Part shown: one piece after another, positions 1 to 64,000 of the stretch
Position numbering within the stretch: position 1 is the first letter of the stretch
Layout: the number at the start of each line of letters is the position of its first letter
Assembly: GCA_016208495.1 (NCBI GenBank)
Contig: JACQXX010000072.1
Location: 1-64,000, forward strand
Direction of reading: 5' to 3'
Length of the DNA: 64,000 nucleotides
DNA from: Acidobacteriota bacterium
GTDB taxonomy: Bacteria > Acidobacteriota > Blastocatellia > Chloracidobacteriales > Chloracidobacteriaceae
The notes under the pieces: model-generated
Told to the model about the DNA's origin: nothing
Databases searched by the model: none
The model's input: only the letters and a program-made list of their open reading frames with translations
Program-made: the position numbers and the translations under genes

Positions 1-82
1 CTGACTACTGACTACTGACTACTGACTACTGACTACTGACTACTGACTACTGACTACTGACTACTGACTACTGACTACTGAC
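1..82. repeat. Tandem heptamer array CTGACTA x ~11 at window start; 3' part of the conserved upstream element family (see 9120-9253)
   Basis: Direct reading: perfect ctgacta tandem copies, then a unique 35-nt spacer to the ATG at 119. Confidence 0.9.
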
Positions 83-118
83 GAAGCAAAAACCAAGCAC
101 TCATAACCTCTAAACTCT

Positions 119-1096
119 ATGGCCCTAACAACTTATCTTGAAGCAATCCGACAGGGAATTTTTGAAGAAATGCGACGCGACTCCAGTGTGTTTTGTCTTG
201 GGGAAGACGTCGCTGTGTATGGTGGGGCGTTCAAGGTCACGGCTGGACTGCTGGAAGAATTTGGTCCAGACCGGATGATTGACACGCCGATTGCCGAAGC
301 CGCCATTGTCGGCGCCGCTTGTGGCGCCGCCCTGATGGGCATGCGTCCCATTGCTGAAATGCAGTTCATTGACTTCATTTCGTGTGGATTTGACATGCTG
401 ACCAACTATGCGGCGACCAGTCGCTATCGCCAGGGACTGGGGATCCCGATTGTGGTGCGCGGCCCATGTGGCGCCGGTGTGAGAGGTGGCCCGTTCCACT
501 CGCTCAACCCGGAAGCCTTTTTTATGAACACGCCAGGGTTGAAAATGGTGACTCCGGCCACCGCGTATGATGCCAAAGGGCTGATCAAAGCGGCGGTTCG
601 GGATGATGATCCGGTGCTGTTTTTTGAGCACAAATTTTTATACCGGCGCATCAAGGAGGATCTCCCCGAAGAGGAATATATCGTTCCGATTGGGAAAGCG
701 CTGACCCGTCGGGAAGGCGAGGATCTGTCAATCATTACCTATGGATCAATGGTCCACACGGCACTCGAAGCCGCCCAAATCCTGCAGGCAGAAGATGATC
801 TGGAAGTCGAAGTTGTTGATCTCCGGTCATTGCTGCCATATGACAAAGAGGCCATTCTGGCAACAGTCAAGAAGACCAATAAAGTGATTTTGCTGCATGA
901 GGCAACGCTGACCGGCGGGATTGCGGGTGAGTTTGCTGCCTTTATTGCTGAACACGCCTTTGAATATCTTGATGGCCCGATTGTCCGCATTGGGTCAATT
1001 GACACGCCAACACCTTATAGCCCCCCATTGGAAGATTTCTTTTTACCGAATGTTCCAAAAGTGGTGGCGGCAGCCCGAAAGCTGGCAGCTTACTAG
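119..1096 (+). CDS. 2-oxo-acid dehydrogenase E1 component beta subunit (pyruvate/branched-chain keto-acid dehydrogenase E1-beta, transketolase-like)
   Basis: 325-aa ORF. The N-terminal motif LGEDVAVYGGAFKVTAGL...MIDTPIAEAAIVGAA and the C-terminal transketolase-C-like region are typical of E1-beta. The E2 gene follows immediately. The E1-alpha gene would lie upstream, outside the window. Confidence 0.9.
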   Translation: MALTTYLEAIRQGIFEEMRRDSSVFCLGEDVAVYGGAFKVTAGLLEEFGPDRMIDTPIAEAAIVGAACGAALMGMRPIAEMQFIDFISCGFDMLTNYAATSRYRQGLGIPIVVRGPCGAGVRGGPFHSLNPEAFFMNTPGLKMVTPATAYDAKGLIKAAVRDDDPVLFFEHKFLYRRIKEDLPEEEYIVPIGKALTRREGEDLSIITYGSMVHTALEAAQILQAEDDLEVEVVDLRSLLPYDKEAILATVKKTNKVILLHEATLTGGIAGEFAAFIAEHAFEYLDGPIVRIGSIDTPTPYSPPLEDFFLPNVPKVVAAARKLAAY

Positions 1097-1238
1097 GCAA
1101 AAGAAACAGGGCTGAGGGCTTGGGGCTGAGGGCTGAGGAACCAATAACTTTCGAAGAATCAGGCACCAGAACCCACGCACTCGCCCAGGCATTTTTTCAC
1201 GTCTGTTTTCAATCATCGTTGTAGAAAGGTGAACCGCA

Positions 1239-2648
1239 ATGAGTACTGATGTCGTGATGCCTCAGATGGGCGAATCCATCGCCGAAGGCACGATTGTGAA
1301 GTGGATTAAAAAGATCGGCGACAGCGTCGAGCGCGATGAACCAATTTTTGAAATTTCAACCGATAAAGTTGACGCTGAAATTCCATCCCCGGTGGCGGGT
1401 GTGCTGCTGGAAATCCTGGTGACCGAAGGCCAGACTGTGCCGATTAACACAGTTGTCGCTCGACTCGGTGATGCCTCTGAAGTTGGTGCCGCGGCACCCG
1501 CCGCGGCACCGGAACCGGCCCCAGCGGTGGAACCAGTGGCCGCTCCGGAACCAGCACCAGTTGTGATCGAAGCGCCGCCAGCTCCGGTCGTGGCTGAAGC
1601 GTCACCCGCTGCCCCGGTTGCTGAACCAGCCGAAGAGGAAGAAGATGTCGCCACCAGCGAAGAACAGCGCAAGGTGAAATCCTCACCGCTGGTTCGCAAA
1701 ATTGCGCGTGAACACGGCGTTGATTTGACCCAGGTCACCGGCACCGGTTTGGGGGGGCGGGTGTCAAAAGAAGATATCCTGGCCTTTGTTGAGAGCCGGA
1801 AAGCTCCGGTTGCGGCACCTCCAGCCCCAGCCCCGGTTGTCGTGGCCCCGCCGCCACCCGTCATCGTGGCGCCGCCAGTTGTGGTGGCTCCGCCACCGCC
1901 GCCGCCCGCTCCAGCCGTCGTTTCTACCCCAACGGCTTATGGCGCCAGTGACCGGGTCGAAGTGGTGCCAATGTCACCGATGCGCAAGAAGATCGCCGAG
2001 CATATGATTCACAGCCGGCGGACTTCAGCCCACGTGCAGTCATTCTTTGAAGTTGACATGACGAATGTGGTCAAAATGCGCGAGCGCAATAAAGACAAGT
2101 TTGAGCAGCGCAATGGCACCAAGCTGACCATGACGACCTTTATTGTCAAAGCGGCGGTCGAAGGGTTGAAAGCCTTCCCGATTATGAATTCGTCGGTTGA
2201 CGGCGATTACATCATCTATAAGAAGGACATCAACATCGGGGTGGCCGTGGCGTTGGATTGGGGGTTGATCGTTCCCGTGATCAAACATGCCGAGGAGAAA
2301 AACCTGCTCGGAATTGCCCGCACCCTCAACGATCTGGCTCATCGGGCCCGCAATAAACAACTCAAGCCGGATGAAGTCGCCGGCGGCACCTTTACCATCA
2401 CCAATCCTGGAATTTATGGAAGTTTGATGGGCGCGCCGATTATCAATCAACCGCAGGTGGCCATCATGGGCGTTGGCGCCATCAACAAGCGTCCAGTCGT
2501 GATCAACGACGACGCCATTGTGATTCGGTCAATGGCCTATTTCTCAATTTCGTTTGATCATCGGGTAATTGATGGCGCTGTGGCCGATCAATTTATGGCC
2601 CACGTCAAAAAGACCCTGGAAAGCTTCCAGACAACTGAGCTTGAGTAA
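1239..2648 (+). CDS. Dihydrolipoamide acyltransferase E2 component of a 2-oxo-acid dehydrogenase complex
   Basis: It has a single lipoyl domain (EISTDKVDAEIPSP with the lipoyl-lysine context), an Ala/Pro-rich linker, a peripheral subunit-binding domain (SPLVRKIAREHGVDL) and a catalytic domain with DHRVIDGA. Confidence 0.9.
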   Translation: MSTDVVMPQMGESIAEGTIVKWIKKIGDSVERDEPIFEISTDKVDAEIPSPVAGVLLEILVTEGQTVPINTVVARLGDASEVGAAAPAAAPEPAPAVEPVAAPEPAPVVIEAPPAPVVAEASPAAPVAEPAEEEEDVATSEEQRKVKSSPLVRKIAREHGVDLTQVTGTGLGGRVSKEDILAFVESRKAPVAAPPAPAPVVVAPPPPVIVAPPVVVAPPPPPPAPAVVSTPTAYGASDRVEVVPMSPMRKKIAEHMIHSRRTSAHVQSFFEVDMTNVVKMRERNKDKFEQRNGTKLTMTTFIVKAAVEGLKAFPIMNSSVDGDYIIYKKDINIGVAVALDWGLIVPVIKHAEEKNLLGIARTLNDLAHRARNKQLKPDEVAGGTFTITNPGIYGSLMGAPIINQPQVAIMGVGAINKRPVVINDDAIVIRSMAYFSISFDHRVIDGAVADQFMAHVKKTLESFQTTELE

Positions 2649-2659
2649 CATCCAGCCAG

Positions 2660-2785
2660 GGGCTGAAACCAAGGGATGAGGGATGAAGGATGAGGGATGA
2701 AAGAAAGCAAATTCTTAGCCCTCAGCCCTAATCCCTCAGCCCCAAGTCTTCAGCCCCAAGCCTTCAGCCCCAAGGTCTTCAGCCC
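2660..2785. repeat. Intergenic tandem repeats: GGGATGAG/GGATGAAG octamers followed by a CAGCCCCAAG(N)CTT-type unit
   Basis: Direct reading. The repeats lie inside the annotated N-terminal extension of the 2697 ORF, which is the reason the later ATG at 2850 is preferred as start. Confidence 0.8.
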
Positions 2786-2849
2786 AGACACCGCACGTTT
2801 GATCCTTCCTCGATCCACACCACGCAATTTGTTCCTTCGAAGGTGGCTT

Positions 2850-4382
2850 ATGTCAAAGCGACTTCATCAGGAAAAAGTATCGAAATCGGAATCACCCGCC
2901 AACCGGGTGACGCTGGCGGACTTCGAAGACCAGCTCACCCACCTTGGATTTTCTCCTGACGTGGCGCATCAGGTGTGCCAGTCATTTATGGAAGGACTCC
3001 GGAAGTCGTTGGTGCGGGGTGAGGAAGTGAAGCTCCGAGGATTCGGCAATTTCCGTCGAATGCGCCGAAAGCGAAAGGGAAGTGATCCCACAGCCGACGG
3101 TGGCGTCGCTGATCGCTATGCGTATTCCGTAAAATTTCGACCCAGTCGGCGGCTGATTGGGTTGCTGTATGGGAAGGACATTCCAGAAACCGGGGTTTTT
3201 CTCTCCCTTGACGAAGCCCTGCTCCAGTTTCTGGACCAACCCTCACCGAAACCAGAATCACCGAAACCGCCAAAGAAAAAACCAGTCAAGAAACTGGCGG
3301 CAGTTGACCCGGACAATGTTCCGCAGTTGCTGCCCAACATTACCCTGGTCCCGGCCCACGTCAGCGCACTCAATCGAACCGGCGAGATTGTTTTTGAACT
3401 CCCTTCGGTGGTTGAGTTTCCGGAACCTGATCCGGAGGCGGGGATGCCGCTGATTGAATTTAATCTTCCTCCTGGATTGAGTCCTGAGATTGATACTTCG
3501 TTTGAAGTTGAGTCCACGCTCAGACTTGGATCCCCACCCCCACCGCCAGGTTTTGTCGCCCCATCGTCCCCATTGCCCTCCATCGAAGAATTTACCGAGC
3601 CCGTGGTTGAAGATGACGAAGAACCGCGTGACCGGTCCCGGATGCCCCCCACGCCTGATGATTTGGAAGCCGCGGAAGGGATGGATTTCGAAACCCACTA
3701 TGATTTGGGGATTTCCTACAAAGAAATGGGGTTGTACGATCAATCCGTTCGCGAACTCCATCGGGCGATTCAAAAAGTACCTCCGACTGATGAAGCCGGA
3801 CGATATATGAGCTGTTGCACACTCCTCGGAATGTGTTACCGCGAAAAGCAGATGTATCTTCAGTCGGTGGATTGGTTCCAGCATGCCCTGACGCTGACGA
3901 AACCGGCTGATGCCAGTTATCTGGCCCTGCAGTATGAGCTTGGATTGACCTATGACCTGGCCGGTCAGACGTTTAATGCCCTGGCCGCCTTTTCTGAGGT
4001 GTATGCCCTGGACGTGAATTTTCGCGAGGTGGCCGAGAAGGTCCGATTCCTGCAAAACGAAGTGATTGTGCGGGCCGAGCGGATGCAAAAAATGATCCCG
4101 ATTCATATTCGGGCCATTGCGTCCTCTGGCCAGCGAATTGACGAAGACACCTGGATTGTGAACATCAGCCGGCGTGGCGCCGGATTAAAAACAAATATCG
4201 AGCACGAATCCGGGTCCCTGATCGAAGTTGAATTTACTCAGGCTGGAAAGCGACACCTTGGGAAGGTTGTCTGGTGCGCTCCGTCAAAGGATCAGGACAG
4301 TTCCTATCGCATGGGAATTACCTTGATTACCGACGCAGAACTTGGTGTTGAGGATTGGCCTCGACCGATAGCACAGGGATGA
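2850..4382 (+). CDS. Multidomain protein: N-terminal HU/IHF-like DNA-binding domain, central TPR-like region, C-terminal PilZ-like (c-di-GMP-binding type) domain
   Basis: The HU/IHF signature is EVKLRGFGNFRRMRRKRKG...ADRYAYSVKFRPSRRL (GFGxF arm). TPR-like helices are at DLGISYKEMGLYDQSVRELHRAIQ and downstream. The C-terminus has IHIRA...QRIDEDTWIVNISRRGAGLKT, resembling the PilZ RxxxR...(D/N)xSxxG motif. The start was chosen at ATG 2850 (MSKRL) because the 2697-2849 stretch is built from tandem repeats. Confidence 0.6.
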   Translation: MSKRLHQEKVSKSESPANRVTLADFEDQLTHLGFSPDVAHQVCQSFMEGLRKSLVRGEEVKLRGFGNFRRMRRKRKGSDPTADGGVADRYAYSVKFRPSRRLIGLLYGKDIPETGVFLSLDEALLQFLDQPSPKPESPKPPKKKPVKKLAAVDPDNVPQLLPNITLVPAHVSALNRTGEIVFELPSVVEFPEPDPEAGMPLIEFNLPPGLSPEIDTSFEVESTLRLGSPPPPPGFVAPSSPLPSIEEFTEPVVEDDEEPRDRSRMPPTPDDLEAAEGMDFETHYDLGISYKEMGLYDQSVRELHRAIQKVPPTDEAGRYMSCCTLLGMCYREKQMYLQSVDWFQHALTLTKPADASYLALQYELGLTYDLAGQTFNALAAFSEVYALDVNFREVAEKVRFLQNEVIVRAERMQKMIPIHIRAIASSGQRIDEDTWIVNISRRGAGLKTNIEHESGSLIEVEFTQAGKRHLGKVVWCAPSKDQDSSYRMGITLITDAELGVEDWPRPIAQG

Positions 4383-6862
4383 TTCAATCCAAAATGAATG
4401 GTGACGGTCATTTGGAACAACTTGACGGACAAACATCCGACACTGAGATGACAGTTGGCCAGCGGGCTGGCATGGGGAAGGGTCTGTCCCGAAGTGCGGG
4501 TGATCCATCCCGAAAAAGCAAACAGCAGGCCGATACCCTGGCTTCAATTTTGCTAGTGGTGGTGGTGGCAGTCTTTGTTTTTTTTATCACCCGTCGGCTG
4601 GAAACCATTTTGTCACCACTCGATGATGAATCAATGATTTTGCAATCGGCTCATAGTTTGTGGGGGGCGACTGGTGCCGGTGAGATGGTTTCCAGGCTTG
4701 GTTCCGGGACAAGCGAAAAATTATGGCTGGCGTTGCCGGGGCTATCAGTGTGCCTGGCGGTTTTTGGAAAGATTTGGGGGACCGGTCTTGAGCAAGCCCG
4801 GACCTTTAACGTCGTGGCTGCCTGTCTGGTCCTGACTGCTGTGTTTTTGATTGGACGCAAGCTGCACAGCCGTGCCGCCGGCCTGATTGCTGTTTTTATA
4901 CTGGCGTTTGATGCCAATTTTTTCCACACTGCCCGCTTTCTGACGACCGATTTCCCCACGCTGGCCTGTACCTTAGCTGCCTTTTACTTTCATTTGCGAT
5001 CTCAGTCGGCGGCAAAACCGGAGCGTGAATGGGCATGGGGGATCGGTGCCGGAATTCTCCTCATTCTGGCCCTCCTGATGCAGGTAGGGGCGGTATATGT
5101 CGTGGTGTTGATCCTGGCCTGGTCACTGGTGGAGCAAGGGACTGGGATTTTTCGCAGCCGTTCATTGGGTGCGTTGAGTATGGGGGCGGGAGCACTGGCT
5201 TTGCCGTGCGGCCTTTACCTGTGGGGCCATTATTCCGAATTAACAACCCAGTGGCATCCGGAAACGCTCTATTTCCGTGGGTTTGGAATCACGAATATCT
5301 TCAAAAACCTGTCAGGTGAGCACCTGCGATATGATCAGTGGGAAAGCGGAGTGTTAAAAATTGCCACGGAAGGTTTTTGGGCGGTCGGGTTGTTTCAATT
5401 GTTGATTGTCTTGAGCCTGGCATATTTGACTGTTCGCGTGGTGGTGGCCTTTACCCGCTCTCACGGGTGGCAGGAATTCACGGAAATGTTGCAGAGCATG
5501 ACGCCCGAGGGTCAGACAATGGCCCAGGATCGGTCCCAGTTTTTTCACTTGGGACCCGATGAGCCGCGATACACCGGCTCGTTGCTCCGCTCGATGGCCC
5601 GTCAGGGAGGCTGGCGTCGCAAATTAACCGTTGCCCTTCACGAATTGGAAGAAGATTCCCGCCCGGTGACCACCTGGCTGGATGCACTTGGGGCGCCGTC
5701 TCATCCTGCCTGGCGTGCGTCACGAGCCGGTCTGCTCCTGATCTCAGTGCTCAGCGTGCTCTTCTTTGCCTTATTTGATGCCCAGAAAAGCGCCTTTCAT
5801 CTGCCGTTTATCACCGTGTGGCTGGCCCTCTGTTGCGGCGTCGGGATTGTGGATGGAATTCGATGGGGCGTCGAACAACGGAAACGAAGCGCCCGACGGG
5901 TGCTCATGGGGCTTGGAGCACTGTTGCTGGTGATCATCCCAACGATTGGGTATGTCGGTTCGGCTTCCAGAGTCGTGTGGCGGTTTTACCGCTGGTCACG
6001 AACCTTTGAACCGGCCCCTTACGCAGATGTCACCCAGGTTTTGCGCACGATTGTTCCTCAGAATTTGCTGGTGGTGAGCCGTCCCGTTCACTGGTTATCC
6101 TTTCCGGATAATCCCAATTATGTCTGGGCCAGCAAAAAGGTCTGGAAAGACCAGGATATCACGAGCCTTCCATGTGTGTTGGTGGTGGATGACGAATTTA
6201 TTGAGCGGGAAAATTTTAACCGGCTGTTTGCCAAGCAGGTCCCCAATTTCACCTTGCTGGCCGAACTGAGCGATACGCTGTATGGGAATATCAAGGTGTA
6301 TTACACCGGTCTGGATGGCCGGTTTCAAAATCATACACCGGCGCACTACTACTTTATGGGCGGCTTTCATAAAGGGTATGCCCGAAAGGGATATTACAGC
6401 GAAGAACAGCGCCAGTCGGCCAAGGTGATTTGGCTGGCGGGGCCACCCGAACTGGAACGACTGGCCAGGGCTGGTACTCCGCCGGAAGCCAAGCCACCGT
6501 CGGTTCACCGGGATAACGAGCGGTCGTCTCTGCGCATCGTCACTGATCTATCGCTGTATAACACTCGGGTTCGCATTCCGATCCAAACTCAATTAAAGCC
6601 TTTTACTTTGTATCGGTTGCAAACAGCAGTCCGCGTGGCGGAGGGCGGTTGCCTGGTTGGTCCGCGAGATCAAACCGGACTGTGGCTGGCCGAGCCTCTG
6701 GCTGTTGGACCTGGGGAACAATATGTCCCAGTTGATATTGTGTTTGCCACCAATGCCCGTGGCGATGGCGAAATTGCCGTGAGCAACCGCCGCAACGTGC
6801 CTGGGAAATCATTGATTTACCTCAGTCAGGTTGAAATCAGAGAAATTGGAAAACGACCCTGA
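4379..6862 (+). CDS. Polytopic membrane protein, GT-C-type glycosyltransferase (PMT_2 / ArnT-like family 39/83 fold), with a large C-terminal non-membrane domain
   Basis: There are multiple predicted TM helices. The region LWLALPGLSVCLAVFGKIWGTGLEQARTFNVVAACLVLTAVFLIGRKL...FDANFFHTARFLTTDFP matches the PMT/ArnT N-terminal pattern. The ATG at 4379 overlaps the upstream stop by 4 nt (ATGA), suggesting translational coupling; an alternative start lies at 4355. Confidence 0.6.
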   Translation: MIQSKMNGDGHLEQLDGQTSDTEMTVGQRAGMGKGLSRSAGDPSRKSKQQADTLASILLVVVVAVFVFFITRRLETILSPLDDESMILQSAHSLWGATGAGEMVSRLGSGTSEKLWLALPGLSVCLAVFGKIWGTGLEQARTFNVVAACLVLTAVFLIGRKLHSRAAGLIAVFILAFDANFFHTARFLTTDFPTLACTLAAFYFHLRSQSAAKPEREWAWGIGAGILLILALLMQVGAVYVVVLILAWSLVEQGTGIFRSRSLGALSMGAGALALPCGLYLWGHYSELTTQWHPETLYFRGFGITNIFKNLSGEHLRYDQWESGVLKIATEGFWAVGLFQLLIVLSLAYLTVRVVVAFTRSHGWQEFTEMLQSMTPEGQTMAQDRSQFFHLGPDEPRYTGSLLRSMARQGGWRRKLTVALHELEEDSRPVTTWLDALGAPSHPAWRASRAGLLLISVLSVLFFALFDAQKSAFHLPFITVWLALCCGVGIVDGIRWGVEQRKRSARRVLMGLGALLLVIIPTIGYVGSASRVVWRFYRWSRTFEPAPYADVTQVLRTIVPQNLLVVSRPVHWLSFPDNPNYVWASKKVWKDQDITSLPCVLVVDDEFIERENFNRLFAKQVPNFTLLAELSDTLYGNIKVYYTGLDGRFQNHTPAHYYFMGGFHKGYARKGYYSEEQRQSAKVIWLAGPPELERLARAGTPPEAKPPSVHRDNERSSLRIVTDLSLYNTRVRIPIQTQLKPFTLYRLQTAVRVAEGGCLVGPRDQTGLWLAEPLAVGPGEQYVPVDIVFATNARGDGEIAVSNRRNVPGKSLIYLSQVEIREIGKRP

Positions 6863-7065
6863 TGGATGACAGGGTGACAGGGTGACAGGGTGACAGGGTG
6901 ACAAGGTGACAGAATGACAGGGTGACAAGGTGACAGGGTGACAAGGTGATATTCTTCATTCTTTTGAAAACCCTGAACCCCAAACCCCGAACCCCGAACC
7001 CTGAACCCCGAACCTGAACCCCGAACCCCGAACCCTAAACCCCAAACCCTAAACCCCAAACCCCA
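6863..7065. repeat. Intergenic tandem arrays: GGGTGACA octamer x ~11 (variants AAGGTGACA, GAATGACA), then GAACCCC/AAACCCC heptamer x ~14
   Basis: Direct reading between the stop at 6862 and the start at 7072. Confidence 0.9.
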
Positions 7066-7071
7066 GAGCTT

Positions 7072-8496
7072 ATGACAATCAAATTTGGAACCGACGGCTG
7101 GCGCGGGCGCATCGCGCAGGAATTTACATTTGAAAACGTGGAAATTGTGGCTCAGGCCACGGCTGAGCAGTTTCTGGCGGATAACCCAACCCAATCGGAA
7201 CAACTGGTTTTTGTTGGGCATGACCGCCGATTTTTGGGTGAAGATTTTGCCGCCCGAGTGGCCGAAGTGATGGTCGCGAATGGCTTTCGGGTGAAACTCT
7301 ACGATACTGATGTCCCGACACCAATGGTTTCGTATGATTGCCACCACTTCAATGCTCGGGGTGGTGTGATCATTACGGCAAGTCACAACCCGCCCGAATT
7401 TTCCGGATTTAAAATCAAATTACCGTTTGGCGGATCAGCCTTGCCAGCCTATACCAATCAGGTCGAAGCCCGGCTTGGGGACAACCCTCCAAAACGGGTG
7501 TTGCTGCGCGAAGCCCTGGCCGATGGTCGGATCGAGCGGGTTCCGCCGTCTGAAGCCTATATCAAACGGGTGCCGGAAATTGTTGATCTGGAACAGTTAA
7601 AAGCCCAGGATCTGGAAGTGATTGTTGATTCAATGCATGGCACGGGCGGGCATTATTTGGAAAACTTCCTGAGTGGCGGAAAGCTCCGAGTGACAACCAT
7701 TCGCGGAGACCGGGATGTCTACTTTGGCGGCATCCATCCAGAGCCGATGATGCCCCAACTCCAACCACTGGCCGATGAAATCGTCCGCCGAGGGGCCTTT
7801 GTCGGGCTGGCCACTGATGGAGATGCTGACCGGGTTGGTGCGGTGGATAATCTCGGAAACTATATGAACACCCACCGGTTGCTCGCGATTTTGACCCTCT
7901 ATCTGGTGCGAAAGCGGAAGATGACCGGCGGTGTGGTGCGCACTATTTCACAAAGTGTGATCGTCAAACGGATTGCCGAAAAGTATGGACTGCCGCTCTA
8001 CGAAGTCCCTGTCGGGTTTAAACACGTGGCCGAATTGATGCTCACTCACGACATTTTATGTGGCGGCGAAGAATCCAATGGACTTGGCTGCAAACTCCAC
8101 ATTCCGGAGCGTGATGGAATCTTCAGTGCCTTGTTGTGCTTTGAAGCCATGGTGGCATTTGGCAAAACTCCGTCCGAACTGGTGGCTGATATTCAGCAAG
8201 AATTTGGGACTTTTGAGTATGAGCGCATTGATGTGAAGGTAGACCACATTGAACAAGCCCATCGGATTTTGGCCCTGTTACGCAGCGACCCACCAACCTC
8301 GGTGGCGGGCTTCCCCGTGACTGAAGTCTCGCAACTGGACGGCGTGAAGATGATTTTGGAAGATGAAAGCTGGCTGCTCTTCCGGGGTTCGGGCACCGAG
8401 CCGATGCTGCGGGTTTATAGCGAAGCCACCAGCCGCGAAAAGCTGGAACAACTGCTTGGCTTTGGCCGGGAATTTGTCCGAAATAATCTGAAATAA
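7072..8496 (+). CDS. Phosphoglucomutase/phosphomannomutase (alpha-D-phosphohexomutase family)
   Basis: It has the active-site phosphoserine loop TASHNPPEFSGFK and four-domain length (474 aa), with GLATDGDADR as the metal-binding loop. Confidence 0.9.
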   Translation: MTIKFGTDGWRGRIAQEFTFENVEIVAQATAEQFLADNPTQSEQLVFVGHDRRFLGEDFAARVAEVMVANGFRVKLYDTDVPTPMVSYDCHHFNARGGVIITASHNPPEFSGFKIKLPFGGSALPAYTNQVEARLGDNPPKRVLLREALADGRIERVPPSEAYIKRVPEIVDLEQLKAQDLEVIVDSMHGTGGHYLENFLSGGKLRVTTIRGDRDVYFGGIHPEPMMPQLQPLADEIVRRGAFVGLATDGDADRVGAVDNLGNYMNTHRLLAILTLYLVRKRKMTGGVVRTISQSVIVKRIAEKYGLPLYEVPVGFKHVAELMLTHDILCGGEESNGLGCKLHIPERDGIFSALLCFEAMVAFGKTPSELVADIQQEFGTFEYERIDVKVDHIEQAHRILALLRSDPPTSVAGFPVTEVSQLDGVKMILEDESWLLFRGSGTEPMLRVYSEATSREKLEQLLGFGREFVRNNLK

Positions 8497-8520
8497 AGAA
8501 TGAAAAAAGTGGTTAGGGAG

Positions 8521-8728
8521 GGTTAAAAAACAACTTCCCGATTTTCATTTGGGTCGAAGCCATTTTCTTTTGAGTTCGGTGGTACTTTCCCTGACAAAAG
8601 CTCAGAACCCATTGAAGTCTTTGAATTTCTTTTTCGTGTATTTCGTGTATTTCGTGGTTTCCTGTTCTGAAATTGGATCTCTCCGGGTGACTTTCGATAA
8701 AAACGGGAAGTTGTATTTTTACAGTCCC
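8521..8728. repeat. Small element bounded by inverted copies of a ~28-nt motif (AAAAAACAACTTCCCGATTTTC ... GGGAAGTTGTATTTTTACAGTCCC), with internal TTCGTGTAT tandem copies
   Basis: The motif at 8528-8553 is the reverse complement of the motif at 8699-8728. A third copy follows the stop codon at 25856. Confidence 0.6.
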
Positions 8729-8795
8729 TTAGTGGTGCGAATGAAGGGTTGGCAACAAGGACAGTTTTGAATCCGCGAAGCGGGTGACATTCTTA

Positions 8796-8926
8796 AAGCC
8801 TCGGGTGGAATAAGCGTCAGCGAATGGAATCCGTGGCGTCTATTACCGGGCAACGTACACTGGGCCGGGGAGGCATTCATTATTGCTGATTCTGTTTTCC
8901 ACGGATTCCGCTACGCTCCACCCGAG
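8796..8926. other. Long imperfect hairpin / candidate structured RNA or MITE-like element
   Basis: aaagcctcgggtgga (8796-8810) is the exact reverse complement of tccacccgaggcttt (8912-8926). The inner arm gaatccgtgg/ccacggattc and gcgtcagcg/ccgctacgc extend the stem, enclosing a ~60-nt loop. Confidence 0.5.
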
Positions 8927-9119
8927 GCTTTCACTCTTTCGCCCAGTTCCTGGGCTGAGACCCAAAAACGGCTTCAACTCTTAACTGGCACCACTAACCA
9001 CTAACCACATTCTTCATTTTCTCTATACAAAATTGTATTACTGTGTTATTGTTTCGCGCGCTTAACCAGTAGCGCTCTCAACTGGTTCACATCCCAACAA
9101 TTTCATCGTTCCAGGCCGA

Positions 9120-9253
9120 ACTTTTGTTCTTGTAATACCATTTTGGAATGAAGCGGTCGTATTAGAAAACAGTCAAGTCATTCAATAAAATGAACTTAGT
9201 GAACTACTGACTACTGACTACTGACTACTGACTACAAACTGGTATAAGGAGAC
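9120..9253 (+). promoter_or_regulatory. Conserved gene-upstream element, copy A (ATACCATTTTGGAATGAAGCGGTCGTATTAGAAAACAGTCAAGTCATTCAA...GAACTA[CTGACTA]n CAAACTGGTATAAGGAG)
   Basis: The same 5' and 3' flanks, with a variable number of CTGACTA heptamers, recur at 23085-23200 and 56440-56560. Partial copies are at 1-82 and 47270-47300. All copies are oriented towards the downstream plus-strand gene. Confidence 0.5.
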
Positions 9254-9259
9254 GTGTCT

Positions 9260-9646
9260 ATGCCGCGAATTTGCCATTTTGAAATCCATGCCGAAAACCC
9301 CGAGCGAGCCATCACTTTTTACACCAGCGTGTTTGGCTGGAAATTCCAGCAGTGGGGAGACCAACCGTACTGGTTGATTGAAACCGGACCCAAAGGGCAA
9401 TCAGGCATTGATGGTGGATTACTGCCCCGCCACGGAGCGCCGCCGGTTGGCGGTGAGCCTGTGAATGCCTTTGTCTGCACGGTTGATGTTGATAACCTGG
9501 ATGCGTATAGTGCCAAAGTAACCGAACACGGTGCCACTCTGGCCGTCCCAAAAATGCCGATCCCGACGGTTGGCTGGCTGGCTTATTATAAAGACACCGA
9601 AGGCAATATTTTCGGGATGATGCAATCTGACCCCGAAGCCAAATAA
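9260..9646 (+). CDS. VOC-family protein (glyoxalase/bleomycin-resistance/dioxygenase fold)
   Basis: HFEIHAENPERAITFYTSVFGW...GNIFGMMQ is the typical VOC pattern. ATG 9260 is preceded by AAGGAG 7 nt upstream; the listed GTG at 9254 is a less likely start. Confidence 0.85.
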   Translation: MPRICHFEIHAENPERAITFYTSVFGWKFQQWGDQPYWLIETGPKGQSGIDGGLLPRHGAPPVGGEPVNAFVCTVDVDNLDAYSAKVTEHGATLAVPKMPIPTVGWLAYYKDTEGNIFGMMQSDPEAK

Positions 9647-9741
9647 CCAGGCCAAACCACGGAACCAGGAAAAACTCCAGTTCTTCTTTTGAAAAGAGAG
9701 GGGCTAACCCTGGGAGATGGTGTTTCCTCTGGTTCTTTCTT

Positions 9742-10095
9742 GTGAAGCTGGAAATGTTTGTCTCAGATCCATTGGATATTGTTCCCTCTGGCCAGCGATG
9801 GGCAACTGCCCGGCTGGTCCGCAAAGGATTGTTGTTTCGTGAAGTGCAGGTGATGACCCAGGAAGGCGAATTTTTGGTCACCTATGATGGGCGCGGGGCA
9901 GGATATGAATCAGTCTCCATCAACCAGTGTTTGGCCCAGCGCCAATCTTCGATGGCCTGGTTCGCTCCGGAGTTCTTTTTTACCCTTGGAATGTCAAAAG
10001 CAATGCTCAAGGTGAGGGTCTGGCCATGGCTGGGCTTTCGCTCATTTAAGCTCTGGATTGATGGTGAATGTGTGTATGGGGAAGGCTGGGAGTGA
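9742..10095 (+). CDS. Hypothetical protein (117 aa)
   Basis: The only support is that this ORF fills the gap between the VOC gene and the convergent acyltransferase gene. I see no recognisable motif. Confidence 0.3.
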   Translation: MKLEMFVSDPLDIVPSGQRWATARLVRKGLLFREVQVMTQEGEFLVTYDGRGAGYESVSINQCLAQRQSSMAWFAPEFFFTLGMSKAMLKVRVWPWLGFRSFKLWIDGECVYGEGWE

Positions 10096-10161
10096 CAGGT
10101 GACAAAATGACAAGGTGACAGAATGACACAGTGACTGATTGACAAGGAACGCCGGTTTTCT

Positions 10162-12006
10162 TCATTCAACCACGTTGTCATTTTTTGCACTGTGATACTG
10201 CAAGAATGCCTGGGTCTCTTGTTTTCCAAGATACCGTTCCAGGTTTCGGCGAGGCGTTTGGGTGAGATCAACCAGAATCAATCCATCCAGTGCCTGATGA
10301 AAGCCTGGATCAACATTAAATCCGAGGAGCTTGCCACCCAGCTTTAAATACTGACGGACCAGAACTGGAACTCCCTTGTGATCAGGTTCAAGCTGGCTGA
10401 TAAAGTCTGAAACAACATCAAGTGAACTCCCGATGGACTCAGCCCAAACAGCAAAATTTGAATTGCTGGTGATGGGTCGAAACGGATGTCGCGGCTGTAT
10501 CAGGGGGAAAATTTCTGGGAGGCTTTCATGTCGGGTCAGGTAGTGAACCAGCATCTGGCGCGATATTTCAGTGTAGTCCTGACTCATACTGACAGCGCCA
10601 AGCAGATATTTGTACTGTGGATTCTGGCAAACAAACGCCCCAATCCCTTTCCAGAGCAGGAGTAACGGACTGAACGATTTCTGGTATTCCGGACGGACAA
10701 ACGACCGGCCAAGCTCCAGCGCCTGAGGGAAATGCTGAAACAAGGTTTTTGAAAATCGAAACAGCGTCGAGGTGTACAGGCCCTTCACGCCCTTTGATTC
10801 AAGAATCTGATCAACTCTGGCCAGACGGTACGCGCCAACAACCTCGGATGTCCTTTGATTCCAGATAAATAAATGCGTGTAATGCTGGTCAAACCAATCC
10901 AGATCGAGTGCCAGTCCGGTGCCTTCGCCAGTCAGCCGAAACGTGAGTTCACGCAACCGGCCAATTTCTTGCATCACCCTGGGAATTTGGGCGAAAGGGG
11001 CCACATAGACGGCAAGTTCACCCGATTCGGCCAGCTTTTGGGATGTGTCAAGTTGATCAACTTCCAGGGCAAGCTGATCAGGAGCGAAACACTGGTTGGA
11101 AACTGGCCTGGGCTGGTGCTGAAACAACGACCACTGACTCAGTCCGGTGATCGAAGCCGGACGGAGTTGGTGTTTGAGGTGATAGGTCCGAAATCGAAGG
11201 TATTCAATCAGTTGCGAATCAGTTTCAAATCGGGTCAGGTGGTCAAATCCAATTGGTTTACCAATGGTGAACGATACTTCCGATTTTTGTTTGTTGAGGC
11301 ATTCCCGTGGAAGGAGCAAGGTTCGGAGCCGCGGATGAGCCAATCCAGCCACTTGAAACAGTCCTGAATTGCGGCCTTCAAAAAAAACTGGGACGACTCC
11401 CGCTTCTGATTTGCGAACCAATCGGGCAATGGTTGGGCTCCAGGGCGGGTCTAAAACGGACCGCTGGTCAAGTGTGAGGTGCGAGACTTCACCCGCCGGG
11501 AACACAATCAACGCACCTCCATCCCGGACCCATTGAATCGCCTGCCGAAGCGGCGCCAGGTTGTGACGTGGAGAATCTGTCGATCCAAAAGGATCAACAA
11601 AAATGCAGTGTGACCGAATTGGGGCAAAAGTACTGAGCAATGAATTGGCCATCAATTTGGCATCTGGCCGCTGCTCAAAAACCTGGCTGCACAAAATCAT
11701 GCCTTCAATGACACCAAAGGGATGGTTGGCGACAATCACCAGCGGGCCCGAAGGTAAAACTACAGATTGGGCCGAAGTGGCCTGATACTGAATCTTGAGC
11801 TGTGACAGTGCCTGATCGAAAAAATCTTTGGCGGAAACTTCAGGAGTGGCGGTCAGAATATGCTGGTAGTGATCAAAAATCTGATCCAGCGCAAGGACTT
11901 TTTTAAACAAACCACTCAGTGCGGGGGGCACGAGTGTGGAAACAGGTGGTGAGGGGAAGGCTTCAATTCGGGAAGCAAAGCTTGATGGGCGACTGCTCAC
12001 AGGCAA
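10162..12006 (-). CDS. Bifunctional acyltransferase, OlsF-like: N-terminal lysophospholipid acyltransferase (LPLAT/PlsC-like) domain plus C-terminal OlsB-type N-acyltransferase (hemolysin-like GNAT) domain
   Basis: The N-terminal half has IVANHPFGVIEG (HX4-5D/E-like box) and IVFPAGEVS (FPEG-type box). The C-terminal half has EVVGAYRLARVDQI...GRSFVRPEYQ, typical of the OlsB/Acetyltransf_5 family. Confidence 0.65.
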   Translation of the reverse strand: MPVSSRPSSFASRIEAFPSPPVSTLVPPALSGLFKKVLALDQIFDHYQHILTATPEVSAKDFFDQALSQLKIQYQATSAQSVVLPSGPLVIVANHPFGVIEGMILCSQVFEQRPDAKLMANSLLSTFAPIRSHCIFVDPFGSTDSPRHNLAPLRQAIQWVRDGGALIVFPAGEVSHLTLDQRSVLDPPWSPTIARLVRKSEAGVVPVFFEGRNSGLFQVAGLAHPRLRTLLLPRECLNKQKSEVSFTIGKPIGFDHLTRFETDSQLIEYLRFRTYHLKHQLRPASITGLSQWSLFQHQPRPVSNQCFAPDQLALEVDQLDTSQKLAESGELAVYVAPFAQIPRVMQEIGRLRELTFRLTGEGTGLALDLDWFDQHYTHLFIWNQRTSEVVGAYRLARVDQILESKGVKGLYTSTLFRFSKTLFQHFPQALELGRSFVRPEYQKSFSPLLLLWKGIGAFVCQNPQYKYLLGAVSMSQDYTEISRQMLVHYLTRHESLPEIFPLIQPRHPFRPITSNSNFAVWAESIGSSLDVVSDFISQLEPDHKGVPVLVRQYLKLGGKLLGFNVDPGFHQALDGLILVDLTQTPRRNLERYLGKQETQAFLQYHSAKNDNVVE

Positions 12007-12114
12007 GATCCTCCGGCTTGGGCATTCAACTTTGAAACCAATGCCGAGTGTGACCTGAAAGCGTTACACCTCTGAGGCTGAACCTTTAAGTTTGTGTGAG
12101 GTTGGTGTTACGGA

Positions 12115-12215
12115 ATGAAGAATGAAAAAAATATTTAGTGGTTAGTGGTTAGTGGTTAGAACTCAATACTTTCCAAGAACCAGGAACCAACCGCTAACCA
12201 CATTCTTCATTCTTC
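12115..12215. repeat. Nested inverted tandem repeats: GAAGAATGAA ... (GTGGTTAGTGG)x3 ... CTAACCAC ... TTCATTCTTC
   Basis: Direct reading, in the intergenic region between convergent genes. Confidence 0.85.
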
Positions 12216-12216
12216 G

Positions 12217-12828
12217 TCAGGTGATGACGCGCAGATAGCTCCAGCCGCCGGTCAAAAGGTCTTCTTCAGAAAGACCGTCTTCGGCGCTGCCAGGAATGAC
12301 AAAAACACCGTCGGCCAGAATGGTTTCAGGATCTAAGTACAACAATCCATCGAGCAAACTGCGGAGGGTTTCGCGCCGCCAGTAGAGTGTTTCTTCTGAA
12401 ACATTCGCTGGTGGGTAGGGCTCGGTGAGGTGGAAAATCAGCGTCACCGCAACATAGTCTTTGGACTTTGAGAGGCGGCGCATGCCGTCTACGTCGTGGT
12501 CGAGTTCTTCGTGTTCAGTCGCGGTGTTGGCGGAAAGCTCAGTCGCCCAGGTATTAAATTCGGTTTCAGATTCCGTGTGGTCAGTTTTGTAATCCCAGAA
12601 AAGCTGGCTCCAATAGGGCTCCTGTTCCATCAGGAGTGCGATAATGCGTTTGATGTATCGCCGTTTCGCTTCAACATCTTCCAGCGTTCCATCCGGATCA
12701 GAAATCACACGGGCGAATTTGGCCCGGAGGGTGTCTTCGCCAAAGGCGCGAATCACGACTTGAATGCCAAGAAAGTAGCTTTGTTCGCCACCGCCAAAAA
12801 TACGAGAAAACCAGGATCGTCGAGTCAT
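12217..12828 (-). CDS. Hypothetical protein (203 aa)
   Basis: The ORF has a clean start and codon usage consistent with its neighbours. I recognise no family. Confidence 0.55.
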   Translation of the reverse strand: MTRRSWFSRIFGGGEQSYFLGIQVVIRAFGEDTLRAKFARVISDPDGTLEDVEAKRRYIKRIIALLMEQEPYWSQLFWDYKTDHTESETEFNTWATELSANTATEHEELDHDVDGMRRLSKSKDYVAVTLIFHLTEPYPPANVSEETLYWRRETLRSLLDGLLYLDPETILADGVFVIPGSAEDGLSEEDLLTGGWSYLRVIT

Positions 12829-13104
12829 AATTTTGAGGGTTCAGGGTTCAGGGTTCAGGGTTCAGGGAAAATACAACTCTTTCAGCGAGTTCGCCTTTTT
12901 ACCACAGCGGCCATAGTGGTTCACAGCGGCAAATTGAGTTTCCATGGATGACTTTCACCATTTGGAGATTTCCCAGGTGACGCTTTTTCCTGAGCCGGAT
13001 GATTGATCAGGCTCAGGAAAAGCTGCCAGACAGGTTGGAGGTTGAATAGGGCTTGCCGAAAATTGACGTTTTGATCAAGATCTGAATTGGCAAACCTTTT
13101 AGAA

Positions 13105-15666
13105 TCAAAGAATACCTGGACTTCGAAATTGACCGATGGAACTACCCGTTCCACCCAGCAATTGACCTGTCCCTGCCGGTAACGGGAGAGCCAGAAGGCG
13201 ATTGTTCCCTGTATCGCTGACAAACAGAATGCTGGTGTTGGCCAGTGGTCCAGTGATAAAGAAAGCTGGTTTGATACCTTCGGGGAGTCGCACCTGATTC
13301 AAGCCATTGCCAGTGCTGGCCAGGATGGTGGCTGTTCCTCCGCCAGACGGGATCATCTGAATCCGGTTATTCATCGTGTCGGCGACATAGATATTGCCGG
13401 CAAAGTCGGTGGCAACGCCTTTCGGACCTCTCACCTGACCGGGTGAAGTCCCTGCGATGGCAATAATGGTAGCCGTGGGCGAGGTGGTTGGGGTGGAGAT
13501 TCGCTGAATTCGGTTGTTGATTGTGTCGGCAACAATCAGGTCACCGGTAATTGTGATGGTCAAGCCTGACGGTCCCCGGACCTGACCGGTAGCGCTTCCT
13601 GATGCTGCCACGACCAATGGAATGCCCGGTGTCCCTCCAATAAAACAGAGCACCCGGTTGTTGCCAGTGTCGGCGACAAAACAATTACCTTCAGCATCCA
13701 GTACCACTCCCTGAGGGGCCTTGACCTGAGATGAACTGGTGAGAACTGACCAGCTTTGTCCGCCATCGGTTGATTTCTGAACCCGATTGTTCCCCGTGTC
13801 AGCAACAAAAATGGTGAGGCCATCGGGACTGATGGCTGTACTCTTGGGATTTCGGAATTTTCCAGGTGTTGATCCGACGCCAAAGCCGACCAGTGAGAAG
13901 TTCTGACCATCAAAGCTCTGAACCCGATTGTTAAGCGTGTCAGCAACCAGCAGGCCATTATTGGAAGCTTCAGTGAAGGATGCTGAGAGGGAGACAAAAA
14001 CATCAGATCCAGGGTTGAGGTGGTTGAATATCAGATTGGTTGCATTGCCTGAAAAGGCCGCCGCCCGGCCATCGCTGCTGATAGTGGGTGGGCGGAAGCC
14101 ACCACTGTCGCTATCACCCGTGATCAAAGGGGATGCGGTGGTGTGAGAAACAAGGGTTGTTTCACCCACGAGCCGGTCAAAAATGAAAATATCCGACACC
14201 CCGTTTACATCGGTTAACCCGGATACCAGATCTGTTGCCTGGCTCCGAAAAACAATAAACTGCCCGGAAGCGCTGACACCTGGTCCATCTGACTGGAAAT
14301 TTCCTGTTGTTGTCATCGAACCGTTTGAACCGCTGACCAGTCGAGTTGTTCCCGCAATCAGGTCAAACAAAAAGATATCGGTAAAACCATTCGGGTCGGT
14401 TTGGCCAGTGACAAGATTGGTTGCCTGGGATTGAAAGACGATAAACTGCCCGGTAGCGCTGATGACTGGCATTTCAGAGGATCCATCTCCAGTCATGGTT
14501 GTTGATCCGTTGACTCCACTGACCAGCCGTAGCAGCCCATTGGTTTGGTTAAATACAAACACATCATTTCCAACCAGGTTGAAATCTGTCTGTCCAGTAA
14601 CCAGGTTGTCAGCCGTGCTTTGGAAGGCAATAAATTTTCCATCAGCACTAATGACCGGGTTGAGTGAGCTTCCATTTCCGGTTGTGGTTGGTGACGCCGG
14701 CACATGACTGGCCAGTTGGGTAAGTCCAGTCGTTTGGTTGAAGACAAAGATATCGAAACTTCCAATGGAATCAATTTGCCCAGTGACGAGGTCATCAGCG
14801 AGGCTTTCAAAGGTAATGATATTTCCATCAGCACTGATAGATGGATTTTGGGAAACTGCATTTCCGGTCACTGTGCTTGACCCTCCCGCGCTGCTTACCA
14901 GGCGGGTTGTCCCTGTATTCAGGTTAAAAAGAAATACGTCATTGCCAAAGGTATCACTCTGTCCAACCACAAGATTGGTGGAAGAGCTTTCAAAGGCAAT
15001 GAATTGCCCGCCAGCACTTATAACTGCCTGTGGGCCGGAGCCTGCATCACCAGTGAGCGTGGTTGATCCATTGACACCGCTGACGAGGCGTGTGGCACCT
15101 GTTATCTGGTCAAACAGGAACACATCATAGTTGGCGTTTGTATCGGTTTGGTTGGTGACCAGATTGGTGCTGGTGCTGTAAAAGACGATATAGCGTCCGT
15201 CAGCGCTTTGGGACAACCCAATTGAGTCGCCGTCGCCAGTGGTAGTTACAGAACCATTGATTCCACTTGCGAGCCTGGTTGTATTGGTAACACGATCATA
15301 AATAAACACATCATTGGAATTGTTGGTGTCTATCTGACCAGGAACCAGGTTTGTCGCAAGGCTTGAAAAGATCGTAAACCGACCATCCTGGTTCAAGGTG
15401 GTTTTTCCTACCAAACCACTGTCGCCGATTGCCACCATTCCAGCCGTTGCCGCTGAGGCAATCATCACTGAAGTGTTAATGTGGGACTGAGGTTGGATCG
15501 TGAGCCGATTTTTGGTTTCAACCGAGCCAGTCTTTACGGTGATTTGGGGGAATGCTCCAGCTTGAGCAATGCCAAAAAAGCTGAACTGTCCAGTTACAAA
15601 TTGAAAAAGAACTCCAATTGTCAAAGCACAAAACAGGCTCTGACGGAAATGTTTGTCAAAGTACAT
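13105..15666 (-). CDS. Secreted beta-propeller repeat protein: ~14 TolB/PD40-like repeats followed by C-terminal NHL repeats
   Basis: It has an N-terminal signal peptide. There are many copies of LVSGVNGSTT(M/L)TGDxxSxxP(V/S)ISAxGQFIxFxSxATNLVxGQTDxNxxxDVFLF. C-terminal DTGNNRVQ / DTMNNRIQ / DTINNRIQ motifs are NHL-type. Confidence 0.8.
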   Translation of the reverse strand: MYFDKHFRQSLFCALTIGVLFQFVTGQFSFFGIAQAGAFPQITVKTGSVETKNRLTIQPQSHINTSVMIASAATAGMVAIGDSGLVGKTTLNQDGRFTIFSSLATNLVPGQIDTNNSNDVFIYDRVTNTTRLASGINGSVTTTGDGDSIGLSQSADGRYIVFYSTSTNLVTNQTDTNANYDVFLFDQITGATRLVSGVNGSTTLTGDAGSGPQAVISAGGQFIAFESSSTNLVVGQSDTFGNDVFLFNLNTGTTRLVSSAGGSSTVTGNAVSQNPSISADGNIITFESLADDLVTGQIDSIGSFDIFVFNQTTGLTQLASHVPASPTTTGNGSSLNPVISADGKFIAFQSTADNLVTGQTDFNLVGNDVFVFNQTNGLLRLVSGVNGSTTMTGDGSSEMPVISATGQFIVFQSQATNLVTGQTDPNGFTDIFLFDLIAGTTRLVSGSNGSMTTTGNFQSDGPGVSASGQFIVFRSQATDLVSGLTDVNGVSDIFIFDRLVGETTLVSHTTASPLITGDSDSGGFRPPTISSDGRAAAFSGNATNLIFNHLNPGSDVFVSLSASFTEASNNGLLVADTLNNRVQSFDGQNFSLVGFGVGSTPGKFRNPKSTAISPDGLTIFVADTGNNRVQKSTDGGQSWSVLTSSSQVKAPQGVVLDAEGNCFVADTGNNRVLCFIGGTPGIPLVVAASGSATGQVRGPSGLTITITGDLIVADTINNRIQRISTPTTSPTATIIAIAGTSPGQVRGPKGVATDFAGNIYVADTMNNRIQMIPSGGGTATILASTGNGLNQVRLPEGIKPAFFITGPLANTSILFVSDTGNNRLLALPLPAGTGQLLGGTGSSIGQFRSPGIL

Positions 15667-16105
15667 ACAGATTCCTCAAAAATTTTCTATTTTTTGCGAA
15701 CCGGCGAACCATACACCCGAGGAAACGGAATAACCGTTTACAACACTCCAGCCGAGATCCAGCCCAATACAGGTTTTTCTGCTCCAGGCATTATTTTGCA
15801 AGAGCAAAAGCACTGGCAGACAGGTTCTGGTCAAAAGATTGGAAGCTAGTTTTCAGGAACGGGTTCGATGGGATACTGGCTGGAGTTAAGAGGATGGAAA
15901 GAAAAATTTTTCCAACGGTGACACAACTACGGGGCAGAAAATACAATTGGATGACTTGATTGGTCAGAAACTCTGGATGATGGTGTGCTGGCAAAAAAGA
16001 ATGACCGCCGTCAGTTATTGAAAGCAACAAAATCGCTGACCAAAAGTGGTTAAGGATGTCGTTGTGCCTGTAAATCCACAACTGAATCGAAAAGGAATGT
16101 AGCCT

Positions 16106-17392
16106 ATGAACCCCAAACACCTGATTTGGATTGGAATTGGATTGAGCCTGGTCGTGGGGCTGACATTTGGCACGCCAACTGAATGTGCATCGCCTGGAAA
16201 ACCATGGAAACAAACAAATTCTGCCTGGACAGTGGTACCCGATACCGGGTTTTCAGTTCCTGGAGCGACCCCCAATGTGGGCTGGGTTGATAACCAGGTG
16301 TGGCTGGTTGTTGGGACACGGGAAGGGCAGCGGCTGTACCGGTCAACTGACGGCACCAATAAAACCCAGGCTGAACCCATTGGTGGGCTGAATGTTTCGC
16401 TCACCGGCACCGATTTTGTCCCGACTGAAACCGTGCCTCGGGAAGCCGCCGATGGCACCAACGAACTGTATGTACTGGGGCTTGGGCGACCAGAGACGAA
16501 CTCGGCTGTTCTGTTTCGGTTGCGTGACACTGGGCAGGGGCAGTTTGTCAGGTCACCGGAAGCCGCCGTGTATCGGGGTTCTGAGGCTGATAAAAATTTT
16601 ATCGGAGTTCCAGACGTCTATCCGGCCCCAGATGGCTCGCTCCGGCTGGTTTATGTGGCGCGAGGTTCGTCAGTGAATTCCAACACCGCGCTTTCCACCG
16701 ATGGCGGTGCCTCATTTCAATTCGAATTCAATAACCCATTTCAAGACTATGGATTGCCGTTGTCAGCCCAGACCAACAACGTGGATCCCGCCGTGGTCAA
16801 ACTGGCCAGCGGCAGCTATCTGGCCGTCACGATGCGGGCGACCAAATTGTATCTGTTCAGCAGTTTGAACGGGCGCGAGTTCACGCCCGTGGATATGCCT
16901 GCACTTGAAGGCTCACTCTTTGGCAGTGCCTCGCTGGGGTTTTTTGACCCGACACTGGTGCAACTTCCGGATGGGAAAGTTCTGATGTTTGTCACCCTGG
17001 GAGATTTTCGGTCGCCGGGAAATGAAAAAGTGGTGCGATTTGTCCTGACTCAAAATCAGTCCAGTTCCTTGCCGCCACAGGTTCAGGTCCTTTCGCCCAA
17101 CGGCGGCGAGAAAGTCAGGGCGGGGCAAAGCCTGCAAATTCAGTGGCAGGCAACCGATGACACGGTGCTTGCCAGCCACGACATCATGCTTTCGACGGAT
17201 GCCGGCGCCAGTTTCCCAACCGTGCTGGTCAGTGGGTTACCAGCCGATGCACGTGAATTTGTATTTGTCGTTCCTACCAATCAGTCGAAGACCAAAACCG
17301 CCCGCATCCGGGTTGTTTCAGTGGATACCGACGGGAATCGCGGTCAGGATGAAAGCGACGGGAATTTTCGGATTGCGAAAAAACGGGGCTGA
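16106..17392 (+). CDS. Secreted BNR/Asp-box repeat protein (sialidase-like beta-propeller fold, function unknown)
   Basis: It has a signal peptide and Asp-box-like motifs STDGGASF and STDAGASF. The RBS AAAGGA is 8 nt upstream. Confidence 0.65.
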
Positions 17393-17507
17393 AGAAGGCG
17401 GGCTTGGGGCTGAAGACTCGCAAGCTCGGGGCTGAAGAGGTTGGGTCAGTATTCAACCCGTTTTCTTCAGCCCCCAGCCCTGAGCCCGAAGTCTTCAGCC
17501 CTCATCC
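17393..17507. repeat. Inverted arrays of the GGCTGAAGA / TCTTCAGCC unit
   Basis: Direct reading. Confidence 0.85.
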
Positions 17508-18902
17508 TCAGCTTCCCGAATATCCGCCCCGTCCAAACGAGCCGGACCGGTTGGGTGAATAATATCCAGAGCGTCCAGCCCTGGTTCCAGCCAGTCCGCC
17601 TGATGGGTTGACGCGAACGGTGGTTCGTCCAAACCCGCTTGGTTTGGCTCTCCCAACCCCATAATTTGACCCAAGTCGTGAGCCGGCAAACATGGTGGGT
17701 CGCCGAACCGGCGCATATGTCGGCGGGGCGACCGGTGGGCGAAGGTTCGGTGTCGCTCGTGGCAACGTCCGGGCGTAGGCTGGCGTGGGTACATACAATG
17801 GATAGACCAGGAAAAAGAACCCGTGGCTGGTCGGCGCGCCGCCATAGTAATAATGCCGTTCTGCCACGGTTTGTTTTGACCCATCCGGCAGTTGTTTGAC
17901 CACCTGTTCGTCAAGCGGGGTGAAATCAGACAGCGGCAACATGGCGATGGTCAGTCCGTTGTCTTTGAAGTCCACAAACTCTTCGTTCAGGTCGTCAAGT
18001 TCCGTGGTTCGGGTTCGGTCCGGCGTGAGATAGACCAGCGATTTGATGCCGTTTTCCTTTAACTTCTGGGCTGACGGCACTTTGGCCAGATAGCGATTGT
18101 CAAACTGGGTGTCGGCGTCTTTGTAGGGGGCCAGCCGGTTGGAATCGAGCAAAAACACCACCGGAGCATCTGCCGGAAGTGCCGCCTGTTTGGTCTGGAT
18201 TTCCCTGGCGTAATAGAGCATCGCACCCAGAGTTTCGTGCGAAGGGGTGACTCCAAGTGGATGCGGAAAATTGTCAAACGTCGTCACCAGGCGGGCTTTG
18301 TCGGCCAGTCCGGCGCCAAATGCGACGGCATCCCGTCCCGGCAGGTCGGCAATCAGGGCCGTTTCATTTCGGTTTTGGGCGTTTTCCAGAAAATCCTTCC
18401 CGATGGTTTGACCGCGCTGGTAGCTTTCTTCCATGTCGGGAGTTGAAATCGGGTGCAACTGCCCCCGGAGCGTGTCAAATTTGAGCGACTGGATCAGCGT
18501 CGGCACAAAAAACGGCGCCCAGGCTGGCGACGCTGGTTGAAAAGCGCCCAGCATGGCATTGAAGTCAAGATAGTGCTTCCACTCCTCGGTTTTGAGTGAG
18601 TCCTGGAGCTGGATTCCCGTCAAGGTCAATGGTTTATCTTCCGAGCCAAGATTCCAGCCATGTTTTTGCTGCAATGCCAGCGAGTCATCATCAATTTCAC
18701 TGGTGTCATCACGAAGCAGCCAGTACGCTCCAACTCCCGTCAGCCCCAGTGCGGCAACGCTGCCACCAATGATGAATTTTCGACGTGAGGTGGACCACCA
18801 GCCTTGTGATTGACCGTCAGGAAGTTGCTGGCGGCGGCGAAAAACTCGACCAAAGGCTCCTGGTCCGGATGAAGATTGATTGTCGTCTGCCACGATTGAC
18901 AT
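17508..18902 (-). CDS. TAT-signal protein of unknown function with a Gly/Ser/Arg-rich C-terminal tail
   Basis: It has a twin-arginine motif SRRKFIIGGSVAALGLTGVGA. Its ATG overlaps the upstream gene's stop codon by 1 nt (TAATG). The C-terminal ~60 aa are low-complexity GRxGxS. Confidence 0.6.
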   Translation of the reverse strand: MSIVADDNQSSSGPGAFGRVFRRRQQLPDGQSQGWWSTSRRKFIIGGSVAALGLTGVGAYWLLRDDTSEIDDDSLALQQKHGWNLGSEDKPLTLTGIQLQDSLKTEEWKHYLDFNAMLGAFQPASPAWAPFFVPTLIQSLKFDTLRGQLHPISTPDMEESYQRGQTIGKDFLENAQNRNETALIADLPGRDAVAFGAGLADKARLVTTFDNFPHPLGVTPSHETLGAMLYYAREIQTKQAALPADAPVVFLLDSNRLAPYKDADTQFDNRYLAKVPSAQKLKENGIKSLVYLTPDRTRTTELDDLNEEFVDFKDNGLTIAMLPLSDFTPLDEQVVKQLPDGSKQTVAERHYYYGGAPTSHGFFFLVYPLYVPTPAYARTLPRATPNLRPPVAPPTYAPVRRPTMFAGSRLGSNYGVGRAKPSGFGRTTVRVNPSGGLAGTRAGRSGYYSPNRSGSFGRGGYSGS

Positions 18903-20176
18903 TACTCCTCTGGGGAAAGAAACGTTGGCACTGTCAAAGCTGAGTATTCAGTGCTTTGGGATGAGAGTCTTGTAAAATACCCACTGGCGCTGCCTCCGAT
19001 CAAGTACACTCCGTAGTTTGGGATCCGTCCCAGATCATCGCACTGTGCCTCAAAAAACCGCTGGGCCACAAAATGCTGAGGAATTGCCAGATCCAGCGAC
19101 CTTTGCCAGGTTTCGGGTGACACAAACGGCCCGCAAATCGTTTCGGCGCCTTCACAGCCATAATCACTTTTCAGAACCCATTGCGATTGTTCTTTCCGAA
19201 GTCGGTCAATCGAAAAATAGCTCAGCCGATGGGTTTCCGGCAGGTAGGTCCGGATCCACGCCTGAGCCGTTTCTGAAAAGAGCGACCGGTATTCCCAAAA
19301 GAACGCCAGTGAGAGTTTATTTTGGGTGATGACCGAGCCGAGCGGATTGACCAGCGTGACTTCGCCAGCCATTTCAGCCGAAATGAGCATTCCAAGCGGT
19401 TCAAACAGCGGTTCCGGGTCGGGGAAGTCTTCGGCATCAGCCCACACGGGGTCCCGTTCACCCCACCAGTCGGTTTTGTAATGTCGGATGATCAGGTCAA
19501 CCGGATGCCCCAGAACTTCAAGTCCACGCCGGGTTCGGCGTAGATTAAACGGAGAGCCAGTGACGACGTTGATCCCGGCGGCCTGGAGCCAGCGCGTATA
19601 GAGCAGAATCATTGACAGGTCTTCAGTCAGTTCGGTTGGATAGATAATTGCGACCGATGACAGAGGCTGGTCGGTGCGTTTGGCGTGGCTTTCACGCAGC
19701 ATCCGCAGAAAGCTGGCTTCAAACCGGGTATTGGGATCAATCACCGTACCGTGGGCAGCGTGCAAAAGTTGATTGAGCAAGACGGCTTCGGGTTCGCCGG
19801 AGGGGGTATCGCTGTTGAGTTCACAACATTGAATTTGGCCGTTGGGGAGCACAAACAAATCGGCGCGGGCAATGCCGTGCCAGAGTCCGCCGGATGATTC
19901 CCACATGGCCTGCTGAAATGGGGTCAGTTCATAGAAATCACTCATTAAGGTTGGGCGGTGAAGCAGGATTTCAACCAGTTCCTGATGAAGATAGGCCACG
20001 CCTTCGGCAGCTTCATCGAGGGCATCAGCCTGGTTCTGAGACAGGATAACCCCTTGTAATGAAAAGCGTTCACGGCCATCAATCCAGGGATCGGACAGAA
20101 TTCCGGTGTTGTAAATGGCCTGGGCAAAATCGAAGTAGGTTGGAAAACTGAGTGGTAAGGGTGAAAGTTGAATCAT
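18902..20176 (-). CDS. Glutathionylspermidine synthase-family (YgiC/YjfC-like, circularly permuted ATP-grasp) amidoligase
   Basis: It is 424 aa. The internal QCCELNSDTPSG region and overall length fit the GSP-synth family pre-ATP-grasp/ATP-grasp pattern. This is recognition by memory, not a search. Confidence 0.6.
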   Translation of the reverse strand: MIQLSPLPLSFPTYFDFAQAIYNTGILSDPWIDGRERFSLQGVILSQNQADALDEAAEGVAYLHQELVEILLHRPTLMSDFYELTPFQQAMWESSGGLWHGIARADLFVLPNGQIQCCELNSDTPSGEPEAVLLNQLLHAAHGTVIDPNTRFEASFLRMLRESHAKRTDQPLSSVAIIYPTELTEDLSMILLYTRWLQAAGINVVTGSPFNLRRTRRGLEVLGHPVDLIIRHYKTDWWGERDPVWADAEDFPDPEPLFEPLGMLISAEMAGEVTLVNPLGSVITQNKLSLAFFWEYRSLFSETAQAWIRTYLPETHRLSYFSIDRLRKEQSQWVLKSDYGCEGAETICGPFVSPETWQRSLDLAIPQHFVAQRFFEAQCDDLGRIPNYGVYLIGGSASGYFTRLSSQSTEYSALTVPTFLSPEE

Positions 20177-20443
20177 AAGGCAAATCAGTCAATCGTGGGG
20201 TGTCAGTCATTCCTAAAGTTTTATTGAGTCGGGGCTTAAACAATCTGCAACAGCAAAAAAATGAATGGGACGTACCAGAGGCCGAATCTATCATCTGGTG
20301 AATGAAAGAAACAAATTGCATTCTGACCAGATCTCTTCAGAATATGAATCCAGAGGGTATCCTTAACTGATGTACCGTGTTCAGAGTTCCGTTTTCAGAT
20401 GAGTACTGGTTGGATGGGAAGGTTTTTTTGACAGGAGCTTGTT

Positions 20444-21979
20444 ATGGGGGAAAAGGAAATGAAAAACACATATCTGGAGCAGGTCAAAGCCGAACAGCAG
20501 CAAGTCGAAGTGGATTTACGCGCCAAGCGTGGGCGTCAACCGGAAATGGCCGTTCCCAATCGAGCCGCCATGGCGGCATCGCTCGCCCCGCAGGGAATGG
20601 CCGGCCCACCGGCTGATTTTGAGATGGCCTTCGTCCAGTCAGCACCGGTATTGGCCCCCGCGCTGGATGTCCGCGTGGTTGGGTTTTGGCGCTGGAAGAC
20701 GGTGATTGTCCCGCCCAATGCCTACGTGGTGCACACCCGCCGGGGCTACCCCGACCCGTTGCACATCGGACTTGGCATTTCCTTTGGTTTCAATCCGTAT
20801 TCTGATTCCTATCTGGTCGTGCCGTCGGCGATGCAGACGATTTTGATCAATGCCAATTGTATCTGCCGCGAATTGCAAGGGTTGCTGGTCCAGGGCTATG
20901 TCCAGTGGATCATCGGTGATTTTGCCACGGCCTACAAAAAGCTGGATTTTTCCGATCTGGTTGACCCCATGCGGATTGTCAACGTGCAGTTGCGCGAACA
21001 GGCCGAAGCGGCCATCAAAGACAAAGTCGCGACCATGAGCATTGACGATGTGCTGTCAGACAAACAGCCGATTATCCAGGAATTGACGGCTCGACTCCGG
21101 CAAGTGGCTGAAGGGGAAGGGGATAGCGATAGCGGATTGGGATTGCGGATTGTCACGGTTCAAATCAAGGAAGCCGTGGTGAGTTCAACGCGCCTCTGGG
21201 AAAACCTCCAGGAACCATTTCGCGCCGACCGTGCCCGGATTGCCAACCTGGCCAAACTCGAAGCCGAATCAGTCATTAAGGCCGAAGAACTCAAACACGA
21301 GCAAACGCGCTCTGTGACGGAAATGGAAAGCAAGAGCGAACTGGCGCGGATTCGAGCGGCCAAGGAAGCCGAAGTCTTTGACCGCGAACAGGCCGAAAAA
21401 GCCCGCCGCCACCAGAAAGAACAGGAAGTCGCGCGGGCGACGCTCCTGGAACGCAACATCACGCTCAAGCAGGAACAAAAATCAAAGCGCGAACTTGAAG
21501 AAGCCACGATTGAGAATTCAATTGCTCTGGCTAAAGCCAATGCCAAACTCGAACAGGAACGGCTGGACCACGAATTTGCCCGCGAACGAATGAAGCTCAC
21601 TGAGATGTTGACCCGCCGGGACACCGAGTTTCACAACGCCCTGGCGCAGCAAGCCGCTCAAAACGAAGCCAAAAACAAACAGGCCCGACACGAACTGGAC
21701 CTGAAATCAGCGGCACAAGACATTGAGAACAACCTCTCCGATGCGTTCTTGCACCGGGAATTGATCCACAGGCTGCCCGAAATGCTGGAGCACCTGCCCA
21801 AACCGGACGAATTGCGATCAGTTTCGATTGGTTCGAGCACGGATGGCGCCGCCGGACAATCGCTGGTGTCGTTTGTCGGCCAAATCCTGAGTCTGGCCGA
21901 AGCCTTTGGCTTCACGCGGAATCGTTCGACGCCGCACCCGATGGCCGACCAGCTTGCCAACCCCGAATCGGAAGAATAG
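20444..21979 (+). CDS. SPFH/band-7 (flotillin-like) protein with a long EA-rich coiled coil
   Basis: The N-terminal SPFH core is VVPPNAYVVHTRRG...LVVPSAMQTI...VQGYVQWIIGDFA. It is followed by ~200 aa of E/A/K/R-rich heptad sequence typical of flotillins. AGGAG lies 8 nt upstream. Confidence 0.85.
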   Translation: MGEKEMKNTYLEQVKAEQQQVEVDLRAKRGRQPEMAVPNRAAMAASLAPQGMAGPPADFEMAFVQSAPVLAPALDVRVVGFWRWKTVIVPPNAYVVHTRRGYPDPLHIGLGISFGFNPYSDSYLVVPSAMQTILINANCICRELQGLLVQGYVQWIIGDFATAYKKLDFSDLVDPMRIVNVQLREQAEAAIKDKVATMSIDDVLSDKQPIIQELTARLRQVAEGEGDSDSGLGLRIVTVQIKEAVVSSTRLWENLQEPFRADRARIANLAKLEAESVIKAEELKHEQTRSVTEMESKSELARIRAAKEAEVFDREQAEKARRHQKEQEVARATLLERNITLKQEQKSKRELEEATIENSIALAKANAKLEQERLDHEFARERMKLTEMLTRRDTEFHNALAQQAAQNEAKNKQARHELDLKSAAQDIENNLSDAFLHRELIHRLPEMLEHLPKPDELRSVSIGSSTDGAAGQSLVSFVGQILSLAEAFGFTRNRSTPHPMADQLANPESEE

Positions 21980-22028
21980 CTTGGGGAAAAGTTGAGAAAT
22001 CAAACTTTCGCTTGCTGAATCTGGCGAG

Positions 22029-22196
22029 TTATCCGGCCCAGGGATTCGTTGGCTTCAGATCAATATCCACTATCACAAGTTCACCCTGGGTCAGGTCATC
22101 GGTCAGTGCCGCTTTGGCCTTGGAAACGGCGATTTCTTTGGTTTCTGCTTCAATGTGGAAGTCAGGAAAACCAGGGGCTGATAAGTACCTTGCCAT
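22029..22196 (-). CDS. Small HicB-like/UPF0150-like protein (55 aa), no partner toxin found
   Basis: I translated this manually as MARYLSAPGFPDFHIEAETKEIAVSKAKAALTDDLTQGELVIVDIDLKPTNPWAG. The FPD...G.T.EEA...A..AL pattern resembles the HicB antitoxin N-domain. It is below the 60-aa ORF-track cutoff. Confidence 0.3.
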   Translation of the reverse strand: MARYLSAPGFPDFHIEAETKEIAVSKAKAALTDDLTQGELVIVDIDLKPTNPWAG

Positions 22197-22475
22197 AAGT
22201 TTCCTGAGATATTGGATTGGGTAAGTGTTTGATTCTTTTCGTGTAGTTCGTGTGTTTCGTGGTTTAAAATGTCTGGAAATTTTCGGTAAGGTACTTAAGT
22301 CCTTTGGTTCGTGATGAGGAAGTTTCCAAAATCAATGTCATCACGGGATTTGTGACAGGAACAATTTTTTTTCCACAAACTGAGTTGAAACTGGAATCTT
22401 TGTGTTCCGTCAAGAACACTGGCTATTGCATTACTTTGCTACTTCACTCTTTTTGCTATTTCGCTCTTTCACTTC

Positions 22476-23063
22476 CTACTGCTTTTTCGGTGCCGGATTT
22501 TGCTCCAGGTAGGTTCGGGCGCCGTTCAAGGCTTCCTGAGCAACGGCGTAGGCCGTCGTCATGGCGCGGTCTTCGTCACGGGTCAGGGTGTCGCCATAAG
22601 ACTTTCGGAGCAACAATAACCGGTTCATCTGTGCTTCCAGGCCGTTCTTTAAGAGTCCAACCGCTTTGTTGAGCAAGGCATTTTTGGGATCGCGGTCAAA
22701 GGCGTCATCGAGTTTGTCTTCGAGTTCTTCGATGACGTGCTGGTAGTTGGCCAGGAGTTCGGCCCGTGTTCCAGTCGGCGGCGGCCCCCATTTTTCGGCT
22801 TCCTCGGCCCGTTTGGCCTGTTCTTTTTTGGCTTTCTTTGGATCGGTCGGAAGAGGCGCTTCGGCTTTGCTCGGGTCAGCCAGAACCTCCAGGGCTTTTA
22901 AGCGGCGGTCGGCGATTTTGAGAAAAACTTCGGTGCGCCGGTCAATTTCCTGGGCTTCACGGACCAGGTCGGCTTCCTGTGGATTGAGGTGGTCGTGGTG
23001 TTTTTGGGTCGGGGTGGCAAGAGGCAGGCACAAAGCCAGAACGCAAAATAGAACGTGGAGCAT
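22476..23063 (-). CDS. Secreted hypothetical protein, helical and Lys/Glu-rich
   Basis: The start was chosen at MLHVLFCVLALCLPLATP (signal peptide) with AAGGA 8 nt upstream. The listed longer ORF begins in non-coding sequence. Confidence 0.55.
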   Translation of the reverse strand: MLHVLFCVLALCLPLATPTQKHHDHLNPQEADLVREAQEIDRRTEVFLKIADRRLKALEVLADPSKAEAPLPTDPKKAKKEQAKRAEEAEKWGPPPTGTRAELLANYQHVIEELEDKLDDAFDRDPKNALLNKAVGLLKNGLEAQMNRLLLLRKSYGDTLTRDEDRAMTTAYAVAQEALNGARTYLEQNPAPKKQ

Positions 23064-23084
23064 ACGTGAGTCCTTCGAAGGTGT

Positions 23085-23200
23085 GAGTGGTATTACCATT
23101 GTGCAATGACGTGCTTGTATTAGAAAATAGTCAAGTGATTCAATCAAATGAACTGAGCGAACTACTGACTACTGACTGCTGACTACAAACTGGTATGATA
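23085..23200 (+). promoter_or_regulatory. Conserved gene-upstream element, copy B (ATTACCATTGTGCAATGACGTGCTTGTATTAGAAAATAGTCAAGTGATTCAA...[CTGACTA]3...CAAACTGGTATGAT)
   Basis: It aligns with copies A and C and has 3 heptamer copies, one of them CTGACTG. Confidence 0.5.
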
Positions 23201-23510
23201 AATTGAAGATACCACACGAGAGTCTTCCGCACTGCAATGTGTTGCCCATCAGATCGGTTGACCTGAAATTCAAAACTGTAAAAACCTACCATCAGAAAAA
23301 AAGCACTTCACTCCAGTCGAAAAGCCAGCATCGTTTTCAAGGTTTTGAAACTCTCAGTCTAAATCCACGTGAAAAATAATACTTCAGCACTTTAAGCCTG
23401 TCTGGTGTCTCCGCCTGAGTGTCATGCCTCGCGAAAGGCTCAAGTCTCACGCTTCCGTGAACCTTGGGAATGATCAACTGTCGGTGTTTTATCATTCAAA
23501 GGGCCGATGT

Positions 23511-25856
23511 ATGTTTAAAAAAGTGTTATTTGGGTTGTGTTTTGTTTGTCTGTCAGGCGCGATGTCCCTGACCGGACAAATCATCAGTAAACCGTCTCCA
23601 CCAGTACTGAATGGAATGCCTCAAGGGAGAAACTCCCCGCTCGCTTCCAATGTCGTTATCCCTCAAGTTTCCCGTGTATTTAACACCGCCTCGGGTGAAT
23701 ATTCGCCCGTTGAAATCAGCGAAGTACAGGCTGATATTGGCTTGATTGAACAAATTGCCGCCACCACCTTGACCATAACACTCAAAAATATTAGTTCCAC
23801 GCCACAACAAACTGAGCTGGTGGTTCCAGTTCCGGACGGTGCGGTTGTTCGGTCGTTAAGTATCGAACCTGCCGAAAAAAATACCTCTTCCACGGCAGAA
23901 CCACCCAAAACATTGACCGGTAAAGTCTTGCCGTTGGAAGAAGCCAAATCTCTGTACACGGCAATCGTCAACAAAATGAAAGACCCGGCACTGGTCGAGT
24001 TTGCCGGGTACAATTTGATTCGGTCAAATGTGTTTCCAGTTCCGGCAAATGGGAGTGTGAAACTGAAACTGGTGTTTGAAAACGTGCTGAAAGCTGAAGG
24101 GAACCGTGTGGATTATATTTTGCCTCGTAGTGAGCGAATTGATGCGGCTGAAATTCCCTGGAAACTCAAGGCGGTAATCCAGTCCCGACGAACCATTGTC
24201 ACCGTGTATTCGCCGTCACATTACCTTACAACCGAACAGCCGGAACCGGGCGTGGTTGTGGCTCAAACCATTGGTGACGGCAAGGGTGCGCCGGGTCCGT
24301 TTCGACTGTCATATCTCCTTGAAGGAGAGGGACTTTCCGCCACGTCCCTTGCCTATCCAAATCCAAATGGGCAAGGTGGCTATTTTATGTTGTTGGGTGG
24401 GATTCCGATCACGGCCAAATCAAAAGCCCATGAACATGCACCTGCGTTGACCAAGGAAATCACGTTTGTCCTGGATCGCTCAGGCAGCATGGCCGGTCAA
24501 AAAATTGAGCAAGCCAAAGCCGCTGCGTTGCAAGTGCTGGAGTCCATTCCAATGGGTGAGCCCTTCAACATCGTTGATTTTTCAGATCGGGTTGCTCAAT
24601 TCAGTTCAAAACCAGTGGAGAAAACCGAAGAAACCGTACACCTGGCGCGACAATATATCTCAAGGATTCAGAGTAGTGGTGGAACCAACATTGACGGGGC
24701 GCTCCAAACAGCATTGAAACAACCTGTATCGGAAAAAATTTCACTTCCGGTTGTCCTGTTTTTGACTGATGGATGCCCAACATCGGGCGTAACCAGCGAA
24801 GTGGAAATTCGCCAAAATGCGCTTACCTCTAACCAGGCAAAACGCCGGATCTTTACCTTTGGTGTTGGCTATGATGTCAATTCTCCATTGCTTGACGGAC
24901 TGGCCTCTGACTCAAGGGCTGCCACCACCTTTGTTCAACCCAATGAAGATGTCGAGGTCAAGGTGTCACAGTTGCTCAAGCGATTAGGAAGCCCGTTGAT
25001 GGCAGATCCAAAGCTTGAAGTGTTCAGTGTCCGGGGTGATATCATGTCACAAAGCGTGCGGGAGATTTTCCCGGCCAAACTCAACGACATTTATGAAAAT
25101 GATCAGTTGGTATTGATTGGAAAATACCAAACCAGCGGGCCACTGGTCTTTCGGGTGAGTGGAAATTATTTGGGTGCTCCGGAAGCATTCATTTTTAACT
25201 TTGGATTTGATCGAGCGAGTCGCCAAAATTCATTTATCCCACGGTTATGGGCCAGTCGAAAAATTGCCAGTCTGGTTCAAGATATCACCAAAGCTGGCGC
25301 CAACCCGGCGACGGCAGCCAAAGACCCACGATTGAAGGAATTGACAGACGAAATTGTCCGACTCTCGATGGAGTTTGGGATATTGACCGAATACACCGCG
25401 TTCCTGGCCACTGAAACCACCGATCTCACCCGACGGGAAGAAGTCTTGAACCGGGTTCAAAACGAACTGGTTCACAATGCTCAGCAAACCAGAACCGGGG
25501 TTGGAGGAATGACCCAGGTTGCCAACAATGTTTCTCAGCGGACGCAATCCACGTTGAACTACTCCAACGCCTATGTGACGCAGCAAAACGAGAGAACACA
25601 AATTCAAAACGTCAGGCAGGTTCACGATCAAACGCTGTTCCGACGTTCCAATGGTTGGGTTGATGCCCGGTTACTCAATATCAAAACGCTCAAAGCCGAT
25701 CAGGTCATTGAATTCGGCACTCCAGAGTATTTTGGCCTGGTCGAAAAATTGAGCCGGGAGGGAAGGCAGGGACTGCTGGCTGACCCCAATGATGTCTTTT
25801 TGTCAGTGGAAGGGAAGGTCGTTCAGGTGAAAATGCCCGGTCAGAAAGGGAAGTAA
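23511..25856 (+). CDS. Secreted VIT-domain plus von Willebrand factor type A (vWA) domain protein
   Basis: It has the signal peptide MFKKVLFGLCFVCLSGAMS. The vWA MIDAS signature is FVLDRSGSMAG...SGGTNIDGAL...LFLTDGCPTSG. An N-terminal ~150-aa VIT-like region precedes it. Confidence 0.8.
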   Translation: MFKKVLFGLCFVCLSGAMSLTGQIISKPSPPVLNGMPQGRNSPLASNVVIPQVSRVFNTASGEYSPVEISEVQADIGLIEQIAATTLTITLKNISSTPQQTELVVPVPDGAVVRSLSIEPAEKNTSSTAEPPKTLTGKVLPLEEAKSLYTAIVNKMKDPALVEFAGYNLIRSNVFPVPANGSVKLKLVFENVLKAEGNRVDYILPRSERIDAAEIPWKLKAVIQSRRTIVTVYSPSHYLTTEQPEPGVVVAQTIGDGKGAPGPFRLSYLLEGEGLSATSLAYPNPNGQGGYFMLLGGIPITAKSKAHEHAPALTKEITFVLDRSGSMAGQKIEQAKAAALQVLESIPMGEPFNIVDFSDRVAQFSSKPVEKTEETVHLARQYISRIQSSGGTNIDGALQTALKQPVSEKISLPVVLFLTDGCPTSGVTSEVEIRQNALTSNQAKRRIFTFGVGYDVNSPLLDGLASDSRAATTFVQPNEDVEVKVSQLLKRLGSPLMADPKLEVFSVRGDIMSQSVREIFPAKLNDIYENDQLVLIGKYQTSGPLVFRVSGNYLGAPEAFIFNFGFDRASRQNSFIPRLWASRKIASLVQDITKAGANPATAAKDPRLKELTDEIVRLSMEFGILTEYTAFLATETTDLTRREEVLNRVQNELVHNAQQTRTGVGGMTQVANNVSQRTQSTLNYSNAYVTQQNERTQIQNVRQVHDQTLFRRSNGWVDARLLNIKTLKADQVIEFGTPEYFGLVEKLSREGRQGLLADPNDVFLSVEGKVVQVKMPGQKGK

Positions 25857-25893
25857 GGGACTGTAAAAAACCAACTTCCCGTTTTCTTTTGGG
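25847..25893 (+). terminator. Putative intrinsic terminator / conserved 3' motif GGGACTGTAAAAAACCAACTTCCCGTTTTCTTTTGGG
   Basis: The stem GGGAAGT (25848-25854) pairs with ACTTCCC (25873-25879), followed by the GTTTTCTTTT run. The same motif occurs 25 nt after the stop at 8496 and inverted at 8699-8728. Confidence 0.45.
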
Positions 25894-25894
25894 A

Positions 25895-26145
25895 ATCAGG
25901 TATTTGGATTGAGCATCCCGGAGGGCTGCAGTTCGGATAGCCGGTGGTTGCGAAGCTTTGTGAGCTACCACCGGGAACAGGTTCGTCCTCTCCAGTGCTC
26001 CCCCGCTTCGCCCGCGCCCCCGCAGGGGCGCGGGCGAAGCGGGGGAGCAACAAGGGGGGTAGCCTTTGGATCCGGTGGTAGGCCCAAAGCGGCCAACCGA
26101 CCGGCTATCCGAACTGCAACGCTTCGCGGTGCAAGACCAAAACCT
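25895..26145. repeat. GC-rich multi-hairpin palindromic element (MITE/REP-like)
   Basis: GCAGTTCGGATAGCCGGT (25931-) is the reverse complement of ACCGGCTATCCGAACTGC (26101-). The central hairpin CCCCGCTTCGCCCGCGCCCC-CGCA-GGGGCGCGGGCGAAGCGGGG is perfect over 20 bp. There are additional GGTAGCC...CCGGTGGTAGG stems. Confidence 0.7.
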
Positions 26146-26244
26146 GGACGTGGCAGAACGCGCCCCAGGAACTTATTTTTTAACGCTCCCTAAGGCATTC
26201 AGGGTTCAGGGTCATAAGCGTATTTTCGCCAAGATAAGGAACTT

Positions 26245-26405
26245 TGAGCGTGTTTGAGACAAGGAGACAAGGGGACAAAGGGACAAAGGGACAAAGGGAC
26301 AAGAAAAAACGGATGATCCCATTTCCCGCCCCCCAGCCGGGAGTCATTCCAGTTTGTAGCCGTTGATTTGATGTCTCCCTGTCTCCCTGTCTCCTTGTCT
26401 GGATC
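26245..26405. repeat. Inverted arrays of GACAAGGGGA/GGACAAAGGG with complementary TCTCCCTGTC copies
   Basis: Direct reading. The same unit family recurs at 41440-41460, 58290-58430 and 60430-60460. Confidence 0.85.
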
Positions 26406-26459
26406 GGGTCCTTGTCTCTTAATCCTGGCCTTTATGGGAGTTACAGGTCTGAACCGATA

Positions 26460-27149
26460 CTATTTATATACTCCGCCCACATAATCTCGATGATTCCTAT
26501 CGAGCCACACCTCATCCAGCTTCCATACACCACCAGTCTCTACATAAGTTGCTCGTCCCTGATGCTCGTTCCGATCACTGTAGGGTGCCCAGAGGTTCAG
26601 TCGCTCTCCCAACGGATTGAGTGGTTTCCACTGCCACTGGAAACTCACGACGATGCGGTCAGTGCGCCCTGGAGCATTTTCATAGCGCTCAAAGCCAGGC
26701 AGGTACTCCCGTTGGGCAATGGTGATAATGTACCGATTTGGTTCTTCTTCAAGCTGGTCGGCAAAAGTTTGGCGTCCCGTGTCAGTAAGCTCAATCACTT
26801 TCTCATACATCCCCTGCGAGGTATCGTCCGAGATCGTGACATACTGGAGTCCTTCTAAAATATTGATGGCTGGGAACGGTGGCCGGGCTTCGATGCGGTC
26901 TGGGATTCGCCGTGGACAGGCTGCTTTTCGCACTTCTTGAAATGCCTCCTGGTGCTCAACGTCTTTCTGGACAACTGATGGGGCAATCGGTTGGAGCTTC
27001 TTCGCTGAATTTTGAGGAACGGCATTACCCGCCGGGTCCGATGTTTTTGGGGTGCAGGCTGCAAGGAAGATCAAGAAGGTAAGAAGAAACACACTTGCCC
27101 GTAGAAACCCGGTGATGGTCCGAATGGGAGTGTGCTTCAGGAAGTGCAT
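26460..27149 (-). CDS. Lipoprotein of unknown function
   Basis: The start was chosen at MHFLKH...LTFLIFLAAC (lipobox LAAC). The upstream 23 codons of the listed ORF have no RBS. Confidence 0.55.
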   Translation of the reverse strand: MHFLKHTPIRTITGFLRASVFLLTFLIFLAACTPKTSDPAGNAVPQNSAKKLQPIAPSVVQKDVEHQEAFQEVRKAACPRRIPDRIEARPPFPAINILEGLQYVTISDDTSQGMYEKVIELTDTGRQTFADQLEEEPNRYIITIAQREYLPGFERYENAPGRTDRIVVSFQWQWKPLNPLGERLNLWAPYSDRNEHQGRATYVETGGVWKLDEVWLDRNHRDYVGGVYK

Positions 27150-27241
27150 TGAGGTAAAGCGAGGAAAAATAGGGGGTACCGCCGGAACTTGAATCGAAGA
27201 CCCACCTGCACTTCGCACGTGGGTCTCATTCTATCGCTTCG

Positions 27242-27826
27242 CTATTCTTTGAACGCGTTAATGGCTGTGCTTTCACAGGGTTTGAAGAAATCGCCGCCAA
27301 AGACCACATTTAAGAGTTGCTTGCGCATTCCCTGAACCCGGCTCAGGGTCATTTCCGGCGAGTTATTGCCTTCGTCAAAGGGGCAGGTCCGGGCAATGGC
27401 TTCCAGAAGCGGGAGTTGATGCCGCAATTTGACTTCCATCAATCGAAAGAGCTTATCGCGTTTTTTTGCCTTCATCGGCGACTGGCGGGCATAACACTCC
27501 AGATAGCTTAAAAGCTGGTTATAGGCCGCGAGTGAGCCGTGAACTGAATCAAACTCTTCGGCCTGCATGGCTTGAGCCGCTTGATTGAGCCGGGCCATTC
27601 CAATTTTCAGACCAGCTTCAAGGTGATCTTCCGGGTCATCTTCGTCAATCAAAATTGATTTTTCAGCATCGGTCAGCACAGCGGGAATCTCCATCCCCGC
27701 ACCGGCGGTGCCAGCGGCGGTTGCATAACAAGGGAGTGTCTCAATCCCAAGAATCACCAGGAAAAACAGCCCCCAGACCAGCCAAACCTTTCCGAGAACC
27801 AAATGTTGTGTCTGATGGTGTCGCAT
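27242..27826 (-). CDS. Hypothetical exported protein (194 aa)
   Basis: It has an N-terminal hydrophobic segment and is in the same orientation and closely spaced with the lipoprotein gene downstream. Confidence 0.5.
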   Translation of the reverse strand: MRHHQTQHLVLGKVWLVWGLFFLVILGIETLPCYATAAGTAGAGMEIPAVLTDAEKSILIDEDDPEDHLEAGLKIGMARLNQAAQAMQAEEFDSVHGSLAAYNQLLSYLECYARQSPMKAKKRDKLFRLMEVKLRHQLPLLEAIARTCPFDEGNNSPEMTLSRVQGMRKQLLNVVFGGDFFKPCESTAINAFKE

Positions 27827-27989
27827 GGCGTCCCTCCTTGCTGCTGTGGCCGAGTTCCGTCAGGGGATTGACTGCGATCTTGCATCTTGGGGGACTGGCC
27901 TTATGGTTGGCCGTTGCACCTGAAAAGTTCACCCAGAATGTTTGATCCTGACAAGGCGACTGAGATGGAAGCTCAGCAAGTTGACGAAT

Positions 27990-28385
27990 GAAGCGAAGTA
28001 GCGAAAAAGAAGCGAGTGGTGAGTAGCGAGTAGCGAGTAGTCAACCGTTGGGTACTTCAAATGGTTTGTTGTTTTGGTGAGCAGGAAGACCCAAATTGAA
28101 TAATTCAGATTTTAGGGAGTCGGATGGAAATATCATACCACCAGGGTTCAGGGTTCAGGGTTCAGGGTTCAGGGTTCAGGGCCAGATACTCCACGTTGAG
28201 CGGTACCCGCCAGTTCCCCCGTCTTCATCTTGAGTGGGATCAGTCAACTCATCGCCGAAACCCTGAACCCTGACCCCTAACCCCGCTGAACCCTGAACCC
28301 TGAACCCGATTTCAGTGGGATTTTATTTTCTTCTGGGTCCCTTACTACTCGCTACTCACTACTCACTACTCACTAGCCTTATTTG
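27990..28385. repeat. Large nested inverted-repeat region built from tandem units: (AGTAGCGAGT)n ... (GGGTTCA)5 ... centre ... (GAACCCT)n ... (ACTACTCGCT/ACTCACTACT)n
   Basis: Direct reading. The outer decamer arrays (28008-28040 and 28340-28380) and the inner heptamer arrays (28143-28180 and 28261-28300) are mutually reverse-complementary. Confidence 0.85.
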
Positions 28386-29887
28386 CGTGGCCCTTGCTTC
28401 TCAACCTGGCGTTTGAGGCTGGGAAGACGAAGATTCACTTTTTCAATTTCAAGCTGATTGGTTTGTGGATTGGCTCGTTCGACAAACAACTCGTAGGCTT
28501 TCAGGGCCTGGGCATAGTCTCCCAACCGGTCAAAACAGATTCCCAGAAAGTAGTAGGTCACGGGGACATCTGGGCGTTTCTGGATCATCCACAGAAAGTG
28601 CTGGGCGGCGGTAGGGAATTGTTCAAGTTTGAACAACGCCGTTGCCAGCCCGGCGTGGGCAGCATAACTTTCCGGGTCCTGGTTGAGAATGGTGCGAAAG
28701 CTGGTGGCAGCTTCCTGAAAGCGTTGCGACTTGAGCAAACCGGATGCGACTCCGGCTTGTGCGTCAGGGGAACGGGGGTTGATGGAGAGGGCTTTTTGGT
28801 AGGCATCCAACGCAAGCGCCGGATCGGTGCCTTGTGCCGCATCTCCCAGTTTTACCCACCACGTGGCATTTTTGGGTTCTTGTTTGGTCAACTCGGAATA
28901 CTGTTCGATGGCTTCGGTCGCCCGATTGCCTTCCATCAGTAATTCCCCAAAAGCGGCCCGCAATGGTCCATTGCTTGAATGGTGCTGTAATGCAGTCTGG
29001 GCAAATTGAATTCCATCCTCGGTGAGTTTGGTCGCCCGATAGAGGTCAAGCATATCACGGGCCAAAACCGGATCCGGTTCAATTGTGTACAGGGCCTGAA
29101 AATCGGCCAGTGCTTTGGGGTAATTCTTCTGGCTCAGGTAGGCAACCGCGCGACTCCGCAAGAGAAGTGGTTGAATACCTAATCGGTTGAGACCATCGGA
29201 CAGAGTCTGGAAGGCGCCAGGAGCGTCGCCACTGAGTCGTTGGGCTTCGGCATACACCGCATAAAAGGACGGATCCGCAGGCGGTGTCTGGGCAAGCTCC
29301 TTGAGTAAGGCGAGGGCTTCGGCTGGAGCTTTCCGGACCAGCATGAGTTGGGCCGCGCCAAGGCGGGCAAATCCAAGGGACGAATCAAGTTCAATCGCTC
29401 GCAAAAACGCTTTTTCAGCTTCAATCGGCTTTTTGCACCGGGTCTGGGCTTCACCAAGCATGGCAAATCCGCGAGCAAAATCATCTTGAAGTTCGACACA
29501 GCGGATCAGTGCGGCTGCGGCGTCTTCAAACCGGTTGAGTGAGAGCAGGGCGATGCCGCGCTGGTAATGAACGGCAAACAACTGATCATCGAGTTGCAAT
29601 GCCTCATCATAGAGCTTGATGGCATCGGTGAACTTGCCCTGGGCATGAAAATCCTGACCCGTGTCAAATTTTTGAGCCGCCAGGGCCTGCCGGTCATCGA
29701 GCGATTCACCCAAAGCGGTATCTTCCGAAGCCGCATTCCGGGTTGATTCGACCTTTTTTCCGTTTTTGGGGGAGGACGCACGTTGGGCAATCGCTGAAGT
29801 GGTGGCCAGATTGAACCACCCTGTCAGCGCCAACAGCCAGATGGAAATTTTCCACAAGACACGTTGCGACCTCATCTCATTGACCAA
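28379..29887 (-). CDS. Secreted TPR-repeat protein
   Basis: It has a signal peptide (WLLALTGWFNLATTSAIAQ) and more than 10 recognisable TPR units (AxxxYxxAL / GxAxxLG pattern). Confidence 0.8.
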   Translation of the reverse strand: MVNEMRSQRVLWKISIWLLALTGWFNLATTSAIAQRASSPKNGKKVESTRNAASEDTALGESLDDRQALAAQKFDTGQDFHAQGKFTDAIKLYDEALQLDDQLFAVHYQRGIALLSLNRFEDAAAALIRCVELQDDFARGFAMLGEAQTRCKKPIEAEKAFLRAIELDSSLGFARLGAAQLMLVRKAPAEALALLKELAQTPPADPSFYAVYAEAQRLSGDAPGAFQTLSDGLNRLGIQPLLLRSRAVAYLSQKNYPKALADFQALYTIEPDPVLARDMLDLYRATKLTEDGIQFAQTALQHHSSNGPLRAAFGELLMEGNRATEAIEQYSELTKQEPKNATWWVKLGDAAQGTDPALALDAYQKALSINPRSPDAQAGVASGLLKSQRFQEAATSFRTILNQDPESYAAHAGLATALFKLEQFPTAAQHFLWMIQKRPDVPVTYYFLGICFDRLGDYAQALKAYELFVERANPQTNQLEIEKVNLRLPSLKRQVEKQGPRK

Positions 29888-30057
29888 ACTTTGAAAAACG
29901 CAATAAATGCTGAGTGTTGCGAGTAAAAAAGAGAGTGCGGAAAATGCACGAAAGGCCCTGAAACTCTAGCCCAGATACTGGTATTTGAAAACCCTAAATG
30001 TCGTAAAGAATGCTAGAATTACGGGAAAAATCATCACATTACGAAAGAGCATAGTTC

Positions 30058-30663
30058 ATGCGAAGTTTTTATGTGCTGCGGTCACTGATTGCACCGGCCT
30101 GGGGAAACAAAAATCTGGCCTTTGTTTCGAGTAGTTTAGAGGAAATTCAAGCCAGGTTTGAATCTGAACTTTCAGATCCGTTAAACCTCTATTTGTTTAC
30201 CCAATATCCTGCGACGCTCAGTTTGCGGACCATCCATTTCAACGAAGAAGTTCAAGACATTTACCTGCTGCCATTTGTGAAAATTGAATTACCAGACTAT
30301 CCCGAAATCAGTTTTGACGAGGACGGGCGGGTGATTGGGTTTAGTTTTAAAGAAGACGAGCGCGAAAATTCAGAAAAAGATCAACTCGCCACCAAGTTGT
30401 TTAATCGAGCAATCCACCCAACCCAGGTGATAGTTGATTGGGAAGGGATGGCGATTGTGCCCCTTAAAGGACCGCTCCTGGAGGTGGGCGAATCAACCCG
30501 AGTTTCCGAAGGCGTTGATTGGGAGCGGTATCAGGTCCTGCATTACGGGTTAAATGATTTAGACCAGCAAATCTACTGTGACGACGAAGAAAACTGGCAA
30601 CCGATAGATGCCGAGCCCACTGATGAAGAATTTGACGATGACGGGTTGGAAAGCGAGTATTGA
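30058..30663 (+). CDS. Hypothetical acidic protein (201 aa)
   Basis: The ORF has an ATG start. Its C-terminus is strongly acidic (DDEENWQPIDAEPTDEEFDDDGLESEY). Confidence 0.5.
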   Translation: MRSFYVLRSLIAPAWGNKNLAFVSSSLEEIQARFESELSDPLNLYLFTQYPATLSLRTIHFNEEVQDIYLLPFVKIELPDYPEISFDEDGRVIGFSFKEDERENSEKDQLATKLFNRAIHPTQVIVDWEGMAIVPLKGPLLEVGESTRVSEGVDWERYQVLHYGLNDLDQQIYCDDEENWQPIDAEPTDEEFDDDGLESEY

Positions 30664-30899
30664 AAGCCTGGGGCTGAAGATTCTCGGGCTGAAGACAACG
30701 AGCTGAAGAATGTGGGCTTTAGTTCATGGTAACTGGTGTTTTGGAACTAAAACTTTCCAAGCACCAGAAGTTGCTTAATTCTTAATTCTTCATTCGAAAT
30801 GTTTTCCGGTAGCTCGAAAATCAGGCTAATCCATTGAAAAAATATGCCTTTCCCTGAACCCTGAACCCCGCAACCCTGAACCCTGAAAATATTTAGTGC

Positions 30900-30928
30900 T
30901 TGACATCGGATATCAATCCGGCTACAAA
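30900..30928 (+). promoter_or_regulatory. Candidate sigma-70-type promoter for tRNA-Pro (TTGACA, 17-nt spacer, TACAAA)
   Basis: TTGACA is at 30900-30905 and the -10-like hexamer at 30923-30928, ~38 nt upstream of the tRNA 5' end. Confidence 0.3.
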
Positions 30929-30965
30929 GGGCGACTTCGCTTTTCCATCTGCATTTTTGATTTTT

Positions 30966-31043
<78 letters not shown>

Positions 31044-31087
31044 TTTAGCTTTCTTCTCCCGGCGTCAATTTTCTTCCTCTCGACTCT

Positions 31088-31750
31088 ATGACCCGTTTTG
31101 CATTCTTACTCCCTGGGATTGTCAACAAGGCCAAAGCCTGGGTTGCCTTTCTCAGTCAATGGCTCATAGGATTTGGCGCTTTTGGGATTTTTGCTCTTAC
31201 CCTCATAGATTCCGCCCTCATACCAACCGCTGGTGCTCCTGATCTCGCAATCGTCACATTTTCACTTGCCAAACCTGAACAATGGTGGGTTTTTGCGATT
31301 GCTGCCGCCCTTGGCTCAACGATTGGGTGTTTCATTCTCTACAGTCTGGCACAAAAAGCTGGTGAAAAACTGCTGGCCTCCGTCAGCCAGGATCGTCGCG
31401 CCCGAATTGAAAATTTACTTGGGCGTTGGGATCTCCTGACCCTGATTGTGGCTTCGCTGTTGCCACCACCCTTTCCGTTCAAACCATTTATTATTTGTGC
31501 CGGTGCGGTTCGGTTTAACCGGTTTCGCCTGTTTATCGGTCTGTTGATTGGACGTGGAATCCGCTATGGCGTTCTGGCCTATCTGGCCAGGTACTATGGC
31601 GAGCAAGCGCTGAAACTGATTGCCCAAAACAGCGGCTGGATCTTTCTCGGAGTAGCCGTTCTCGTCCTGGGAATCTGGCTCTATCAGCGTTTTTTTTCAG
31701 GCAAAAACAATGTAATCCCCCCTTCTGAAGCTCATTCGCTGGGTGACTGA
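31088..31750 (+). CDS. DedA/YqaA-family (VTT-domain) inner-membrane protein
   Basis: It is 220 aa with 4-5 predicted TM helices. The G-rich re-entrant-like segment LIGRGIRYGVLAYLARYYG is typical of the DedA/YqaA family. Confidence 0.6.
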   Translation: MTRFAFLLPGIVNKAKAWVAFLSQWLIGFGAFGIFALTLIDSALIPTAGAPDLAIVTFSLAKPEQWWVFAIAAALGSTIGCFILYSLAQKAGEKLLASVSQDRRARIENLLGRWDLLTLIVASLLPPPFPFKPFIICAGAVRFNRFRLFIGLLIGRGIRYGVLAYLARYYGEQALKLIAQNSGWIFLGVAVLVLGIWLYQRFFSGKNNVIPPSEAHSLGD

Positions 31751-31931
31751 AACGCTGCTTGATCACACAAAACCAGACCACTCATATACTTACCGCACTC
31801 ATACTCTTTTATACCTGCATTTTACGGTGGGCCAGCGGTGGCGCGCCGTTCCAGGTCGGTTTTCGTTTGGTCCAGCGTCACGTCTTTCCAGCCTCTCACT
31901 ATCCCATTCAATCTGAAACGGAGAAATTCAC

Positions 31932-32870
31932 GTGGCTAAAAAGACAGTTAAGAAAATTGGCGTCCTGGTCGGGCGCGAACGTTCATTTCCAGACGCATTT
32001 ATTGCTGAAGTCAACTCCCGCAATGCTGGTGTGGTGGCTGAATATTGTTCCCTGGGCGGAACGATTGCCTCAAACACCAGTGAATATGCGGTGATTGTGG
32101 ACCGAATTTCCCATGAAGTCCCCTATTATCAAACATTTCTCAAACATGAAGCCCTCAATGGCTGCCATGTGATCAACAATCCATTTTGGAAACTGGCCGA
32201 CGATAAATTTTTCGGGACCGCCATGGCCGAAAAAATTGGCGTTGCCATTCCCAAAACCGTTGCGTTGCCATCCCAGTCCTATATTGACGACATCACGGCT
32301 GAAAGTCTGTCCAACCTCAAGTTCCCAATTGACTGGCAGGCGATTGTTGATTACACGGGCTTTCCGGCCTACATGAAGCCGCACTGGGGCGGTGGCTGGA
32401 AGCACATTTACAAAGTGAACTCACTGCCGGAATTGTGGAAAGCCTATAATCAGACCGGTACGCTGTGCATGATCCTGCAGGAATCAATTGAATGGGATCA
32501 ATATGTGCGCTGCATCTGCATCGGCAAAAAACATGTGTTGATCACCAACTGGGATCCACGCAAGCCGCACCACCTCCGCTATGACGCCAGCACACCGCTT
32601 CCGCTTGAGTCAGCGCTTGAAAAACGCGTCGTGGCCGATGTGATCAAACTGTGCGAAGCCCTTGGCTATGATATGAACACGGTTGAATTTGCAGTCCGTG
32701 ACGGCATCCCGTATGCCATTGACTTTATGAACACGGCGCCCGACTTTGCCCTCGAATCCATCGGTGAAACCTATTTCAAATGGGTGATTGACACGATGGC
32801 CGACTACACTATCGAATGTGCCAAAAAAGGCACGAAGAAGCCGACGTATCGCTGGGACGCACTTTTGTAA
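31932..32870 (+). CDS. ATP-grasp fold carboxylate-amine ligase (GshB/RimK-like), specificity unknown
   Basis: It has a pre-ATP-grasp N-domain, a central KPHWGGGWKHIYKV nucleotide-binding region and a C-terminal AIDFMNTAPDF metal-binding segment. The start is GTG, with GGAG 9 nt upstream. Confidence 0.6.
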   Translation: MAKKTVKKIGVLVGRERSFPDAFIAEVNSRNAGVVAEYCSLGGTIASNTSEYAVIVDRISHEVPYYQTFLKHEALNGCHVINNPFWKLADDKFFGTAMAEKIGVAIPKTVALPSQSYIDDITAESLSNLKFPIDWQAIVDYTGFPAYMKPHWGGGWKHIYKVNSLPELWKAYNQTGTLCMILQESIEWDQYVRCICIGKKHVLITNWDPRKPHHLRYDASTPLPLESALEKRVVADVIKLCEALGYDMNTVEFAVRDGIPYAIDFMNTAPDFALESIGETYFKWVIDTMADYTIECAKKGTKKPTYRWDALL

Positions 32871-32965
32871 AATGAAGAATGAAGAATGAAGAATGAAGAA
32901 AATAAGAAGTTGAATTTTTTTCTTCATTCTCAATTCTTCATTCTCAATTCTTCACTTTGAGTTCT
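32871..32965. repeat. Inverted tandem arrays (GAAGAATGAA)n ... (TTCATTCTCAATTCTTCA)n
   Basis: Direct reading. Confidence 0.85.
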
Positions 32966-32987
32966 TCATTCTTCATTCAAAAAAACT

Positions 32988-34037
32988 ATGCGACATACAA
33001 TCACTTTGATTCCCGGAGACGGAATTGGACCTGAGGTAACGGCTGCCACCCTGCGTGTGATCGAGGCAGCCGGTGTTGAAATTCGATGGGAGAAATATGC
33101 GGCTGGGGCCGAGGCCCTGGGTCAGTATGGAACGCCGCTCCCCGATAACCTACTGGCCTCAATTCGCCGAACCCGAGTTGCCCTCAAAGGCCCGGTAACG
33201 ACACCCATCGGAACTGGGTTTACCAGCGTCAACGTTGGGTTGCGGAAAGCACTCGATTTGTATGCCAACTTGCGGCCCGTTAAATCATTGCCCGGAGTCA
33301 AATCCCGCTATGAAAACATTGATTTGATTGTAGTTCGGGAAAATACCGAAGACCTGTACTCAGGACTTGAACACGTGGTGGTGCCAGGGGTTGTGGAAAG
33401 TCTGAAGGTGATTACTGAAGTGGCTTCGACCCGCATTTCCCGCTTTGCCTGCGATTACGCCCGCAAACACAAACGTCGCAAGGTGACTGCCGTCCACAAA
33501 GCAAATATTATGAAGCTTTCCGACGGCCTGTTTCTGGATTGCTTCCGCAAGGTAAGTCAGCATTATCCGGAAATCGAACCTGAAGATAAGATTGTTGATA
33601 ATGCCTGTATGCAGTTGGTGATGTATCCGGAAAAGTACGATGTACTGTTGATGGAAAACCTCTATGGCGACATCCTTTCCGATCTGTGTACCGGACTGGT
33701 TGGCGGCCTGGGGGTTGTCCCAGGTGCCAATATTGGCGACAACATGGCGGTCTTTGAAGCTGTTCACGGCAGTGCCCCGGACATTGCCGGGCAAGGATTG
33801 GCCAATCCGACCGCATTGATTATGACCGCCATCATGATGCTGGACCACATCAACGAGATCGAAGCCTCCCGCAACATTGAGAAAGCTTTGTTTGAAGTGT
33901 TGACTGAAGGAAAATCTTTGACCCGTGACCTGGGTGGCAACTCCAGCACAATGCAATTTACCGAAGCCATTGCTTCACGCCTTGAAGCCTGGCGGGCAGA
34001 GAAAGCAGATGAAGCGAAAGAGCGAAAGAGCGAGTAG
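32988..34037 (+). CDS. Isocitrate/isopropylmalate dehydrogenase-family enzyme, most like NAD-dependent isocitrate (or homoisocitrate) dehydrogenase
   Basis: It has LIPGDGIGPEV and NLYGDILSDL plus the metal and substrate ligands typical of beta-decarboxylating dehydrogenases. It is 349 aa. Confidence 0.85.
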   Translation: MRHTITLIPGDGIGPEVTAATLRVIEAAGVEIRWEKYAAGAEALGQYGTPLPDNLLASIRRTRVALKGPVTTPIGTGFTSVNVGLRKALDLYANLRPVKSLPGVKSRYENIDLIVVRENTEDLYSGLEHVVVPGVVESLKVITEVASTRISRFACDYARKHKRRKVTAVHKANIMKLSDGLFLDCFRKVSQHYPEIEPEDKIVDNACMQLVMYPEKYDVLLMENLYGDILSDLCTGLVGGLGVVPGANIGDNMAVFEAVHGSAPDIAGQGLANPTALIMTAIMMLDHINEIEASRNIEKALFEVLTEGKSLTRDLGGNSSTMQFTEAIASRLEAWRAEKADEAKERKSE

Positions 34038-34212
34038 CGAGATAGCGAGTAGCGAGTAGTCAATCAAGAGCGAGTAGCGAGTAGTCAATCCAACCCAAAC
34101 AGTATTTTATCTGTTACCTTCGTAACGAATTGACTGAGTAAGGGATAACCTGAATGACAGTAAGTTTGGATTGACTACTTGCTATCTCGCTATCTCGCTA
34201 CTCGCTTTTGTG
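34026..34212. repeat. Inverted arrays of AGTAGCGAGT / GCGAGATAGC units flanking a ~90-nt unique centre
   Basis: Direct reading. The array overlaps the 3' ends of both convergent genes. Confidence 0.85.
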
Positions 34213-34661
34213 TGCTCAAGTCGAATTTCCCGCTTTATTTCATCCACCACTCGAAAAGTAATCCGCGCACCATTTGGCCAGGAAAATCCTTTCAACCGCT
34301 CACTCCACTCGATGGCCAATACCCCAGGCTGATCAAGGACTTCTTCCAATCCAAGACTCTGCAGCAGGTCCGCACCTTCGGGCAGGCGATATAAATCAAC
34401 GTGATGAAAGAGTAAACGTCCCTCTTCATAGCGATTGACCAGGGTAAAGGTTGGGCTTGAGACCTCGCGTTCGTCCACACCGAGGCCAGCCGCTAACCCT
34501 TTGACAAAGCACGTCTTCCCAGCTCCCAAATCTCCTTCCAGCAAAATCAAAAAGCAGACTCGGGCCATTTCGGGAGTAATCGCCTCCCCAAGTTCATAAC
34601 CCAGATCAAAAGTTGCTTCAGGCGAATCTGAATGAAACGTTCCATTCTCCCAATGTGGCAT
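34182..34661 (-). CDS. tsaE: tRNA threonylcarbamoyladenosine biosynthesis protein TsaE (YjeE-type P-loop ATPase)
   Basis: It has the Walker A motif GDLGAGKT and the downstream SPTFTL motif characteristic of TsaE. The start was chosen at MPHWEN, giving 159 aa. Confidence 0.75.
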   Translation of the reverse strand: MPHWENGTFHSDSPEATFDLGYELGEAITPEMARVCFLILLEGDLGAGKTCFVKGLAAGLGVDEREVSSPTFTLVNRYEEGRLLFHHVDLYRLPEGADLLQSLGLEEVLDQPGVLAIEWSERLKGFSWPNGARITFRVVDEIKREIRLEHTKASSEIAR

Positions 34662-34804
34662 AGTGTGAATTCTTGATTGAAAGAAAAAGGTACAGAGTTC
34701 AAGCTTTCGATTGAACTCTGTACCAATGGCATTGTTGAACAATGAGTGAAGCGACGAGTAGACGATCTGATGCTAACCCAATGGCTAGCCTTCTTCATTC
34801 TGAC

Positions 34805-36922
34805 TTATTCGGGCCGTTTGGCGCCTTCAGGAACCACCGAAATAATAATTCGGCGATGGTTGCCAGCCGCATCTGGACGTGAATCGTCAAAGTTGCGGAC
34901 TTCAACCCGATTGGCATCAATGCCTTTGGAGGTCAGGTAGTCACGCGCTTTTTCGGCCCGAGCCTGAGCCGTGCCGGCTTTTTCACCAGCTTCAGAGTGC
35001 CCGTCAATCACACACACGGCGGTCGGGTCAGATTGCAGTGTACTGGCGACTTCATCAAGCACCGCTTTGCACTGGTTATCAATGCGAGAGATGTTCCTCT
35101 TAAACATCGTGGTGTCACAGGTGAAGGTCCGCACCGGTGGCGGCGGAGGCGGTGCGATGATTTCAACCGTGGTCGAGGCTGGTGCTGAATCACAGGTCTT
35201 ATCGTTGGCCACGACTGACACGGTAATCGTGCCGGCTGACACTCCCTGGGTATTAACCGTGATTTTTGATCCTCTGCCTTCGATGCCTCCGCGAGAAGCC
35301 GTCCATTTGTAGGTCAGTTTGTCATCGTCTTCATCCTTGCCAACTGCCGTGAAGGTAAACGGCTGGTCTGATCCTTCTTTAATTGAAGTTGGAGAAGCCG
35401 AGACGGTCACAGTTGGGCAATGATTGACTTTTTCGACGATGACCGAGACTTCTTTGTTGACCGAATGGCCGCACGAATCTGCGACGTTGACGGTAATCAA
35501 CACGTTTCCAGGCGCCGTAATGCCCGGCGTCCAGGTAACGGATGTGCCTTCGCCTTTTAAGTCGCCACTGGTGGCAAACCAGCGATAGGTCAGCGTGGAA
35601 TCCGCCGCATCCGGGTCGGTGGCGGTCACCGTGGCGGTCACAACGTCTTTGCTCTTTTCTTTGACGGCAAGTTTGTCAGCCGAGAGCGTAACTGTTGGGG
35701 CGACGTTGCCCAGACAAGGATCGGGTTTTTCGATCTTGCGATAGCCCAGGGTCACATGACCAACCATGCCGTGGAAATCACCACCATCTGCCCGGCGGTC
35801 ATTGGAATTGGTCAGCATATAGCGATACGCACCGCCAAAGCTGAAGAACGTTTTGTGCTTTTTGCCAAACGGCACAAACCGGGCGCCAACGGTCACATCC
35901 AGAGGATTGACTGGATTGAGGTTTGGCGTCCCGCTACCAAAGTAATTGGTTGAAACCAGTTCCGATACAAACTGCACCCGATCATTGAAGGGAATATCCA
36001 CCGCGACCGAGGCAATGGCTTTGTTCCGTCGGTCAACGTAGGTAAAGCGATCTTCCGGGTCACCCGTTTTGACCAGGCCAAAGTTCATGCTGACGGTGGC
36101 CAGTTTAAAGCGTGGCGTGACGGCCAGAATGCCGCCAAAATCAATGTCTCCGGCACCGCTTCCGCTGACGATTCCCCCACCTAACCCATCACGAAAAACC
36201 GATTCAGCGGTAAAGGACGGGATATCCACAAACCCAATCAAGGCAAAGCCGACCGGGGCATCCTGGCTGTTGAGCCGGTATTTCATCCCAACCGTGGTAT
36301 TGCCGACTTTGTGCTTGCTGCGTCCAAAGAATGGATAGTCATTGAGATAGCCGGGAACTGTCCCGAACGTGCCGGGCGCGCCGGGTAAAATTCCCCCGAC
36401 CGTGGCACCCGTTAACGGAATTTGCACTACATTCCCTTGCCGACCTGGCGTGAAAGTGACTGTACCAACAACAAGAGATGTAAACCCTGGATAAGAAATA
36501 AAAGGTACTCCATCAGGGTTGCCGCCAGCATAGGTGGGAGTCGCAAATCGCCCAGGATTGACAACATTGGGAAGATAAAACCCGCTAATTCCAGTGACTT
36601 CCGAGGTCGAAAGTTGTTGCCGAAAGATAGATGAGGCAAACAGTTCGATTCGATCCGTCAGCCCCACACCGACGTTGAGGATGTTCTGACTGATGTCCAC
36701 ATCGCCTGGGTCACGGTCGAAGTTGTTGTAAAAGTAGGAAACATTAAACTCACCGCGTTTCAACGTTGAGGCGTCATACACGGAAAATAGTCCCGTTCCA
36801 CCTGTCACGGTTGCCTGCGTGCTGCGGTTTTTTTCACGTTGCGTTTCCTGTGCTGTCACGCAGGTACAACAGACCAGGAAGCCTAAAACCAAAACGGCCA
36901 GTTTTTGTGCAAATCGTTTCAT
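34805..36922 (-). CDS. Outer-membrane protein: N-terminal beta-barrel-like region, tandem Ig-like (PKD/BIG-type) domains and a C-terminal OmpA-like peptidoglycan-binding domain
   Basis: It has the signal peptide MKRFAQKLAVLVLGFLVCCTCVTAQE. The C-terminus (NQCKAVLDEVAS...CVIDGHSEAGEKAGT...RVEVRNFDD) is OmpA_C-like. There are repeated TYKWTAS/TYRWFAT Ig-like modules. AAGAGGAAA lies upstream of the ATG. Confidence 0.7.
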   Translation of the reverse strand: MKRFAQKLAVLVLGFLVCCTCVTAQETQREKNRSTQATVTGGTGLFSVYDASTLKRGEFNVSYFYNNFDRDPGDVDISQNILNVGVGLTDRIELFASSIFRQQLSTSEVTGISGFYLPNVVNPGRFATPTYAGGNPDGVPFISYPGFTSLVVGTVTFTPGRQGNVVQIPLTGATVGGILPGAPGTFGTVPGYLNDYPFFGRSKHKVGNTTVGMKYRLNSQDAPVGFALIGFVDIPSFTAESVFRDGLGGGIVSGSGAGDIDFGGILAVTPRFKLATVSMNFGLVKTGDPEDRFTYVDRRNKAIASVAVDIPFNDRVQFVSELVSTNYFGSGTPNLNPVNPLDVTVGARFVPFGKKHKTFFSFGGAYRYMLTNSNDRRADGGDFHGMVGHVTLGYRKIEKPDPCLGNVAPTVTLSADKLAVKEKSKDVVTATVTATDPDAADSTLTYRWFATSGDLKGEGTSVTWTPGITAPGNVLITVNVADSCGHSVNKEVSVIVEKVNHCPTVTVSASPTSIKEGSDQPFTFTAVGKDEDDDKLTYKWTASRGGIEGRGSKITVNTQGVSAGTITVSVVANDKTCDSAPASTTVEIIAPPPPPPVRTFTCDTTMFKRNISRIDNQCKAVLDEVASTLQSDPTAVCVIDGHSEAGEKAGTAQARAEKARDYLTSKGIDANRVEVRNFDDSRPDAAGNHRRIIISVVPEGAKRPE

Positions 36923-36944
36923 GAAATATTTCCTCTTGAAGTTG

Positions 36945-37075
36945 AAAAAATAGGGCTGAAAAAACCAGGGCTGAAGAAGTTGGACTGAAGACATTGGGCC
37001 AGGGGGCTGAGGGCTGAAGATAAGGGCTGAAGACGTCAGGCTGAAGAAAACGGGTGAAATCAATCCTAACACTAC
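36945..37075. repeat. Tandem GGCTGAAGA-type nonamer array (inverted partner copies at 37318-37360)
   Basis: Direct reading. The arrays flank the multi-hairpin element at 37090-37315. Confidence 0.85.
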
Positions 37076-37089
37076 AACGAGGTTTTAAT

Positions 37090-37315
37090 AAAAAACCGGG
37101 TCTTAAGCCCAGGAACTGGGTGGCAGGCATGTAGCCCAGAGTGCAACCCTGGGACCAACGGCCTGCTCTCCCTCCCCGCCGGCAACCGCCTACGGCGGTT
37201 GCCGGCGGGGAGGGAGAAATTGGGGATGACCGTCAACCCAGGGTTTCGAAGACTCCACCCTGGGCTACATGCCATCACCCGCTTCGCAGGTTAAAACCGA
37301 AACCTCGTTGTAGTA
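37090..37315. repeat. Palindromic multi-hairpin element (MITE-like). Outer arms GGCATGTAGCCCAG...CCCTGGG / CCCAGGG...CTGGGCTACATGCC, with a 23-bp perfect central hairpin CTCCCTCCCCGCCGGCAACCGCC-TAC-GGCGGTTGCCGGCGGGGAGGGAG
   Basis: Direct reading. It is related to the elements at 47040-47250 and 8941-8957 (shared CGCCCAGTTCCTGGGCT and CCCAGGGTT..CCCTGGGCTAC.TGCC blocks). Confidence 0.7.
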
Positions 37316-37374
37316 CTAAGCCCGATGTCTTCAGTCCCAAGCCCTGAGCCCTGGTTTTTTCAGCCCGTTAGTCT

Positions 37375-38655
37375 TTAGGCGTAAATTCCACGCATCTTGG
37401 TTTCATAGGCTACACGGTCAATGGCGAGCATGTAGGCTGCGATGCGCATGTTGACGTTGCGTTCTTCAGAGAAGCGCACAACTTCGTGGAACGAATCCAC
37501 CATCGTGTCACGGAGTCGTTCGTTGACGACGTCTTCTTTCCAGAAGAAACCCATCCGGTTTTGCACCCATTCAAAGTAGGAAACCGTTACACCACCAGCG
37601 TTGGCCAGAATATCCGGAATCACAAACACACCATTGCTTTGCAGAATGTCATCAGCGGCAGCGGTCGTCGGACCGTTGGCGCCTTCGGCCATAATGCGGC
37701 ATTTGATGCGGTTGGCATTTTTGGAGGTAATCTGATTTTCAGTCGCAGCGGGCATCAACACGTCGCATTCGAGTTCGAGCAGGTCGCTATTTGACACAAT
37801 CTCGCCACCGCCAAACCCTTCAAACGTCCGGTGCTGTTTCAGATAGTCAAGCGCCGCATTGACATCCAACCCGTTCGGGTTATAGATGCCGCCTTTGATT
37901 TCAGACAGTGCTGTGACCTTAAAGCCTTTTTCCTGAAGCAATTGGGCACCGATTCCGCCGACGTTTCCAGACCCTTGAACCACCACTCGAGTGTCTTCGG
38001 GTTTGAGCTTGAACTTTTTGCAGGCTTCTTCGATCACAAAGAGCAACCCACGGCCAGTCGCTTCGCGGCGACCTTTGGACCCACCCAGTTCGATTGGTTT
38101 TCCAGTGACCACGGCATTGACGGTGTGGCGGGCGTGCATGGAGTAGGTATCCATCAACCAGGCCATGACCTGTTCGTTGGTATTCATATCCGGTGCCGGA
38201 ACATCACGTTCCGGACCAATGATATCAATGAGTTCCGACGTGAACCGGCGGGTCATCCGTTCGAGTTCGGTCAGTGACATTTTGGATGGATCACAAATCA
38301 CGCCGCCTTTCCCACCACCAAACGGGACGTTGACCACGGCGCATTTCCAGGTCATCCACGCTGCCAGTGCGCGAACTTCGTCCAGCGAGACATCGGGGGC
38401 AAAGCGGATACCGCCTTTGGCTGGTCCACGGGCAAAATTGTGCTGAACGCGATAGCCGACGAAAACTTCATAATGGCCATCATCCATCATTGTTGGAATA
38501 TAGACCGTCATTTCGCGGTTCGGGCACCGCAAGATGCGATAGATATTCGGATCCAGATCGAGCAGTTTGGCCGCAACGTCAAACCGTGACATCATCGATT
38601 CAAACGGATTGGCTTCCTTTATATTTTTTGCGTCGTCTACAAAAGGACTGGGCAT
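37375..38655 (-). CDS. gdhA: NAD(P)-specific glutamate dehydrogenase
   Basis: It has the Glu/Leu/Phe/Val dehydrogenase signature (K)GGxRFxP...VPFGGGKGG and the C-terminal Rossmann domain GSGNVG. The start is at MPSPF, with AAGGAGG 7 nt upstream. Confidence 0.9.
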
Positions 38656-38833
38656 GGGGTTCCTCCTTGGGTTCAAAACCAAGAAATCAGAATGAATAAA
38701 ATGGTGAAAAGAGCGTGCTGTCTCGGCAGACAACAGGTGAGCAAAAACAAAGAGCAGCGTGAGGTGTGAATGATGAAAAACCCTGGACCAATTGAGGGTT
38801 CCTCATCATCCAGGGTGATTTTGAGATCGTTCA

Positions 38834-39736
38834 TCAATCACTTTTCAGGCAGGGGGCCGGTGACTGGCTCCCCGGTAGGGTCACGGATGTATTCAGGGCG
38901 CCAGAGCGAAACCCTTCCAAATCGAGGGCAATATAGAGAAATCCAAGTGGCTTGAGTGCCGCTACCAGTTGCTGGGCCATCACTGGATCAAGTGCCCGAG
39001 GCAGTTCGGTTGGACTGATTTCAATGCGGGCGATGTCGCCATGATGACGCAGTCGAAAAATGGAAAATCCAAGCTGACGGATGGCACGTTCGCCACGCTC
39101 AATGGCCGAAAGTTTCTGGATCGTGACCGGCATGCCATAGGGAATCCGCGACGAAAGGCAGGGGGAGGCAGGTTTTTCAGCCGTCGGCAACTTCCAGACC
39201 CGCGAGCGCTCACGGATTTCAGCTTTGGTCAGGCCAACTTCAATCAACGGGCTACGCACCCCTAGTTCACGTCCAGCCTGCATTCCAGGTCGGTAATCGC
39301 CGGTATCATCGGCATTATTGCCATCACAAATGGTTGTGAAATCCTGCTGACGGGCAATCTCAAGCAAGTGGGTAAATAACTCATTTTTACAGAAATAGCA
39401 CCGATTGACCGGGTTGGAACGGTATGGCTCGCGCTCCATTTCCTGGGTGTGGATCCAGTGATGGTTGAGCTTCCACTCGGCAACCATCCGGTTAATTTCC
39501 TGATGCTGGTCCTGAGGGAAACTCGGGCTGATGGCCGTCACCGACAGGGCCCGGTCACCGAGTTCCTGATGGGCAATAAAACTCAAATAGCTGCTGTCCA
39601 CACCGCCGGAAAACGCAATCAGAACTGGAGCATGGTTGGCAAACCAGTTTCGCAGTTGGTGTTCTTTGGTTTCAGCGGATGATAAAAGTGGGGAAGCCTC
39701 CAAAGTGGACCGCTCACCCAGGGCAGCCATGCTCAT
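38834..39736 (-). CDS. PP-loop superfamily ATP pyrophosphatase, LarE-like (ATP-dependent sulfur transferase family TIGR00268)
   Basis: It has the PP-loop SGGVDSS and conserved Cys in CYFCK. At ~300 aa it fits the LarE/ThiI-like N-type ATPase family. The start is ambiguous between MSMAALG and an upstream ATG. Confidence 0.6.
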   Translation of the reverse strand: MSMAALGERSTLEASPLLSSAETKEHQLRNWFANHAPVLIAFSGGVDSSYLSFIAHQELGDRALSVTAISPSFPQDQHQEINRMVAEWKLNHHWIHTQEMEREPYRSNPVNRCYFCKNELFTHLLEIARQQDFTTICDGNNADDTGDYRPGMQAGRELGVRSPLIEVGLTKAEIRERSRVWKLPTAEKPASPCLSSRIPYGMPVTIQKLSAIERGERAIRQLGFSIFRLRHHGDIARIEISPTELPRALDPVMAQQLVAALKPLGFLYIALDLEGFRSGALNTSVTLPGSQSPAPCLKSD

Positions 39737-40188
39737 AGGGAAGATAAAACCCGTCGGTTGATGTGAGTCGTGATTGAATGTGAAAAAACGTGAGAAACTT
39801 TTTGAAACTGCAAACGCCTGCTGGAAAGCGCCGCCATCATACTGCAAGGGGTGCGGCAAGGCAAGCCTTGGCTTGGCGCAAATTGGCACTAACTTGCACA
39901 ACCTGAGTTGCTTAGAAGGTTACCCCTGTGTATGATGGATGATCAGGATCATCCTCGCTGCAGCAACCTGTTACTGCGATTTCACATCACAAGGTGCTGA
40001 AAATCTGCAGCAAGTACCTGAAAAGTTCCAGCAAACAGATCGTTTCGCCTCGCATTCACCTGGAAAAAGTTGCAACCATATGTAACTCGCCACGTTTGTG
40101 AGGCATCTCATCCTCATAGAATAGCCTGCTCGACGGAGGATTTTTGGCTGTGCAAGACATTAACCATCTCAATAACTCACTCAATCCA

Positions 40189-41343
40189 ATGAATAATTCA
40201 ATTGAACCACCGAGCTTTTCTGGACTTTCGGAGGAATCGCTGGTCACGCGATTTTTCGGGATTGTTTCATCCAGCGCCAGGGAATTTGCGGCTGACCCAG
40301 GTGGGTTTGTGCGCGGCATTTTTGTTTCGACATACAATGAAGGCGCGTTTGGCGGTGTCCGTTCCGAATCCCTCTTCAAGCGGCTTCCTCGCGAAATCAA
40401 ACAAAACGCCCGTGACTTTTCTCAGAATCCAGCAGGTTATGTGAAATCCGTCGTCACCATGACGGATCGCGAAGGACAACGGTTTGAGTTGGTGATGTGG
40501 TGTATGGCGGCGGCATTTTTCGCCTTTACCGCCACATTCGGTCTGTTTTTTGTGTTGCCGCGACTGTTGTTTCCAACCCCGGAAAATCTCTCGGTCCTTC
40601 GACCTGATGAACAAGTAATCTTCACTGTTCCGTTGCCGGAAGCTCAACCCAAGGTCAAGCCTGACACCAAACCGCTGGGTGCCGGATTTGGCGCCAAAAA
40701 GCCAGGTGGTGGTGGTGGCGGCGGTGGAAAAAATGAACCAACGCCGGCTTCAAAGGGAAGACTCCCTGAATTTGCCTTAAAAGAACCGATTATTGATCCT
40801 TCTCCAACCAAACAGGTCAAAAATCCGGAATACCAGATTCCAATGAACGTGATGGCCAACCCGGCCCAAATGCCAAAGCAGGACCTGGCACTTGATGTTG
40901 TCGGTGACCCAACCAGCAACATCACCGCACCTTCGAGCGGCACCGGCACGGGTGGCGGGATTGGCAATGGCAGTGGTCGTGGAATCGGTTCCGGTCAAGG
41001 GTCCGGCGCCGGTCCTGGGAAAGGCGGTGGGTATGGTGGTGGAGAACCCGGCGGCGGACTCGGTGGCGGCGCCCCAGACACTCGGCCACAGATCATTTCG
41101 CAATCAAAGCCGAAATACACCGAAGAAGCTCGTCAGAATAAGATCGTCGGCAAAGTGGTATTGTCGGTCGAGTTTCGGGCTGATGGTTCAATCGGCAATG
41201 TTCGAGTCGTCCGCAGTCTGGGCTATGGATTAGATGAAAATGCAATTGCGGCTGCCCGATTGATTCGTTTCCGCCCGGCAATGAAGGGTGGTTCCCCAGT
41301 TACTTTTACCTCACGAGTTGAGTTCAGCTTCAATTTGATTTAG
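40189..41343 (+). CDS. TonB-family energy-transducer-like protein with Gly/Pro-rich spacer and TonB-C domain
   Basis: It has a single TM (VMWCMAAAFFAFTATFGLFFVLP), an extended P/G-rich segment and the C-terminal KPKYTEEARQNKIVGKVVLSVEFRADGSIGNVRVVRSLGYGLDENAIAAARLIRFRPA TonB_C fold. The start is uncertain; TTG 40144 or ATG 40189. Confidence 0.7.
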   Translation: MNNSIEPPSFSGLSEESLVTRFFGIVSSSAREFAADPGGFVRGIFVSTYNEGAFGGVRSESLFKRLPREIKQNARDFSQNPAGYVKSVVTMTDREGQRFELVMWCMAAAFFAFTATFGLFFVLPRLLFPTPENLSVLRPDEQVIFTVPLPEAQPKVKPDTKPLGAGFGAKKPGGGGGGGGKNEPTPASKGRLPEFALKEPIIDPSPTKQVKNPEYQIPMNVMANPAQMPKQDLALDVVGDPTSNITAPSSGTGTGGGIGNGSGRGIGSGQGSGAGPGKGGGYGGGEPGGGLGGGAPDTRPQIISQSKPKYTEEARQNKIVGKVVLSVEFRADGSIGNVRVVRSLGYGLDENAIAAARLIRFRPAMKGGSPVTFTSRVEFSFNLI

Positions 41344-41367
41344 CACCGACTCAAATTTCACTTTCCG

Positions 41368-41408
41368 AAAGAGCACCGAATCGAATAGATTCGGTGCTCT
41401 TTTGTTTT
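41368..41408 (+). terminator. Rho-independent terminator
   Basis: A 13-bp stem AGAGCACCGAATC / GATTCGGTGCTCT with loop GAATA, followed by TTTTGTTTT. Confidence 0.85.
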
Positions 41409-41513
41409 GGGGTTGGGGCAGTAAAAAAAGACAAAAGGACGCAAGGGACAAAAAGGACATAAATTCAAAACCCTGAACCCTGAACCCTGAACCCTGATTT
41501 CAGGAGATTTCCT

Positions 41514-42563
41514 ATGCGAAAACGAGTGTATGTGGTCTATACCGGCGGAACGATTGGCATGCGCAAGACGGAAAATGGCTATGCCCCCGCATCTGGCTAT
41601 CTGAAAGAGCAAATGTTGAATTCACCCGTGTTGCGCAATCCGGCCATGCCTGAATACACAATTCACGAGTATGACCAGCTCCTTGATTCAGCCAACATGA
41701 CGCCGGATGACTGGCTGAAAATTGCTGAAGACATTGCCGCGCATCACGATGAATATGATGGCTTTGTGGTGTTGCACGGAACGGACACGATGGCGTACAC
41801 GGCATCGGCGCTGCCGTTTATGCTGCAAGGGCTGCGCAAACCCGTCATTCTCACCGGGTCGCAAATTCCGCTCTGCGAAGTCCGCAATGATGCCCGTGAT
41901 AATCTGATCACCAGTTTAATTCTGGCGGGAAACTACCAGATTCCAGAGGTTTGTCTGTACTTTGGCAACAAACTGTTTCGCGGCTGTCGGTCAGTCAAGG
42001 TCAACGCTGATGGATTACAGGCATTTGCTTCGCCCAACTTTCCACCACTTGGAACCGCAGGCATTGAAATCGAAATTGCCTGGAATCTGGTGCTTGAACC
42101 GCCACCGGAAAACGTTCCGCTCCGGGTTCATCCGATTGTCCATCCGCCATTTGTCGGTGCCGTGCGACTCTTTCCAGGAATTTCAGCAGAAATCATGCAC
42201 AACATTTTGCAGCCGCCACTCAGAGGACTTGTCCTCGAAGCCTATGGCGTAGGCAATGGTCCGGACCGCAATGAAGATTTTATTGCCACATTGAAAGAAG
42301 CTTCTGACCGGGGGGTGGTGATCATCGGCTGTACCCAGTGTTTGCTTGGCAGAGTCAGCCTGGGAAGTTATGCGACTGGAGCTTCGATGGCACGGGCCGG
42401 AGTGGTGAGTGGATTTGATATGACCCCCGAAGCCGCACTGGCCAAGATGTTTCATCTGTTCAGCATGGGGCTGCCGCCGTCGGTCGTGAAACTCCAGATG
42501 CAACGCAATTTACGCGGGGAAATCACTGAGCCGGGGTTTTCAACTGCCACGGGAAGACTGTAA
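41514..42563 (+). CDS. ansA: L-asparaginase, type I (cytoplasmic) family
   Basis: It has the N-terminal catalytic motif VYTGGTIGM and HGTDTMAYTASAL, with no signal peptide. CAGGAG lies 7 nt upstream. Confidence 0.9.
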   Translation: MRKRVYVVYTGGTIGMRKTENGYAPASGYLKEQMLNSPVLRNPAMPEYTIHEYDQLLDSANMTPDDWLKIAEDIAAHHDEYDGFVVLHGTDTMAYTASALPFMLQGLRKPVILTGSQIPLCEVRNDARDNLITSLILAGNYQIPEVCLYFGNKLFRGCRSVKVNADGLQAFASPNFPPLGTAGIEIEIAWNLVLEPPPENVPLRVHPIVHPPFVGAVRLFPGISAEIMHNILQPPLRGLVLEAYGVGNGPDRNEDFIATLKEASDRGVVIIGCTQCLLGRVSLGSYATGASMARAGVVSGFDMTPEAALAKMFHLFSMGLPPSVVKLQMQRNLRGEITEPGFSTATGRL

Positions 42564-42628
42564 AAAGAACGAGTGGCGAGTAGTCTGACTACTCGCTATC
42601 TCGCTATCTCGCTACTCACTCTTCTGTG

Positions 42629-43438
42629 CTACTCTGGCGGGTCATACCCGGCCAGCAGGTTGTACCAGCCTTTGGTCATATGGTCAAAATCAGAGATCAG
42701 TTGCGCGCGGAGCAGGGAAAGTTCGGGGATTTCGGCGGCTCGCGCGCGTCCGCGACGCCGGGCCGCCTCAGAAGGGTTTTGGAGTGGGAGTGGCGGTGGA
42801 TATCCTTCGGCAATCGAGTCAAAAATGTACCAGCCCTGGGCACTGTCAGAATCCGCGCCGTAAAACATGCCATATTCGCCGTTGAGCGGGTCATAGACGA
42901 CAGCGATTTGCCAGGGCATTCCAAACACTTTGCGTTGGGTAGCCCGATCCGTCCCAGACATAAACACGCCAAACCCTGGATGGGTGTGATACCAGCCAAC
43001 CACACGTAATTGCACTTCCTTGCCTTGTTCCTGAGCCCGGTTTTGCAGCCGTTCGATGTGTTGTGAAACGGCCATCAAGTCATCAGCTCCCATTTCAACG
43101 TGAGTTGGGCCGGCGGTGGCTTCCTGAGCCGGAATCGCATCAATAATAGTGGTATAAGTGACTTCGCGGTCGTTTTCCTTCCACGAATACACATTGCCGA
43201 CCAGGATTCCACCGCATTCATTTTCACCCATAAATGCTCTGACGAGTGAAGCCTCTTCGGATTGAGTCTGGGGAAGAGCCATATCAGGTGGCGCGGCCAT
43301 CAGGATTTTTTCTTCGGCCTGACGGGCCAGGTAAATCCTCAGTCCGGCTGGATCGGGCTGTCCAAGGGTTTCAAGAACGTGCGGCAGTGGACGTTCCAGA
43401 GGCTTTACGTCACGAACTTTTTTGATTACGAAGGTCAT
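42629..43438 (-). CDS. JAB/MPN+/JAMM-family zinc metallopeptidase (deubiquitinase-like)
   Basis: It has the complete JAMM motif: E in ENECGGILVG, then HTHPGFGVFMSGTD (HxHx7Sx2D). It is 269 aa and lies immediately downstream of the E2-like gene on the same strand. Confidence 0.8.
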   Translation of the reverse strand: MTFVIKKVRDVKPLERPLPHVLETLGQPDPAGLRIYLARQAEEKILMAAPPDMALPQTQSEEASLVRAFMGENECGGILVGNVYSWKENDREVTYTTIIDAIPAQEATAGPTHVEMGADDLMAVSQHIERLQNRAQEQGKEVQLRVVGWYHTHPGFGVFMSGTDRATQRKVFGMPWQIAVVYDPLNGEYGMFYGADSDSAQGWYIFDSIAEGYPPPLPLQNPSEAARRRGRARAAEIPELSLLRAQLISDFDHMTKGWYNLLAGYDPPE

Positions 43439-43510
43439 AGTCAGGGTTCAGGGTTCAGGGTTCAGGGTTCAGGGTTCAGTGAACAGGCAATTTGACAAGG
43501 TTTCTGATTC
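43439..43510. repeat. (GGGTTCA)x5 array in the 72-nt spacer between the E2-like and JAB genes
   Basis: Direct reading. Confidence 0.9.
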
Positions 43511-44068
43511 CTAGCGATTGCGGATTCGGAACCGCCCGCCTGGCCCGCCGCTGTCTTGCTGGGTGTTGACCCGTTTGATGACAAACGTGTGGGATGGCTG
43601 TTCACCAGGGGTTGGGAGCAACGCCTGGTCGCTCGGGAACAGCGTCGGGTTGGCGTAAAACCAGTCAGCGGCTTTGTAGTTGGCAATGCTATATGGATCA
43701 ACAATTTGCGGGTCAAATTGAAAAATACGCGCCAGTTTGATCACAAATGAAGCCAGCCCTTCGCGGAAATCCCAGCTTCCGATACACACCTTGCCGTCCG
43801 GCCATACGTGCGGATGAAAAATCGGCGTCATCTCGTGCATCATCACAATTGGTTTTTCAAACGGATGTTGTGGGGAAAGAATGATCCGGATCCGATGTTC
43901 GTCCCGAGTGGTTGTCGGGCTGACATAACACCGAATCTTAAAGGTAATGATGTATTCGGTTGGCGGAATATCATTGCCTTGCCAGTGAATGACTGGACCG
44001 CGAATGGTTTTCATTTCTTCGAAATCAGCCGCGAGGCGGGCCATGCGCACATCGTCAGGGGTTCCCAT
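43511..44068 (-). CDS. Ubiquitin-conjugating enzyme (UBC/E2)-fold protein, eukaryote-like
   Basis: The 185-aa protein aligns by eye to canonical E2s: HWQGNDIPP (HWQATI), HPFEKPIV (YPFKPPKV), IFHPHVWPDGKVCIGSW (IYHPNINSNGSICLDIL, catalytic Cys) and DPQIVDP (DPNPDDP). The RBS GAGGAAG is 7 nt upstream. Confidence 0.8.
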   Translation of the reverse strand: MGTPDDVRMARLAADFEEMKTIRGPVIHWQGNDIPPTEYIITFKIRCYVSPTTTRDEHRIRIILSPQHPFEKPIVMMHEMTPIFHPHVWPDGKVCIGSWDFREGLASFVIKLARIFQFDPQIVDPYSIANYKAADWFYANPTLFPSDQALLPTPGEQPSHTFVIKRVNTQQDSGGPGGRFRIRNR

Positions 44069-44485
44069 GTTGACTTCCTCTTGCTCTTAAACTGTGGTGG
44101 ATATCGTGTTTGTGTTCAGGGGCACTGTAAATTCAAATTACACCAAAACCTGGCTAAAAACACAAAAAGTTTGTTTTGCAAAAAAATGGATCGAAATTCT
44201 GACCGTGGAACTGATGAAACGCTACAACCAATTTCTTTTCAATACCATACCAGTACTGAGACACTGGCGGAGGCTTTTGGGTTCCACCCGCTGGAGCGAA
44301 ATTTCCGGCATCCGGCATAGGAGAGCCTGTGCAAGATCAACTAAAGTGCTGCAAATAAAGAATGAAGAATGAAGAATGAAGAAACGCTAAATAGTTCTTA
44401 TTCAATAGAATAGAATCGGAAACCACTGCTCGAATCATTTTTCAACGCCTGTCTTCAAATCAATTTTCTTCCATCAAAAAGTGCC

Positions 44486-45289
44486 ATGCCTCACTCATCC
44501 GAATCAACCAATAAAGCCGCAAACCCGCTCGAAGCCGAAGGACAACAGCGAGCCAGACGTGTCCAGCAGATGTTTTCCGAAATCGCACCCCGCTATGACC
44601 TGCTCAACCATCTGCTTTCAATGAATATTGATAAGCGCTGGCGACGCTTTACCGTGCGCAAACTGCAGGATGTCCTTGATCAGCCTGGAGCGACCGCGCT
44701 TGATATTTGTTGTGGGACCGGCGATTTGTCGCTCGAACTTGGTCAGAAAGTGCCCACCATCGGCGTTGATTTTTGCCATCCGATGCTGGTGATTGGGCTT
44801 GAAAAAGTGCGCAAGACCGGGTTGCCGGTTCGCTTATGTGCCGGTGATGCTTTGAACCTGCCGTTTCAGGATGCCCGGTTCGATGCCGTCACCAATGCGT
44901 TCGGCCTTCGAAACGTGACCGATGTCGAACGTGGACTGGCCGAAGTATACCGCGTCCTCAAACCTGGAGGCCGGGCCGCCATTCTGGAGTTTTCTCGTCC
45001 AATTCTCCCAGGGTTTCGTGAAGCCTTTCAATGGTACTTTAACCACGTTTTGCCCCGCATTGGCGGTATGATTTCGGGCTCCAGTATGGCGTATACCTAC
45101 CTGCCGACTTCGGTGAAAAGCTTCCCTGATCAAAAACAACTGGCTGACCTGATGCGCAAAGTCGGGTTTACCGACGTCAAATATCATAACCTTTCAGGCG
45201 GTATTGCTGCCCTGCATTTGGGAAACAAGCCGAAGAATGAAGAATTGAGAATGAAGAATGAAGAATTGAGAATGAAGAATGAAGAATGA
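44486..45289 (+). CDS. ubiE: Demethylmenaquinone/ubiquinone C-methyltransferase UbiE/MenG
   Basis: It has the class I SAM-MTase motif LDICCGTGDLS and UbiE-specific N-terminal and C-terminal blocks (FSEIAPRYDLLN, RVLKPGGR). The last ~17 codons (KNEELRMKNEELRMKNEE) are encoded by the GAAGAATGAA tandem array, so the true stop is uncertain. Confidence 0.85.
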   Translation: MPHSSESTNKAANPLEAEGQQRARRVQQMFSEIAPRYDLLNHLLSMNIDKRWRRFTVRKLQDVLDQPGATALDICCGTGDLSLELGQKVPTIGVDFCHPMLVIGLEKVRKTGLPVRLCAGDALNLPFQDARFDAVTNAFGLRNVTDVERGLAEVYRVLKPGGRAAILEFSRPILPGFREAFQWYFNHVLPRIGGMISGSSMAYTYLPTSVKSFPDQKQLADLMRKVGFTDVKYHNLSGGIAALHLGNKPKNEELRMKNEELRMKNEE

Positions 45290-45470
45290 AGAAATAAACT
45301 GGTGCTTGGTTCTTAGTGCCTGGTTTCGAAAACCCGGAACCCGGAACCCGGAACCCGGAACCCGGAACCCGGAACCCGGAACCCGGAACCCGGAACCCGG
45401 AACCCGGAACCCGGAACCCGGAACCCGGAACCCGGTGTATTCTTCATTCTTCATTCCCACACCGTCCGTT
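45226..45470. repeat. Nested inverted repeat: (GAAGAATGAA/GAATTGAGAAT)n ... (GGAACCCG)x14 ... TTCATTCTTCATTC
   Basis: Direct reading. The octamer array spans 45322-45435. Confidence 0.9.
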
Positions 45471-45723
45471 TCCGTACACTCCCGTACATTTGCGTACGCC
45501 TTCGGCCTGTCAAATGTCGGTTATCCTGCCTGAAATCAATCGTTGAAGTTCGGAAATAATCTTATTTAAGGTCAGTACTCTGATTATTTCAATAGAGTAA
45601 ACTATTGGAAAAATTGGGTTTCCCTGAACCCTGAGCCCTAAGCCCCAGCCCAAAATGTGTTGATGTCCAGTTGTGGTCTCTCGCTTGCACTCAGTCAGGT
45701 GCGAAAGTGAGGAGACCACATCA

Positions 45724-46968
45724 ATGGACCGTCAAATCAGTCAATCAACCAAAATCAAAAGAACGCTCTGGCGGAGTTTTTCGGTAATTCTCGTCCTTGG
45801 AGCGGCAATGGCGGCTCTGGCATACGGGCCACGGCTGCTCAAGCCCACGATTAGACGGGCCGATTTTCGCACCGCACGCGTCGAAGCCGGTCCGATTGAA
45901 GCGACGATCAATTCCACCGGGGTGGTGGTGCCCGATTTTGAACAGGTCATTTCCAGCCCGGTGAATGGTCGGATTTTGCGGGTGTTAAAACGCCCAGGTG
46001 ATCCGGTCCGGCGGGGTGATGCCATTCTGGAACTGGATGTCAGCGAGGCCACGCTGGCGCTTGAAAAACTCAAACAGCAAATTGACCTCAAACAGAATCA
46101 GCAAGCCAAAGCCAGACTGGACCTGCAGAACACCCTCAACACGCTCCGCAGCCAGTGGGAAATCAAAAATCTTGATTATGAAGCCGCAAAAGCTTCGACG
46201 GGACGCAACCGGAAGTTGAAGGAACTGGGGTTGCTCTCTGCCGAACAGCTTCACGAAGCAGAAATTCGGGAAGAAAAAATCGCCTTCGAACTCAAACAAC
46301 TCTCCGCCGCCCAGCAAAACGCTGAAGCCTCAACCACGACCCAGCTTGAAGGGCTGGACCTGGAAATGAAGTCGCTCCTCAACGAGCAGGCTGATATGGA
46401 ACGCCAGCTTGAACTGGCGACGACCAAGGCTGACCGGGATGGCGTGCTGACCTGGGTGATTACCGAGACAGGGACTTCGGTATTGAAAGGTGCGTTACTC
46501 GCTCGAATTGCCGATCTGAGTTCGTTTCGGGTGGATGCCACCGTGTCAGATATCCATTCCCGCCGACTTTCCACTGGTTTGCCCGTGACGATCAAAATCA
46601 ATGACGAATTGCTTTCTGGAACCGTGTCAGTGATTAACCCAACGATCAAAGATGGAGTGATGACGGTTGGAATCGCGCTGGTTGAAAAATCGAGCCCGCT
46701 GCTGAAATCAAATTTGCGCGTGGATGTGCTCATCGTGACTGACCGCAAAAGTCAGTCTTTAAAAATAAGAAAAGGGGTCTTTGCCGCGACAGATGGCATT
46801 GATCACGTTTTTGTCGTTCGCGGAGACCGACTGGTGAAACATCAGGTCAAGTTCGGAATCTCGGGCTTTGACACCCTCGAAGTGCTGTCCGGCCTGGTCG
46901 AGGGCGATGAAGTCGTGATTTCCGATATGAAGGAGTACCAGCACATGCGTGACATCCAGATTCGGTAG
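45724..46968 (+). CDS. HlyD-family periplasmic adaptor (membrane fusion protein) of a MacAB-type ABC efflux system
   Basis: It has an N-terminal TM anchor, a biotinyl/lipoyl-like hairpin (GDPVRRGDAILELD), a long coiled-coil and a C-terminal beta-barrel. The start is at MDRQISQ. Confidence 0.8.
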   Translation: MDRQISQSTKIKRTLWRSFSVILVLGAAMAALAYGPRLLKPTIRRADFRTARVEAGPIEATINSTGVVVPDFEQVISSPVNGRILRVLKRPGDPVRRGDAILELDVSEATLALEKLKQQIDLKQNQQAKARLDLQNTLNTLRSQWEIKNLDYEAAKASTGRNRKLKELGLLSAEQLHEAEIREEKIAFELKQLSAAQQNAEASTTTQLEGLDLEMKSLLNEQADMERQLELATTKADRDGVLTWVITETGTSVLKGALLARIADLSSFRVDATVSDIHSRRLSTGLPVTIKINDELLSGTVSVINPTIKDGVMTVGIALVEKSSPLLKSNLRVDVLIVTDRKSQSLKIRKGVFAATDGIDHVFVVRGDRLVKHQVKFGISGFDTLEVLSGLVEGDEVVISDMKEYQHMRDIQIR

Positions 46969-46989
46969 CCGCCACTGGTATCTCATAGT

Positions 46990-47300
46990 CAGTAGTCAGT
47001 AGTCAGTAATGCCCGTTAAGAGTTGAAGTGGTTTTTAGTTCTCATCCCGCAGGGATGGAGCAAAGTTAGCCGGTGGTCAGCGTCGCTTTGGACGCGCCAC
47101 CACCGGATGCGAGTCAGTTCCAGATTTTCCCCACCCGGCCAGCCGCCGCCGTAGGCGGCGGCTAGCCGGGTGGGGGTGAGAAGGCAATCTTTCCCAGGGT
47201 TAAAACCCTGGGCTACCTGCCTTCCGCCCAGTTCCTGGGCTCAAATCCGCTCTTTTTTCAACTCTTAATTCAGATTACTGACTACTGCCTACAAATTGGC
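46990..47300. repeat. Multi-hairpin element (at least 5 consecutive stem-loops) ending in a partial copy of the CTGACTA upstream element
   Basis: The hairpins are CTCATCCC-GCAG-GGATGGAG; CCGGTGGT...ACCACCGG; CCACCCGGCCAGCCGCCGCCGTAGGCGGCGGCTAGCCGGGTGGG; CCCAGGGTTAAAACCCTGGG; GCCCAGTTCCTGGGC. It is followed by ATTACTGACTACTGCCTACAAATTGGCATGAA. Confidence 0.7.
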
Positions 47301-47343
47301 ATGAATTTGGCACAACAAGACATTGAAAGAACGGGAGTTAAAT

Positions 47344-48009
47344 ATGATCCAGCTTGAAAATATTGAAAAAATCTATCGAACGGAAACGGTTGAAACCATG
47401 GCCCTGGCCAATATCAACCTGAATATCAACCAGGGGGAGTTCATCTCGATTATGGGGCCCTCCGGCTCGGGGAAAAGTACCTTGCTCAATGTGATGGGGC
47501 TTCTGGATGCCCCCTCGGGTGGGAAAGTAACGCTCAATGGGCGGTTTATTACGTCATATCGTGACCGCGATCTGGCATCAATGCGAAACGAGGAGATCGG
47601 CTTTATTTTCCAAACCTTCCATCTGATCAACGATTTAAGCGTGGTGGACAATGTCGAGTTGCCGCTGATTTACCGCAAAATGTCTGGGACCGAGCGCCGC
47701 CGGCAGGCCCTGGCTGCACTTGACCGGGTTGGATTGTCGGCGCGCACACATCATTTCCCTTCGCAGCTTTCTGGCGGTCAACAACAGCGCGTCGCCATTG
47801 CCCGCGCCATTGTCGGCAACCCAAAAATTCTGCTCGCCGATGAACCCACCGGAAACCTCGACAGCCAGATGGGTGATGAAGTGATGTCCATCCTCAAGCA
47901 ACTCAATAGTTTGGAAAAAACCACCGTCGTGATGGTCACTCACGATCAGCGACAGGCTGAAAAAACACAGCGCATCGTGCGTCTGTTTGATGGCCGTCAG
48001 GTATTTTAG
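47344..48009 (+). CDS. ABC transporter ATP-binding protein (MacB/LolD-type)
   Basis: It has Walker A GPSGSGKST, the signature LSGGQQQRVAIARA, Walker B LLADEPTGNLD and the H-loop. Confidence 0.9.
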   Translation: MIQLENIEKIYRTETVETMALANINLNINQGEFISIMGPSGSGKSTLLNVMGLLDAPSGGKVTLNGRFITSYRDRDLASMRNEEIGFIFQTFHLINDLSVVDNVELPLIYRKMSGTERRRQALAALDRVGLSARTHHFPSQLSGGQQQRVAIARAIVGNPKILLADEPTGNLDSQMGDEVMSILKQLNSLEKTTVVMVTHDQRQAEKTQRIVRLFDGRQVF

Positions 48010-48104
48010 GAATAGGGTTCAGGGTTCAGGGTTCAGGGGGCAAAAAGGTTCATTGTACTTCTGTCGGTCTTTTTGCCCCTTTTGTCTTTTAGAGGAAAAT
48101 CATC

Positions 48105-49343
48105 ATGCTCAAAAATTATATAAAAACCGCATTGAAAGTGCTGCTTCGGCGCAAGTTCTTTACTTTCATCAGCTTATTTGGAATTAGCTTTACGTTGATT
48201 GTACTGATGGTCATTACCGCAATGGTGGATTATCTGGTGGCGCCAATGGCGCCTGACACCAAAGCTGATCGAATACTGGGAATTTACTTTTCTCAGATGA
48301 CGGGCCCCGAAGCTCAATCCACCAGCCCTGCCGGGTACAAGCTCCTGGATAAGTATGCCCGGAATTTGCCGCACGTCGAATCCTTCTCGATTTGCACCAT
48401 GATGCAACAGGTCAATGGGTTTCCCAATGGCGATAAGGTTCAGGCGTTTCTCAAACGGACGGATGGGAACTACTGGCGAATTTTTGATTTTCAGTTTCTC
48501 GAAGGCGGACCGTTTCTCGACGAAGACAACCAGAACGCGAATTTTGTGGCCGTGATCAATGAGGCGACGCGGCAAAAGTTTTTTGGTAATACCACAGCGG
48601 TTGGGAAGACGATGGAACTCGACGGTCAGCGGTTTCGCGTGGTTGGGGTGGTCACCAATGTCCCAATTACCCGACTCATTCCTTTTTCTGATGTCTGGGT
48701 ACCGCTCACGACCGCCAAATCTGATAGTTATCGAAATGAACTGATGGGTGGTCACACCGGGGTGATTCTGGCTGAAAATGCCGCTGCCATTCCATTGATT
48801 AAAGCTGAATTTGATACCCGGATTCAGGCGGTTGAAATCCCAAACCCAAAACAATACACCGAATTTCTCAGCCGGGCGGAAACACTCTGGGAATTTGTTG
48901 CCCGAACCCTGACGGGGGACTATTCCTCCCGCGCCACCATGAAACTCCTGATGGCTGCCATGAGCTTTATGTTTCTGTTTATGTTGTTGCCGGCGATTAA
49001 CTTAATCAACATCACCGTCAGTCGCATATTAGAACGCTCAAGCGAGATTGGCGTTCGCAAAGCATTTGGTGCTTCGTCTATGACGCTCATTGGCCAGTTT
49101 GTGGTGGAAAACGTGATCCTGACCCTGGTGGGCGGAATGCTGGGGTTGGTTGGATCGTGGCTGGTATTGCGTGGTATTTCGGAAAGTGGGCTGATTCCCT
49201 ATGCCCAGTATCAAATCAACTGGCGGATTTTTCTGTATGGACTTGGGCTAGCGCTGGTCTTCGGCGTGGTTTCCGGGGTGTATCCAGCCTGGAAAATGTC
49301 ACGCCTGCATCCGGTTGAAGCGCTCAAGGGAGGTGTCCGATGA
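48105..49343 (+). CDS. ABC transporter permease, FtsX/MacB-type (with periplasmic MacB_PCD-like domain)
   Basis: It has an N-terminal TM, a ~220-aa periplasmic domain and a C-terminal 3-TM FtsX module with RKAFGAS. Confidence 0.85.
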   Translation: MLKNYIKTALKVLLRRKFFTFISLFGISFTLIVLMVITAMVDYLVAPMAPDTKADRILGIYFSQMTGPEAQSTSPAGYKLLDKYARNLPHVESFSICTMMQQVNGFPNGDKVQAFLKRTDGNYWRIFDFQFLEGGPFLDEDNQNANFVAVINEATRQKFFGNTTAVGKTMELDGQRFRVVGVVTNVPITRLIPFSDVWVPLTTAKSDSYRNELMGGHTGVILAENAAAIPLIKAEFDTRIQAVEIPNPKQYTEFLSRAETLWEFVARTLTGDYSSRATMKLLMAAMSFMFLFMLLPAINLINITVSRILERSSEIGVRKAFGASSMTLIGQFVVENVILTLVGGMLGLVGSWLVLRGISESGLIPYAQYQINWRIFLYGLGLALVFGVVSGVYPAWKMSRLHPVEALKGGVR

Positions 49344-50536
49344 TCAAACAACTTATGAAACTCACCTGGAACCGGAAACGGGCCAATCTGTTGATTTCAA
49401 TTGAGATATTCATTTCATTTTTGGTGTTGTTCGCTGTGGTGCTGATGGCTGGCGTGTATCTTTACAATTACCTGCAACCACTGGGGTTTGAATATGACAA
49501 CGTGTTATGTGTTTCGGTTTCCACCAAAAACCGTTCCCATGATGCGAAAAGTGATGCCGCCGAGCGAGAACTCTTTCATCAACTTCAGCTATCCGCCCAG
49601 TCACTTGGTGAAGTCGAAAGCGTGGCGCTCTCCAATGTTGATCCGTTTGGCAATAGCCAGAATGTCTCGGGTTTTGAACGCAACGGACGGGAAATTCAGT
49701 ACAGTTTGAGCCGGGTCACTGATGGGTACAAGGACGTGATGCGGCTGCAACTCATTGCCGGACGATGGTTTAACCGCGAAGACGATGGGTCGAAATTTCA
49801 GCCGGTCGTCATCAGCCAGCGTCTGGCGCGTGACGGATTTGGCACTGAAAATCCAATTGGGAAAGCGATTGAAAAACACAAAGACGGCACTGAATTGCGA
49901 GTGATTGGGATTTTCTCGGATTTTCGTCAGGACGGAGAGTTGTCTCCGCTGGAAAACTATGCTTTTTTCCGACAAGATGAAGCTAAAGAAGATGGCTTTC
50001 CGCTGACGATTTTTCTGATTCGCGTCCGGCCTGGAACTCCAAGGGCATTTGAAGAAAAACTCATCACTCAATTTCAATCGGTAGCCAAAGAATGGTCATT
50101 TGAGGCCCAATTTCTCGCCGATATGCGAGAGACAAAAATGAAAGTGTACCTTATCCCGCTGGCGGCAGCCGGCTCAATCGTGACGTTTTTAATGCTGATG
50201 GTGGCATTAGGGCTGATTGGCGTGTTATGGCAGAGCGTGACCCGGCGAACCCGCGAAATCGGGGTGCGCCGCGCCTTTGGTGCCACGGCTGGAAACGTCT
50301 ATCTGCAGATTTTGGGCGAACTCCTTGCTGTAACCACGGTTTCACTGGTGGCTGGAGTAGCGGTGGTTGGGCAATTGCCGCTGATTGACATTTTTGGGTT
50401 TATCCAAGGTAAAGTGTTTATTTACAGCTTGTTAGCATCAATTGTGATAATGTATGTTCTGACACTGATGTGCGGTCTGTATCCAAGCTGGATTGCCACG
50501 CGGGTCCATCCGTCACAGGCACTGCACTACGATTAA
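49340..50536 (+). CDS. Second FtsX/MacB-type ABC permease
   Basis: It has the same architecture, with the FtsX box RRAFGAT. Its ATG overlaps the upstream stop (ATGA). Confidence 0.85.
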   Translation: MIKQLMKLTWNRKRANLLISIEIFISFLVLFAVVLMAGVYLYNYLQPLGFEYDNVLCVSVSTKNRSHDAKSDAAERELFHQLQLSAQSLGEVESVALSNVDPFGNSQNVSGFERNGREIQYSLSRVTDGYKDVMRLQLIAGRWFNREDDGSKFQPVVISQRLARDGFGTENPIGKAIEKHKDGTELRVIGIFSDFRQDGELSPLENYAFFRQDEAKEDGFPLTIFLIRVRPGTPRAFEEKLITQFQSVAKEWSFEAQFLADMRETKMKVYLIPLAAAGSIVTFLMLMVALGLIGVLWQSVTRRTREIGVRRAFGATAGNVYLQILGELLAVTTVSLVAGVAVVGQLPLIDIFGFIQGKVFIYSLLASIVIMYVLTLMCGLYPSWIATRVHPSQALHYD

Positions 50537-50537
50537 A

Positions 50538-50609
50538 GTCAGTACCACCTGCGTAAGTGGGTGGGATTGTGTCTAAACGGACCCACCCGCTTACGCAGGT
50601 GGTACTGAC
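50538..50609. other. Near-perfect 28-bp inverted repeat (GTCAGTACCACCTGCGTAAGTGGGTGGG / CCCACCCGCTTACGCAGGTGGTACTGAC) with a ~16-nt loop
   Basis: Direct reading. There is one G/A difference (a G-U wobble if RNA). It lies 2 nt after the permease stop, with no T-tract after it. Confidence 0.8.
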
Positions 50610-50640
50610 TGTCCAAGCCCTCAGCCCTCAGCCCTAAAAT

Positions 50641-52011
50641 ATGATTCTCATTGTTGACGACGACCGTTCCATCACGACTTCGCTTGGGCTGTTGCTCAAA
50701 CAGGCCGGGTATCCCGCGCAAAGTGCGGCTTCACCGGCGGAGGCACTGGAACGTCTGGCACAACAGGAATATCAGCTTGTGATTCAGGATATGAACTTTT
50801 CCCGAAAAACAACCGGGGAAGAAGGGCTGGCGTTGCTGCGTGAAATCAAAAGCCGTCGTCCGGGGTTGCCGGTCATCTTGATCACTGCCTGGGGGTCAAT
50901 TCAGCTTGCGGTGGAAGGAATGCGCGCTGGCGCTGCCGATTTTTTAACCAAACCCTGGACCCATCAGCAGGTACTCCAGGCGGTAAAAACGGCACTTGGG
51001 TTGGCGGCGGTTTCGGTGCGAACTCTCGAACGGGTTCCAACCCGCGACGAGCTGGATGCCCAGTATGATTTTCACGACTTGATCGGACAGGATGCGAAAT
51101 TACTGCGCATTCTGGATCTGGTCGGACGGGTCAGTGCCACTGATGCTTCAGCCTTGATTACCGGCGAAAGCGGCACCGGCAAAGAACTGATTGCCGAAGC
51201 AATCCACCGCAACAGTCGGCGCCAAAATGCCGCCTTTGTGAAAGTCAATTTGGGTGGTATTGCCGCCAGTTTGTTTGAAAGCGAGATGTTTGGGCACGTT
51301 CGTGGGGCTTTTACCGATGCGCGAACTGATCGGAAAGGCCGCTTTGAAATGGCCAATGGCGGAACGATATTCCTTGATGAGATTGGAGATCTGGATCCAA
51401 ATTCGCAGGTGAAAATGCTGCGGGTGTTACAGGATCGAACCTATGAAGTGCTGGGTTCGAGCGTGACCCGCACGGTTGACGTGCGGGTCATTTCAGCCAC
51501 CAATCGAAACCTGCCGGAACTGGTCGAGACCGGGATTTTTCGGGAAGACTTGCTCTATCGGCTCAATTTGATTGCGATTCATTTGCCCTCATTACGCGAA
51601 CGACCTTCAGATATTCCGCTGCTGGCCCAGCATTTTGTCCAAAGTATGGCCCGTGTGTATCGTCGGAGTGAGCTTTCAATCAGTGATGCGGCCTTAAACT
51701 GGCTTCAAACTTTGAACTGGCCAGGAAATATCCGCCAGCTCAAGCAAGTGCTGGAGCGAACCATTTTGATTACCTCGAAAGACACGCTCGACGTCGAAGA
51801 TTTTGCCGTTCCGGTTCAAATGGAATCCAAAGAGAAGGGAAAAACCACGTTGCCCGAAGTCGGGTCAATGACGCTCGACGACATCGAAAAAGCCATGATT
51901 GTAAAGACCATCAAGCACCACGGCGGCAACCTGACCAAAGTCGCTGAGGCGCTTGGGTTAAGTCGTCCGGCGCTGTATCGAAGGCTTGAAAAGTTTGGGA
52001 TCCAGGTTTGA
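50641..52011 (+). CDS. Sigma-54-dependent response regulator (NtrC family: REC + AAA+ sigma-54 activator + HTH)
   Basis: It has the REC domain (DDD...K), GESGTGKELIAEAIH, the GAFTDA motif region and a C-terminal Fis-type HTH. Confidence 0.9.
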   Translation: MILIVDDDRSITTSLGLLLKQAGYPAQSAASPAEALERLAQQEYQLVIQDMNFSRKTTGEEGLALLREIKSRRPGLPVILITAWGSIQLAVEGMRAGAADFLTKPWTHQQVLQAVKTALGLAAVSVRTLERVPTRDELDAQYDFHDLIGQDAKLLRILDLVGRVSATDASALITGESGTGKELIAEAIHRNSRRQNAAFVKVNLGGIAASLFESEMFGHVRGAFTDARTDRKGRFEMANGGTIFLDEIGDLDPNSQVKMLRVLQDRTYEVLGSSVTRTVDVRVISATNRNLPELVETGIFREDLLYRLNLIAIHLPSLRERPSDIPLLAQHFVQSMARVYRRSELSISDAALNWLQTLNWPGNIRQLKQVLERTILITSKDTLDVEDFAVPVQMESKEKGKTTLPEVGSMTLDDIEKAMIVKTIKHHGGNLTKVAEALGLSRPALYRRLEKFGIQV

Positions 52012-52017
52012 AAAAAC

Positions 52018-52245
52018 AAGGGTTTCGGGTTTCGGGTTTCGGGTTTTCGAAGAGGGCGCGGTTCAAAGCAACAGCGCCCTTACTTTTTGTCACCTTGTCA
52101 CCTTGTCATTCTGTCACCTTGTCATATTCATATCCTTCAAAGAAATTGGACAGCGACAGATGATTTTCCTCTGTCGCTTTTTTGTCGTCAGGGTACACAA
52201 TGAACCCTGAACCCTGAACCCTGAACCCCGAACCCTAACTGCTTT
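52018..52245. repeat. Arrays (GGGTTTC)x4 ... (GTCACCTT)x4 ... unique ... (GAACCCT)x5
   Basis: Direct reading. Confidence 0.85.
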
Positions 52246-52246
52246 T

Positions 52247-53566
52247 ATGTCCCTTAGATTCAAATTTCTCCTCTATCTCATCATTGCGCATATGTTGTTT
52301 GCGGTGATTGGTGCGCGAGTTTTTTCAAAATATGGGTTATGGGTTTTTGCCGTGGAAGGGGTGTTTGTGATTTCCCTGGTGATTGGGCTGCGGCTGGTGG
52401 GAGAGTTATTCAACACCCTGAATTTGATTAGATCGGGTGCGCAATTCATTAAAGAACGAGACTTTACGACCAAAATTCGGGAGGTTGGACAGCCTGAACT
52501 CGATCAACTGGTGGCGGTCTATAACCGGATGATTGACTCGCTCAGGGAAGAGCGATTGCGGCTTCAGGAAAATAACTACTTTTTGGAAAAGGTGTTGTCG
52601 GCATCGCCTTCCGGGATTTTGACCCTCGACTTTGACAACCGGATCTCAATGGTCAATCCCGCCGCCGAGCGATTGTTGCAAGCCGAGAAATCAACCCTGG
52701 TTGGGCTGTCTCTGGAGGCAGTTGATTCGAGTTTTGCCAGAGAGCTTGGGGAATTGAAACCCGGAGAGGCACGTGTCATCCCCTATCTTGGCCGCCGAAA
52801 AGTGAAATGTCACAAGTCAGAGTTTATTGATCGAGGATTCCCGCGCCATTTCATTCTCATGGAGGAACTGACCGAAGAACTTCGTCAGACGGAAAAAGCC
52901 GCCTACGAAAAACTGATTCGGTTAATGAGCCATGAAGTCAATAACACGATTGGCGCGGCAAATTCGCTCCTCCATTCCTGTTTGAACTATCAAGATCAGC
53001 TCCGACCCGATGACCAGAAAGATTATGGAATGGCGCTCCAGGTGGTCATTGACCGAACCGATCAACTCAATGCTTTTATGCGGAGTTTTGCCGATGTGGT
53101 GCGGCTCTCACCACCAAAACGTGAATTGTGCGAAGTAAAAGTATTGTTGGAAACTGTCGCCCGGCTTCTCAAAGCCGAGTGCGACAGGCGCGGAATCGTG
53201 GTGAAATGTGAAATCGAAGATCAACCGGATCGGGTCAGCCTGGATCGTGGGCAAATCGAACAGGTACTGGTCAACCTGATGAAAAATGCAGTTGAGGCAA
53301 TAGGGGAAACCGGTCAGATTACGATTCGAACAGGCTACAACCTGGGTCGTCCGTTTGTGACGATTGAAGATACCGGCGCCGGATTTCCTCCCGAAGTGAA
53401 AGCCAATTTGTTTTCACCGTTTTTCAGCACGAAAGAGCATGGGCAGGGAATTGGACTCACGCTGGTTCAGGAAATTCTCGACAACCACGGGTTTGATTTT
53501 GCATTGGAAAGTGAACCGGGCAGTCCAACCCGATTCACTATTTTTCTGAGCCCGAAAGCACTTTAG
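52247..53566 (+). CDS. Sensor histidine kinase (2 TM + PAS-like + HisKA + HATPase_c), cognate to the upstream NtrC-like regulator
   Basis: It has the H-box MSHEVNNTIG, and N (NLMKNAVEA), G1 (DTGAGF) and G2 (GQGIGL) boxes. Confidence 0.85.
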   Translation: MSLRFKFLLYLIIAHMLFAVIGARVFSKYGLWVFAVEGVFVISLVIGLRLVGELFNTLNLIRSGAQFIKERDFTTKIREVGQPELDQLVAVYNRMIDSLREERLRLQENNYFLEKVLSASPSGILTLDFDNRISMVNPAAERLLQAEKSTLVGLSLEAVDSSFARELGELKPGEARVIPYLGRRKVKCHKSEFIDRGFPRHFILMEELTEELRQTEKAAYEKLIRLMSHEVNNTIGAANSLLHSCLNYQDQLRPDDQKDYGMALQVVIDRTDQLNAFMRSFADVVRLSPPKRELCEVKVLLETVARLLKAECDRRGIVVKCEIEDQPDRVSLDRGQIEQVLVNLMKNAVEAIGETGQITIRTGYNLGRPFVTIEDTGAGFPPEVKANLFSPFFSTKEHGQGIGLTLVQEILDNHGFDFALESEPGSPTRFTIFLSPKAL

Positions 53567-53690
53567 GGTTTGGGGTTCAGGGTTCAGGGTTCAGGGTTCA
53601 GGGTTTTCGAAAAATCACCTTGTCACCTTGTCACCTTGTCACTTTGTCACTTTGTCACTTTGTCACTTTGTCACCTGAAACCAGACTCCG
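53567..53690. repeat. (GGGTTCA)x5 followed by (CACCTTGT/CACTTTGT)x8
   Basis: Direct reading. Confidence 0.9.
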
Positions 53691-53917
53691 CTTGCCAAAG
53701 GGCGGCGAAATGCGTTAAACCTAAGTCTCGCTTTTTCTACACGCAAAAACCCTTTCAATTATCCTGTTCCCTGGCTGTTTTCAACTTTGTCGGTCTGACA
53801 GTAAACCCCAGCCCTGGTGTTTTTCTGGCGGATATGCACGCATCGAAGCGGTCAGGAAGTTCACCCCGACGTCTCAAACAAGCAGCATTTGACCTTTGAA
53901 TCTGGAGGACACCTCAC

Positions 53918-56416
53918 ATGGCGGCCAAAGACGCCCCCCCTCAATCCGGACATGCGCAGCCAATGCGTGCCAACCTGCAAGGTGCTCGCTTGCACCGGGC
54001 CAGTTTTATCGGCGCTAACCTCTCTGGAAGCAACCTGAGTCACGCTGATCTGACCGAAGCCAGGCTCATGAAAGCCAACCTGTCATCAACCAATCTGGCT
54101 GGAACGAATCTCACCCGGGCTGACCTTTCTGAAGCCCAATTTCATGCGGCGATTCTCTCTCAGGTTCAACTGACTGATGCGAATTTAAGTCATACCAATT
54201 TTGACGAAGCGAATCTTTCTGGAGCCGACTTGGCTGGGGCCAAATGTCCAACAGCCATTTTTAACCGGGCACAAATGGGAAAGATCAAGGCCAGTGGCGC
54301 CAATTTTGATCAGGCCCAGTTTGCCGGTACAGTCCTTGATCAGGCTGATTTGCAAGGGGCGAGGCTGACCCAGGCCAACCTGACCCAGGCATCGCTGGAA
54401 GGCGCCGATTGTCAACAGGCCAATTTGTCCGGAGCAAAGCTGGACGGGGCCGCGCTCGCCTATGCTCAGTTCAATCAAGCCAACCTGAGCCAGACCTCGT
54501 TGGTGGGTGCCAATTTGCACAAAGCCAACCTGTCTGAAGCCAATTTCGAAGGCGCTTTGCTCACTCAGGCACGGTTGGATGAAACAAATTTGACCCAGGC
54601 CACGCTGACCCAGGCGACGCTGGATGGCGCCAGTGCCAATCAGTCAATGTTGTCTGGCGCCAACCTGACCGGGGTTAAAGCGACTGGCGCTTCGCTGGTT
54701 GAAGCCATCTTGGAAGGCGCCAACCTGACTGGGGCCACCTTTTCTGAAGCGAACCTTTCAAAGGCGAATCTCAAAGACGTGAATTTGACGGGTGCCACTC
54801 TGGCACGAACCAACTTGACCGGAGCTGATCTGACGCGTGTCATTTTAGCCAATGCCCGGTTGCATTCCGCCAATCTGTCACAGGCCAATTTGCAACAGGT
54901 TCAGGCCGCTGGGGTTGATTTATCCGAGGGGATCCTCAATGAAGCCCAGGCCGCAGGGTCAGTTTTTGACCGTGCGATCATGATCAATGTGCAGGCGGCC
55001 AAAATCAATTTACAGGGCAGTTCACTCCAGCAAGCAAACCTGGAAAAAGTCAATTTTTCACAGGCCCAACTCGGCCAGGCCAATCTGGACGGTGCCAATC
55101 TCAATCAAGCCAATTTGGAAAAGGCACAGGCGCCAAATATTCACTGCACAAGCGCGAAAATGACGGATATGGTGGCCACCGGAGCTGATTTCAGCGGCGG
55201 CAATTTTGAAGGTGCCGACCTGTCAGGTGCTGAATTAGCTGAAATCAACGCTCAAAATGCCTGGATGGCCGAAGCGCAACTCATTTGTGCCAATCTGGCA
55301 GGTGCGAACCTGCAAAATGTGAACTTTGCCGGTGCCGATCTTTCTGGGTGTAGCTTGGTCGGTGCCAATCTGGCGGGTGCGAATTTATCGGGTGCTTCGT
55401 TGGAGAAAGCCGATTTAACTGATTCAAGTTTGGAAAATGCCATTTTGGCCGGAGCCAACCTGGAAGACGCCAATCTGTCTGGGGCCGATATGAACGGGGC
55501 TGATTTCTTTGGCGGGGACGCCACCTGGGAACCGCCACCTCCGCCACCGGCCCCACCGGTTGCTGAAATTCCACCTCCGATGGAGCTTCAGCCTGATGTC
55601 GAGACGGCTCCAACTTTAAGTGGTCAAGAACCGGTCATCCAGGCGGTTGTCGTCGAAGAGGCCCCACTTGATCTTGAACCACCCTCCCTTGAAGAAATGG
55701 AGGTTCAGGCTGTTGAGCCTGCCACTCGGGACATGCACGCTGAAATAAAGCCCGCGGAGCATACCGAACCCAACACCATTGATATTGAGACCAAGGTGAC
55801 TCAGGAAGTTGAAGGGGTTGAAATTGCCATTGACTCGACTTCACCAGTGGTGCCCGAAGCGACTGAAATTTCTTTGGAAAGCGGATTCCAGCCATCAGAA
55901 ACCGAACCGCCCCAACCATTGACCGAATCAGCCGAAACGGTTGAGGTGCGGCTGGTCGAACCAGCGGAAATTGACCTTGGTGCTGAGTTCCAACCCAATC
56001 CGCAACCAGTTGAAGCTCCTTCCCCAACCAAGACAATTCCGCTCAAAGGCGCCACCAATGTCCTGGGCAGCAGCCAGGAAATTGATGAGGAAGACATGAT
56101 TGAGGCGCAATTTGAGCGGATTCAAATGAAAACCACCCCGAAGATCTCCGGCGCCAACCGAAAATTTACCCAGGTTGACATGGATCCGGCGGAGGCAAAG
56201 AAGATTGCGGGTGATTTAATCCGAGTCCTGTTCCAGTCAAACCGTGGGCCAATTCTCGAAGGGCTGCGGCGAGGGACATTTAGCGACGCCATCAAAGCCG
56301 AAATCAGCAAAGCGAAAAAGGAGTATGAAAAGCGCGTTCCGCGTGCCTCTCGTCAGGACTTCTTTAAACAGGAATTGGAAGAACAACTCCGACACATGAA
56401 GGAATCTTCGAGATGA
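53918..56416 (+). CDS. Giant pentapeptide-repeat protein (~90-100 A(N/D)LSx units by eye) with Pro-rich linker, acidic region and a basic C-terminal domain
   Basis: Residues ~20-520 are an uninterrupted pentapeptide array (ANLSGANLSHADLTEARLMKANLSSTNLAGTNLTRADLSEAQF...). It is followed by PPPPPAPP. GGAGGA lies 8 nt upstream. Confidence 0.85.
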   Translation: MAAKDAPPQSGHAQPMRANLQGARLHRASFIGANLSGSNLSHADLTEARLMKANLSSTNLAGTNLTRADLSEAQFHAAILSQVQLTDANLSHTNFDEANLSGADLAGAKCPTAIFNRAQMGKIKASGANFDQAQFAGTVLDQADLQGARLTQANLTQASLEGADCQQANLSGAKLDGAALAYAQFNQANLSQTSLVGANLHKANLSEANFEGALLTQARLDETNLTQATLTQATLDGASANQSMLSGANLTGVKATGASLVEAILEGANLTGATFSEANLSKANLKDVNLTGATLARTNLTGADLTRVILANARLHSANLSQANLQQVQAAGVDLSEGILNEAQAAGSVFDRAIMINVQAAKINLQGSSLQQANLEKVNFSQAQLGQANLDGANLNQANLEKAQAPNIHCTSAKMTDMVATGADFSGGNFEGADLSGAELAEINAQNAWMAEAQLICANLAGANLQNVNFAGADLSGCSLVGANLAGANLSGASLEKADLTDSSLENAILAGANLEDANLSGADMNGADFFGGDATWEPPPPPPAPPVAEIPPPMELQPDVETAPTLSGQEPVIQAVVVEEAPLDLEPPSLEEMEVQAVEPATRDMHAEIKPAEHTEPNTIDIETKVTQEVEGVEIAIDSTSPVVPEATEISLESGFQPSETEPPQPLTESAETVEVRLVEPAEIDLGAEFQPNPQPVEAPSPTKTIPLKGATNVLGSSQEIDEEDMIEAQFERIQMKTTPKISGANRKFTQVDMDPAEAKKIAGDLIRVLFQSNRGPILEGLRRGTFSDAIKAEISKAKKEYEKRVPRASRQDFFKQELEEQLRHMKESSR

Positions 56417-56439
56417 ATTGAGGCCCGGGGACCGAAGAA

Positions 56440-56560
56440 AGCGGTCATATTAGAAAATAGTCAAGTTATTGAACCCAGTGAAGGTAGTGAACCATTGACC
56501 ACTGACCACTGACCACTGACTACTGACTACTGACTACTGACTACAAGCTGGCATAACAGA
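56440..56560 (+). promoter_or_regulatory. Conserved gene-upstream element, copy C (AAAGCGGTCATATTAGAAAATAGTCAAGTTATTGAA...(CTGACCA)x3(CTGACTA)x4 CAAGCTGGCATAAC)
   Basis: It aligns with copies A and B. The heptamer array here is 7 units, including CTGACCA variants. Confidence 0.5.
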
Positions 56561-56596
56561 TTTCCACCCAAAGCCTGATACCAAACGAGGAAACCC

Positions 56597-58228
56597 ATGC
56601 CCCACGACTTGCGGCTTTCCGTCGCCAACGAAAACAGGTCGCGCCGCCATCCTGCCTGGTTGTTTGGGGTTGCCTGTCTGGTTGCTCTTTCGATTGCCGT
56701 CGCCTGTACGACCACGTCGTCATCCCAATCAGAACTGGTTGTCTTTGTGGTTGAAAATTCGGCTCAATTGCGGGGCAGCGCCAGTCGGGAAGGATTTCAA
56801 GCCAATCTCAAAACCTGTCTTGATACCTTTCCAAAAAATCGGTTTGAGTCACACTTGATACTCTTTGGCAGTTACGCTGAACGAATTGCCCCGGCAACGC
56901 TCACCCAACTGACTGGCAAATCTCACCATGTGGATTGTACCGCCGGGTTGGGAATGGCAGTCCAAGCCGTGAAAGGGCAGCCTCAGCGGTCAAAACGGGT
57001 TATTCTGGTAACTTCTGGAAAACAAAATGTAAACACCGATGAATGGATGACCCTGACCCAGGCTGGAATGGATCAGGTTTCCCCCAAACCTACCTCTCAA
57101 ACCCAGGTTCCCGAAATCGCCCGCCAATTTGCAGTTGAGTTATGTCGCCAGTTACATTGCCCGCTTTACATCGTTGCGATTGGTCCGAATCAGGAGTCAG
57201 ATTGGCTGCGTGAACTGGCCCAGGCCGCCAACGGAAAAATTGCCGCTTCTGGCATTTTGGAGCTGGTGGTCAGTCGCGTTCCATTTCGCAGCCACCTGTT
57301 TCAGCAATACCTGTATTCGGTTGACGGACTAACCACTCCGAAACAAACCAAACAGGTCCAGGGATATTTCAAGCAACTGGCGCAACCCATATCTTCCGCA
57401 CCAGACATTGGGCTTGGGGCCTTTGGGGGAACCGTGGCCTTGTTGGTTCTGGTTCACTCACTTCGAAAATTTCCAGGACCCGGTGATCTTGAATATTTTG
57501 AAGTGATTGAAGGGACACCGATGTATCTGGCAACAGGCATTGAAAACACCATGGCCCTCCAAAATAGCCAGATGACCAATCTGGCTACCTCGGTTCAGGT
57601 GTGTCGTGGCGCTGAAATGGCTTCGCTGGGCGTTGTCTATCGAACTCGAAGTGTGCACGTGCTTGGGTATTTGCAGTGTAGCGATTATGATCAGTTGCCT
57701 GGGCTGACCAAACAACTGGTTTTGCTGGATCCACGCCGGATCGGAGAAGGATTGTACACGGCGGCCAAAGGTCACCCTGAAGATCCAGACACCATGAAAG
57801 CCGTGAATTTGAGATTGGCTTGCAAATCACCAGATATTGACCGAATTCAACAAACGCTTCAGCTTGTAAACCAAACTGGTGTGGCGCCGGGTGAGGATCT
57901 GGTGTACACCAAACTGTGTCTGGCATTTCACCAGGAACTTGCCGAAGCTTTAGGGCCTCGGCAAACGCTCTTTTGGATCCTTCCGCAGACTGGGGAGGAA
58001 ACCGAGGCAAAAATTGGTGATCAAATTTATATTGGGCCGTTGCAATTAACTCTGGAAGACATCATCAATCTTGAGGAAGGGTATCCGCTCAAAGCTGCTA
58101 TTACGTTGAAGTACCATCGCCCCGCGTCTGGGATCAATCCAAAGCGCTGGTTGCCGGTTCGACTCCAGGCCGCTTTACGGCTCCGCGGAGCACGCCGCCA
58201 TGTCTTACACAAGTTTACTGAAACGTGA
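56597..58228 (+). CDS. Lipoprotein with N-terminal vWA-like (non-MIDAS) domain, otherwise unknown
   Basis: It has the lipobox LSIAVAC. The alternating strand/helix pattern VVFVVENSAQL...SHLILFGSYAERIAP...RVILVTSGKQN...LYIVAIGPN resembles the vWA/Rossmann-like fold without the DxSxS motif. Confidence 0.5.
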   Translation: MPHDLRLSVANENRSRRHPAWLFGVACLVALSIAVACTTTSSSQSELVVFVVENSAQLRGSASREGFQANLKTCLDTFPKNRFESHLILFGSYAERIAPATLTQLTGKSHHVDCTAGLGMAVQAVKGQPQRSKRVILVTSGKQNVNTDEWMTLTQAGMDQVSPKPTSQTQVPEIARQFAVELCRQLHCPLYIVAIGPNQESDWLRELAQAANGKIAASGILELVVSRVPFRSHLFQQYLYSVDGLTTPKQTKQVQGYFKQLAQPISSAPDIGLGAFGGTVALLVLVHSLRKFPGPGDLEYFEVIEGTPMYLATGIENTMALQNSQMTNLATSVQVCRGAEMASLGVVYRTRSVHVLGYLQCSDYDQLPGLTKQLVLLDPRRIGEGLYTAAKGHPEDPDTMKAVNLRLACKSPDIDRIQQTLQLVNQTGVAPGEDLVYTKLCLAFHQELAEALGPRQTLFWILPQTGEETEAKIGDQIYIGPLQLTLEDIINLEEGYPLKAAITLKYHRPASGINPKRWLPVRLQAALRLRGARRHVLHKFTET

Positions 58229-58269
58229 CAGGTGTTTCAGGCTTGGGGCTGAGGGCCATACACGCCAGG

Positions 58270-58440
58270 ATAAGAAAACAAAGTCCGATCTGGACAAGGG
58301 GACAAGGAGACAAGGAGACACGGAGACACAATGGATCGCTTCATTTCCCCGCACCCAATCGGAACTCATTCACATTTACAAACTCCGTGGAATTGTCTCC
58401 GTGTCTCCGTGTCTCCCCTTCTCCTTGTCTCAAACACACT
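58270..58440. repeat. Inverted arrays (GACAAGGGGA/GACAAGGAGA/GACACGGAGA) ... (TCTCCGTGTC/TCTCCTTGTC)
   Basis: Direct reading. Confidence 0.85.
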
Positions 58441-58557
58441 CAACTTTCCTTATCCTGGCGCTTATGAGGCTGAGGGCTTGGGATCCAATACCTTCCAGTC
58501 ACCAAGACAAAACCAGATGTGCTTTACCAATCTTAACGAGAAGAAATCGAGGGAACT

Positions 58558-59484
58558 ATGGCACCGGAAATAACTGAGAAAATTTGGCATAATGGCGTTT
58601 TTATAAATTGGGAAGATGCCCGCATTCACGTCATGTCACATGTGATTCATTACGGTTCTTCGTTGTTTGAAGGAATCCGGTGTTACCACACACCAAAAGG
58701 GCCACAAATTTTCCGACTTTCAGAGCACATCCGACGCTTGTTTGACTCCTGTCGAATCTATCGAATGGATATTCCGCATTCGCAACAGGAATTGATCAAT
58801 GTGTGTACTGATATTGTACGGGTCAATCACATGGAGGAATGTTATGTCCGCCCGATTGTGTTTCGCGGATATGGCACCTTTGGGGTGAATCCGTTCCCCG
58901 CACCGGTTGAAACCTACATTGCCTGCTGGCCCTGGGGGCCCTATTTGGGATCAGATGCCCTGGAAGAAGGTGTTGACGTATGCACCTCGACCTGGTCGCG
59001 CATGTCCCCAAACACGCTGCCGACGACCGCCAAAGCCGGTGCCAATTACATGAACTCACAACTGGTCAAAATGGAGGCCATCGTCAATAAATATGCCGAA
59101 GGAATCGCACTTGATCGCTTTGGCTATGTGAGTGAAGGCAGTGGGGAGAATATCTTCCTGGTGCGGGATGGTGTGGTCCATACCCCGCCTTCGCATGCTT
59201 CAGTGTTGCCAGGCATTACCCGTGACGCCGTCATGACGCTTTGCCAGGAAATGGGCATTCCCCTCAAGGAACGCAATATTTCACGTGAAGAACTCTATAT
59301 CGCCGATGAAATTTTCCTGACTGGGACCGCTTGTGAAATTACTCCAATCCGAAGCATAGACCGCATCAATGTCAATAATGGGCAGCGTGGGAACATCACC
59401 GCCAAATTACAGGAACGGTTCTTCGGCATTTTTAACGGAGAATATGAAGACCGGTACGACTGGCTGACCCCGGTCAACAAATGA
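58558..59484 (+). CDS. ilvE: Branched-chain amino acid aminotransferase (class IV PLP enzyme)
   Basis: It has the fold-type IV motifs (EGIRCY, the PLP-lysine region and ExxxxNIF-type C-terminal blocks). It is 308 aa. Confidence 0.9.
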   Translation: MAPEITEKIWHNGVFINWEDARIHVMSHVIHYGSSLFEGIRCYHTPKGPQIFRLSEHIRRLFDSCRIYRMDIPHSQQELINVCTDIVRVNHMEECYVRPIVFRGYGTFGVNPFPAPVETYIACWPWGPYLGSDALEEGVDVCTSTWSRMSPNTLPTTAKAGANYMNSQLVKMEAIVNKYAEGIALDRFGYVSEGSGENIFLVRDGVVHTPPSHASVLPGITRDAVMTLCQEMGIPLKERNISREELYIADEIFLTGTACEITPIRSIDRINVNNGQRGNITAKLQERFFGIFNGEYEDRYDWLTPVNK

Positions 59485-60188
59485 TGGATTCGTTACCTGT
59501 TTTGAGGTCTGAAATAGAAAACTGTCGCCAGTGTCCGCGGTTGGTTGCGTGGCGGGAACAGGTGGCGGCTGAAAAGGTGGCCCGGTTCCGCCACCAAACC
59601 TATTGGGGAAAGCCCGTGCCGGGGTTTGGCGATCCACAGGCTCGATTGGTCGTGGTTGGATTGGCGCCCGCCGCGCATGGTGGAAACCGGACTGGACGAG
59701 TCTTTACCGGTGACAAAAGCGGAGACTGGTTGTATCGGGCACTCCATAAAGCCGGGTTTGCCAATCAAGCGACGTCAACCGATGCCAGGGATGGGTTAAT
59801 CCTCACTGATTGCTATATCGGAGTCGTCGTCCGATGTGCACCGCCCGATAACAAACCCACACCTCTTGAAACCGAAACCTGCCGAACATTTCTTGCGCGT
59901 GAGCTAAAGCTGCTTGAATCAACCCAGGTGATTCTGGCACTTGGGAAATTTGCCTTTGACAATGTAGTGAAAATCTTGAAATCCCAGGGGCTCACCGTCC
60001 CCCAACCTGTCCCCCACTTTGGACACAATCGGGGGTATCATCTGGGAACAAAAGACCAGCCCCTGTTCCTGATTGGGTCGTACCACCCAAGTCAGCGTAA
60101 TACTTCAACCGGATTTTTGACCGAACCGATGTTTGATGAAGTCTTTTCCACGATCAGAAGCCATCTTGGCGACACGGTGACACAATGA
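59481..60188 (+). CDS. Uracil-DNA glycosylase superfamily protein, family 4/5-type (4Fe-4S-containing)
   Basis: It has CRQCPRL (Cys ligands), the GLAPAAHGGNRTGRVFTGD motif (GLAPA resembles family-5 UdgB; family 4 has GEGPG) and a C-terminal HPS-type motif (SYHPSQ). Its ATG overlaps the ilvE stop (ATGA). Confidence 0.75.
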   Translation: MMDSLPVLRSEIENCRQCPRLVAWREQVAAEKVARFRHQTYWGKPVPGFGDPQARLVVVGLAPAAHGGNRTGRVFTGDKSGDWLYRALHKAGFANQATSTDARDGLILTDCYIGVVVRCAPPDNKPTPLETETCRTFLARELKLLESTQVILALGKFAFDNVVKILKSQGLTVPQPVPHFGHNRGYHLGTKDQPLFLIGSYHPSQRNTSTGFLTEPMFDEVFSTIRSHLGDTVTQ

Positions 60189-60689
60189 CAGGGTGACACG
60201 ATTCCTCGTTATATGCATCAAGCGAAGGATTTGAGGCCCGCAGGGTCGTCATCGGGTATAGAATTTCAGATAAAGAAACCACGAAACACACGAACTACAC
60301 GAAAAAGAAAGCCAAATTTTTCAATGGTTTCTGAACGATGATCACCAAAAACACCAGGGCAATATTTATCTGAAAAACTATAGCTGTGGTGCGAAGCCCA
60401 TAAGCGCCAGGATAAGGAAACAGAACCCGATCTGGACAAGGGGACAAGGGGACAATGGAATTTTTTCATCCCTCATCCTTCATCCCTCATCCCTTGAAAG
60501 AGCCCCGAAACCCCGGTGGTATGATATTTCCATCCGACTCCCCAAACATCACTTGTTTGCTGGTTCAAAGTTCGCACGCCTTGGCTCGAAAACTCATCGC
60601 CGCTTGTCTTCACTTTTCCCAACCACTCTCTTTCGCGACGAGTGGGAGCTGTTTGTACAAAATCTAGGCTCACGCAGGCGGTACTGACC

Positions 60690-61400
60690 TTATTCCTTGC
60701 CGCCGCGGGCAACCAGCAGATCAGCTTTCTGGTTGTGGAGCAGGATGCTTGCCCACCCCAGTGGTGTCATCCGGGTGGCGTCGCGATGGTTGATGTCCGC
60801 CCCGGCATCAAGCAGCAATTCAATGCCTTTGGGATTATCCATCGAATTGGCGGCGTACACCGAAAGCGCGGTTCGTCCCTGGATGTCCAGTCGCGTGACA
60901 TCAGCGTTGGCTTTAAGCAGCAGTTCGATCATTTCCGGAGAGCGTTCAGCGGCAACATGCAGCGGCGTCAACTGGTTTTCATAGACTTCATTTGGATCAC
61001 AGCCTTTGCTGAGAAAGTACTGCACGAGTTCATACCGGCCACTGACGATTGACCACCGGAGCGGTGTCATCTGTTGATAGGAAACTTCAGAGCGCGGTAA
61101 GACCCATCGGATATCAATCCGAGCGCCGGCATTGACGAGCATTTCCACGGTTTCGAGCGATGAAAATCGAATGGCCACGTTGAGTGGCGCCGTCCGGTCA
61201 ATAGCCTGTGGGTTGAGCACCGCACCATTGCGGATCAATTCGCCTAACGTACCAGTTTCATTGGTGCGAATCGCTTCAATCAATGGATCCGGACGTACAA
61301 TCGACGTTGGGGGGTCTTGTATGGTTTGCGCCGTCATGGACGGCATACCCAAAAAAAGCGTACCAAGTACCAGAACAGTTATCAAAACAAGGCGAGTCAT
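60690..61400 (-). CDS. Secreted ankyrin-repeat protein
   Basis: It has the signal peptide MTRLVLITVLVLGTLFLGMPSMTAQ and 5-6 ANK units (TPLHVAAERSPEMIELLLKANADV, TALSVYAANS...). GAGGAA lies upstream. Confidence 0.75.
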   Translation of the reverse strand: MTRLVLITVLVLGTLFLGMPSMTAQTIQDPPTSIVRPDPLIEAIRTNETGTLGELIRNGAVLNPQAIDRTAPLNVAIRFSSLETVEMLVNAGARIDIRWVLPRSEVSYQQMTPLRWSIVSGRYELVQYFLSKGCDPNEVYENQLTPLHVAAERSPEMIELLLKANADVTRLDIQGRTALSVYAANSMDNPKGIELLLDAGADINHRDATRMTPLGWASILLHNQKADLLVARGGKE

Positions 61401-61754
61401 CACAAATTCCTCAAACGTGAAAAATGATTCGGCAGCCTGGACTGGCCGCCTGTTCCTCAATCGCTTGACAACCATAGATGATAAAAGACTAAATGTGAAC
61501 CTCCTGCGAAAGTGTAGAGGGCTATCTGGTGCAAGAATTGATACTTTTTTAGCTCAGGCCAAACCCCCAGCCCGAAAAATCAGGCGCCCAAAACTCACCC
61601 CAAAAAATCCCAACGCACCAGCTCAATCAAACTGGAATAAAAGTTCTTATTCCTTATTTAAAGTGCCAATACCTTCAGAATTGATCCCTGCAAAATCAGA
61701 CTCGCTATCTCACCTGAGCGATATTCTTTGGTTTGGGTATAAATTTGAACGATT

Positions 61755-63059
61755 ATGGGCACAAGTGTTCATCCTGAGTATGAGCAAGAACGACTCAAAG
61801 CGCTTCGTCGCTTTGATATTCTTGATACCCCGCCAGACGGTGCCTTTGACCGGATCACGGCATTGGCGGCACGTTTGTTTCATGTTCCAATTTCAATTGT
61901 GAGTTTGGTTGACCATGACCGGATCTGGTTTAAATCCCGGCAGGGACTCGATGTCCAGGAAGTGAACCGCGATTTGGGGTTGTGTGCCTCGGCCATTCTT
62001 TCCAAAGAGGTATATTCGATCACCAACGCGATTGAAGATCCCCGCTCGCTGGCCAACCCCCTTGTGGCTGGATCCATGGGATTCCGGTTTTATGCGGCAG
62101 CACCGTTGCGAACCAATGATGGCTACAATTTAGGCACCCTGTGCGTGATTGACGGTAAACCACGTCATATTTCGGAACCTGAAAAAATGCTCCTGCAGGA
62201 ACTGGCTGAAGTCGTCATGGATCAAATGGAGTTGCGGCTCAATGCCCGCCGGCAGGCGGTTGAAGAGGAACGTCGCCGATATAGCGAACTGGAACGCCTC
62301 TATCAGAAAGAACAGGAGGTGCTCAAACAACTCCAGCACCTCGATCACCTCAAAACGAATTTTATGCTGGTCACCTCGCATGAAATGCGAACCCCGCTGA
62401 CAGTTTTGAGTGGCTATACTGAAATGCTCTCGGAAGGGTTACTCGGAGAATTGGAACCGATTCAGAAAAAAGCCCTGGATTCCTGTCATCGAATGGTTGA
62501 GCGACTCAACCTGAATTTCAACAAAATTCTTGAGATGGTAAAACTCTCAGAAGGCAGACTGCCGCTCAATGTTCGAGAAGTTGACATTTCTGGGATTCTC
62601 AGCCAGGGGCTTCTGGAGCTTGAACCGTTTATTGAACGTCGCAACCTGAGCGTAGTCAAGGAGATCCCTGCTCTGAGCCTCGCCGTAGTTGATCCAGAAA
62701 AGATCCACCTTGTCTTTCTCAATTTGTTCCAGAACGCCATTAAATACACCCCTGATGGCGGCACCATCACGGTACGGCTTGAACTCGCGGCAGATGGATA
62801 TCAGGTTGCAATTACAGATACCGGAGTTGGAATCCACCCCTCAGAACTAAACCAGATTTTTGAGTTATTTTATACCACTGATGACCTGTCCACCCATCAA
62901 TCCGGGACTTTTGAATTCCTGACCCATGGCACCGGGCTTGGCCTGGCAATTGCCAAAAAGCATATTGAAGCCCACGGCGGACGCATCTGGGCTGAATCAA
63001 ATGGACCCGGTCAGGGAAGTTGTTTCAACGTCTGGTTCCCCGGCCTGCTCAAAAACTAA
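61755..63059 (+). CDS. GAF-domain sensor histidine kinase (GAF + HisKA + HATPase_c), soluble
   Basis: It has the H-box TSHEMRTPL, N-box NLFQNAIKYT, G1 DTGVGI and G2 GTGLGLAI. The N-terminal GAF region has no TM segments. Confidence 0.85.
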   Translation: MGTSVHPEYEQERLKALRRFDILDTPPDGAFDRITALAARLFHVPISIVSLVDHDRIWFKSRQGLDVQEVNRDLGLCASAILSKEVYSITNAIEDPRSLANPLVAGSMGFRFYAAAPLRTNDGYNLGTLCVIDGKPRHISEPEKMLLQELAEVVMDQMELRLNARRQAVEEERRRYSELERLYQKEQEVLKQLQHLDHLKTNFMLVTSHEMRTPLTVLSGYTEMLSEGLLGELEPIQKKALDSCHRMVERLNLNFNKILEMVKLSEGRLPLNVREVDISGILSQGLLELEPFIERRNLSVVKEIPALSLAVVDPEKIHLVFLNLFQNAIKYTPDGGTITVRLELAADGYQVAITDTGVGIHPSELNQIFELFYTTDDLSTHQSGTFEFLTHGTGLGLAIAKKHIEAHGGRIWAESNGPGQGSCFNVWFPGLLKN

Positions 63060-63219
63060 AATCAGTTCAGGTCAGCCGGAAGGCCCTGATCCGCACACCA
63101 ACCTCAATCCAAAACCTTAAATTCCGAACCTTGTGGTTCAAACTAGATCTGGGCAATTTGACTGGAATATGGTCTAATCCAGGGACAACCAGGCCATATT
63201 CATCTCTCGCTCAGAGAAT

Positions 63220-64000
63220 ATGACCCAAATTGACTTCGGAACCCTTTCCAAATCTCATCTCAAACTGCTCGTTCTCGGTCCAACCATTGATGCCATTCGC
63301 CCGCTTGGGGCGCTCCTGCTGGAGTATTTCTGGATGGTCGAGTTGCTCGAATACTCGACGCTTCACAAATCGGTTGCTCATCCCGAAGTCGGGATTGTCC
63401 TGGTGGACCGGCCTGATTCTGATTCCGTACCCTGGCTCTTTGACCGCATTCAAAAACAATTTGGGAATCTGGCACTGGTTTTGGTGGTCTGGCCGGAACA
63501 GGAATCAAGCGTGGCCCAACTGTGGGAAGCTGGACAGATTGTGGACTATGTCTATCAGGATCGTCCGTACCGATTGATATCCGCGCTGCGCCGGATTGAA
63601 CGTGACGTTATGCCGCTCACCCGTTCCAGACGGGACGCCAGGCCAGGAAAACCCCAACGTCAGAGTGAAGAGAGATTCAGGAAAATCTTTCATTCGAGCC
63701 CGGTTGCCATTGCCTTGCTGTCGTTGACCGATTCCAAAGTGATGGATGTCAATCCGGCATTTTTGAAAATGTGCGGCTACACCCGTGCGGAAGTGGTTGG
63801 TCGTCCGCCGATTGAACTCAACCTGTGGATCAACCTTTCAGACCGGGAGCACCTGCTCCAGGCCATCAGCACTGGAAAAACGCCAGTTCTGATTGAGACT
63901 CCGTTTCGGTCAAAGTCCGGTGAATTTCGGCAGGCGTCAGGTGCCGTTGACCTGGTTCATTTGGATGAAGGCCCCTGCCTTCTCGCCATGTTTTATGATG
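63220..64000 (+). CDS. Partial (3'-truncated by window end) signalling protein: receiver-like N-domain followed by a PAS domain
   Basis: I translated from ATG 63220 manually: MTQIDFGTLSKSHLKLLVLGPTIDAIRPL...ERFRKIFHSSPVAIALLSLTDSKVMDVNPAFLKMCGYTRAEVVGRPP... (classic PAS). There is no stop before 64000. It is absent from the ORF track because it is open-ended. Confidence 0.6.
   Translation, partial: MTQIDFGTLSKSHLKLLVLGPTIDAIRPLGALLLEYFWMVELLEYSTLHKSVAHPEVGIVLVDRPDSDSVPWLFDRIQKQFGNLALVLVVWPEQESSVAQLWEAGQIVDYVYQDRPYRLISALRRIERDVMPLTRSRRDARPGKPQRQSEERFRKIFHSSPVAIALLSLTDSKVMDVNPAFLKMCGYTRAEVVGRPPIELNLWINLSDREHLLQAISTGKTPVLIETPFRSKSGEFRQASGAVDLVHLDEGPCLLAMFYD

Follow-up and report, generated by a model that had tools for sequence, protein, structure and literature searches.

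A rare HU/IHF-TPR-PilZ fusion protein from Acidobacteriota as a candidate nucleoid-associated signaling adaptor

Known links between c-di-GMP and the chromosome use folds other than that of HU/IHF, namely those of CdbA (ribbon-helix-helix), BldD, and PlzA and MrkH, in which the PilZ domain binds nucleic acid. PlzA displays c-di-GMP-dependent binding to DNA and RNA (PMC9915621). In Myxococcus xanthus, c-di-GMP acts on the nucleoid-associated protein CdbA, and the PilZ protein CdbS affects chromosome organization (PMC7156744, PMC10313047). A role as nucleoid tethers has also been proposed for the bacterial HU-CCDC81 proteins, which join an HU domain to a disordered segment, a transmembrane (TM) segment, and SPOR or LysM domains (PMC5499826). 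Finally, the C-terminal three-TPR region of M. xanthus SgmX binds MglA-GTP (PMC7668184).

Here, we describe a gene whose product joins an HU/IHF-like domain, a three-TPR module, and a PilZ domain, which is a new domain architecture made from known parts. The gene lies in the window, by which we mean the whole 64,000-nucleotide stretch of DNA that was analyzed. We propose, with a probability of roughly 0.5, that the protein is a cytoplasmic, dimeric, nucleoid-associated signaling adaptor, for which the neighboring glycosyltransferase is not the defining partner. The features discussed below are as follows.

119..2648, + strand: 2-oxoacid dehydrogenase genes, E1-beta (119-1096) and E2 (1239-2648)
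2649..2849, + strand: spacer ahead of the HU-TPR-PilZ gene, with heptamer arrays (AGGGATG versus AGCCCTC type)
2840..2846, + strand: Shine-Dalgarno-like AAGGTGG, 3 nt 5' of the ATG at 2850
2850..4382, + strand: HU-TPR-PilZ gene, 510 aa plus stop
2901..3164, + strand: HU/IHF-like domain, residues 18-105
3165..3653, + strand: linker, residues 106-268
3654..4064, + strand: three-TPR module, residues 269-405, a homologue of the module at the very C terminus of SgmX-like proteins
4065..4379, + strand: PilZ beta-barrel domain, residues 406-510
4071..4091, + strand: RAERMQK, TPR/PilZ junction, with family-invariant R-x-E-R where canonical PilZ domains have RxxxR
4161..4178, + strand: NISRRG, an intact [D/N]hSxxG motif, N438-G443
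4379..4382, + strand: ATGA overlap of the HU-TPR-PilZ stop and the GT-C start
4379..6862, + strand: GT-C (PMT_2/PMT, GT39-like) membrane glycosyltransferase, 827 aa

A longer open reading frame starting at 2697 was rejected, given that orthologues begin at the MSKR position and that the Shine-Dalgarno-like sequence precedes 2850. Because the product contains no hydrophobic segment, we predict that it is cytoplasmic. Upstream, the heptamer arrays pair into an extended hairpin (-70.7 kcal/mol, z -3.8) that may be an insulator or terminator behind the E2 gene. Scans of the spacers for sigma-70 promoters and intrinsic terminators gave no excess over shuffle expectation, and neither a c-di-GMP riboswitch nor any other Rfam element was found around the genes; a weak match to a miRNA model nearby was discarded as a chance product of the repeat hairpin. 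The HU-TPR-PilZ and GT-C genes are probably cotranscribed in the window's lineage.

Profile searches bear out the HU/IHF domain of the original prediction. With Pfam Bac_DNA_binding (PF00216; gathering cut-off, 22.4), the window protein reaches 33.5 bits, six relatives also pass the cut-off, and a phmmer search of the PDB aligned IHF-alpha with the HU part (E about 1e-7). The GFGNF motif (residues 64-68; 3039-3053) leads into a strongly basic beta-arm (RRMRRKRK..DP.., net charge +8; full arm, RRMRRKRKGSDP), whose P lines up with the arm proline of IHF-alpha. The domain is a putative dimerization and DNA-binding module. The length of the arm differs among family members, however: it is variable or shortened in distant ones and nearly missing in P0050, and so DNA binding is perhaps not the conserved function of this domain, which could serve mainly for dimerization. 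A full-length AF2 model had a mean pLDDT of 50 with a low-confidence HU part, and was too poor to inform on either the HU domain or the way in which the domains pack. The linker that follows is 20% proline, carries a net charge of -15, and is predicted to be disordered; two short motifs within it are conserved, EIVFELP (3384-3404) and PLIEFNLPP (3447-3473). P0049 and P0068, both distant members of the family, gave weak matches to a Pfam HU-CCDC81 model.

The TPR helices of the original prediction correspond to the module at residues 269 to 405. The NCBIfam SgmX model NF052243 matches this module at positions 894-1017 of 1065 only (E 4.5e-18), with a score of 65 bits versus a cut-off of 1800, and the window protein is thus not a full-length SgmX with its about 14 TPRs. 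The matched profile positions appear to be TPR12-14 of SgmX. The module aligns with that of SgmX-like proteins at 34 to 45% identity, the values for their C termini being 34 to 36%, and the signature DFETHYxLGxxYKEM...EVYALDxxFR is common to them and to the module. By these sequence comparisons, the module is specifically the one with which SgmX-like proteins end, an identity newly recognized here; the original prediction had missed this relationship. By analogy, the module may bind a partner, with MglA-GTP binding known for M. xanthus SgmX only. A tblastn search of the window and of 35 loci with an approximate MglA query returned no match, a negative that does not extend to the whole genome. 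MglA, type IV pilus, and c-di-GMP-metabolizing genes were likewise absent from the window and the fetched loci, and the rest of the window has no genes for GGDEF, EAL, or HD-GYP proteins, type IV pili, PP2C phosphatases, or Ser/Thr kinases.

As predicted, the C terminus is a PilZ domain: its PF07238 score exceeds the threshold, and its fold is a six-stranded beta-barrel. Its structural matches include MrkH and PlzA, and the PilZ domains of BcsA and Alg44 are among the top ones. The S, R, G, and A of the [D/N]hSxxG region are invariant in 9 family members, and the hydrophobic h position is also kept. In an hhalign comparison between the family PilZ profile and an approximate MapZ sequence, which is a lead only, NISRRG pairs with DVSLHG, and only the DxSxxG region aligned. 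The other half of the ligand signature is degenerate, as had been suspected: ahead of strand beta-1, the window protein has R408-A-E-R411-M instead of RxxxR, and the family as a whole has an invariant RxER followed by M, K, R, L, or I.

Because RxxxR is absent, c-di-GMP binding may be lost. The domain would then be a nucleotide-blind PilZ devoted to protein-protein contact, like Xanthomonas PilZ and Myxococcus PlpA, and the whole protein a scaffold independent of the signal, with Ser/Thr phosphorylation in place of c-di-GMP as a possible means of regulation. Several observations fit this reading, which we regard as possible if rather unlikely. The distant homologues (~30% identity) consistently lie behind a PP2C phosphatase gene and near Ser/Thr kinase genes, and neither a whole-protein phmmer search of the PDB nor a PilZ-region profile search returned a solved PilZ chain. 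PilZ domains with lost motifs also do not bind c-di-GMP (10.1101/814665). Nevertheless, the [D/N]hSxxG motif is strictly invariant here, whereas nonbinding PilZ domains are usually without both motifs. The two arginines of RxER are also invariant at the N-terminal junction, which is the site of the ligand-wrapping loop, and one distant member, P0052, alone has the canonical RGERR. The ligand would most likely be c-di-GMP, which is not assured.

In the signaling adaptor that we favor, the HU/IHF-like domain and its very basic beta-arm would keep the protein on DNA, and the proline-rich, disordered linker of ~160 residues would be the tether. A rigid, conserved TPR3-PilZ unit would form the working end, in which the TPR module, as a copy of the SgmX-like C-terminal module, would capture a partner, while the PilZ barrel, joined to it via the invariant RxER junction, would sense a ligand or a second partner. 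We infer a direction of regulation in which sensing by PilZ would change the binding properties of the TPR module or of the HU arm. A signaling state would thereby be linked to the chromosome, with either a partner recruited to the nucleoid or DNA released.

The neighboring gene was correctly identified in the original prediction as encoding a GT-C membrane glycosyltransferase (PMT_2, 48.3 bits; PMT, 34.4 bits). The protein has about 10 TM or hydrophobic segments in residues 53-526, an acidic PLDDE motif in the first extracytoplasmic loop, of which E84 is invariant and D83 is not, and a conserved C-terminal domain of ~300 aa. A hydrophilic loop of ~90 aa (WLxxLGAPSHPxWR) is strongly conserved and could be a cytoplasmic docking site. 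The HU-TPR-PilZ protein might therefore be a c-di-GMP-responsive regulator dedicated to this enzyme, either as a loop-binding gate or nucleoid tether or, like MrkH, as the operon's transcription factor, for which the existence of PilZ transcription factors and the MrkH structures among the fold matches offer a precedent. Synteny is consistent with such a role close to home: the order E2, HU-TPR-PilZ, GT-C is kept in three acidobacterial lineages (92%, 54%, and 40% identity), with GT-C immediately downstream in 3/3 lineages of the window's clade, and the predicted ATGA overlap is real.

Farther afield, this link weakens, and we consider a dedicated regulator unlikely. The coconservation raised in the original prediction holds for the close orthologues, which adjoin GT-C, and not for the distant homologues, all evaluable members of which are without a GT-C neighbor. 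The overlap, together with the ATGs at 4379 and 4394, is kept only among ~90% relatives, giving way to gaps in L001 (at least 258 nt) and L002 (28 nt). Conversely, Chloracidobacterium (L023-L026) and L027, from another metagenome, have GT-C orthologues with the same conserved loop directly after E2, without the HU-TPR-PilZ gene. E1-beta and E2 in fact precede the GT-C gene as conserved partners in every lineage, whether or not HU-TPR-PilZ is present, and the best reading is that the HU-TPR-PilZ gene was inserted into an older E1-beta-E2-GT-C block. Since E2 is upstream in all three GT-C-linked lineages, the adjacency may reflect a single inherited insertion instead of independent evidence for coupling. 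Because the adjacency is limited to one small acidobacterial lineage, the gene's position probably does not explain the protein's function, although a lineage-specific functional link may exist, as adjacency persists throughout that clade.

Enzymology points the same way. Known PilZ-gated synthases (BcsA and Alg8/Alg44) are cytoplasm-facing GT-2 enzymes, whereas the neighbor here is a GT-C enzyme, whose catalysis faces the periplasm, and it is not coconserved with the PilZ protein. The occurrence of a PilZ domain next to a glycosyltransferase here is not exopolysaccharide gating of the BcsA/Alg44 type. HU/IHF domains also show little sequence specificity in binding DNA, a further point against a dedicated regulator. 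Control of the glycosyltransferase by the protein, or tethering between the two, is weakly supported, and the original interpretation is, overall, partly supported.

A bolder extension of the adaptor reading, and something of a long shot, is that HU-TPR-PilZ proteins are an unrecognized class of nucleoid-anchored integrators of polarity and second-messenger signals. The TPR module would take an MglA-like GTPase or another polarity factor, PilZ would read c-di-GMP via a noncanonical RxER/[DN]hSxxG site, and HU would couple both directly to chromosome positioning or compaction. The distant clade would add Ser/Thr phosphorylation (PP2C and Ser/Thr kinases) as a third input, and in the window's lineage GT-C could be an envelope anchor.

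Although very rare, the family is conserved; clustering at 50% identity gives it about nine groups out of 1.84 billion representatives. Scanning metagenomes for PilZ patterns specific to the clade gave no matches, a second scan with a broader PilZ alignment found two loci only (L034 and L035), and another homologue search, the third, run with an alignment of the family, recovered no further members of full architecture. It is highly improbable that this is an ordinary HU-type nucleoid protein carrying an accessory tail, an incidental fusion and neighborhood, and no signaling role, as the NCBI annotation of one orthologue ("HU family DNA-binding protein") might suggest, because the most conserved part is the tail (the TPR/PilZ side) rather than the HU domain, the dN/dS of the TPR module is 0.03, and the order of the three domains is found again, at ~30% identity, in unrelated hosts of low GC content. 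If the adaptor reading is true, the joining of HU/IHF and PilZ by an SgmX-type module would be a new modular route from second-messenger or polarity signaling to the nucleoid, and the "MglA-binding" TPR module of SgmX would be a mobile cassette reused beyond pilus regulation. With so few members, all from uncultured lineages, the family is of limited general importance. Its invariant, noncanonical RxER is a clean test case for the requirements of c-di-GMP binding by PilZ domains.

Among described systems, MrkH (Klebsiella) and PlzA (Borrelia) resemble the window protein in having PilZ within a DNA-binding protein. There, however, the PilZ/PilZN tandem itself binds DNA, whereas the window protein has a separate HU/IHF domain, connected by a long disordered linker, and a noncanonical RxxxR. 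CdbA and CdbS share the concept of connecting c-di-GMP to the nucleoid, but CdbA is a direct c-di-GMP binder, CdbS is a stand-alone PilZ protein, and neither involves an HU domain, a TPR module, or a fusion. The window protein shares with HU-CCDC81 proteins a design in which a long disordered linker separates an HU domain at the N terminus from a distal module for partner binding; unlike them, it has no TM segment or peptidoglycan-binding domain, its distal module being a cytoplasmic TPR-PilZ unit. BcsA and Alg44/Alg8 also place a PilZ domain beside a glycosyltransferase gene, but their PilZ is fused to, or is the partner of, a processive GT-2, whereas the neighbor here is a GT-C (PMT_2) enzyme whose linkage to the gene is lineage-specific. 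Finally, the M. xanthus type IV pilus activator SgmX and its relatives end in the same three-TPR module. The ~11 upstream TPRs of SgmX, with their pilus-activating and FrzS-binding domains, are absent from the window protein, and, while the module ends the chain in SgmX-like proteins, here it is preceded by HU and the linker and followed by PilZ.

The HU-TPR-PilZ gene joins an HU/IHF-like domain, a TPR module, and a C-terminal PilZ domain in one polypeptide. It is a new domain architecture of known modules that defines a very rare, uncharacterized family. All three domain types pass the curated cutoffs (GA) of Pfam, which bears out the original prediction of this fusion. The gene, its domains, and the enzyme gene beyond its membrane glycosyltransferase (GT-C) neighbor are arranged as follows:

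2850-4382, + strand: HU-TPR-PilZ, a single 510-aa ORF with AAGGTGG just 5'
Residues 30-102: Bac_DNA_binding (Pfam), 33.5 bits versus a GA of 22.4
Residues 281-387: TPR_2 and TPR_12 (Pfam), above curated cutoffs
Residues 410-492: PilZ (Pfam), 25.3 bits versus a GA of 22.5
7072-8496: phosphogluco/phosphomannomutase, downstream of GT-C

A phmmer search of PDB sequences matched the protein to IHF-alpha (E about 1e-7), with the GFGNF motif and arm proline of the HU domain lining up with their IHF equivalents. The HU arm has a net charge of +8, proline makes up 20% of the 163-residue linker, whose net charge is -15, and no segment of the protein is hydrophobic.

HU-TPR-PilZ is a real, constrained gene, as judged by comparison with its relatives. 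The unbroken three-domain ORF recurs in three independent assemblies (L003, L004, and L005) at 91 to 92% identity, in a Blastocatellia MAG (L001/L006) at 54%, and in a third lineage (L002) at 40%. Relative to the ~92% relatives, dS is about 0.85, and dN/dS is 0.03 to 0.09 in each of four segments of the gene, linker included. In the 54% comparison, identity is 66 to 69% over the TPR and PilZ parts and 43 to 44% over the HU domain and linker, and thus the TPR-PilZ end is the most constrained part. Inside the otherwise variable, disordered linker, two similar motifs, E[IM]VFELP and P[LV][IL]EFx[LVF]P (window 3384-3404 and 3447-3473; residues 179-185 and 200-208), are kept in 3/3 acidobacterial lineages and could act as short linear motifs, e.g., peptide ligands for a TPR domain.

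The PilZ region served as the phmmer query in an exhaustive search of 1.84 billion cluster representatives; there were 20 matches at E <= 1e-3, of which 8 reached E <= 1e-10. Besides the three members of the window clade, the best matches were the proteins P0047-P0052. Four of these (P0048, P0049, P0050, and P0052) are full-length proteins with about 30% identity to the window protein, an HU domain above the cutoff, TPR matches, and a C-terminal PilZ-type region by phmmer; of the four, only P0048 and P0050 also pass the Pfam PilZ model. P0068 (417 aa) belongs to the P0051 cluster, and its precomputed matches are HU-type and TPR; judged by sequence, the proteins of loci L034 and L035 share the three-domain layout. 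Loci of this second clade are mostly low in GC (34 to 43%), with L028 at 55%. The architecture does not appear in a PilZ survey, where TPR or DNA-binding fusions go unmentioned (10.1101/814665), or in an HU-superfamily survey, where PilZ and TPR go unmentioned (PMC5499826), and a literature search on PilZ and Bac_DNA_binding together found no paper pairing them.

The TPR module supplies a link that the original prediction did not contain. Residues 279-405 match the NCBIfam model of SgmX (1065 positions) at 894-1017 (E 4.5e-18, 65 bits), and the second-best NCBIfam TPR family scores 38.6 bits. Every homologue found outside the family is a 550- to 1000-aa TPR protein with the module as its extreme C terminus, and the N termini of these proteins also match the SgmX model (one Anaeromyxobacteraceae protein scores 699 bits, and one from Blastocatellia scores 249 bits). 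Direct alignments of the window module with the C termini of SgmX-like proteins gave 34 to 36% identity over 123 to 132 residues. By its position, rather than by a residue map, the module is the putative equivalent of SgmX TPR12-14. In Myxococcus xanthus, the three C-terminal TPRs of SgmX bind MglA-GTP (PMC7668184, PMC9811614, PMC11580455), and the match to them suggests a protein partner, perhaps a small GTPase, for the window module as well. SgmX-like proteins with this C-terminal module include a 1008-aa protein with a proline-rich repeat region in a Blastocatellia MAG (L007, 7391-10417) and a short, 557-aa form in KSB3/UASB14 of candidate division KSB3 (L013, 7813-10531). The gene for the latter lies between a 163-aa ORF and a GTPase gene, which by eye look bactofilin-like and EngA/Der-like, respectively.

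An AlphaFold model of residues 400-510 (9-sequence alignment; mean pLDDT 75) is a six-stranded barrel whose best Foldseek matches are BcsA, VCA0042/PlzD, MrkH, PP4397, YcgR, and PlzA; at the sequence level, a profile of the family's PilZ region matched no solved PilZ. Of the two c-di-GMP motifs, the second, [D/N]hSxxG, is intact as N438-I-S-R-R-G443 and invariant throughout the family, in line with the NISRRGAG first noticed. The RxxxR half, suspected from the outset to be degenerate, is absent, and a family-invariant R-x-E-R (R408, E410, and R411) stands in its place. Window-clade members have M at position i+4, other members have K, R, L, or I, and RGERR is seen in P0052 only. According to the PilZ survey, both motifs are used in c-di-GMP binding, and domains without them do not bind (10.1101/814665). 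The loss of RxxxR would fit a nucleotide-blind PilZ domain, but the perfect [D/N]hSxxG and the conserved arginine pair at the junction make this less likely than not. Because the second motif is perfect and a strictly conserved arginine pair replaces the first at the same junction, c-di-GMP binding with a noncanonical RxER is plausible.

As predicted, the HU-TPR-PilZ stop overlaps the ATG of a glycosyltransferase gene in an ATGA (4379-4382). This 827-aa ORF has PMT_2 and PMT matches; after its roughly ten hydrophobic segments comes a distinctive, highly conserved soluble C-terminal domain of ~300 aa that has no Pfam match. The GT-C family is very small, with 5.8 billion proteins yielding four clusters at 90% identity; its hydrophilic loop WLxxLGAPSHPxWR is invariant, and two more distant members keep all conserved features of the window GT-C, this loop included.

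Gene order in the window clade is E2 (2-oxoacid dehydrogenase), HU-TPR-PilZ, GT-C: L003 and L004 are arranged as in the window, the L001 GT-C protein is 56% identical to the window's, and both flanks are confirmed in L002 (E2 by Pfam; GT-C N terminus, 45% identity). Such an order would befit a dedicated regulator of GT-C, and the expected co-conservation does hold in these three lineages. It fails elsewhere, however: GT-C directly follows E2 without HU-TPR-PilZ in Chloracidobacterium sp. CP072648 and related assemblies (L023-L026, 40% identity) and in a JGI contig (L027, 44% identity), and no second-clade locus has a GT-C neighbor. Only the ~90% relatives retain the ATGA overlap, along with the ATGs at 4379 and 4394; the gap between the genes is at least 258 nt in L001 and 28 nt in L002. 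Moreover, GT-C enzymes take their donors in lipid-linked form and work on the outer face of the membrane, while known PilZ gating targets are GT-2 synthases, so that mechanism too argues against the pairing. A dedicated partnership is thus not supported, and the regulator role, like the glycosylation or exopolysaccharide gating first envisaged, is unlikely. Cotranscription of the two genes in the window lineage is likely. GT-C comes after E2 wherever the upstream flank is readable, and the simplest history would be one HU-TPR-PilZ insertion into an older E1beta-E2-GT-C block, inherited by three lineages. In L023 (10557-13539), genes for a 526-aa HD/HD_5 protein, convergently oriented, and a stand-alone response regulator come after the GT-C orthologue; the HD/HD_5 protein may be HD-GYP-like, which would make it a possible c-di-GMP-related neighbor of the GT-C family.

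In the second clade, HU-TPR-PilZ lies directly 3' of a PP2C-type phosphatase gene (L028, L033, L034, and L035), and a Ser/Thr kinase gene adjoins or is near it (L031, L032, L034, and L035); these neighbors suggest control by Ser/Thr phosphorylation there. Over the second-clade loci (L028, L031, L032, L033, L034 4884-7303, and L035 4854-7276), the phosphatases are PP2C/SpoIIE-type, sometimes with GAF or FHA domains.

In the window, E1beta and E2 lie upstream of HU-TPR-PilZ, and genes for a glyoxalase-fold protein and an acyltransferase-GNAT protein, besides the mutase, lie downstream of GT-C; the mutase adjacency is lost in L001. Across the other ~55 kb of the window, there is no gene for a c-di-GMP enzyme, type IV pilus, MglA/B, PP2C, or Ser/Thr kinase. 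The 832-aa protein encoded at 53918-56416 is nearly all pentapeptide repeats (Pfam Pentapeptide, 367 bits, 15 stretches). Neither a riboswitch nor any other Rfam element lies near the HU-TPR-PilZ and GT-C genes. The E2/HU spacer (2649-2849) folds into a long hairpin (-70.7 kcal/mol; z, -3.8; 0/200 shuffles fold as well) whose arms are opposed heptamer arrays, AGGGATG x4 versus AGCCCTC/ATCCCTC-type units, and the downstream spacer (6863-7071) has no such excess (z, -0.9). The predicted hairpin may insulate the gene pair from E2. Tandem arrays of 7- or 8-nt units occupy almost all window spacers (e.g., 1-82, 2672-2786, 6867-7064, 9203-9235, 28142-28181, 45331-45435, 53615-53676, and 56496-56544), with units including CTGACTA x11.7, TGACAGGG x10, AACCCCG x14, and AACCCGG x15; identical units recur at separate loci in both orientations. 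Spacer arrays in L004, a ~92% relative (235-326, 3025-3078, 5686-5980, and 10118-10188), differ in units and copy numbers, and the arrays are therefore hypervariable. They resemble cyanobacterial STRR heptamer repeats, here in an apparent acidobacterium.

Architecture, fold, motifs, conservation, and synteny are established by these results. We favor, at a probability of roughly 0.5, the reading of HU-TPR-PilZ as a nucleoid-anchored adaptor, which fits its basic HU domain, the long tether of disordered, proline-rich sequence, and the rigid, highly conserved TPR-PilZ end with its invariant arginine motif at the junction. The HU domain would anchor the protein to the nucleoid, the linker would serve as the tether, and the TPR-PilZ end would bind a protein partner via its SgmX-type TPRs, with a ligand or second partner at the PilZ junction switching the unit. 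A nucleotide-blind PilZ domain is compatible with this adaptor role. HU-TPR-PilZ resembles, without belonging to, three known systems: the HU-CCDC81 proteins, which are proposed nucleoid tethers (PMC5499826); CdbA/CdbS, a c-di-GMP-nucleoid axis (PMC7156744, PMC10313047); and MrkH and PlzA, PilZ proteins that bind nucleic acid (PMC9915621).

Follow-up and report, generated by a model that had tools for sequence, protein, structure and literature searches.

What kind of sequence is a repeat of about 110 bases that carries an array of CTGACTA heptamers and precedes genes as different as those for a VOC/glyoxalase protein, a VIT-vWA protein and a 543-aa protein without a Pfam match? These three genes lie downstream of copies 1 to 3 of the repeat in the window, the whole 64-kb stretch of DNA analysed here, which has a G+C content of about 52% and also encodes an E1-beta subunit and an ABC ATPase. 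An exact-protein look-up of the 543-aa protein returned no match. An earlier note had suggested a mobile promoter cassette or an array of regulator-binding sites. Our analysis indicates instead that the repeat is very probably a miniature non-coding transposon (MITE) of an uncultured acidobacterium equipped with a slippage-prone CTGACTA repeat, and not a dedicated promoter cassette.

Two copies in the window are full length (9136–9244 and 23094–23195), and a third is 5′-truncated (56445–56553). The three plus-strand repeats reported previously are real and sit where they had been placed, and every copy in the window indeed lies upstream of a plus-strand gene. For a 19-nt core, TATTAGAAAANAGTCAAGT, the window has three occurrences where shuffled sequences predict 0.06, and double heptamers with no more than two mismatches occur 29 times compared with an expectation of 0.10. 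Tandem Repeats Finder assigns 4.7, 3.7 and 7.0 units to copies 1 to 3, respectively, and 11.7 units to an array at the window start. Of the at least three full and two partial copies given before, three hold, but copy 3 is truncated, and the stretches at 1–82 and 47270–47300 cannot be demonstrated to be copies.

Copy 1 (9136–9244, plus strand) is a full-length element of 109 bp, as delimited by in silico excision and by its identity outside the array to a copy at another locus, L046 (L-numbers designate collected loci). It opens with the 5′ terminal repeat TACCATTTTGG (9136–9146), carries a tract of four CTGACTA units (9207–9234) and closes with the 3′ terminal repeat ACAAACTGGTA (9234–9244), and it is bordered by a left (9133–9135) and a right (9245–9247) target-site duplication, both reading TAA. 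Copy 2 (23094–23195, plus strand) is full length at 102 bp, with the tract CTGACTA CTGACTG CTGACTA at 23165–23185. Its flanking trinucleotides, TAT and TGA, no longer match, and it resides between divergent genes, a minus-strand gene that starts at 23066 and the VIT-vWA gene that starts at 23424.

The element as a whole is non-coding and about 102–109 bp long; intact copies span 88–109 bp (91–112 bp when the 3-nt left duplication is counted) and contain no ORFs. MITEs range from about 50 to 1000 bp and lack coding capacity. The ends are short terminal inverted repeats of about 10 bp, TACCAtTTTG and CAAAcTGGTA, generalized as 5′ TACCAnTTTG ... CAAAnTGGTA 3′. Specifically, the element start TACCATTTTG and the element end CAAACTGGTA form inverted repeats, wherein TACCATTTTG agrees at 9 of 10 positions with the reverse complement of the 3′ end, TACCAGTTTG, and this complementarity is kept in most copies. 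In L001, a matching change is present at both terminal repeats (TGCCA / TGGCA-type). Neither these inverted repeats nor the TAA/TAA duplication had been described in the earlier note.

The locus of copy 1 reads as a classical pair of filled and empty sites with a 3-bp duplication. Contigs that encode VOC relatives at 93% and 92% identity and lack the element read ...ccaggccgaacttttgttcttgTAAggagacgtgtctATG (also given as ...cttgTAAggagacgtgtctATG and ...gaacttttgttcttgTAAggagacgtgtctATG), whereas the window reads ...ttcttgTAA[109 bp]TAAggagacgtgtctATG, such that TAA, the 109 bp and a second TAA stand exactly at the single TAA of these relatives (L050–L057). In silico deletion of 9136–9247 restores the relatives' sequence around the junction, leaving 2–4 substitutions over about 105 nt and one 1-nt indel further upstream. 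The right TAA preserves the AAGGAG ribosome-binding site of the VOC gene.

Direct target duplications match in 8 of the 12 copies that carry T-N-A at both ends, reading TAA/TAA in four (window copy 1, L011, L024 and L001), TTA/TTA in three (L038, L028 and L046) and TCA/TCA in one (L041). The TAA/TTA pattern, which would be expected if these bases belonged to the inverted repeat, is present in only 2 copies. The middle bases are mismatched in 4 of the 12, and several other copies have degenerate ends; copies with flanks of these kinds could be old.

Copy 3 (56445–56553, plus strand) had been taken for a full copy, but its first roughly 21 nt, including the 5′ terminal repeat, are missing, and the 5′ block that had been aligned there (GACCGAAGAAAGCGG) is host sequence, which a relative lacking the element has as well. 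What is left carries seven heptamers (TTGACCA, two CTGACCA and four CTGACTA; 56496–56544) and is followed by TAA at 56554–56556. The copy lies between a pentapeptide-repeat gene and the gene for the 543-aa protein, where two relatives (L069, 91% protein identity, and L070, 80%) have unrelated spacer DNA and no element. Its junction falls at AGCGG, a string common to the relative's host spacer and to intact elements, which suggests that the 5′ part was lost by a later deletion through this microhomology. The empty sites recovered are one clean case, at the VOC locus, and one untidy case, at the locus of copy 3.

At least 20 further copies reside in two related MAGs and in metagenome contigs. 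An exact-pattern scan for the core, with one genome per species, yielded 39 loci; 12 of these, from two MAGs, contain the whole element, and the remaining loci are chance matches. One of the two carriers is 'Acidobacteriota bacterium AMR_MDS_0507', and the other bears the label 'uncultured Clostridia'; a metagenome scan added six more copies. A profile search with nhmmer over the window, the two MAGs and the metagenome contigs gave 23 matches, comprising 21 copies and two diverged ones (L006 7471–7533 and L047 371–438) that differ in the core. Because the string TATTAGAAAAnAGTCAAGT served as the search pattern, the invariance of this core among the copies collected is an ascertainment artefact. 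Loci of the closest relatives, 66 kb in total, yielded no element.

Several of these copies appear to have moved recently. Two copies from one MAG, L011 and L038, are identical at 102 of 102 positions, although they occupy different loci and have a TAA and a TTA duplication, respectively. Likewise, window copy 1 and L046 are 100% identical outside the array, reside at different loci and differ in heptamer number (4 versus 2) and in duplication (TAA versus TTA). Identical copies at different loci with different duplications indicate a recently active element, and together with the empty site and the target-site duplications they bear out the proposal that the repeat is mobile.

Two side observations concern the collected loci themselves. 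The second carrier, 'uncultured Clostridia bacterium SRP287051_co1_196', shares the element and is 94.5% identical over 3.2 kb to an Acidobacteriota MAG (L006 1141–4360 aligned with L016 28–3234), and its taxonomic label is probably wrong. In L038 (reverse strand, element at 1113–1009), a 1404-aa gene stays open for about 32 nt beyond the element border before its frame stops, and its own C-terminus and stop codon may have been replaced through this insertion.

Small size without coding capacity, terminal inverted repeats, a target duplication of fixed length, an empty site and dispersed copies, some of them identical, together make the element very probably a MITE. Its movement would depend on a transposase encoded elsewhere, which would cut and paste the element into TNA trinucleotides that become duplicated on both sides. 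The targets are rich in AT and lie at the borders of genes, among them stop codons and the spacer ahead of ribosome-binding sites, which leaves copies near gene starts or gene ends in either orientation.

A 3-bp TNA target duplication marks the IS1031/IS427-type subgroups of the IS5 family, and the element displays a duplication of this kind. By this analogy, the duplication suggests that the mobilizing enzyme may be IS5-family-like. A literature search returned no citable statement of a TNA duplication for IS5 subgroups, and the IS5-type ends given in PMC4596501 (GAGACC... and ACGTCA...) do not resemble the TACCA... ends of the element. No autonomous insertion sequence with matching ends was found, no solitary ends occur in the window or in the collected loci, and searches of viral contigs and plasmids gave no matches. 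One candidate composite transposon, formed in L047 by two inverted copies around a 362-aa gene, was rejected, as the encoded protein has neither a Pfam match nor a transposase signature.

Near its 3′ end the element carries a heptamer tract of three CTGACTA-like units. Across all copies the (CTGACTA)n tract comprises 1–7 units. Most copies are 105 nt long (including the 3-nt left duplication) and have three units with an imperfect middle one (CTGGCTA, CGGACTA, CGGGCTA, CGATCTA or CTGACTG), and this is the ancestral form of the tract. Copies with identical units have one (L024), two, three, four, five or up to seven (window copy 3). In a single orthologous pair, L006 and L016, which are 94.5% identical over 3.2 kb, the elements measure 112 and 105 nt and are exactly one unit apart. 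The suggestion that the repeat number is free to vary therefore proved sound, both among copies and for this pair. The distribution indicates that the tract behaves as an ordinary microsatellite, with interrupted arrays being stable and pure arrays slipping; replication slippage between identical units would account for the gain and loss that leads to the observed variation. Short-read contigs of the window's own organism break inside the tract, and look-ups of its VOC and E1-beta proteins returned only short contigs starting inside a heptamer tract.

Is the element nevertheless maintained for a promoter? According to the cassette proposal, an outward sigma-70 promoter is the reason for the element, with the last-but-one heptamer supplying a −35 hexamer (CTGACT) and the 3′ end an extended −10 (TGGTATAAn), and the repeat number tunes or switches expression. 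Such a promoter element would have its −35 and −10 hexamers 16–18 bp apart and conserved within the element. The strings required are present. The 3′ end joined to the duplicated target gives TGnTATAAn with CTGACT 16 nt upstream, and the end of copy 1 with its right TAA reads TGGTATAAG, an extended −10-like string. In a simple sigma-70 scan only copy 2 passes among the window copies (CTGACT-16-TATGAT with TG), and copies 1 and 3 fail. The last −10 positions derive from the target and the flank and are different at every site, as is true for part of the −10 of copy 2. About 10 copies do lie 5–230 nt upstream of a co-oriented gene, and in L024 the −10-like hexamer is 5 nt before the ATG of a DnaE-like gene. 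In the VOC relatives, which lack the element, ribosome-binding site and start codon are the same as in the window.

To assess orientation, genes around the copies were called with a codon log-odds model trained on the window. Of about 17 independent copies, roughly 10 are directed into the start of a gene, whereas another seven or eight point at the 3′ end of a convergent gene. The claim that every copy points into the 5′ end of a gene fails outside the window, where at least six copies face the stop codon of a convergent gene confirmed by a Pfam domain (alpha-2-macroglobulin MG10, FGE-sulfatase, N6 DNA methylase, UPF0158, ATP-grasp and DUF1648). In L021 and L047, the duplicated trinucleotide itself is the stop codon of the convergent gene. 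A tally of roughly 10 versus 7 amounts to no orientation bias, the result that had been named beforehand as speaking against a promoter role.

Between the end of the tract and the −10-like hexamer there are 8 nt, and the −35/−10 spacing is 16 nt at any unit number; because the candidate −35 sits inside the repeat, the number of units cannot alter the −35/−10 spacing. A phase switch based on spacing is therefore not possible, since the tract supplies the −35 candidate itself, and the tract lies in no reading frame. A sigma-54 promoter (TGGCAC-N5-TTGC, from CTGGTAT/CTGGCAC) was dismissed on inspection, as there is no conserved GC at the right spacing and the downstream bases belong to the flank. 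An obligate promoter was rejected on copy orientation and on the promoter scans, and we consider the cassette reading as a whole unlikely.

Promoters carried by MITEs are real in other systems, among them Correia elements. The BrickBuilt element is another example (PMC4596501). By analogy with both, individual insertions of the acidobacterial MITE may create weak promoters: where the 3′ end and the duplicated target read TGGTATAAn, some insertions may make a weak outward promoter. Such a promoter would be a by-product of insertion, not the purpose of the element.

The region upstream of the VOC gene has further features of its own. Between 9015 and 9132, ahead of the insertion site, two palindromes are kept in relatives, TATACAAAnTTGTATTA and AACCAGTAGCGyTCTCAACTGGTT, and these could be the native operator/promoter of the VOC gene, now displaced by 112 bp as a result of the insertion. 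Further upstream, about 470 bp (8500–8990) have no counterpart in the orthologous spacer of L057, where other short arrays take their place. This segment contains inverted repeats (pairs I10 and I12) and may be another insertion.

The pairing ends of the element also raise the prospect of a structured cis-regulatory RNA or a small RNA, in which the terminal complementarity would form a closing stem. Copy 1 folds somewhat more stably than shuffled sequences (z = −2.2 and −3.1 on the two strands), but the z-scores of other copies are −1.0 and −0.03, and the variable base of AAGTnATTC does not covary with its predicted partner, as judged by eye. A search of the whole window against Rfam at the gathering score found only a tRNA elsewhere, and at E ≤ 1 the region 9080–9300 gave only a chance 15-bit match. 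The element is also present in both orientations relative to neighbouring genes, and it is a clean insertion with a target duplication. We rejected a structured RNA on the basis of the Rfam results, the weak and inconsistent z-scores (−0.03 to −3.1) and the lack of covariation by eye, and we hold this reading to be extremely improbable.

The MITE reading leaves the two proposed partial copies to be explained. The stretch at 1–82 (plus strand) is a stand-alone (CTGACTA)11.7 array that is cut by the window start, and 36 nt separate it from the E1-beta start codon downstream. It lacks both blocks of the element and is orthologous to a stand-alone (CTGACGA)n array in relatives. Judged by these alignments, it is a related unit, not a demonstrable copy of the element. 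Specifically, relatives with a 97% identical E1-beta have (CTGACGA)4–5 at the orthologous site, again with neither block, and share with the window the flank AAGCAAAAACCAxGCACTCATAACC downstream of the array. Other strains that encode an identical E1-beta protein have (AAGCACS)n at this site, and a Blastocatellia MAG with an E1-beta of 86% identity has (AACCCTG)4. No element was found in an nhmmer search of the loci of the E1-beta relatives. When the upstream arrays are compared (window 1–118, L058 2284–2500, L065 1–95 and L068 2371–2500), they turn over far faster than the flanking genes.

The stretch at 47270–47300 is part of the right arm of an inverted repeat, although its tail, CTACAAATTGGCAT, does resemble the 3′ end of the element. 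The left arm (46992–47027, minus strand) starts 17 nt after the stop codon of an HlyD-like gene and comprises (TAGTCAG)3.6 followed by TTAAGAGTTGAA; the right arm (47257–47300, plus strand) comprises TTCAACTCTTAA, then CTGACTACTGCCTA and then CAAATTGGCAT, and only its last roughly 27 nt resemble the 3′ end of the MITE. The two arms form pair I6, which is 36 nt long and 83% complementary with 229 nt between the arms, and the array itself occupies 47278–47291. Both arms adjoin TTCAACTCTTAA, a different dispersed motif that recurs at 8973 beside (CCACTAA)n.

This motif belongs to a second dispersed repeat, seen at 8941–9008 (plus), 47226–47291 (plus) and 47027–46986 (minus), which runs from a hairpin, GCCCAGTTCCTGGGC, through about 15 nt, TTCAACTCTTAA and about 5–9 nt to an array of heptamers, CCACTAA or CTGACTA depending on the copy. 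In L058 and L014, arrays are preceded by a comparable motif, AACTCTCAATTCCyAACAC.

Both stretches belong to a genome-wide class of intergenic arrays of 7–8-nt units, often in inverted pairs and polar relative to genes. The window contains 46 arrays with units of 7 or 8 nt, of which 42 fall between genes and 4 at the edges of called ORFs. Such arrays occupy at least 25 of the roughly 45 intergenic gaps, and at least 8 gaps are bracketed by inverted complementary array pairs, nested in the case of 28008–28374. Within 40 nt of gene ends the arrays are polar on the coding strand: 8 of the 10 that follow a stop codon are G-rich (for example, at 48014, 52020 and 53573), and 10 of the 11 that precede a start codon are C-rich (for example, at 41469, 50616, 52201, 12833 and 43441). 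Arrays at orthologous sites differ between close relatives. We regard these polar, paired arrays as a more unusual observation than the MITE itself.

Further details of the arrays are as follows. The units in the window include AACCCTG, AGGGTTC, AATGAAG and TGACAGGG as well as AACCCGG, which forms the longest pure array, (AACCCGG)15 at 45331–45435, flanked by complementary (GAAGAAT)n and (ATTCTTC)n. Gaps that exemplify the pattern are 28008–28374, 32866–32985, 58293–58429, 26257–26400, 36953–37366 and 52020–52238. Pre-start arrays often leave only 2–12 nt to the start codon, with no Shine-Dalgarno sequence, and inverted array pairs in RNA would form long stems that loop out the spacer.

These arrays bear on the idea that the heptamers constitute a binding-site array for a DNA- or RNA-binding regulator, with the transposon merely serving as the vehicle that spreads the sites, for which the TTTTGAT heptads of the cholera toxin promoter offer a comparison. 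Immediately ahead of the start codons of E1-beta and the ABC ATPase there are CTGACTA-type arrays that are not part of the element, and the polarity of the window arrays parallels the TAACTGA repeats upstream of Beggiatoaceae start codons (MacGregor 2015, PMC4679880). However, at one orthologous site the unit differs wholly between strains with identical E1-beta (CTGACGA versus AAGCACS), a complete change that a sequence-specific binder would not tolerate. Many unrelated units are used in the window, and no candidate binding protein was identified. We judge a regulator-binding array to be very unlikely.

A different role for the tract can be imagined, wherein it is not passive cargo. The lineage would possess a genome-wide system of G-rich post-stop and C-rich pre-start arrays, often as stem-forming pairs, and the MITE would deliver a ready-made pre-start CTGACTA array to new genes. 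We regard this as quite improbable; if true, the array system could act in mRNA processing, in Shine-Dalgarno-independent translation initiation or in termination. Our literature search found no report of such repeats for Acidobacteria (Blastocatellia-like lineage).

The MITE family is new, as had been supposed, but its kind, a MITE with an internal tandem repeat, is already well known. Correia elements (CREE/NEMIS) of Neisseria are MITEs of about 100–150 bp, often next to genes, in which a short AT target duplication joins an outward −10-like hexamer at the element end. The acidobacterial element resembles them in size, in the entry of the duplicated target into a −10-like hexamer and in its location adjacent to genes, but Correia elements differ by their 26-bp terminal repeats, TA duplication, IHF site, experimentally shown promoters and lack of an internal microsatellite. 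BOX elements of Streptococcus pneumoniae are dispersed intergenic sequences of the form boxA-(boxB)n-boxC. They are similar in having partly complementary, conserved 5′ and 3′ modules around variable tandem units, although boxB is 45 nt long compared with the 7-nt unit here, BOX elements belong to Firmicutes and they are not known to have a regular target duplication.

The closest described analogue in architecture is BrickBuilt, an intergenic, multi-copy, non-coding MITE of Porphyromonas gingivalis that is built from a leader, direct repeats in tandem and a tail, has small inverted repeats at its ends and promoter-like segments, and whose repeat number varies between copies and strains (Klein et al. 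2015, PMC4596501). There is no common sequence. BrickBuilt has a 23-nt unit in up to about 23 copies and reaches about 1 kb, compared with a 7-nt unit in 1–7 copies and about 105 bp here; its ends match IS5-family ISPg elements (GAGACC...), whereas we know of no partner insertion sequence for the TACCA... ends; and its target duplications are irregular, whereas those described here are regular TNA trinucleotides.

The heptamer arrays, as distinct from the whole element, have parallels of their own. Other heptanucleotide-type repeats include the STRR of cyanobacteria, and long SSRs were reportedly described by Mrazek and colleagues in 2007; the window arrays are alike in consisting of tandem 7-nt units in intergenic positions at many loci. 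The TAACTGA repeats of Beggiatoaceae are tandem 7-nt repeats that lie between genes, in many cases only a few nucleotides ahead of the start codon, and canonical ribosome-binding sites are scarce in their vicinity (MacGregor 2015, PMC4679880). None of these three array types is known as transposon cargo, whereas here many units coexist, often as inverted pairs, and one unit type resides inside a MITE. Putative mobile promoters, the concept behind the cassette proposal, are near-identical upstream sequences that precede unrelated genes (Matus-Garcia et al. 2012, PMC3488235). The element described here differs from these as it is a transposon with ends and a target duplication, and it has no orientation preference towards genes.

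These findings cleanly document a MITE with recent activity in a Blastocatellia-like lineage that is uncultured, and annotations should mask the element as a transposon instead of treating it as a regulatory motif. It explains breaks upstream of genes in short-read assemblies of these acidobacteria, and its internal microsatellite, which can change faster than the element gains point mutations, is a potential strain marker. As insertions lie within 0–30 nt of start or stop codons, individual copies may alter the expression of neighbouring genes. The polar, paired heptamer arrays of this genome are the part that could lead somewhere new.

Follow-up and report, generated by a model that had tools for sequence, protein, structure and literature searches.

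The spacer behind a gene for a TPR-repeat protein raises the question of why a bacterial gene boundary should carry a large palindrome built from two different tandemly repeated units, and what such an element may do for the genes on either side. The spacer (27827-28378, 552 nt) lies in a window of 64,000 nucleotides, the whole stretch of DNA that was analysed, whose host is an uncultured, soil-type, Blastocatellia-like acidobacterium, and its non-conserved part consists of two nested convergent pairs of heptamer arrays. With modest confidence, we regard these arrays as one case of the genome-wide "long simple sequence repeats" of 7-8 nt, driven by slippage, paired, and forming hairpin boundary elements. 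The features of the locus are the following (a strand is given where one applies).

27242-27826, minus strand: flanking gene of 194 aa (ORF call), the downstream neighbour on the transcribed (minus) strand
27827-28009: array-free conserved spacer segment, aligning at 96-97% to the relatives L002 and L003
27990-28040: purine-rich outer left arm, consisting of GAAGCGAAGTAGCGAAA and then (AGCGAGT/GGTGAGT) x4.3 (TRF array 28011-28040)
28115-28141, plus strand: unique 27-nt "head" GGGAGTCGGATGGAAATATCATACCAC, adjoining the (GGGTTCA) array on its 5' side, with an exact inverted copy at 60516-60542
28142-28181: inner left arm, (GGGTTCA) x5.7 (TRF, 100% matches)
28182-28258: unique 77-nt centre, the loop of the inner hairpin (from the sequence)
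28259-28307: inner right arm, a degenerate (AACCCTG) x6.7 array that includes variants of the CCCTAA and CCCCG types (TRF, 81% matches; inverted repeats I3-I8)
28344-28375: outer right arm, (ACTACTC/ACTCGCT) x4.6 (TRF; inverted repeat I1), 3 nt from the TAA of the TPR gene
28379-29887, minus strand: TPR-repeat protein gene of 502 aa, upstream on the transcribed strand, stop codon at 28379-28381

The original prediction of a two-unit nested palindrome is real at 27990-28375, right behind the stop codon of the TPR gene, but it had also taken in 27242-27826, which is a conserved gene, the spacer starting at 27827. An identical protein and gene call were found on an independent Logan contig, the gene shows 84-89% nucleotide identity in L002 and L003, and no Pfam match was obtained for its product. 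The outer units had been described as 10-mers, but TRF gives 7-mers, and units overall measure 7-8 nt. The outer left arm pairs with 28344-28374 (I1, 90% complementary over 31 nt), and the inner left arm, which contains a canonical G-quadruplex motif at 28144-28167, pairs with 28286-28307 (I5-I7, 100% complementary over 22 nt). Folded as sense (minus-strand) RNA, positions 27985-28380 reach -176.3 kcal/mol (z = -9.0), and none of 100 dinucleotide shuffles was equally stable. Cruciform extrusion requires short central spacers; the DNA cruciforms proposed earlier are unlikely here, the arms being 77-300 nt apart. No credible small ORF was found in the focal spacer or its centre, no second copy of the centre elsewhere in the window or in the loci used for comparison, and no Rfam family in the focal region, where just sub-threshold miRNA-like hairpin matches were obtained; in the Rfam scan of the window tRNA-Pro was the sole match at threshold. 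The second copy of the head likewise stands directly 5' of G-rich repeats. Outside 27827-28009, a segment that probably serves the 194-aa gene as promoter and 5' UTR, the spacer shows no alignment to L002 or L003, and the inner GGGTTCA/AACCCTG module (~300 nt) is missing in both, each having a small outer hairpin only.

Comparable arrays are found throughout the window. TRF reported 55 of them, 24 with period 7 and 10 with period 8, and these 34 period-7/8 arrays (TRF score at least 40, up to 15 perfect copies) correspond to 0.53 per kb, against ~0 in about 75 loci from other bacteria. Spacers make up 17% of the window and hold 43 of the 55 arrays and 33 of the 34 with period 7 or 8 (binomial p = 9e-23). 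Since 29 of the 39 spacers carry arrays, it is right to say that most gene boundaries have them and wrong to say almost every one, and the claim that spacers consist almost entirely of repeats fails, arrays taking up ~17% of the spacer sequence of the window and 27% of the focal spacer. The description of a limited unit vocabulary, a paired inverted geometry and a long hairpin potential was, in contrast, essentially right: AACCCTG recurs in 11 arrays (the focal right arm included), ACTACTG and AAGAATG in 6 each when variants of period 14, 21 and 23 are taken in, and a GACA-containing octamer family forms a further recurrent group.

An assembly artefact, that is collapsed or chimeric repeats, has a next to negligible probability, because such arrays are present in independent short-read contigs as well as in related genomes. 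Two independent Logan contigs from run SRR12113402 are identical to the window over segments of three arrays, similar arrays stand at matching positions in MAGs of other projects, and the gene-boundary and polarity rules described below would be unexpected from an artefact. The matching contigs end inside arrays, short-read contigs breaking there, so the copy numbers of long arrays, e.g. (AACCCGG)15, are uncheckable by contigs.

The same logic had been proposed for 11 further sites, and it is found at nine of them, which are inverted array pairs (12115-12215, nested and of two units, 17393-17507, 26245-26405, 32871-32965, 34026-34212, 36945-37360, 45226-45470, 52018-52245 and 58270-58440), but not at 6863-7065 and 53567-53690, where two adjacent arrays are not mutual reverse complements. 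The following sites are discussed below.

6867-7064: (TGACAGGG)10.4 right after a stop codon and (AACCCCG-type)14 right before the next start (TRF)
12113-12215: second nested two-unit palindrome, (GAATGAA)2, (TTAGTGG)3.6, loop, CCGCTAACCAC, (ATTCTTC)2 (TRF)
17384-17501: inverted pair of GGGGCTGAAGA-type and TCTTCAGCCCC-type arrays filling a convergent spacer (fold z = -7.4)
26215-26445: inverted pair (GACAAAGG)5.6 / (TGTCTCCC)3.6, each outer end bearing a conserved head (GCCAGGATAAGGAA...)
32871-32978: inverted pair (AATGAAG)4.3 / (TTCTTCA)8, starting at a stop codon and ending 9 nt short of the following start (z = -4.8)
34013-34206: inverted pair (AGCGAGT/AGCGAGAT) / (GCTATCTC) filling a convergent spacer and overlapping both ORF ends
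36943-37365: long hairpin whose left side carries GGGCTGAAGA-type arrays and whose right side carries AGCCCTG-type arrays, around a ~200-nt GC-rich palindromic element
45232-45456: outer pair (GAAGAAT)8.9 / (ATTCTTC)2.6 around a perfect (AACCCGG)15 (TRF)
52020-52236: pair (GGGTTTC)3.9 / (TGAACCC)5.1 that spans its stop-to-start spacer and encloses an unpaired (TTGTCACC)4.8
58262-58466: inverted pair (GACAAGGA)4.5 / (TGTCTCCG)4.8 with conserved heads (TRF and pair analysis)

The palindrome at 12113-12215 begins at the stop codon of the gene at 12217-12828 (minus strand), and the right arm of the pair at 26215-26445 is covered by an independent contig. At 6867-7064 the arrays are G-rich and then C-rich, yet they are no true reverse complements. 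As a separate observation, gene callers lengthen ORFs into arrays.

The arrangement of the arrays follows strict rules. Within one spacer, same-unit pairs are inverted in 10 cases and direct in none, with the G-rich arm first in 10 of 10; the loops measure 19-302 nt, at least 6 different units form pairs, and the same G-first order was found in all 6 informative pairs of the relatives. Neighbouring arrays run from purine-rich to pyrimidine-rich in 12 cases versus 1 (p = 0.003), array position correlates with GC skew (rho = -0.46, p = 0.0005), and arrays just past stop codons have their G-rich strand in sense, those just ahead of start codons in antisense. Arrays, which frequently abut stop or start codons, are present in 26 of 30 spacers with a gene 3' end as compared with 2 of the 7 that lie between divergent genes (Fisher p = 0.005), and fold z-scores below -5 are limited to spacers with a gene 3' end. 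The polarity was also seen with (GGGTTCA)4 in metagenomes, where an exact partner stands downstream in 6 loci and upstream in 0, five of the 6 being among the 65 loci with at least 300 nt on both sides. A general TRF polarity analysis of a mixed metagenome sample gave 15:8, which is not significant, in a sample contaminated by many hits that resemble eukaryotic telomere-type (CCCTAAA)n arrays.

On these grounds, we may hypothesize how the favoured slippage-driven boundary elements would arise and act. Replication slippage would expand and contract the arrays, in line with pairs of which one arm is perfect and the other decayed, and an inverted partner could come from intrastrand template switching at an existing hairpin, or from a short hairpin module inserted into a loop; arrays would survive only in spacer segments without a promoter or operator. 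A transcript leaving either neighbouring gene would then fold into a long hairpin, and since its 3' arm is pyrimidine-rich the RNA:DNA hybrid would be weak. The arrays could thereby represent the expanded A/G-rich and U/C-rich flanks of hairpins resembling bidirectional terminators, with G-quadruplex folding as an alternative for the G-rich arms. That paired arrays serve as transcript-boundary elements, in termination, insulation or 3'-end protection, is a part of this reading to which we give somewhat less than even weight.

The termination or insulation role proposed earlier is in line with the siting at gene 3' ends, the abutment to stop codons, the G-first arms and the avoidance of divergent spacers, but it is not accompanied by a sense-strand G-U signature. 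In 23 co-directional or edge spacers, where fold energies of the sense and antisense strands were compared as a measure of RNA-level selection, the antisense strand was more stable in 14, with 1 tie, and there is therefore no RNA-specific G-U signature. Terminator-like cores are found at 17393-17507 (core 17439-17458) and 32871-32987, where the pyrimidine-rich arm forms a U-rich tail; the pair at 17384-17501 surrounds this core hairpin with its T-rich tail. A canonical U-tract is missing from most array hairpins, and searches for consensus terminators found 34, 20 and 26 against 25.5, 25.4 and 26.5 expected from shuffles, i.e. no enrichment, so that membership in the intrinsic terminator class was rejected. 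At 41344-41513 a conserved canonical terminator stands ahead of the arrays, which are therefore dispensable for termination there. The (CTGACTA)n family is placed sense-upstream of gene starts, beside a -10-like box, and looks promoter-associated rather than terminator-associated.

Comparison with the relatives shows how fully the arrays turn over. Array-free spacers keep their length and 92-97.5% identity to L002/L003, as opposed to the array-bearing ones (49-603 nt), whose repeat parts are unalignable; arrays are completely replaced at ~90% gene identity, and hairpin potential is kept at orthologous sites despite the different sequence. For instance, the pair at 32871-32978 is missing in L002 and L003, which have a GC hairpin instead (2 copies and 1 copy, respectively), L003 carries a different purine/pyrimidine pair at the position of 34013-34206, and the ~200-nt GC-rich palindromic element within 36943-37365 is absent from L003. 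Within the species, exact-protein look-ups for VNTR led to a single sample with contigs ending inside arrays, and a metagenome scan with a conserved 24-mer anchor beside the focal arrays gave no match.

Such turnover, together with the restriction of arrays to non-conserved spacer segments, is what one would expect if the arrays were selfish or neutral DNA, i.e. foldback or MITE-like modules and slippage products kept where they are harmless and of no benefit to the host. This explanation, which we judge unlikely but worth serious weight, also agrees with the inner modules that are present in the window and missing at the same loop position in relatives, and with arms that evolve independently, decay being unequal with one arm perfect and its partner degenerate. 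Conserved heads accompany several families: the (GACAAGGR)n arrays have 5 copies, each inverted pair combining one A-type and one B-type head, and conserved flanks also stand on GGGTTCA-type arrays (the 27-mer, 2 copies) and on (CTGACTA)n arrays, most arrays having none. Nevertheless, beyond these heads (5 ends of the GACAAGG family, the 27-mer twice) the analysis revealed neither a transposase nor target-site duplications nor a uniform length of the elements, and non-repeat centres are unique. Under random insertion one would not expect so strict a G-first order, nor arrays lying right against stop and start codons, and identical positional rules hold in unrelated phyla. A MITE reading for all arrays was rejected, spacer self-BLAST giving array-to-array matches and few short heads, with a unique focal centre.

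The recurrence of few units points to a constraint on sequence as well as on structure, and in this respect it favours cooperative sites for sequence-specific proteins, either IHF/HU-type regulators or single-strand binders of the cold-shock/S1 kind, with convergent pairs joining two bound arrays, e.g. by DNA looping or RNA clamping. The octamer TCTCCGTG is shared with class 2 sites of Geobacter metallireducens, proposed there as IHF/HU sites; in Nostoc, removal of heptamer repeats changes how the recO promoter responds to NtcA and LexA (bioRxiv 10.1101/2022.06.06.494920); and binding of S1, Csp or CsrA was proposed by MacGregor for TAACTGA repeats (PMC4679880). Against this, at least 10 different units would require many different proteins, a 7-bp period is out of helical phase for duplex binding, and the published systems have yielded no binding protein. 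Orthologous spacers at ~90% identity carry other units or none, the conserved spacers being the array-free ones, and overall we find protein sites a distinctly unlikely explanation.

A purely structural role would predict neither a limited vocabulary nor the sharing of identical units between distant phyla. We have also considered an unknown dedicated system, horizontally shared among distant phyla, that would install G-first convergent pairs at gene boundaries as bidirectional transcription insulators, the arrays being its footprint rather than passive products of slippage, an idea we rate as improbable. It could consist of a protein reading 7-8-nt units in register, or of a templated repeat addition similar to that of telomerase or reverse transcriptase, and the insulators would act through G4, R-loops or hairpins. 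Hints in this direction may be seen in TCTCCGTG in Geobacter, the wide distribution of GGGTTCA in metagenomes, telomere-like units (CCCTAA, CCCCAAA) and the invariant polarity.

G-quadruplexes deserve a separate consideration, the window holding 21 canonical G4 motifs against 1.3 expected, nearly all in spacer arrays. The arrays could be G-quadruplex/i-motif switches: G3 arrays on the non-template strand just past a stop codon would give rise to G4 or R-loops, at which RNA polymerase would pause or terminate, and the G4 would compete with the hairpin. The strand placement matches that of the Xanthomonas/Nostoc repeats, which form G4 in vitro (PMC4692102). Yet the G3-bearing families with a G4 sequence motif are GGGTTCA, TGACAGGG, AGGGCTG and AGGGATG, and about half of the families lack a G3 run (AGCGAGT, ACTACTG, GAAGAAT, GACAAGGA, TTGTCACC) while having an identical geometry; in vivo evidence is available for no species, and we consider such switches very improbable.

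The arrays belong to a kind of repeat already published for Xanthomonas, Geobacter and cyanobacteria, of which the window is a very dense instance. The earlier claim that the arrays are unusual for bacteria is accordingly upheld for their density and not for their architecture, which has been described in Xanthomonas and Geobacter metallireducens. At ~0.5 arrays per kb, they are about ten times as dense as the single-family counts of Xanthomonas or Geobacter, on published totals and genome sizes. Like long simple sequence repeats or STRRs, whose units measure 5-11 nt and mostly 7, they are intergenic head-to-tail arrays beyond chance length, drawing on few shared units.

The Geobacter metallireducens genome has three classes of paired tandem 7-9-mers, with 3-5 copies per site (Aklujkar et al. 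2009, PMC2700814). As in the window, those sites lie on opposite strands at variable distance, between co-directional or convergent genes and even within operons, and comprise several unit classes that are mixed at some sites (PMC2700814); among the pairs examined from the supplementary table, every one is of the 3'/5' or 3'/3' kind, with no 5'/5' case. Their class 2 unit TCTCCGTS corresponds to the window unit TGTCTCCG (58394-58431), a rotation of the Geobacter unit TCTCCGTG; GTTGCTYN and MTYCTGA were not found in the window. In contrast, Geobacter belongs to another phylum and has ~53 pairs in a 4-Mb genome versus 10 pairs in 64 kb here, and the IHF/HU binding put forward for its sites is a proposal of the annotators.

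In Xanthomonas, 70-75 paired repeat sites per genome, out of 186/183 GGGAATC sites, are convergent inverted pairs (Rehm et al. 2015, PMC4692102). The Xanthomonas/Nostoc GGGAATC and GGGGA(C/T)T repeats resemble the window arrays in being intergenic heptamers, rare between divergent ORFs, with the G-rich strand coding within 50 bp past stops and non-coding ahead of starts, and their copy number varies between relatives (PMC4692102). Their convergent geometry is found here and their GGGNATC consensus is not, the TRF table of the window listing GGGTTCA, GGGTTTC, CGGGTTC and others but no (GGGNATC) array. Moreover, those genomes have one unit family each compared with at least 10 here, many without G-runs, nested two-unit palindromes are not described for them, and 83% of the Xanthomonas sites are kept between species, whereas here the repeat parts are fully replaced at ~10% coding divergence.

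Cyanobacterial STRRs and the repeats of Mrazek et al. 2007, as summarized in PMC4679880 and PMC4692102, likewise have heptanucleotides as the commonest class, an intergenic bias, a sporadic phylogenetic distribution and a proposed origin by slippage; in these summaries the paired inverted architecture is outside their definition. The TAACTGA repeats of marine Beggiatoaceae, cyanobacteria and Bacteroidetes (MacGregor 2015, PMC4679880) are heptamers just upstream of starts, containing stop codons and recurring in distant phyla, and the (CTGACTA)n arrays of the window are placed in the same way. Unlike the arrays studied here, they are almost all direct, with 1 inverted set of 170, and the unit differs (PMC4679880).

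REP/BIME/REPIN elements and MITEs are also intergenic, hairpin-forming and clustered at gene 3' ends, and some families of the window have conserved termini. REP/BIME/REPIN was rejected as a match, the arms here being tandem non-palindromic 7-8-mers rather than imperfect palindromes of 20-40 nt, and no RAYT or transposase, target-site duplications or fixed length having been found; the 30 largest ORFs of the window were scanned for a RAYT-like gene, with none detected. A CRISPR array was rejected as well, the units being 7-8 nt and contiguous, without spacers, as against 23-50-nt repeats with spacers. A literature search on Chloracidobacterium and Acidobacteria found no report of such repeats.

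Abundant heptamer arrays in the spacers of bacteria have been on record since 1990. Arrays of this kind have a practical consequence in that they fragment short-read assemblies of Acidobacteriota, with contigs ending inside them. The present genome is an extreme case, combining many unit families, nested pairs, a strict G-first polarity and a complete turnover between close relatives, and, studied alongside its relatives, it could offer a natural comparative system in which transcript boundaries, protein binding and selfish DNA are weighed against one another.

The spacer under study occupies 27827-28378; the original prediction had extended it over 27242-27826, which is the gene of a 194-aa protein. 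Its arrays and flanking genes, the arrays read on the plus strand, are the following:

27242-27826, minus strand, gene of the 194-aa protein, flanking the spacer
28011-28040, plus strand, (AGCGAGT/GGTGAGT)x4.3, the last part of a purine-rich tract
28142-28181, plus strand, perfect (GGGTTCA)x5.7
Between the 28142-28181 and 28259-28307 arrays, unique 77-nt centre
28259-28307, plus strand, degenerate (AACCCTG)x6.7
28344-28375, plus strand, (ACTACTC/ACTCGCT)x4.6, its end 3 nt away from the stop codon of the TPR gene
28379-29887, minus strand, gene of a TPR protein, flanking the spacer

The inner arms are fully complementary over 22 nt (100%) and the outer arms at 90% over 31 nt, and the region folds as sense-strand RNA with -176.3 kcal/mol (z = -9.0), a value reached by 0 shuffles. 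The predicted nested palindrome of two different units is thus real, although its outer units are heptamers and not decamers. The long RNA hairpins also proposed agree with this fold, whereas DNA cruciforms, suggested as the other possibility, are unlikely because the arms lie 77-300 nt apart and cruciform extrusion needs short spacers between arms.

Tandem Repeats Finder (score 40 or more, non-redundant arrays) detected 55 arrays in the window, dominated by periods 7 (24 arrays) and 8 (10 arrays), and there is firm ground to regard them as long simple sequence repeats with heptamer or octamer units. All but one of the period-7/8 arrays (33/34) lie in spacers, although these make up only 17% of the sequence (binomial p = 9e-23). 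Among spacers of at least 40 nt, 29 of 39 carry arrays, which cover 17% of spacer bases overall and 27% of the focal spacer; the description of spacers built almost entirely of repeats was therefore an overstatement. The same logic had been proposed for 11 other sites, nine of which hold true inverted pairs, one of the nine (12113-12215) being a second nested two-unit palindrome; the adjacent arrays at 6863-7065 and at 53567-53690 are not reverse complements. The density of period-7/8 arrays is 0.53 per kb in the window; it drops to 0.18-0.28 in the nearest relatives, to 0.05-0.14 in Blastocatellia further removed and to essentially zero in about 75 loci of other bacteria fetched by the same search. 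An assembly artefact was ruled out, since two Logan short-read contigs (run SRR12113402, an independent assembly) match the window exactly over parts of three arrays, both terminating within arrays as expected for short reads, and arrays of the same kind are present in MAGs from other projects.

The longest array is a perfect (AACCCGG)x15 at 45331-45435, flanked by a (GAAGAAT)/(ATTCTTC) pair; each of its units holds a CCGG palindrome, so self-pairing is possible. A 9-mer family (TTTCGTGTA) occurs in three spacers (8626-8674, 22238-22261 and 60262-60310), and a 49-nt stretch is 90% identical between two of the copies, suggestive of a further short dispersed element. Some arrays also interfere with gene calling. 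Mechanical ORFs of 92-125 aa running through them (53570-53899, 58200-58577 and 44094-44372) are probably not real genes and would lead automatic annotation astray, and the 5' ends of several genuine ORFs seem to have been extended too far, into arrays. The ORF at 2697-4382, of unusual architecture (HU-like DNA-binding domain, TPR repeats and C-terminal PilZ domain), probably starts further downstream than annotated, because its annotated 5' end overlaps the C-rich arrays at 2717-2785.

As a rule, arrays go with gene 3' ends: they are present in 19/23 co-directional, 7/7 convergent and 2/7 divergent spacers (Fisher p = 0.005), covering 25%, 16% and 3.4% of the sequence, respectively, and strong folding (z below -5) is limited to spacers with a gene 3' end. 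Arrays often adjoin coding sequence, G-rich ones beginning 0-11 nt past stop codons and C-rich ones finishing 5-17 nt ahead of start codons on the sense strand. Same-unit arrays sharing a spacer form 10 inverted and 0 direct pairs, and in 10/10 of these GC skew places the G/purine-rich arm 5' of the C/pyrimidine-rich one. Likewise, GC skew falls with position in the spacer over all arrays (rho = -0.46, p = 0.0005), and in adjacent arrays purine-rich precedes pyrimidine-rich 12 times against 1 (p = 0.003). Because an inverted repeat is identical on both strands, a transcript from either neighbouring gene meets the G-rich arm first. Related genomes gave the same polarity in 6/6 informative pairs; in metagenome contigs, among the matches listed, 6 loci had the exact partner downstream and 0 had it upstream, and a general metagenome analysis, again for the matches listed, counted 15:8 (not significant), the set being visibly contaminated with (CCCTAAA)n arrays of telomere-like type. 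In public metagenomes (GGGTTCA)4 is common (at least 120 loci, L083-L202); on many of these contigs, among the matches listed, long (CCCTAAA)n arrays are found as well, which points to telomere-variant repeats of eukaryotes and not to bacterial spacers.

The window, of about 52% G+C, encodes sigma-54 activators and TonB, OmpA, TPR, NHL and pentapeptide proteins, among others. The closest relatives of its conserved dehydrogenase (gene at 32988-34037) are from uncultured Acidobacteriota, namely two MAG contigs, L002 and L003 (95% amino-acid identity), followed by Blastocatellia MAGs (78-84%) and Chloracidobacterium (about 80%); judging from these relatives, the host is a Blastocatellia-like acidobacterium. 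Of the MAG contigs syntenic with or close to the window, L002 was deposited under the name 'uncultured Clostridia bacterium' and L005 under 'Actinomycetota bacterium', which probably reflects mis-binning or mislabelling. The sole RNA gene detected in the window, a tRNA-Pro (TGG) at 30966-31043, has a (CCCTGAA)5 array about 80 nt upstream.

L002 and L003 are syntenic with 22367-42544, with genes at 77-92% nucleotide identity. Array-free spacers (e.g. 29888-30057, 31751-31931 and 39902-40143) have identical length and 92-97.5% identity, whereas spacers with arrays vary in length between 49 and 603 nt and give no alignment whatever over their repeats. The focal spacer is 96-97% conserved over its first 183 nt (27827-28009), the probable location of the 194-aa gene's promoter; past this stretch, all that L002 and L003 have is a small hairpin, purine-rich/pyrimidine-rich and built from other units (z about -2.5), and the inner GGGTTCA/AACCCTG module (about 300 nt) is absent from both. 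The hairpin at 36943-37365 surrounds a 200-nt GC-rich palindrome that L003 does not have. At 41344-41513 a canonical terminator kept in the window and L003 is followed by arrays, (CGGGTTC)5...(CCGGAAC)3 in L003 and a left arm, now decayed, with (AACCCTG)4 in the window. This textbook intrinsic terminator (GAAAGAGCACCGAATCG-AATAG-ATTCGGTGCTCTTTTGTTTT; 41366-41410 in the window, 17652-17695 in L003), directly upstream of hypervariable arrays, was missed by the consensus terminator scan. These comparisons suggest that sites tend to keep their hairpin potential even as the sequence there is exchanged.

Long GC-rich palindromes (25913-26132, 37103-37300, 47035-47256 and 50537-50610) are a second kind of spacer element, located within loops of array hairpins and having perfect 24-25-bp cores (e.g. 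25996-26049, 37167-37217 and 47128-47176). Aligned in inverted orientation, the elements at 37085-37310 and 47030-47255 show 75% identity and thus belong to a dispersed family; the relatives' loci contain none of these palindromes.

We hypothesize that replication slippage produces the arrays, that the inverted partner forms by template switching or through the insertion of short hairpin modules, and that arrays survive only in promoter-free spacer segments; nested structures would result from a new module added within an older loop. In the focal inner pair the GGGTTCA arm is perfect and its partner has 81% matches, and the two arms of a pair evolve independently, which fits ongoing slippage. 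With arrays masked, a search for other repeats in the window revealed conserved flanks in some families. In front of five (GACAAGGR)n arrays stands CATAAGCGCCAGGATAAGGAAAC...GATCTG, with one A-type and one B-type head per inverted pair, and a 27-mer precedes the focal (GGGTTCA) array, its inverted copy preceding G-rich repeats (60516-60542); most GGGTTCA-type arrays simply adjoin ORF ends without a conserved flank. After four to five (CTGACTA)n arrays (1-118, 9203-9260, 23161-23200, 47277-47322 and 56496-56596) comes CAAACTGGYATRA, a -10-like box at promoter spacing, with 16 nt between the penultimate CTGACT and the TATRAK box, as in a -35/-10 promoter. Always sense-upstream of a gene start and pointing at the downstream gene, this module may be a portable promoter. 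That the arrays are selfish foldback-like DNA is unlikely; neither transposase, target-site duplication nor repeated centre was found in the window.

As to function, we tentatively favour hairpins acting at transcript boundaries, because arrays begin at stop codons and avoid divergent promoter regions, and because their polarity offers each incoming transcript a hairpin with a pyrimidine-rich 3' arm. Bidirectional terminators (A-rich flank, stem-loop, U-rich flank) have the same arrangement, and two sites (17393-17507 and 32871-32987) visibly have arrays as the expanded flanks of a terminator-like core. Against transcript-boundary hairpins, a sense-strand G-U signature was not found, the scan gave no enrichment of canonical terminators in the window, the conserved terminator at 41344-41513 is independent of arrays, and a purely structural role leaves the limited unit vocabulary unexplained. 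A role as protein-binding sites is rather doubtful, and G4 switches are quite improbable, even with 21 G4 motifs in the window against 1.3 expected.

Heptamers are the commonest long SSR (Mrazek 2007, as summarised in PMC4679880), and TAACTGA arrays lie upstream of start codons in several phyla (MacGregor 2015, PMC4679880). Arrays of GGGAATC in Xanthomonas and GGGGA(C/T)T in Nostoc, whose copy number differs between species, follow the same strand and position rules as those of the window, with the same deficit between divergent ORFs; in Xcc and Xac, 70 and 75 cases of paired sites form convergent pairs, the totals of repeat sites being 186 and 183, respectively (Rehm et al. 2015, PMC4692102). 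In Nostoc, deleting heptamer arrays had modest regulatory effects (preprint, bioRxiv 10.1101/2022.06.06.494920). Three classes of paired sites are annotated in Geobacter metallireducens, with tandem 7-9-mers on opposite strands at variable distance, some mixing classes; the class 2 unit (TCTCCGTS) and TGTCTCCG of the window are one and the same octamer, and in a portion of the supplementary table all pairs are 3'/5' or 3'/3', with no 5'/5' (Aklujkar et al. 2009, PMC2700814). Our literature search returned nothing on such repeats in Acidobacteria. The initial observation is largely upheld, the arrays being unusual relative to most bacteria but not to the literature: they are an exceptionally dense and multi-vocabulary case of an already known repeat type, to which the window adds strict G-first polarity, apparently new modules nested in hairpin loops, hypervariable array spacers against conserved array-free ones, and conserved flanks in some array families.

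Follow-up and report, generated by a model that had tools for sequence, protein, structure and literature searches.

The locus analysed here raises the question of what the GC-rich palindromes between its genes are: mobile repeats, structured RNAs or regulatory devices of the host. The analysed stretch of 64,000 nucleotides (the window; ~51% GC) originates from a Blastocatellia acidobacterium, and named homologues of its HlyD-type protein were found in Blastocatellia and other Acidobacteriota. Identical copies of proteins encoded in the window were returned only from a 3.4-kb Logan contig, whose sequence equals that of the window. In the first-pass annotation a family of multi-hairpin, MITE- or REP-like elements had been noted at 37090-37315, 46990-47300 and 8941-8957, and the sequences at all three sites are present as described. 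A fourth element, missed earlier, could be identified at 25915-26133 by a scan with the independent covariance model R1 (see below). Altogether the window holds four composite elements, A (37106-37292), B (46972-47314), C (~8899-8984) and D (25915-26133), with three significant units, three units of a second subtype and one decayed unit in 64 kb. Elements A, B and D are probably REP elements that are arranged as REPIN/BIME-like inverted pairs.

Architecture of the elements

All four elements are intergenic and lie in a housekeeping region without mobile-element genes. About 40 ORFs of the window were compared with Pfam and proved to be housekeeping, transport or regulatory; transposase, integrase or reverse transcriptase domains were found in none of them, and no tblastn match to a Y1 transposase was obtained within the 64 kb. 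The neighbours of element A are two minus-strand genes, one of the OmpA family (34805-36877) and one for glutamate dehydrogenase (37375-38733). Element B is situated in a string of transporter genes (adaptor, ATPase and permease), where the HlyD-type adaptor gene (45673-46968) precedes it and the ABC ATPase gene (47344-48009) follows, and element C is found downstream of a phosphoglucomutase gene.

The repeat unit consists of two hairpins, in the order HP1 (8 bp), GCTAC(N)TGCC, 3-5 nt and HP2 (5-8 bp). Its reverse complement, HP2-GGCA(N)GTAG-HP1 (with the linker HP2-GGCANGTAG-HP1), is a palindrome tagged with GTAG, the feature by which REPs are recognised. REPs have a short GC-rich hairpin whose 5' foot is an unpaired GT[AG]G, and this structure could be located in both A and B, with GTAG directly before HP1 at 37131-37134 and CTAC directly after HP1 at 37265-37268 and 47213-47216. 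HP1 is common to A and B (CCCAGGG-loop-C(C/T)CTGGG), as is HP2 (GCCCAG-TTC-CTGGGC). Two HP1 subtypes occur in the window, CCCAGGG..CCCTGGG and CCGGTGGT..ACCACCGG (HP1'), and the HP1' of the left unit of B carries a GTTAG foot. A, B and D each contain two units in opposite orientation, and between these lies a long hairpin, rich in GC and of 22-25 bp, that is perfect or nearly so. The parts of the elements are as follows; bits and E values refer to R1.

36953-37366: larger palindrome around A, an inverted repeat; fold -250 kcal/mol, z -15.3
36953-36999 and 37320-37366: outer arms of A, 47 nt, 85% complementary, GGGCTGAAGA-like repeats
37071-37087 and 37301-37315: inner arms of A
37106-37154, minus strand: left unit of A; HP2 at 37107-37121 (GCCCAGGAACTGGGT), GTAG at 37131-37134, HP1 at 37135-37153; 21.4 bits, E 7e-4
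37127-37153: left arm of A, GGCATGTAGCCCAG..CCCTGGG
37167-37217: central perfect hairpin of A, 24 bp, loop TAC, 79% GC; from the exhaustive hairpin scan and the folds
37236-37292, plus strand: right unit of A; HP1 at 37237-37264, CTAC at 37265-37268, TGCC at 37270-37273; 29 bits, E 9e-6
37237-37273: right arm of A, inverted partner of the left arm, CCCAGGG..CCCTGGGCTACATGCC
~37278-37290, plus strand: HP2 of the right unit of A, weak
46972-47314: whole of element B, 343 nt between the adaptor and ATPase genes; from BLASTN collinearity with the relative L002 and the alignment of alleles
46986-47008 and 47275-47287: complementary 7-nt arrays further out around B
47016-47027 (TTAAGAGTTGAA) and 47257-47268 (TTCAACTCTTAA): outer arms of B
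47041-47060, 47070-47106, 47129-47175, 47193-47212 and 47226-47240: five stem-loops of B
47041-47106, minus strand: left unit of B, second subtype; HP2' at 47041-47060, GTTAG at 47065-47069, HP1' (CCGGTGGT..ACCACCGG) at 47070-47106; layout as in D
47129-47175: central hairpin of B, 22 bp with one C/A mismatch, loop GTA; the perfect stem is 10 bp
47192-47241, plus strand: right unit of B; HP1 at 47193-47212, CTAC at 47213-47216, TGCC at 47218-47221, HP2 at 47226-47240; 42.7 bits, E 3e-9
8899-8984, plus strand: element C, one decayed unit; remains of HP1 together with GCTAC (8910-8914), HP2 block still intact (8940-8956), TTCAACTCTTAA as tail (8973-8984); from alignment with the right unit of B and a metagenome copy (L122)
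25915-25975, minus strand: left unit of D, second subtype; HP2 at ~25915-25929, GATAG at 25936-25940, HP1' at 25941-25974; 7.7 bits, weak
25996-26049: central perfect hairpin of D, 25 bp, loop CGCA; from the hairpin scan, fold z -13.2
26072-26133, plus strand: right unit of D, second subtype; HP1' at 26072-26104, CTATCC at 26105-26110, HP2 at 26117-26133; from the sequence and the whole-element fold

The palindromic arrangement of the arms of A around a perfect hairpin, as proposed in the first-pass annotation, could be confirmed, except that the stem is 24 bp long and not 23, and the five consecutive stem-loops claimed for B were all recovered, from 47041 to 47240. The site at 8941 had been counted among the multi-hairpin palindromes, which is wrong: C is a single decayed unit with a decayed HP1, its overall fold is not significant (z = -1.3) and R1 gives only 5.9 bits. 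Element A has the layout of REPINs and BIMEs, which B and D share, and the folds of the whole elements reach z values of -10.6 to -13.2. Compared with shuffled sequence the folds lie 10-15 standard deviations lower (A with flanks, z -15.3; B, -11.5; D, -13.2), and an exhaustive scan of the window found hairpins with at least 20 perfect pairs only at the centres of A and D. Both A and B are nested in larger palindromes with short tandem arrays.

When reverse-complemented, A can be aligned with B over ~150 nt, with a shared order of long GC-rich hairpin (GTA loop), HP1, GCTAC(N)TGCC, 3-5 nt and HP2. The central hairpins of both are aligned, and the changes between A and B fall on both arms of the long hairpin and of a short outer stem around HP1. 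Two blocks had been described as shared by A and B, the second also occurring at 8941, and this holds: CCCTGGGCTACMTGCC was found at 37126-37141 (minus strand), 37258-37273 (plus) and 47206-47221 (plus), and the 17-nt CGCCCAGTTCCTGGGCT at 8940-8956, 37106-37122 (minus) and 47225-47241. For CGCCCAGTTCCTGGGCT four matches were counted in comparison with 0.17 expected, a number that was reached in 0 of 100 shuffles, and the pattern CCGGTGG..CCACCGGCTA occurs twice in the window with 0 expected.

Other repeats are abundant between the genes. Nearly every intergenic region contains tandem arrays of 7- or 8-nt units (~45 arrays in 64 kb according to TRF), with CTGACTA, AACCCTG/AACCCGG, AGGGTTC, TGACAGGG, AATGAAG and others as units and with 15 perfect copies of AACCCGG at 45331-45435. 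Examples are located at 1-82, 6867-7064, 12836-12867, 28142-28181, 32871-32978, 43441-43479, 45232-45435, 52020-52236, 53565-53676 and 56496-56544. These arrays resemble the heptamer repeats of cyanobacteria and Beggiatoaceae (PMC4679880), and a literature search returned no report of heptamer-type arrays in Acidobacteria. At 17378-17508, between the convergent genes 16106-17392 (plus strand) and 17508-18902 (minus strand), GGGCTGAAGA-like repeats are directly followed by their complement TCTTCAGCCC; the outer arms around A are built of this repeat type as well. A ~102-nt repeat (GTATTAGAAAATAGTCAAGT..ATTCAAT..) occurs at 9132-9245, 23090-23196 and 56420-56554 and partially at 47264-47302, where the right edge of B contains its last part. 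It ends in (ACTACTG)n-ACTACAAAYTGGYAT, is found just upstream of the start codons at 9254 and 56597, and could represent a common 5' leader or promoter module. Two pairs of dispersed intergenic inverted repeats are unrelated to the REP units, namely 8580-8674/60262-60356 (95 nt, 78% complementary) and 28111-28153/60504-60546 (43 nt, 91% complementary).

Inside B, 32 nt upstream of the ATPase start, TGGCATGAATTTGGCA at 47297-47312 looks like a sigma-54 promoter, with correctly spaced GG and GC elements; further downstream, 50641-52011 encodes a sigma-54-dependent response regulator. As such matches are not above chance in the window (10 in comparison with 12.9 expected), this candidate was rejected. 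Downstream of two-component genes, 53918-56416 encodes an 832-aa protein that consists almost entirely of pentapeptide repeats (Pfam PF00805, 367 bits, 15 stretches).

Relatives of the unit and Y1 transposase genes

To find relatives, the pattern CCCAGGG-N(3-18)-CTGGGCTACNTGCC was scanned against one genome per species, which resulted in 109 stretches. Matches in Pseudomonas, Luteimonas and similar genomes were discarded as coincidences in coding sequence. Multicopy non-coding units were obtained from a Thermoanaerobaculia MAG, four Chlamydiota MAGs and two Planctomycetota MAGs, and non-coding units also from a Blastocatellia MAG (three tandem copies) and a Chloracidobacterium MAG. In these non-coding relatives the second hairpin is always present at the same distance, although it was absent from the search pattern; across lineages its sequence varies and its pairing is kept. 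The Chlamydiota pairs are near-perfect palindromes of ~300 nt. In the Blastocatellia MAG (CAVTUR010000008.1; L003, 5327-5872) the two-hairpin unit forms three direct tandem modules of ~97 nt with one inverted copy 240 nt upstream, an organisation unlike the inverted pairs of the window.

For the construction of R1, 13 units of equal length were taken from other genomes, and no window sequence was included; the restriction to equal length was made because HP1 had been misplaced by MAFFT when units with long and short loops were aligned together. When applied to the window, R1 recovered the right unit of B (47192-47241, E 3e-9), the right unit of A (37236-37292, E 9e-6) and the left unit of A (37106-37154, E 7e-4), and otherwise reached E < 0.5 only for the same HP1 hairpins on the opposite strand. 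Elsewhere 117 units in 62 sources were matched, including partner units with other stem sequences, and inverted pairs predominate. In an alignment that is itself fitted to the model, 97.4% of the cells are paired and 10 of 13 pairs have changed in both partners; neither any of 500 shuffles nor any slid register comes close to this level of pairing and covariation. A window-specific metagenome scan for linker plus HP2 returned 15 stretches, 14 of which were rejected as chance matches in coding sequence; the remaining one (L122) is a true copy and the only further close one. The second subtype is absent from the 131 fetched loci, and no units were found in fragments of 11.5 and 16 kb from two relatives.

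At five of five loci examined (L028, L096, L112, L132 and L133), a Y1 transposase gene lies between a unit on the minus strand and a unit on the plus strand, which is the unit order of element A. The earlier statement that no transposase is associated with the elements therefore holds for the window, by tblastn and Pfam, and fails elsewhere. In two Chlamydiota loci the inverted units are ~600 nt apart, compared with the usual ~190, and enclose an ORF of 150-154 aa that matches Pfam Y1_Tnp (PF01797) with 93-98 bits. The other three loci are an Acidobacteria MAG (L112) and two metagenome contigs (L132 and L133), and here the flanking units score 24-53 bits with R1. A Y1 HUH gene flanked by inverted copies of the same REP is the arrangement of a REPtron, which is thus found in other genomes, and the unit-gene-unit layout with inverted REPs corresponds to that described for RAYT genes (PMC3733652, PMC6006769, PMC3116915). 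The 150-154-aa ORFs reach 81-83 bits with the NCBIfam IS200 model NF033573 (cut-off 55). With NF047646, the model for REP-associated tyrosine transposases, one of the two reaches 36.4 bits, below the cut-off of 80, so that the linked transposases are not placed in the RAYT clade by this model. They are IS200-like by sequence and RAYT-like by arrangement.

REPs elsewhere flank a small tyrosine transposase that is thought to move them (PMC3733652, PMC3116915, PMC3479197). By analogy with TnpA-REP of E. coli and the REPINs of Pseudomonas (PMC3479197, PMC8266576, PMC3116915), Y1-mediated spread is the most likely origin of the units in the source genome. In this model the hairpin, folded from single-stranded DNA, and its GTAG foot would be recognised by a RAYT-like tyrosine transposase (Y1, HUH) whose gene would lie in another part of the genome. 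The enzyme would cut near the foot and rejoin the ends, by which unit pairs would spread. An element that has inserted between genes could secondarily affect the transcript, and we infer that the elements may influence expression in this manner.

Alternative explanations and the occurrence of element B among strains

According to one alternative, the unit is a structured RNA, either a trans-acting sRNA or a cis-regulatory element of the transcripts that carry it. An Rfam scan of the whole window at gathering threshold yielded tRNA-Pro only, and sub-threshold matches to miRNA and snoRNA models were dismissed as just long hairpins. One family deserves attention, Acido-Lenti-1 (RF01687), which Rfam types as 'Gene; sRNA' of unknown function and which was judged a likely non-coding RNA without known role by Weinberg et al. 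(2010; PMC2864571). Its published seed contains many clustered copies from Lentisphaera araneosa and also members from Koribacter versatilis and Rhodopirellula baltica. Two Planctomycetota loci that were found with the motif of the window (L017 and L037) score 38.8-54.6 bits with RF01687, above its 37-bit threshold, and the strong covariation in both helices would also fit an RNA, as would the sense-orientation unit just upstream of the next gene in both A and B. A sense copy is, however, guaranteed in either reading direction because the units form inverted pairs on both strands, and single-stranded DNA hairpins predict equal covariation. In addition, the units are multicopy, clustered and flank transposase genes, the passing units of L017 and L037 are themselves inverted pairs, the best window copy (47193-47241) stays below the threshold with 23.1 bits and falls outside the family, and no promoter-like site was found. 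An RNA function is therefore considered improbable.

In the MAG L002 the adaptor gene is 93% identical at the nucleotide level and the locus is collinear with 45382-57266 of the window, but 28 unrelated nt replace positions 46972-47314. Because of this replacement, the ATPase gene of L002 starts 59 nt after the adaptor gene. The same empty allele of B is present in a second strain (L130), and a third (L131) has the filled allele, although its contig ends within the element. When the filled and empty alleles were aligned, neither a target-site duplication nor a clean junction could be observed at B. The adaptor genes of the window and L131 differ at 74 of 1245 sites, 55 of them third codon positions, which corresponds to a divergence of 5.9% overall and 13% at third positions. 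In the first (left) 112 nt of B only 1 site differs (P 0.008 and 2e-6 compared with the gene). Selection, recent recombination, conversion from other copies or a chimeric metagenome contig are all possible reasons for this conservation. For element A, the available relatives of the OmpA-type gene were a 92%-identical contig that ends 153 nt upstream, inside short repeats, and a 60%-identical MAG locus in which synteny is lost.

According to a second alternative, the elements are mainly host devices (terminators, attenuators or mRNA-stabilising hairpins), and their repetition is a by-product of function. The very stable folds, the position of B within a transporter gene string and the single change in its left 112 nt, against 5.9% in the adjacent gene, are consistent with such a role, and in E. 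coli an influence of REPs on mRNA stability and on termination has been reported (PMC3733652). However, two close strains lack B and have a 59-nt spacer instead, and the conservation could also reflect recent recombination, conversion or a chimeric contig. Neither terminator-like nor promoter-like sites were detected in B by a consensus scan, and as an intrinsic terminator A offers one weak 5-bp site on the minus strand, which is at or below the level of shuffled sequence. As the unit moreover flanks transposases in other phyla, a primary host function has little chance of being the explanation.

That the elements are MITEs or PATE-like deletion derivatives of ordinary insertion sequences (DDE type or true IS200/IS605) is highly improbable: they are small, palindromic, non-coding and variably present, and the linked transposases score as IS200 in NCBIfam, but no target-site duplication was found at B, and the transposases are flanked by inverted copies of one unit, unlike the two different hairpins on the same strand at IS200/IS605 ends (PMC6006769). 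Moreover, in each of two Chlamydiota MAGs the fetched loci contain one transposase only and far more pairs that enclose no gene. Group II intron domains, integron attC sites and CRISPR repeats were dropped on sequence alone, as none of their motifs is present. Of the two labels given in the first-pass annotation, 'MITE' in its strict sense is not supported: neither IS-type terminal inverted repeats of a parent IS nor a recognisable target-site duplication was found, the window yielded no parent IS, and the enzymes linked to the unit are of the Y1 HUH class. 'REP-like' is the appropriate one in view of the GTAG-tagged hairpin, the inverted pairs, the extragenic location and the presence or absence of B among close strains.

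Comparison with known systems

GTAG-tagged REPs, their dimers (REPINs and BIMEs) and REPtrons are well established (PMC3733652, PMC3116915, PMC3479197, PMC8266576), as is the mobilisation of GTAG REPs by RAYT/TnpA-REP (Bertels and Rainey, 2011, PMC3116915; Di Nocera, 2013, PMC3733652; Messing, 2012, PMC3479197). Published catalogues of GTAG REPs cover Proteobacteria, Cyanobacteria, Chloroflexi and the PVC group, whereas for Acidobacteria only tyrosine transposases flanked by 'TIRs' are listed (PMC3733652). The elements of the window agree with this class in the GTAG foot beside an 8-bp GC-rich hairpin, the extragenic location, the pairs that fold into one long hairpin, the several subtypes per genome and the variability among strains, and the unit family shares with it the inverted copies on both sides of a Y1 gene, as seen in other genomes. 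The mobilisation of GTAG-tagged REPs by RAYT was reportedly already put forward by Nunvar in 2010. The unit of the window differs from known GTAG REPs in having two hairpins, the second at a fixed 12-13 nt beyond the tag, and in the conserved GGCA(N) before GTAG. Its linked transposases differ from RAYT of the E. coli type in being nearer to IS200 by NCBIfam score. The pairs differ from REPINs in that they enclose a perfect or nearly perfect hairpin of 22-25 bp, and to our knowledge such central perfect hairpins are not a described feature of REPINs.

Acido-Lenti-1 resembles the unit in layout, with an 8-bp hairpin (4-nt loop), GCUA, a linker of ~12 nt, a 5-bp hairpin (3-nt loop) and U, and it is likewise found in Acidobacteria. 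It differs in being typed as sRNA, whereas the units described here behave as transposase-tied DNA repeats, and the best window copy remains below its threshold. In the limited literature that could be searched, no paper was found that ties Acido-Lenti-1 to REPs or Y1 transposases. Acido-Lenti-1 and the elements of the window may form one cross-phylum class of two-hairpin REPs, which may co-evolve with an IS200-like Y1 clade, and not with classical RAYT, in Acidobacteriota, Planctomycetota, Chlamydiota and Lentisphaerota. In the present lineage the pairs may have gained a self-complementary central hairpin and may be conserved above the neutral rate, which would suggest a role at the level of the host, for instance that of a module for RNA processing or insulation within the transporter operon. 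Taken jointly, a cross-phylum class that includes Acido-Lenti-1 and a host-level role of the pairs are regarded as rather doubtful, with a modest chance of both being right. The REP reading as such would place a REP/REPIN-type system in Blastocatellia, in a phylum missing from published surveys of GTAG REPs. It would also give RF01687, without function since 2010, a testable identity as recognition element of a Y1 transposase instead of a small RNA. As the adaptor/ATPase spacer occurs both filled and empty, it offers a natural experiment on the effect of the element on the operon.

Similar systems described for these phyla are the TIRtrons with their TIRYT transposases (Di Nocera, 2013) and class 3 TnpA-Y1 (Quentin, 2018, PMC6006769). 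Here, too, inverted structured repeats flank Y1 genes, the hosts are Acidobacteria and Planctomycetes, some of the repeats form families and, for class 3, 'atypical secondary structures' are mentioned. Class 3 is described with a CnGA foot and another Y motif, compared with GTAG/ATAG in the units described here. Combining these comparisons, it is concluded that the elements belong to the REP/REPIN family, which they represent in a little-studied phylum, and do not constitute a kind of their own. Departures within this known kind are the two-hairpin unit, the IS200-like enzymes and the perfect central hairpins, and the remaining biology is as expected for REPs.
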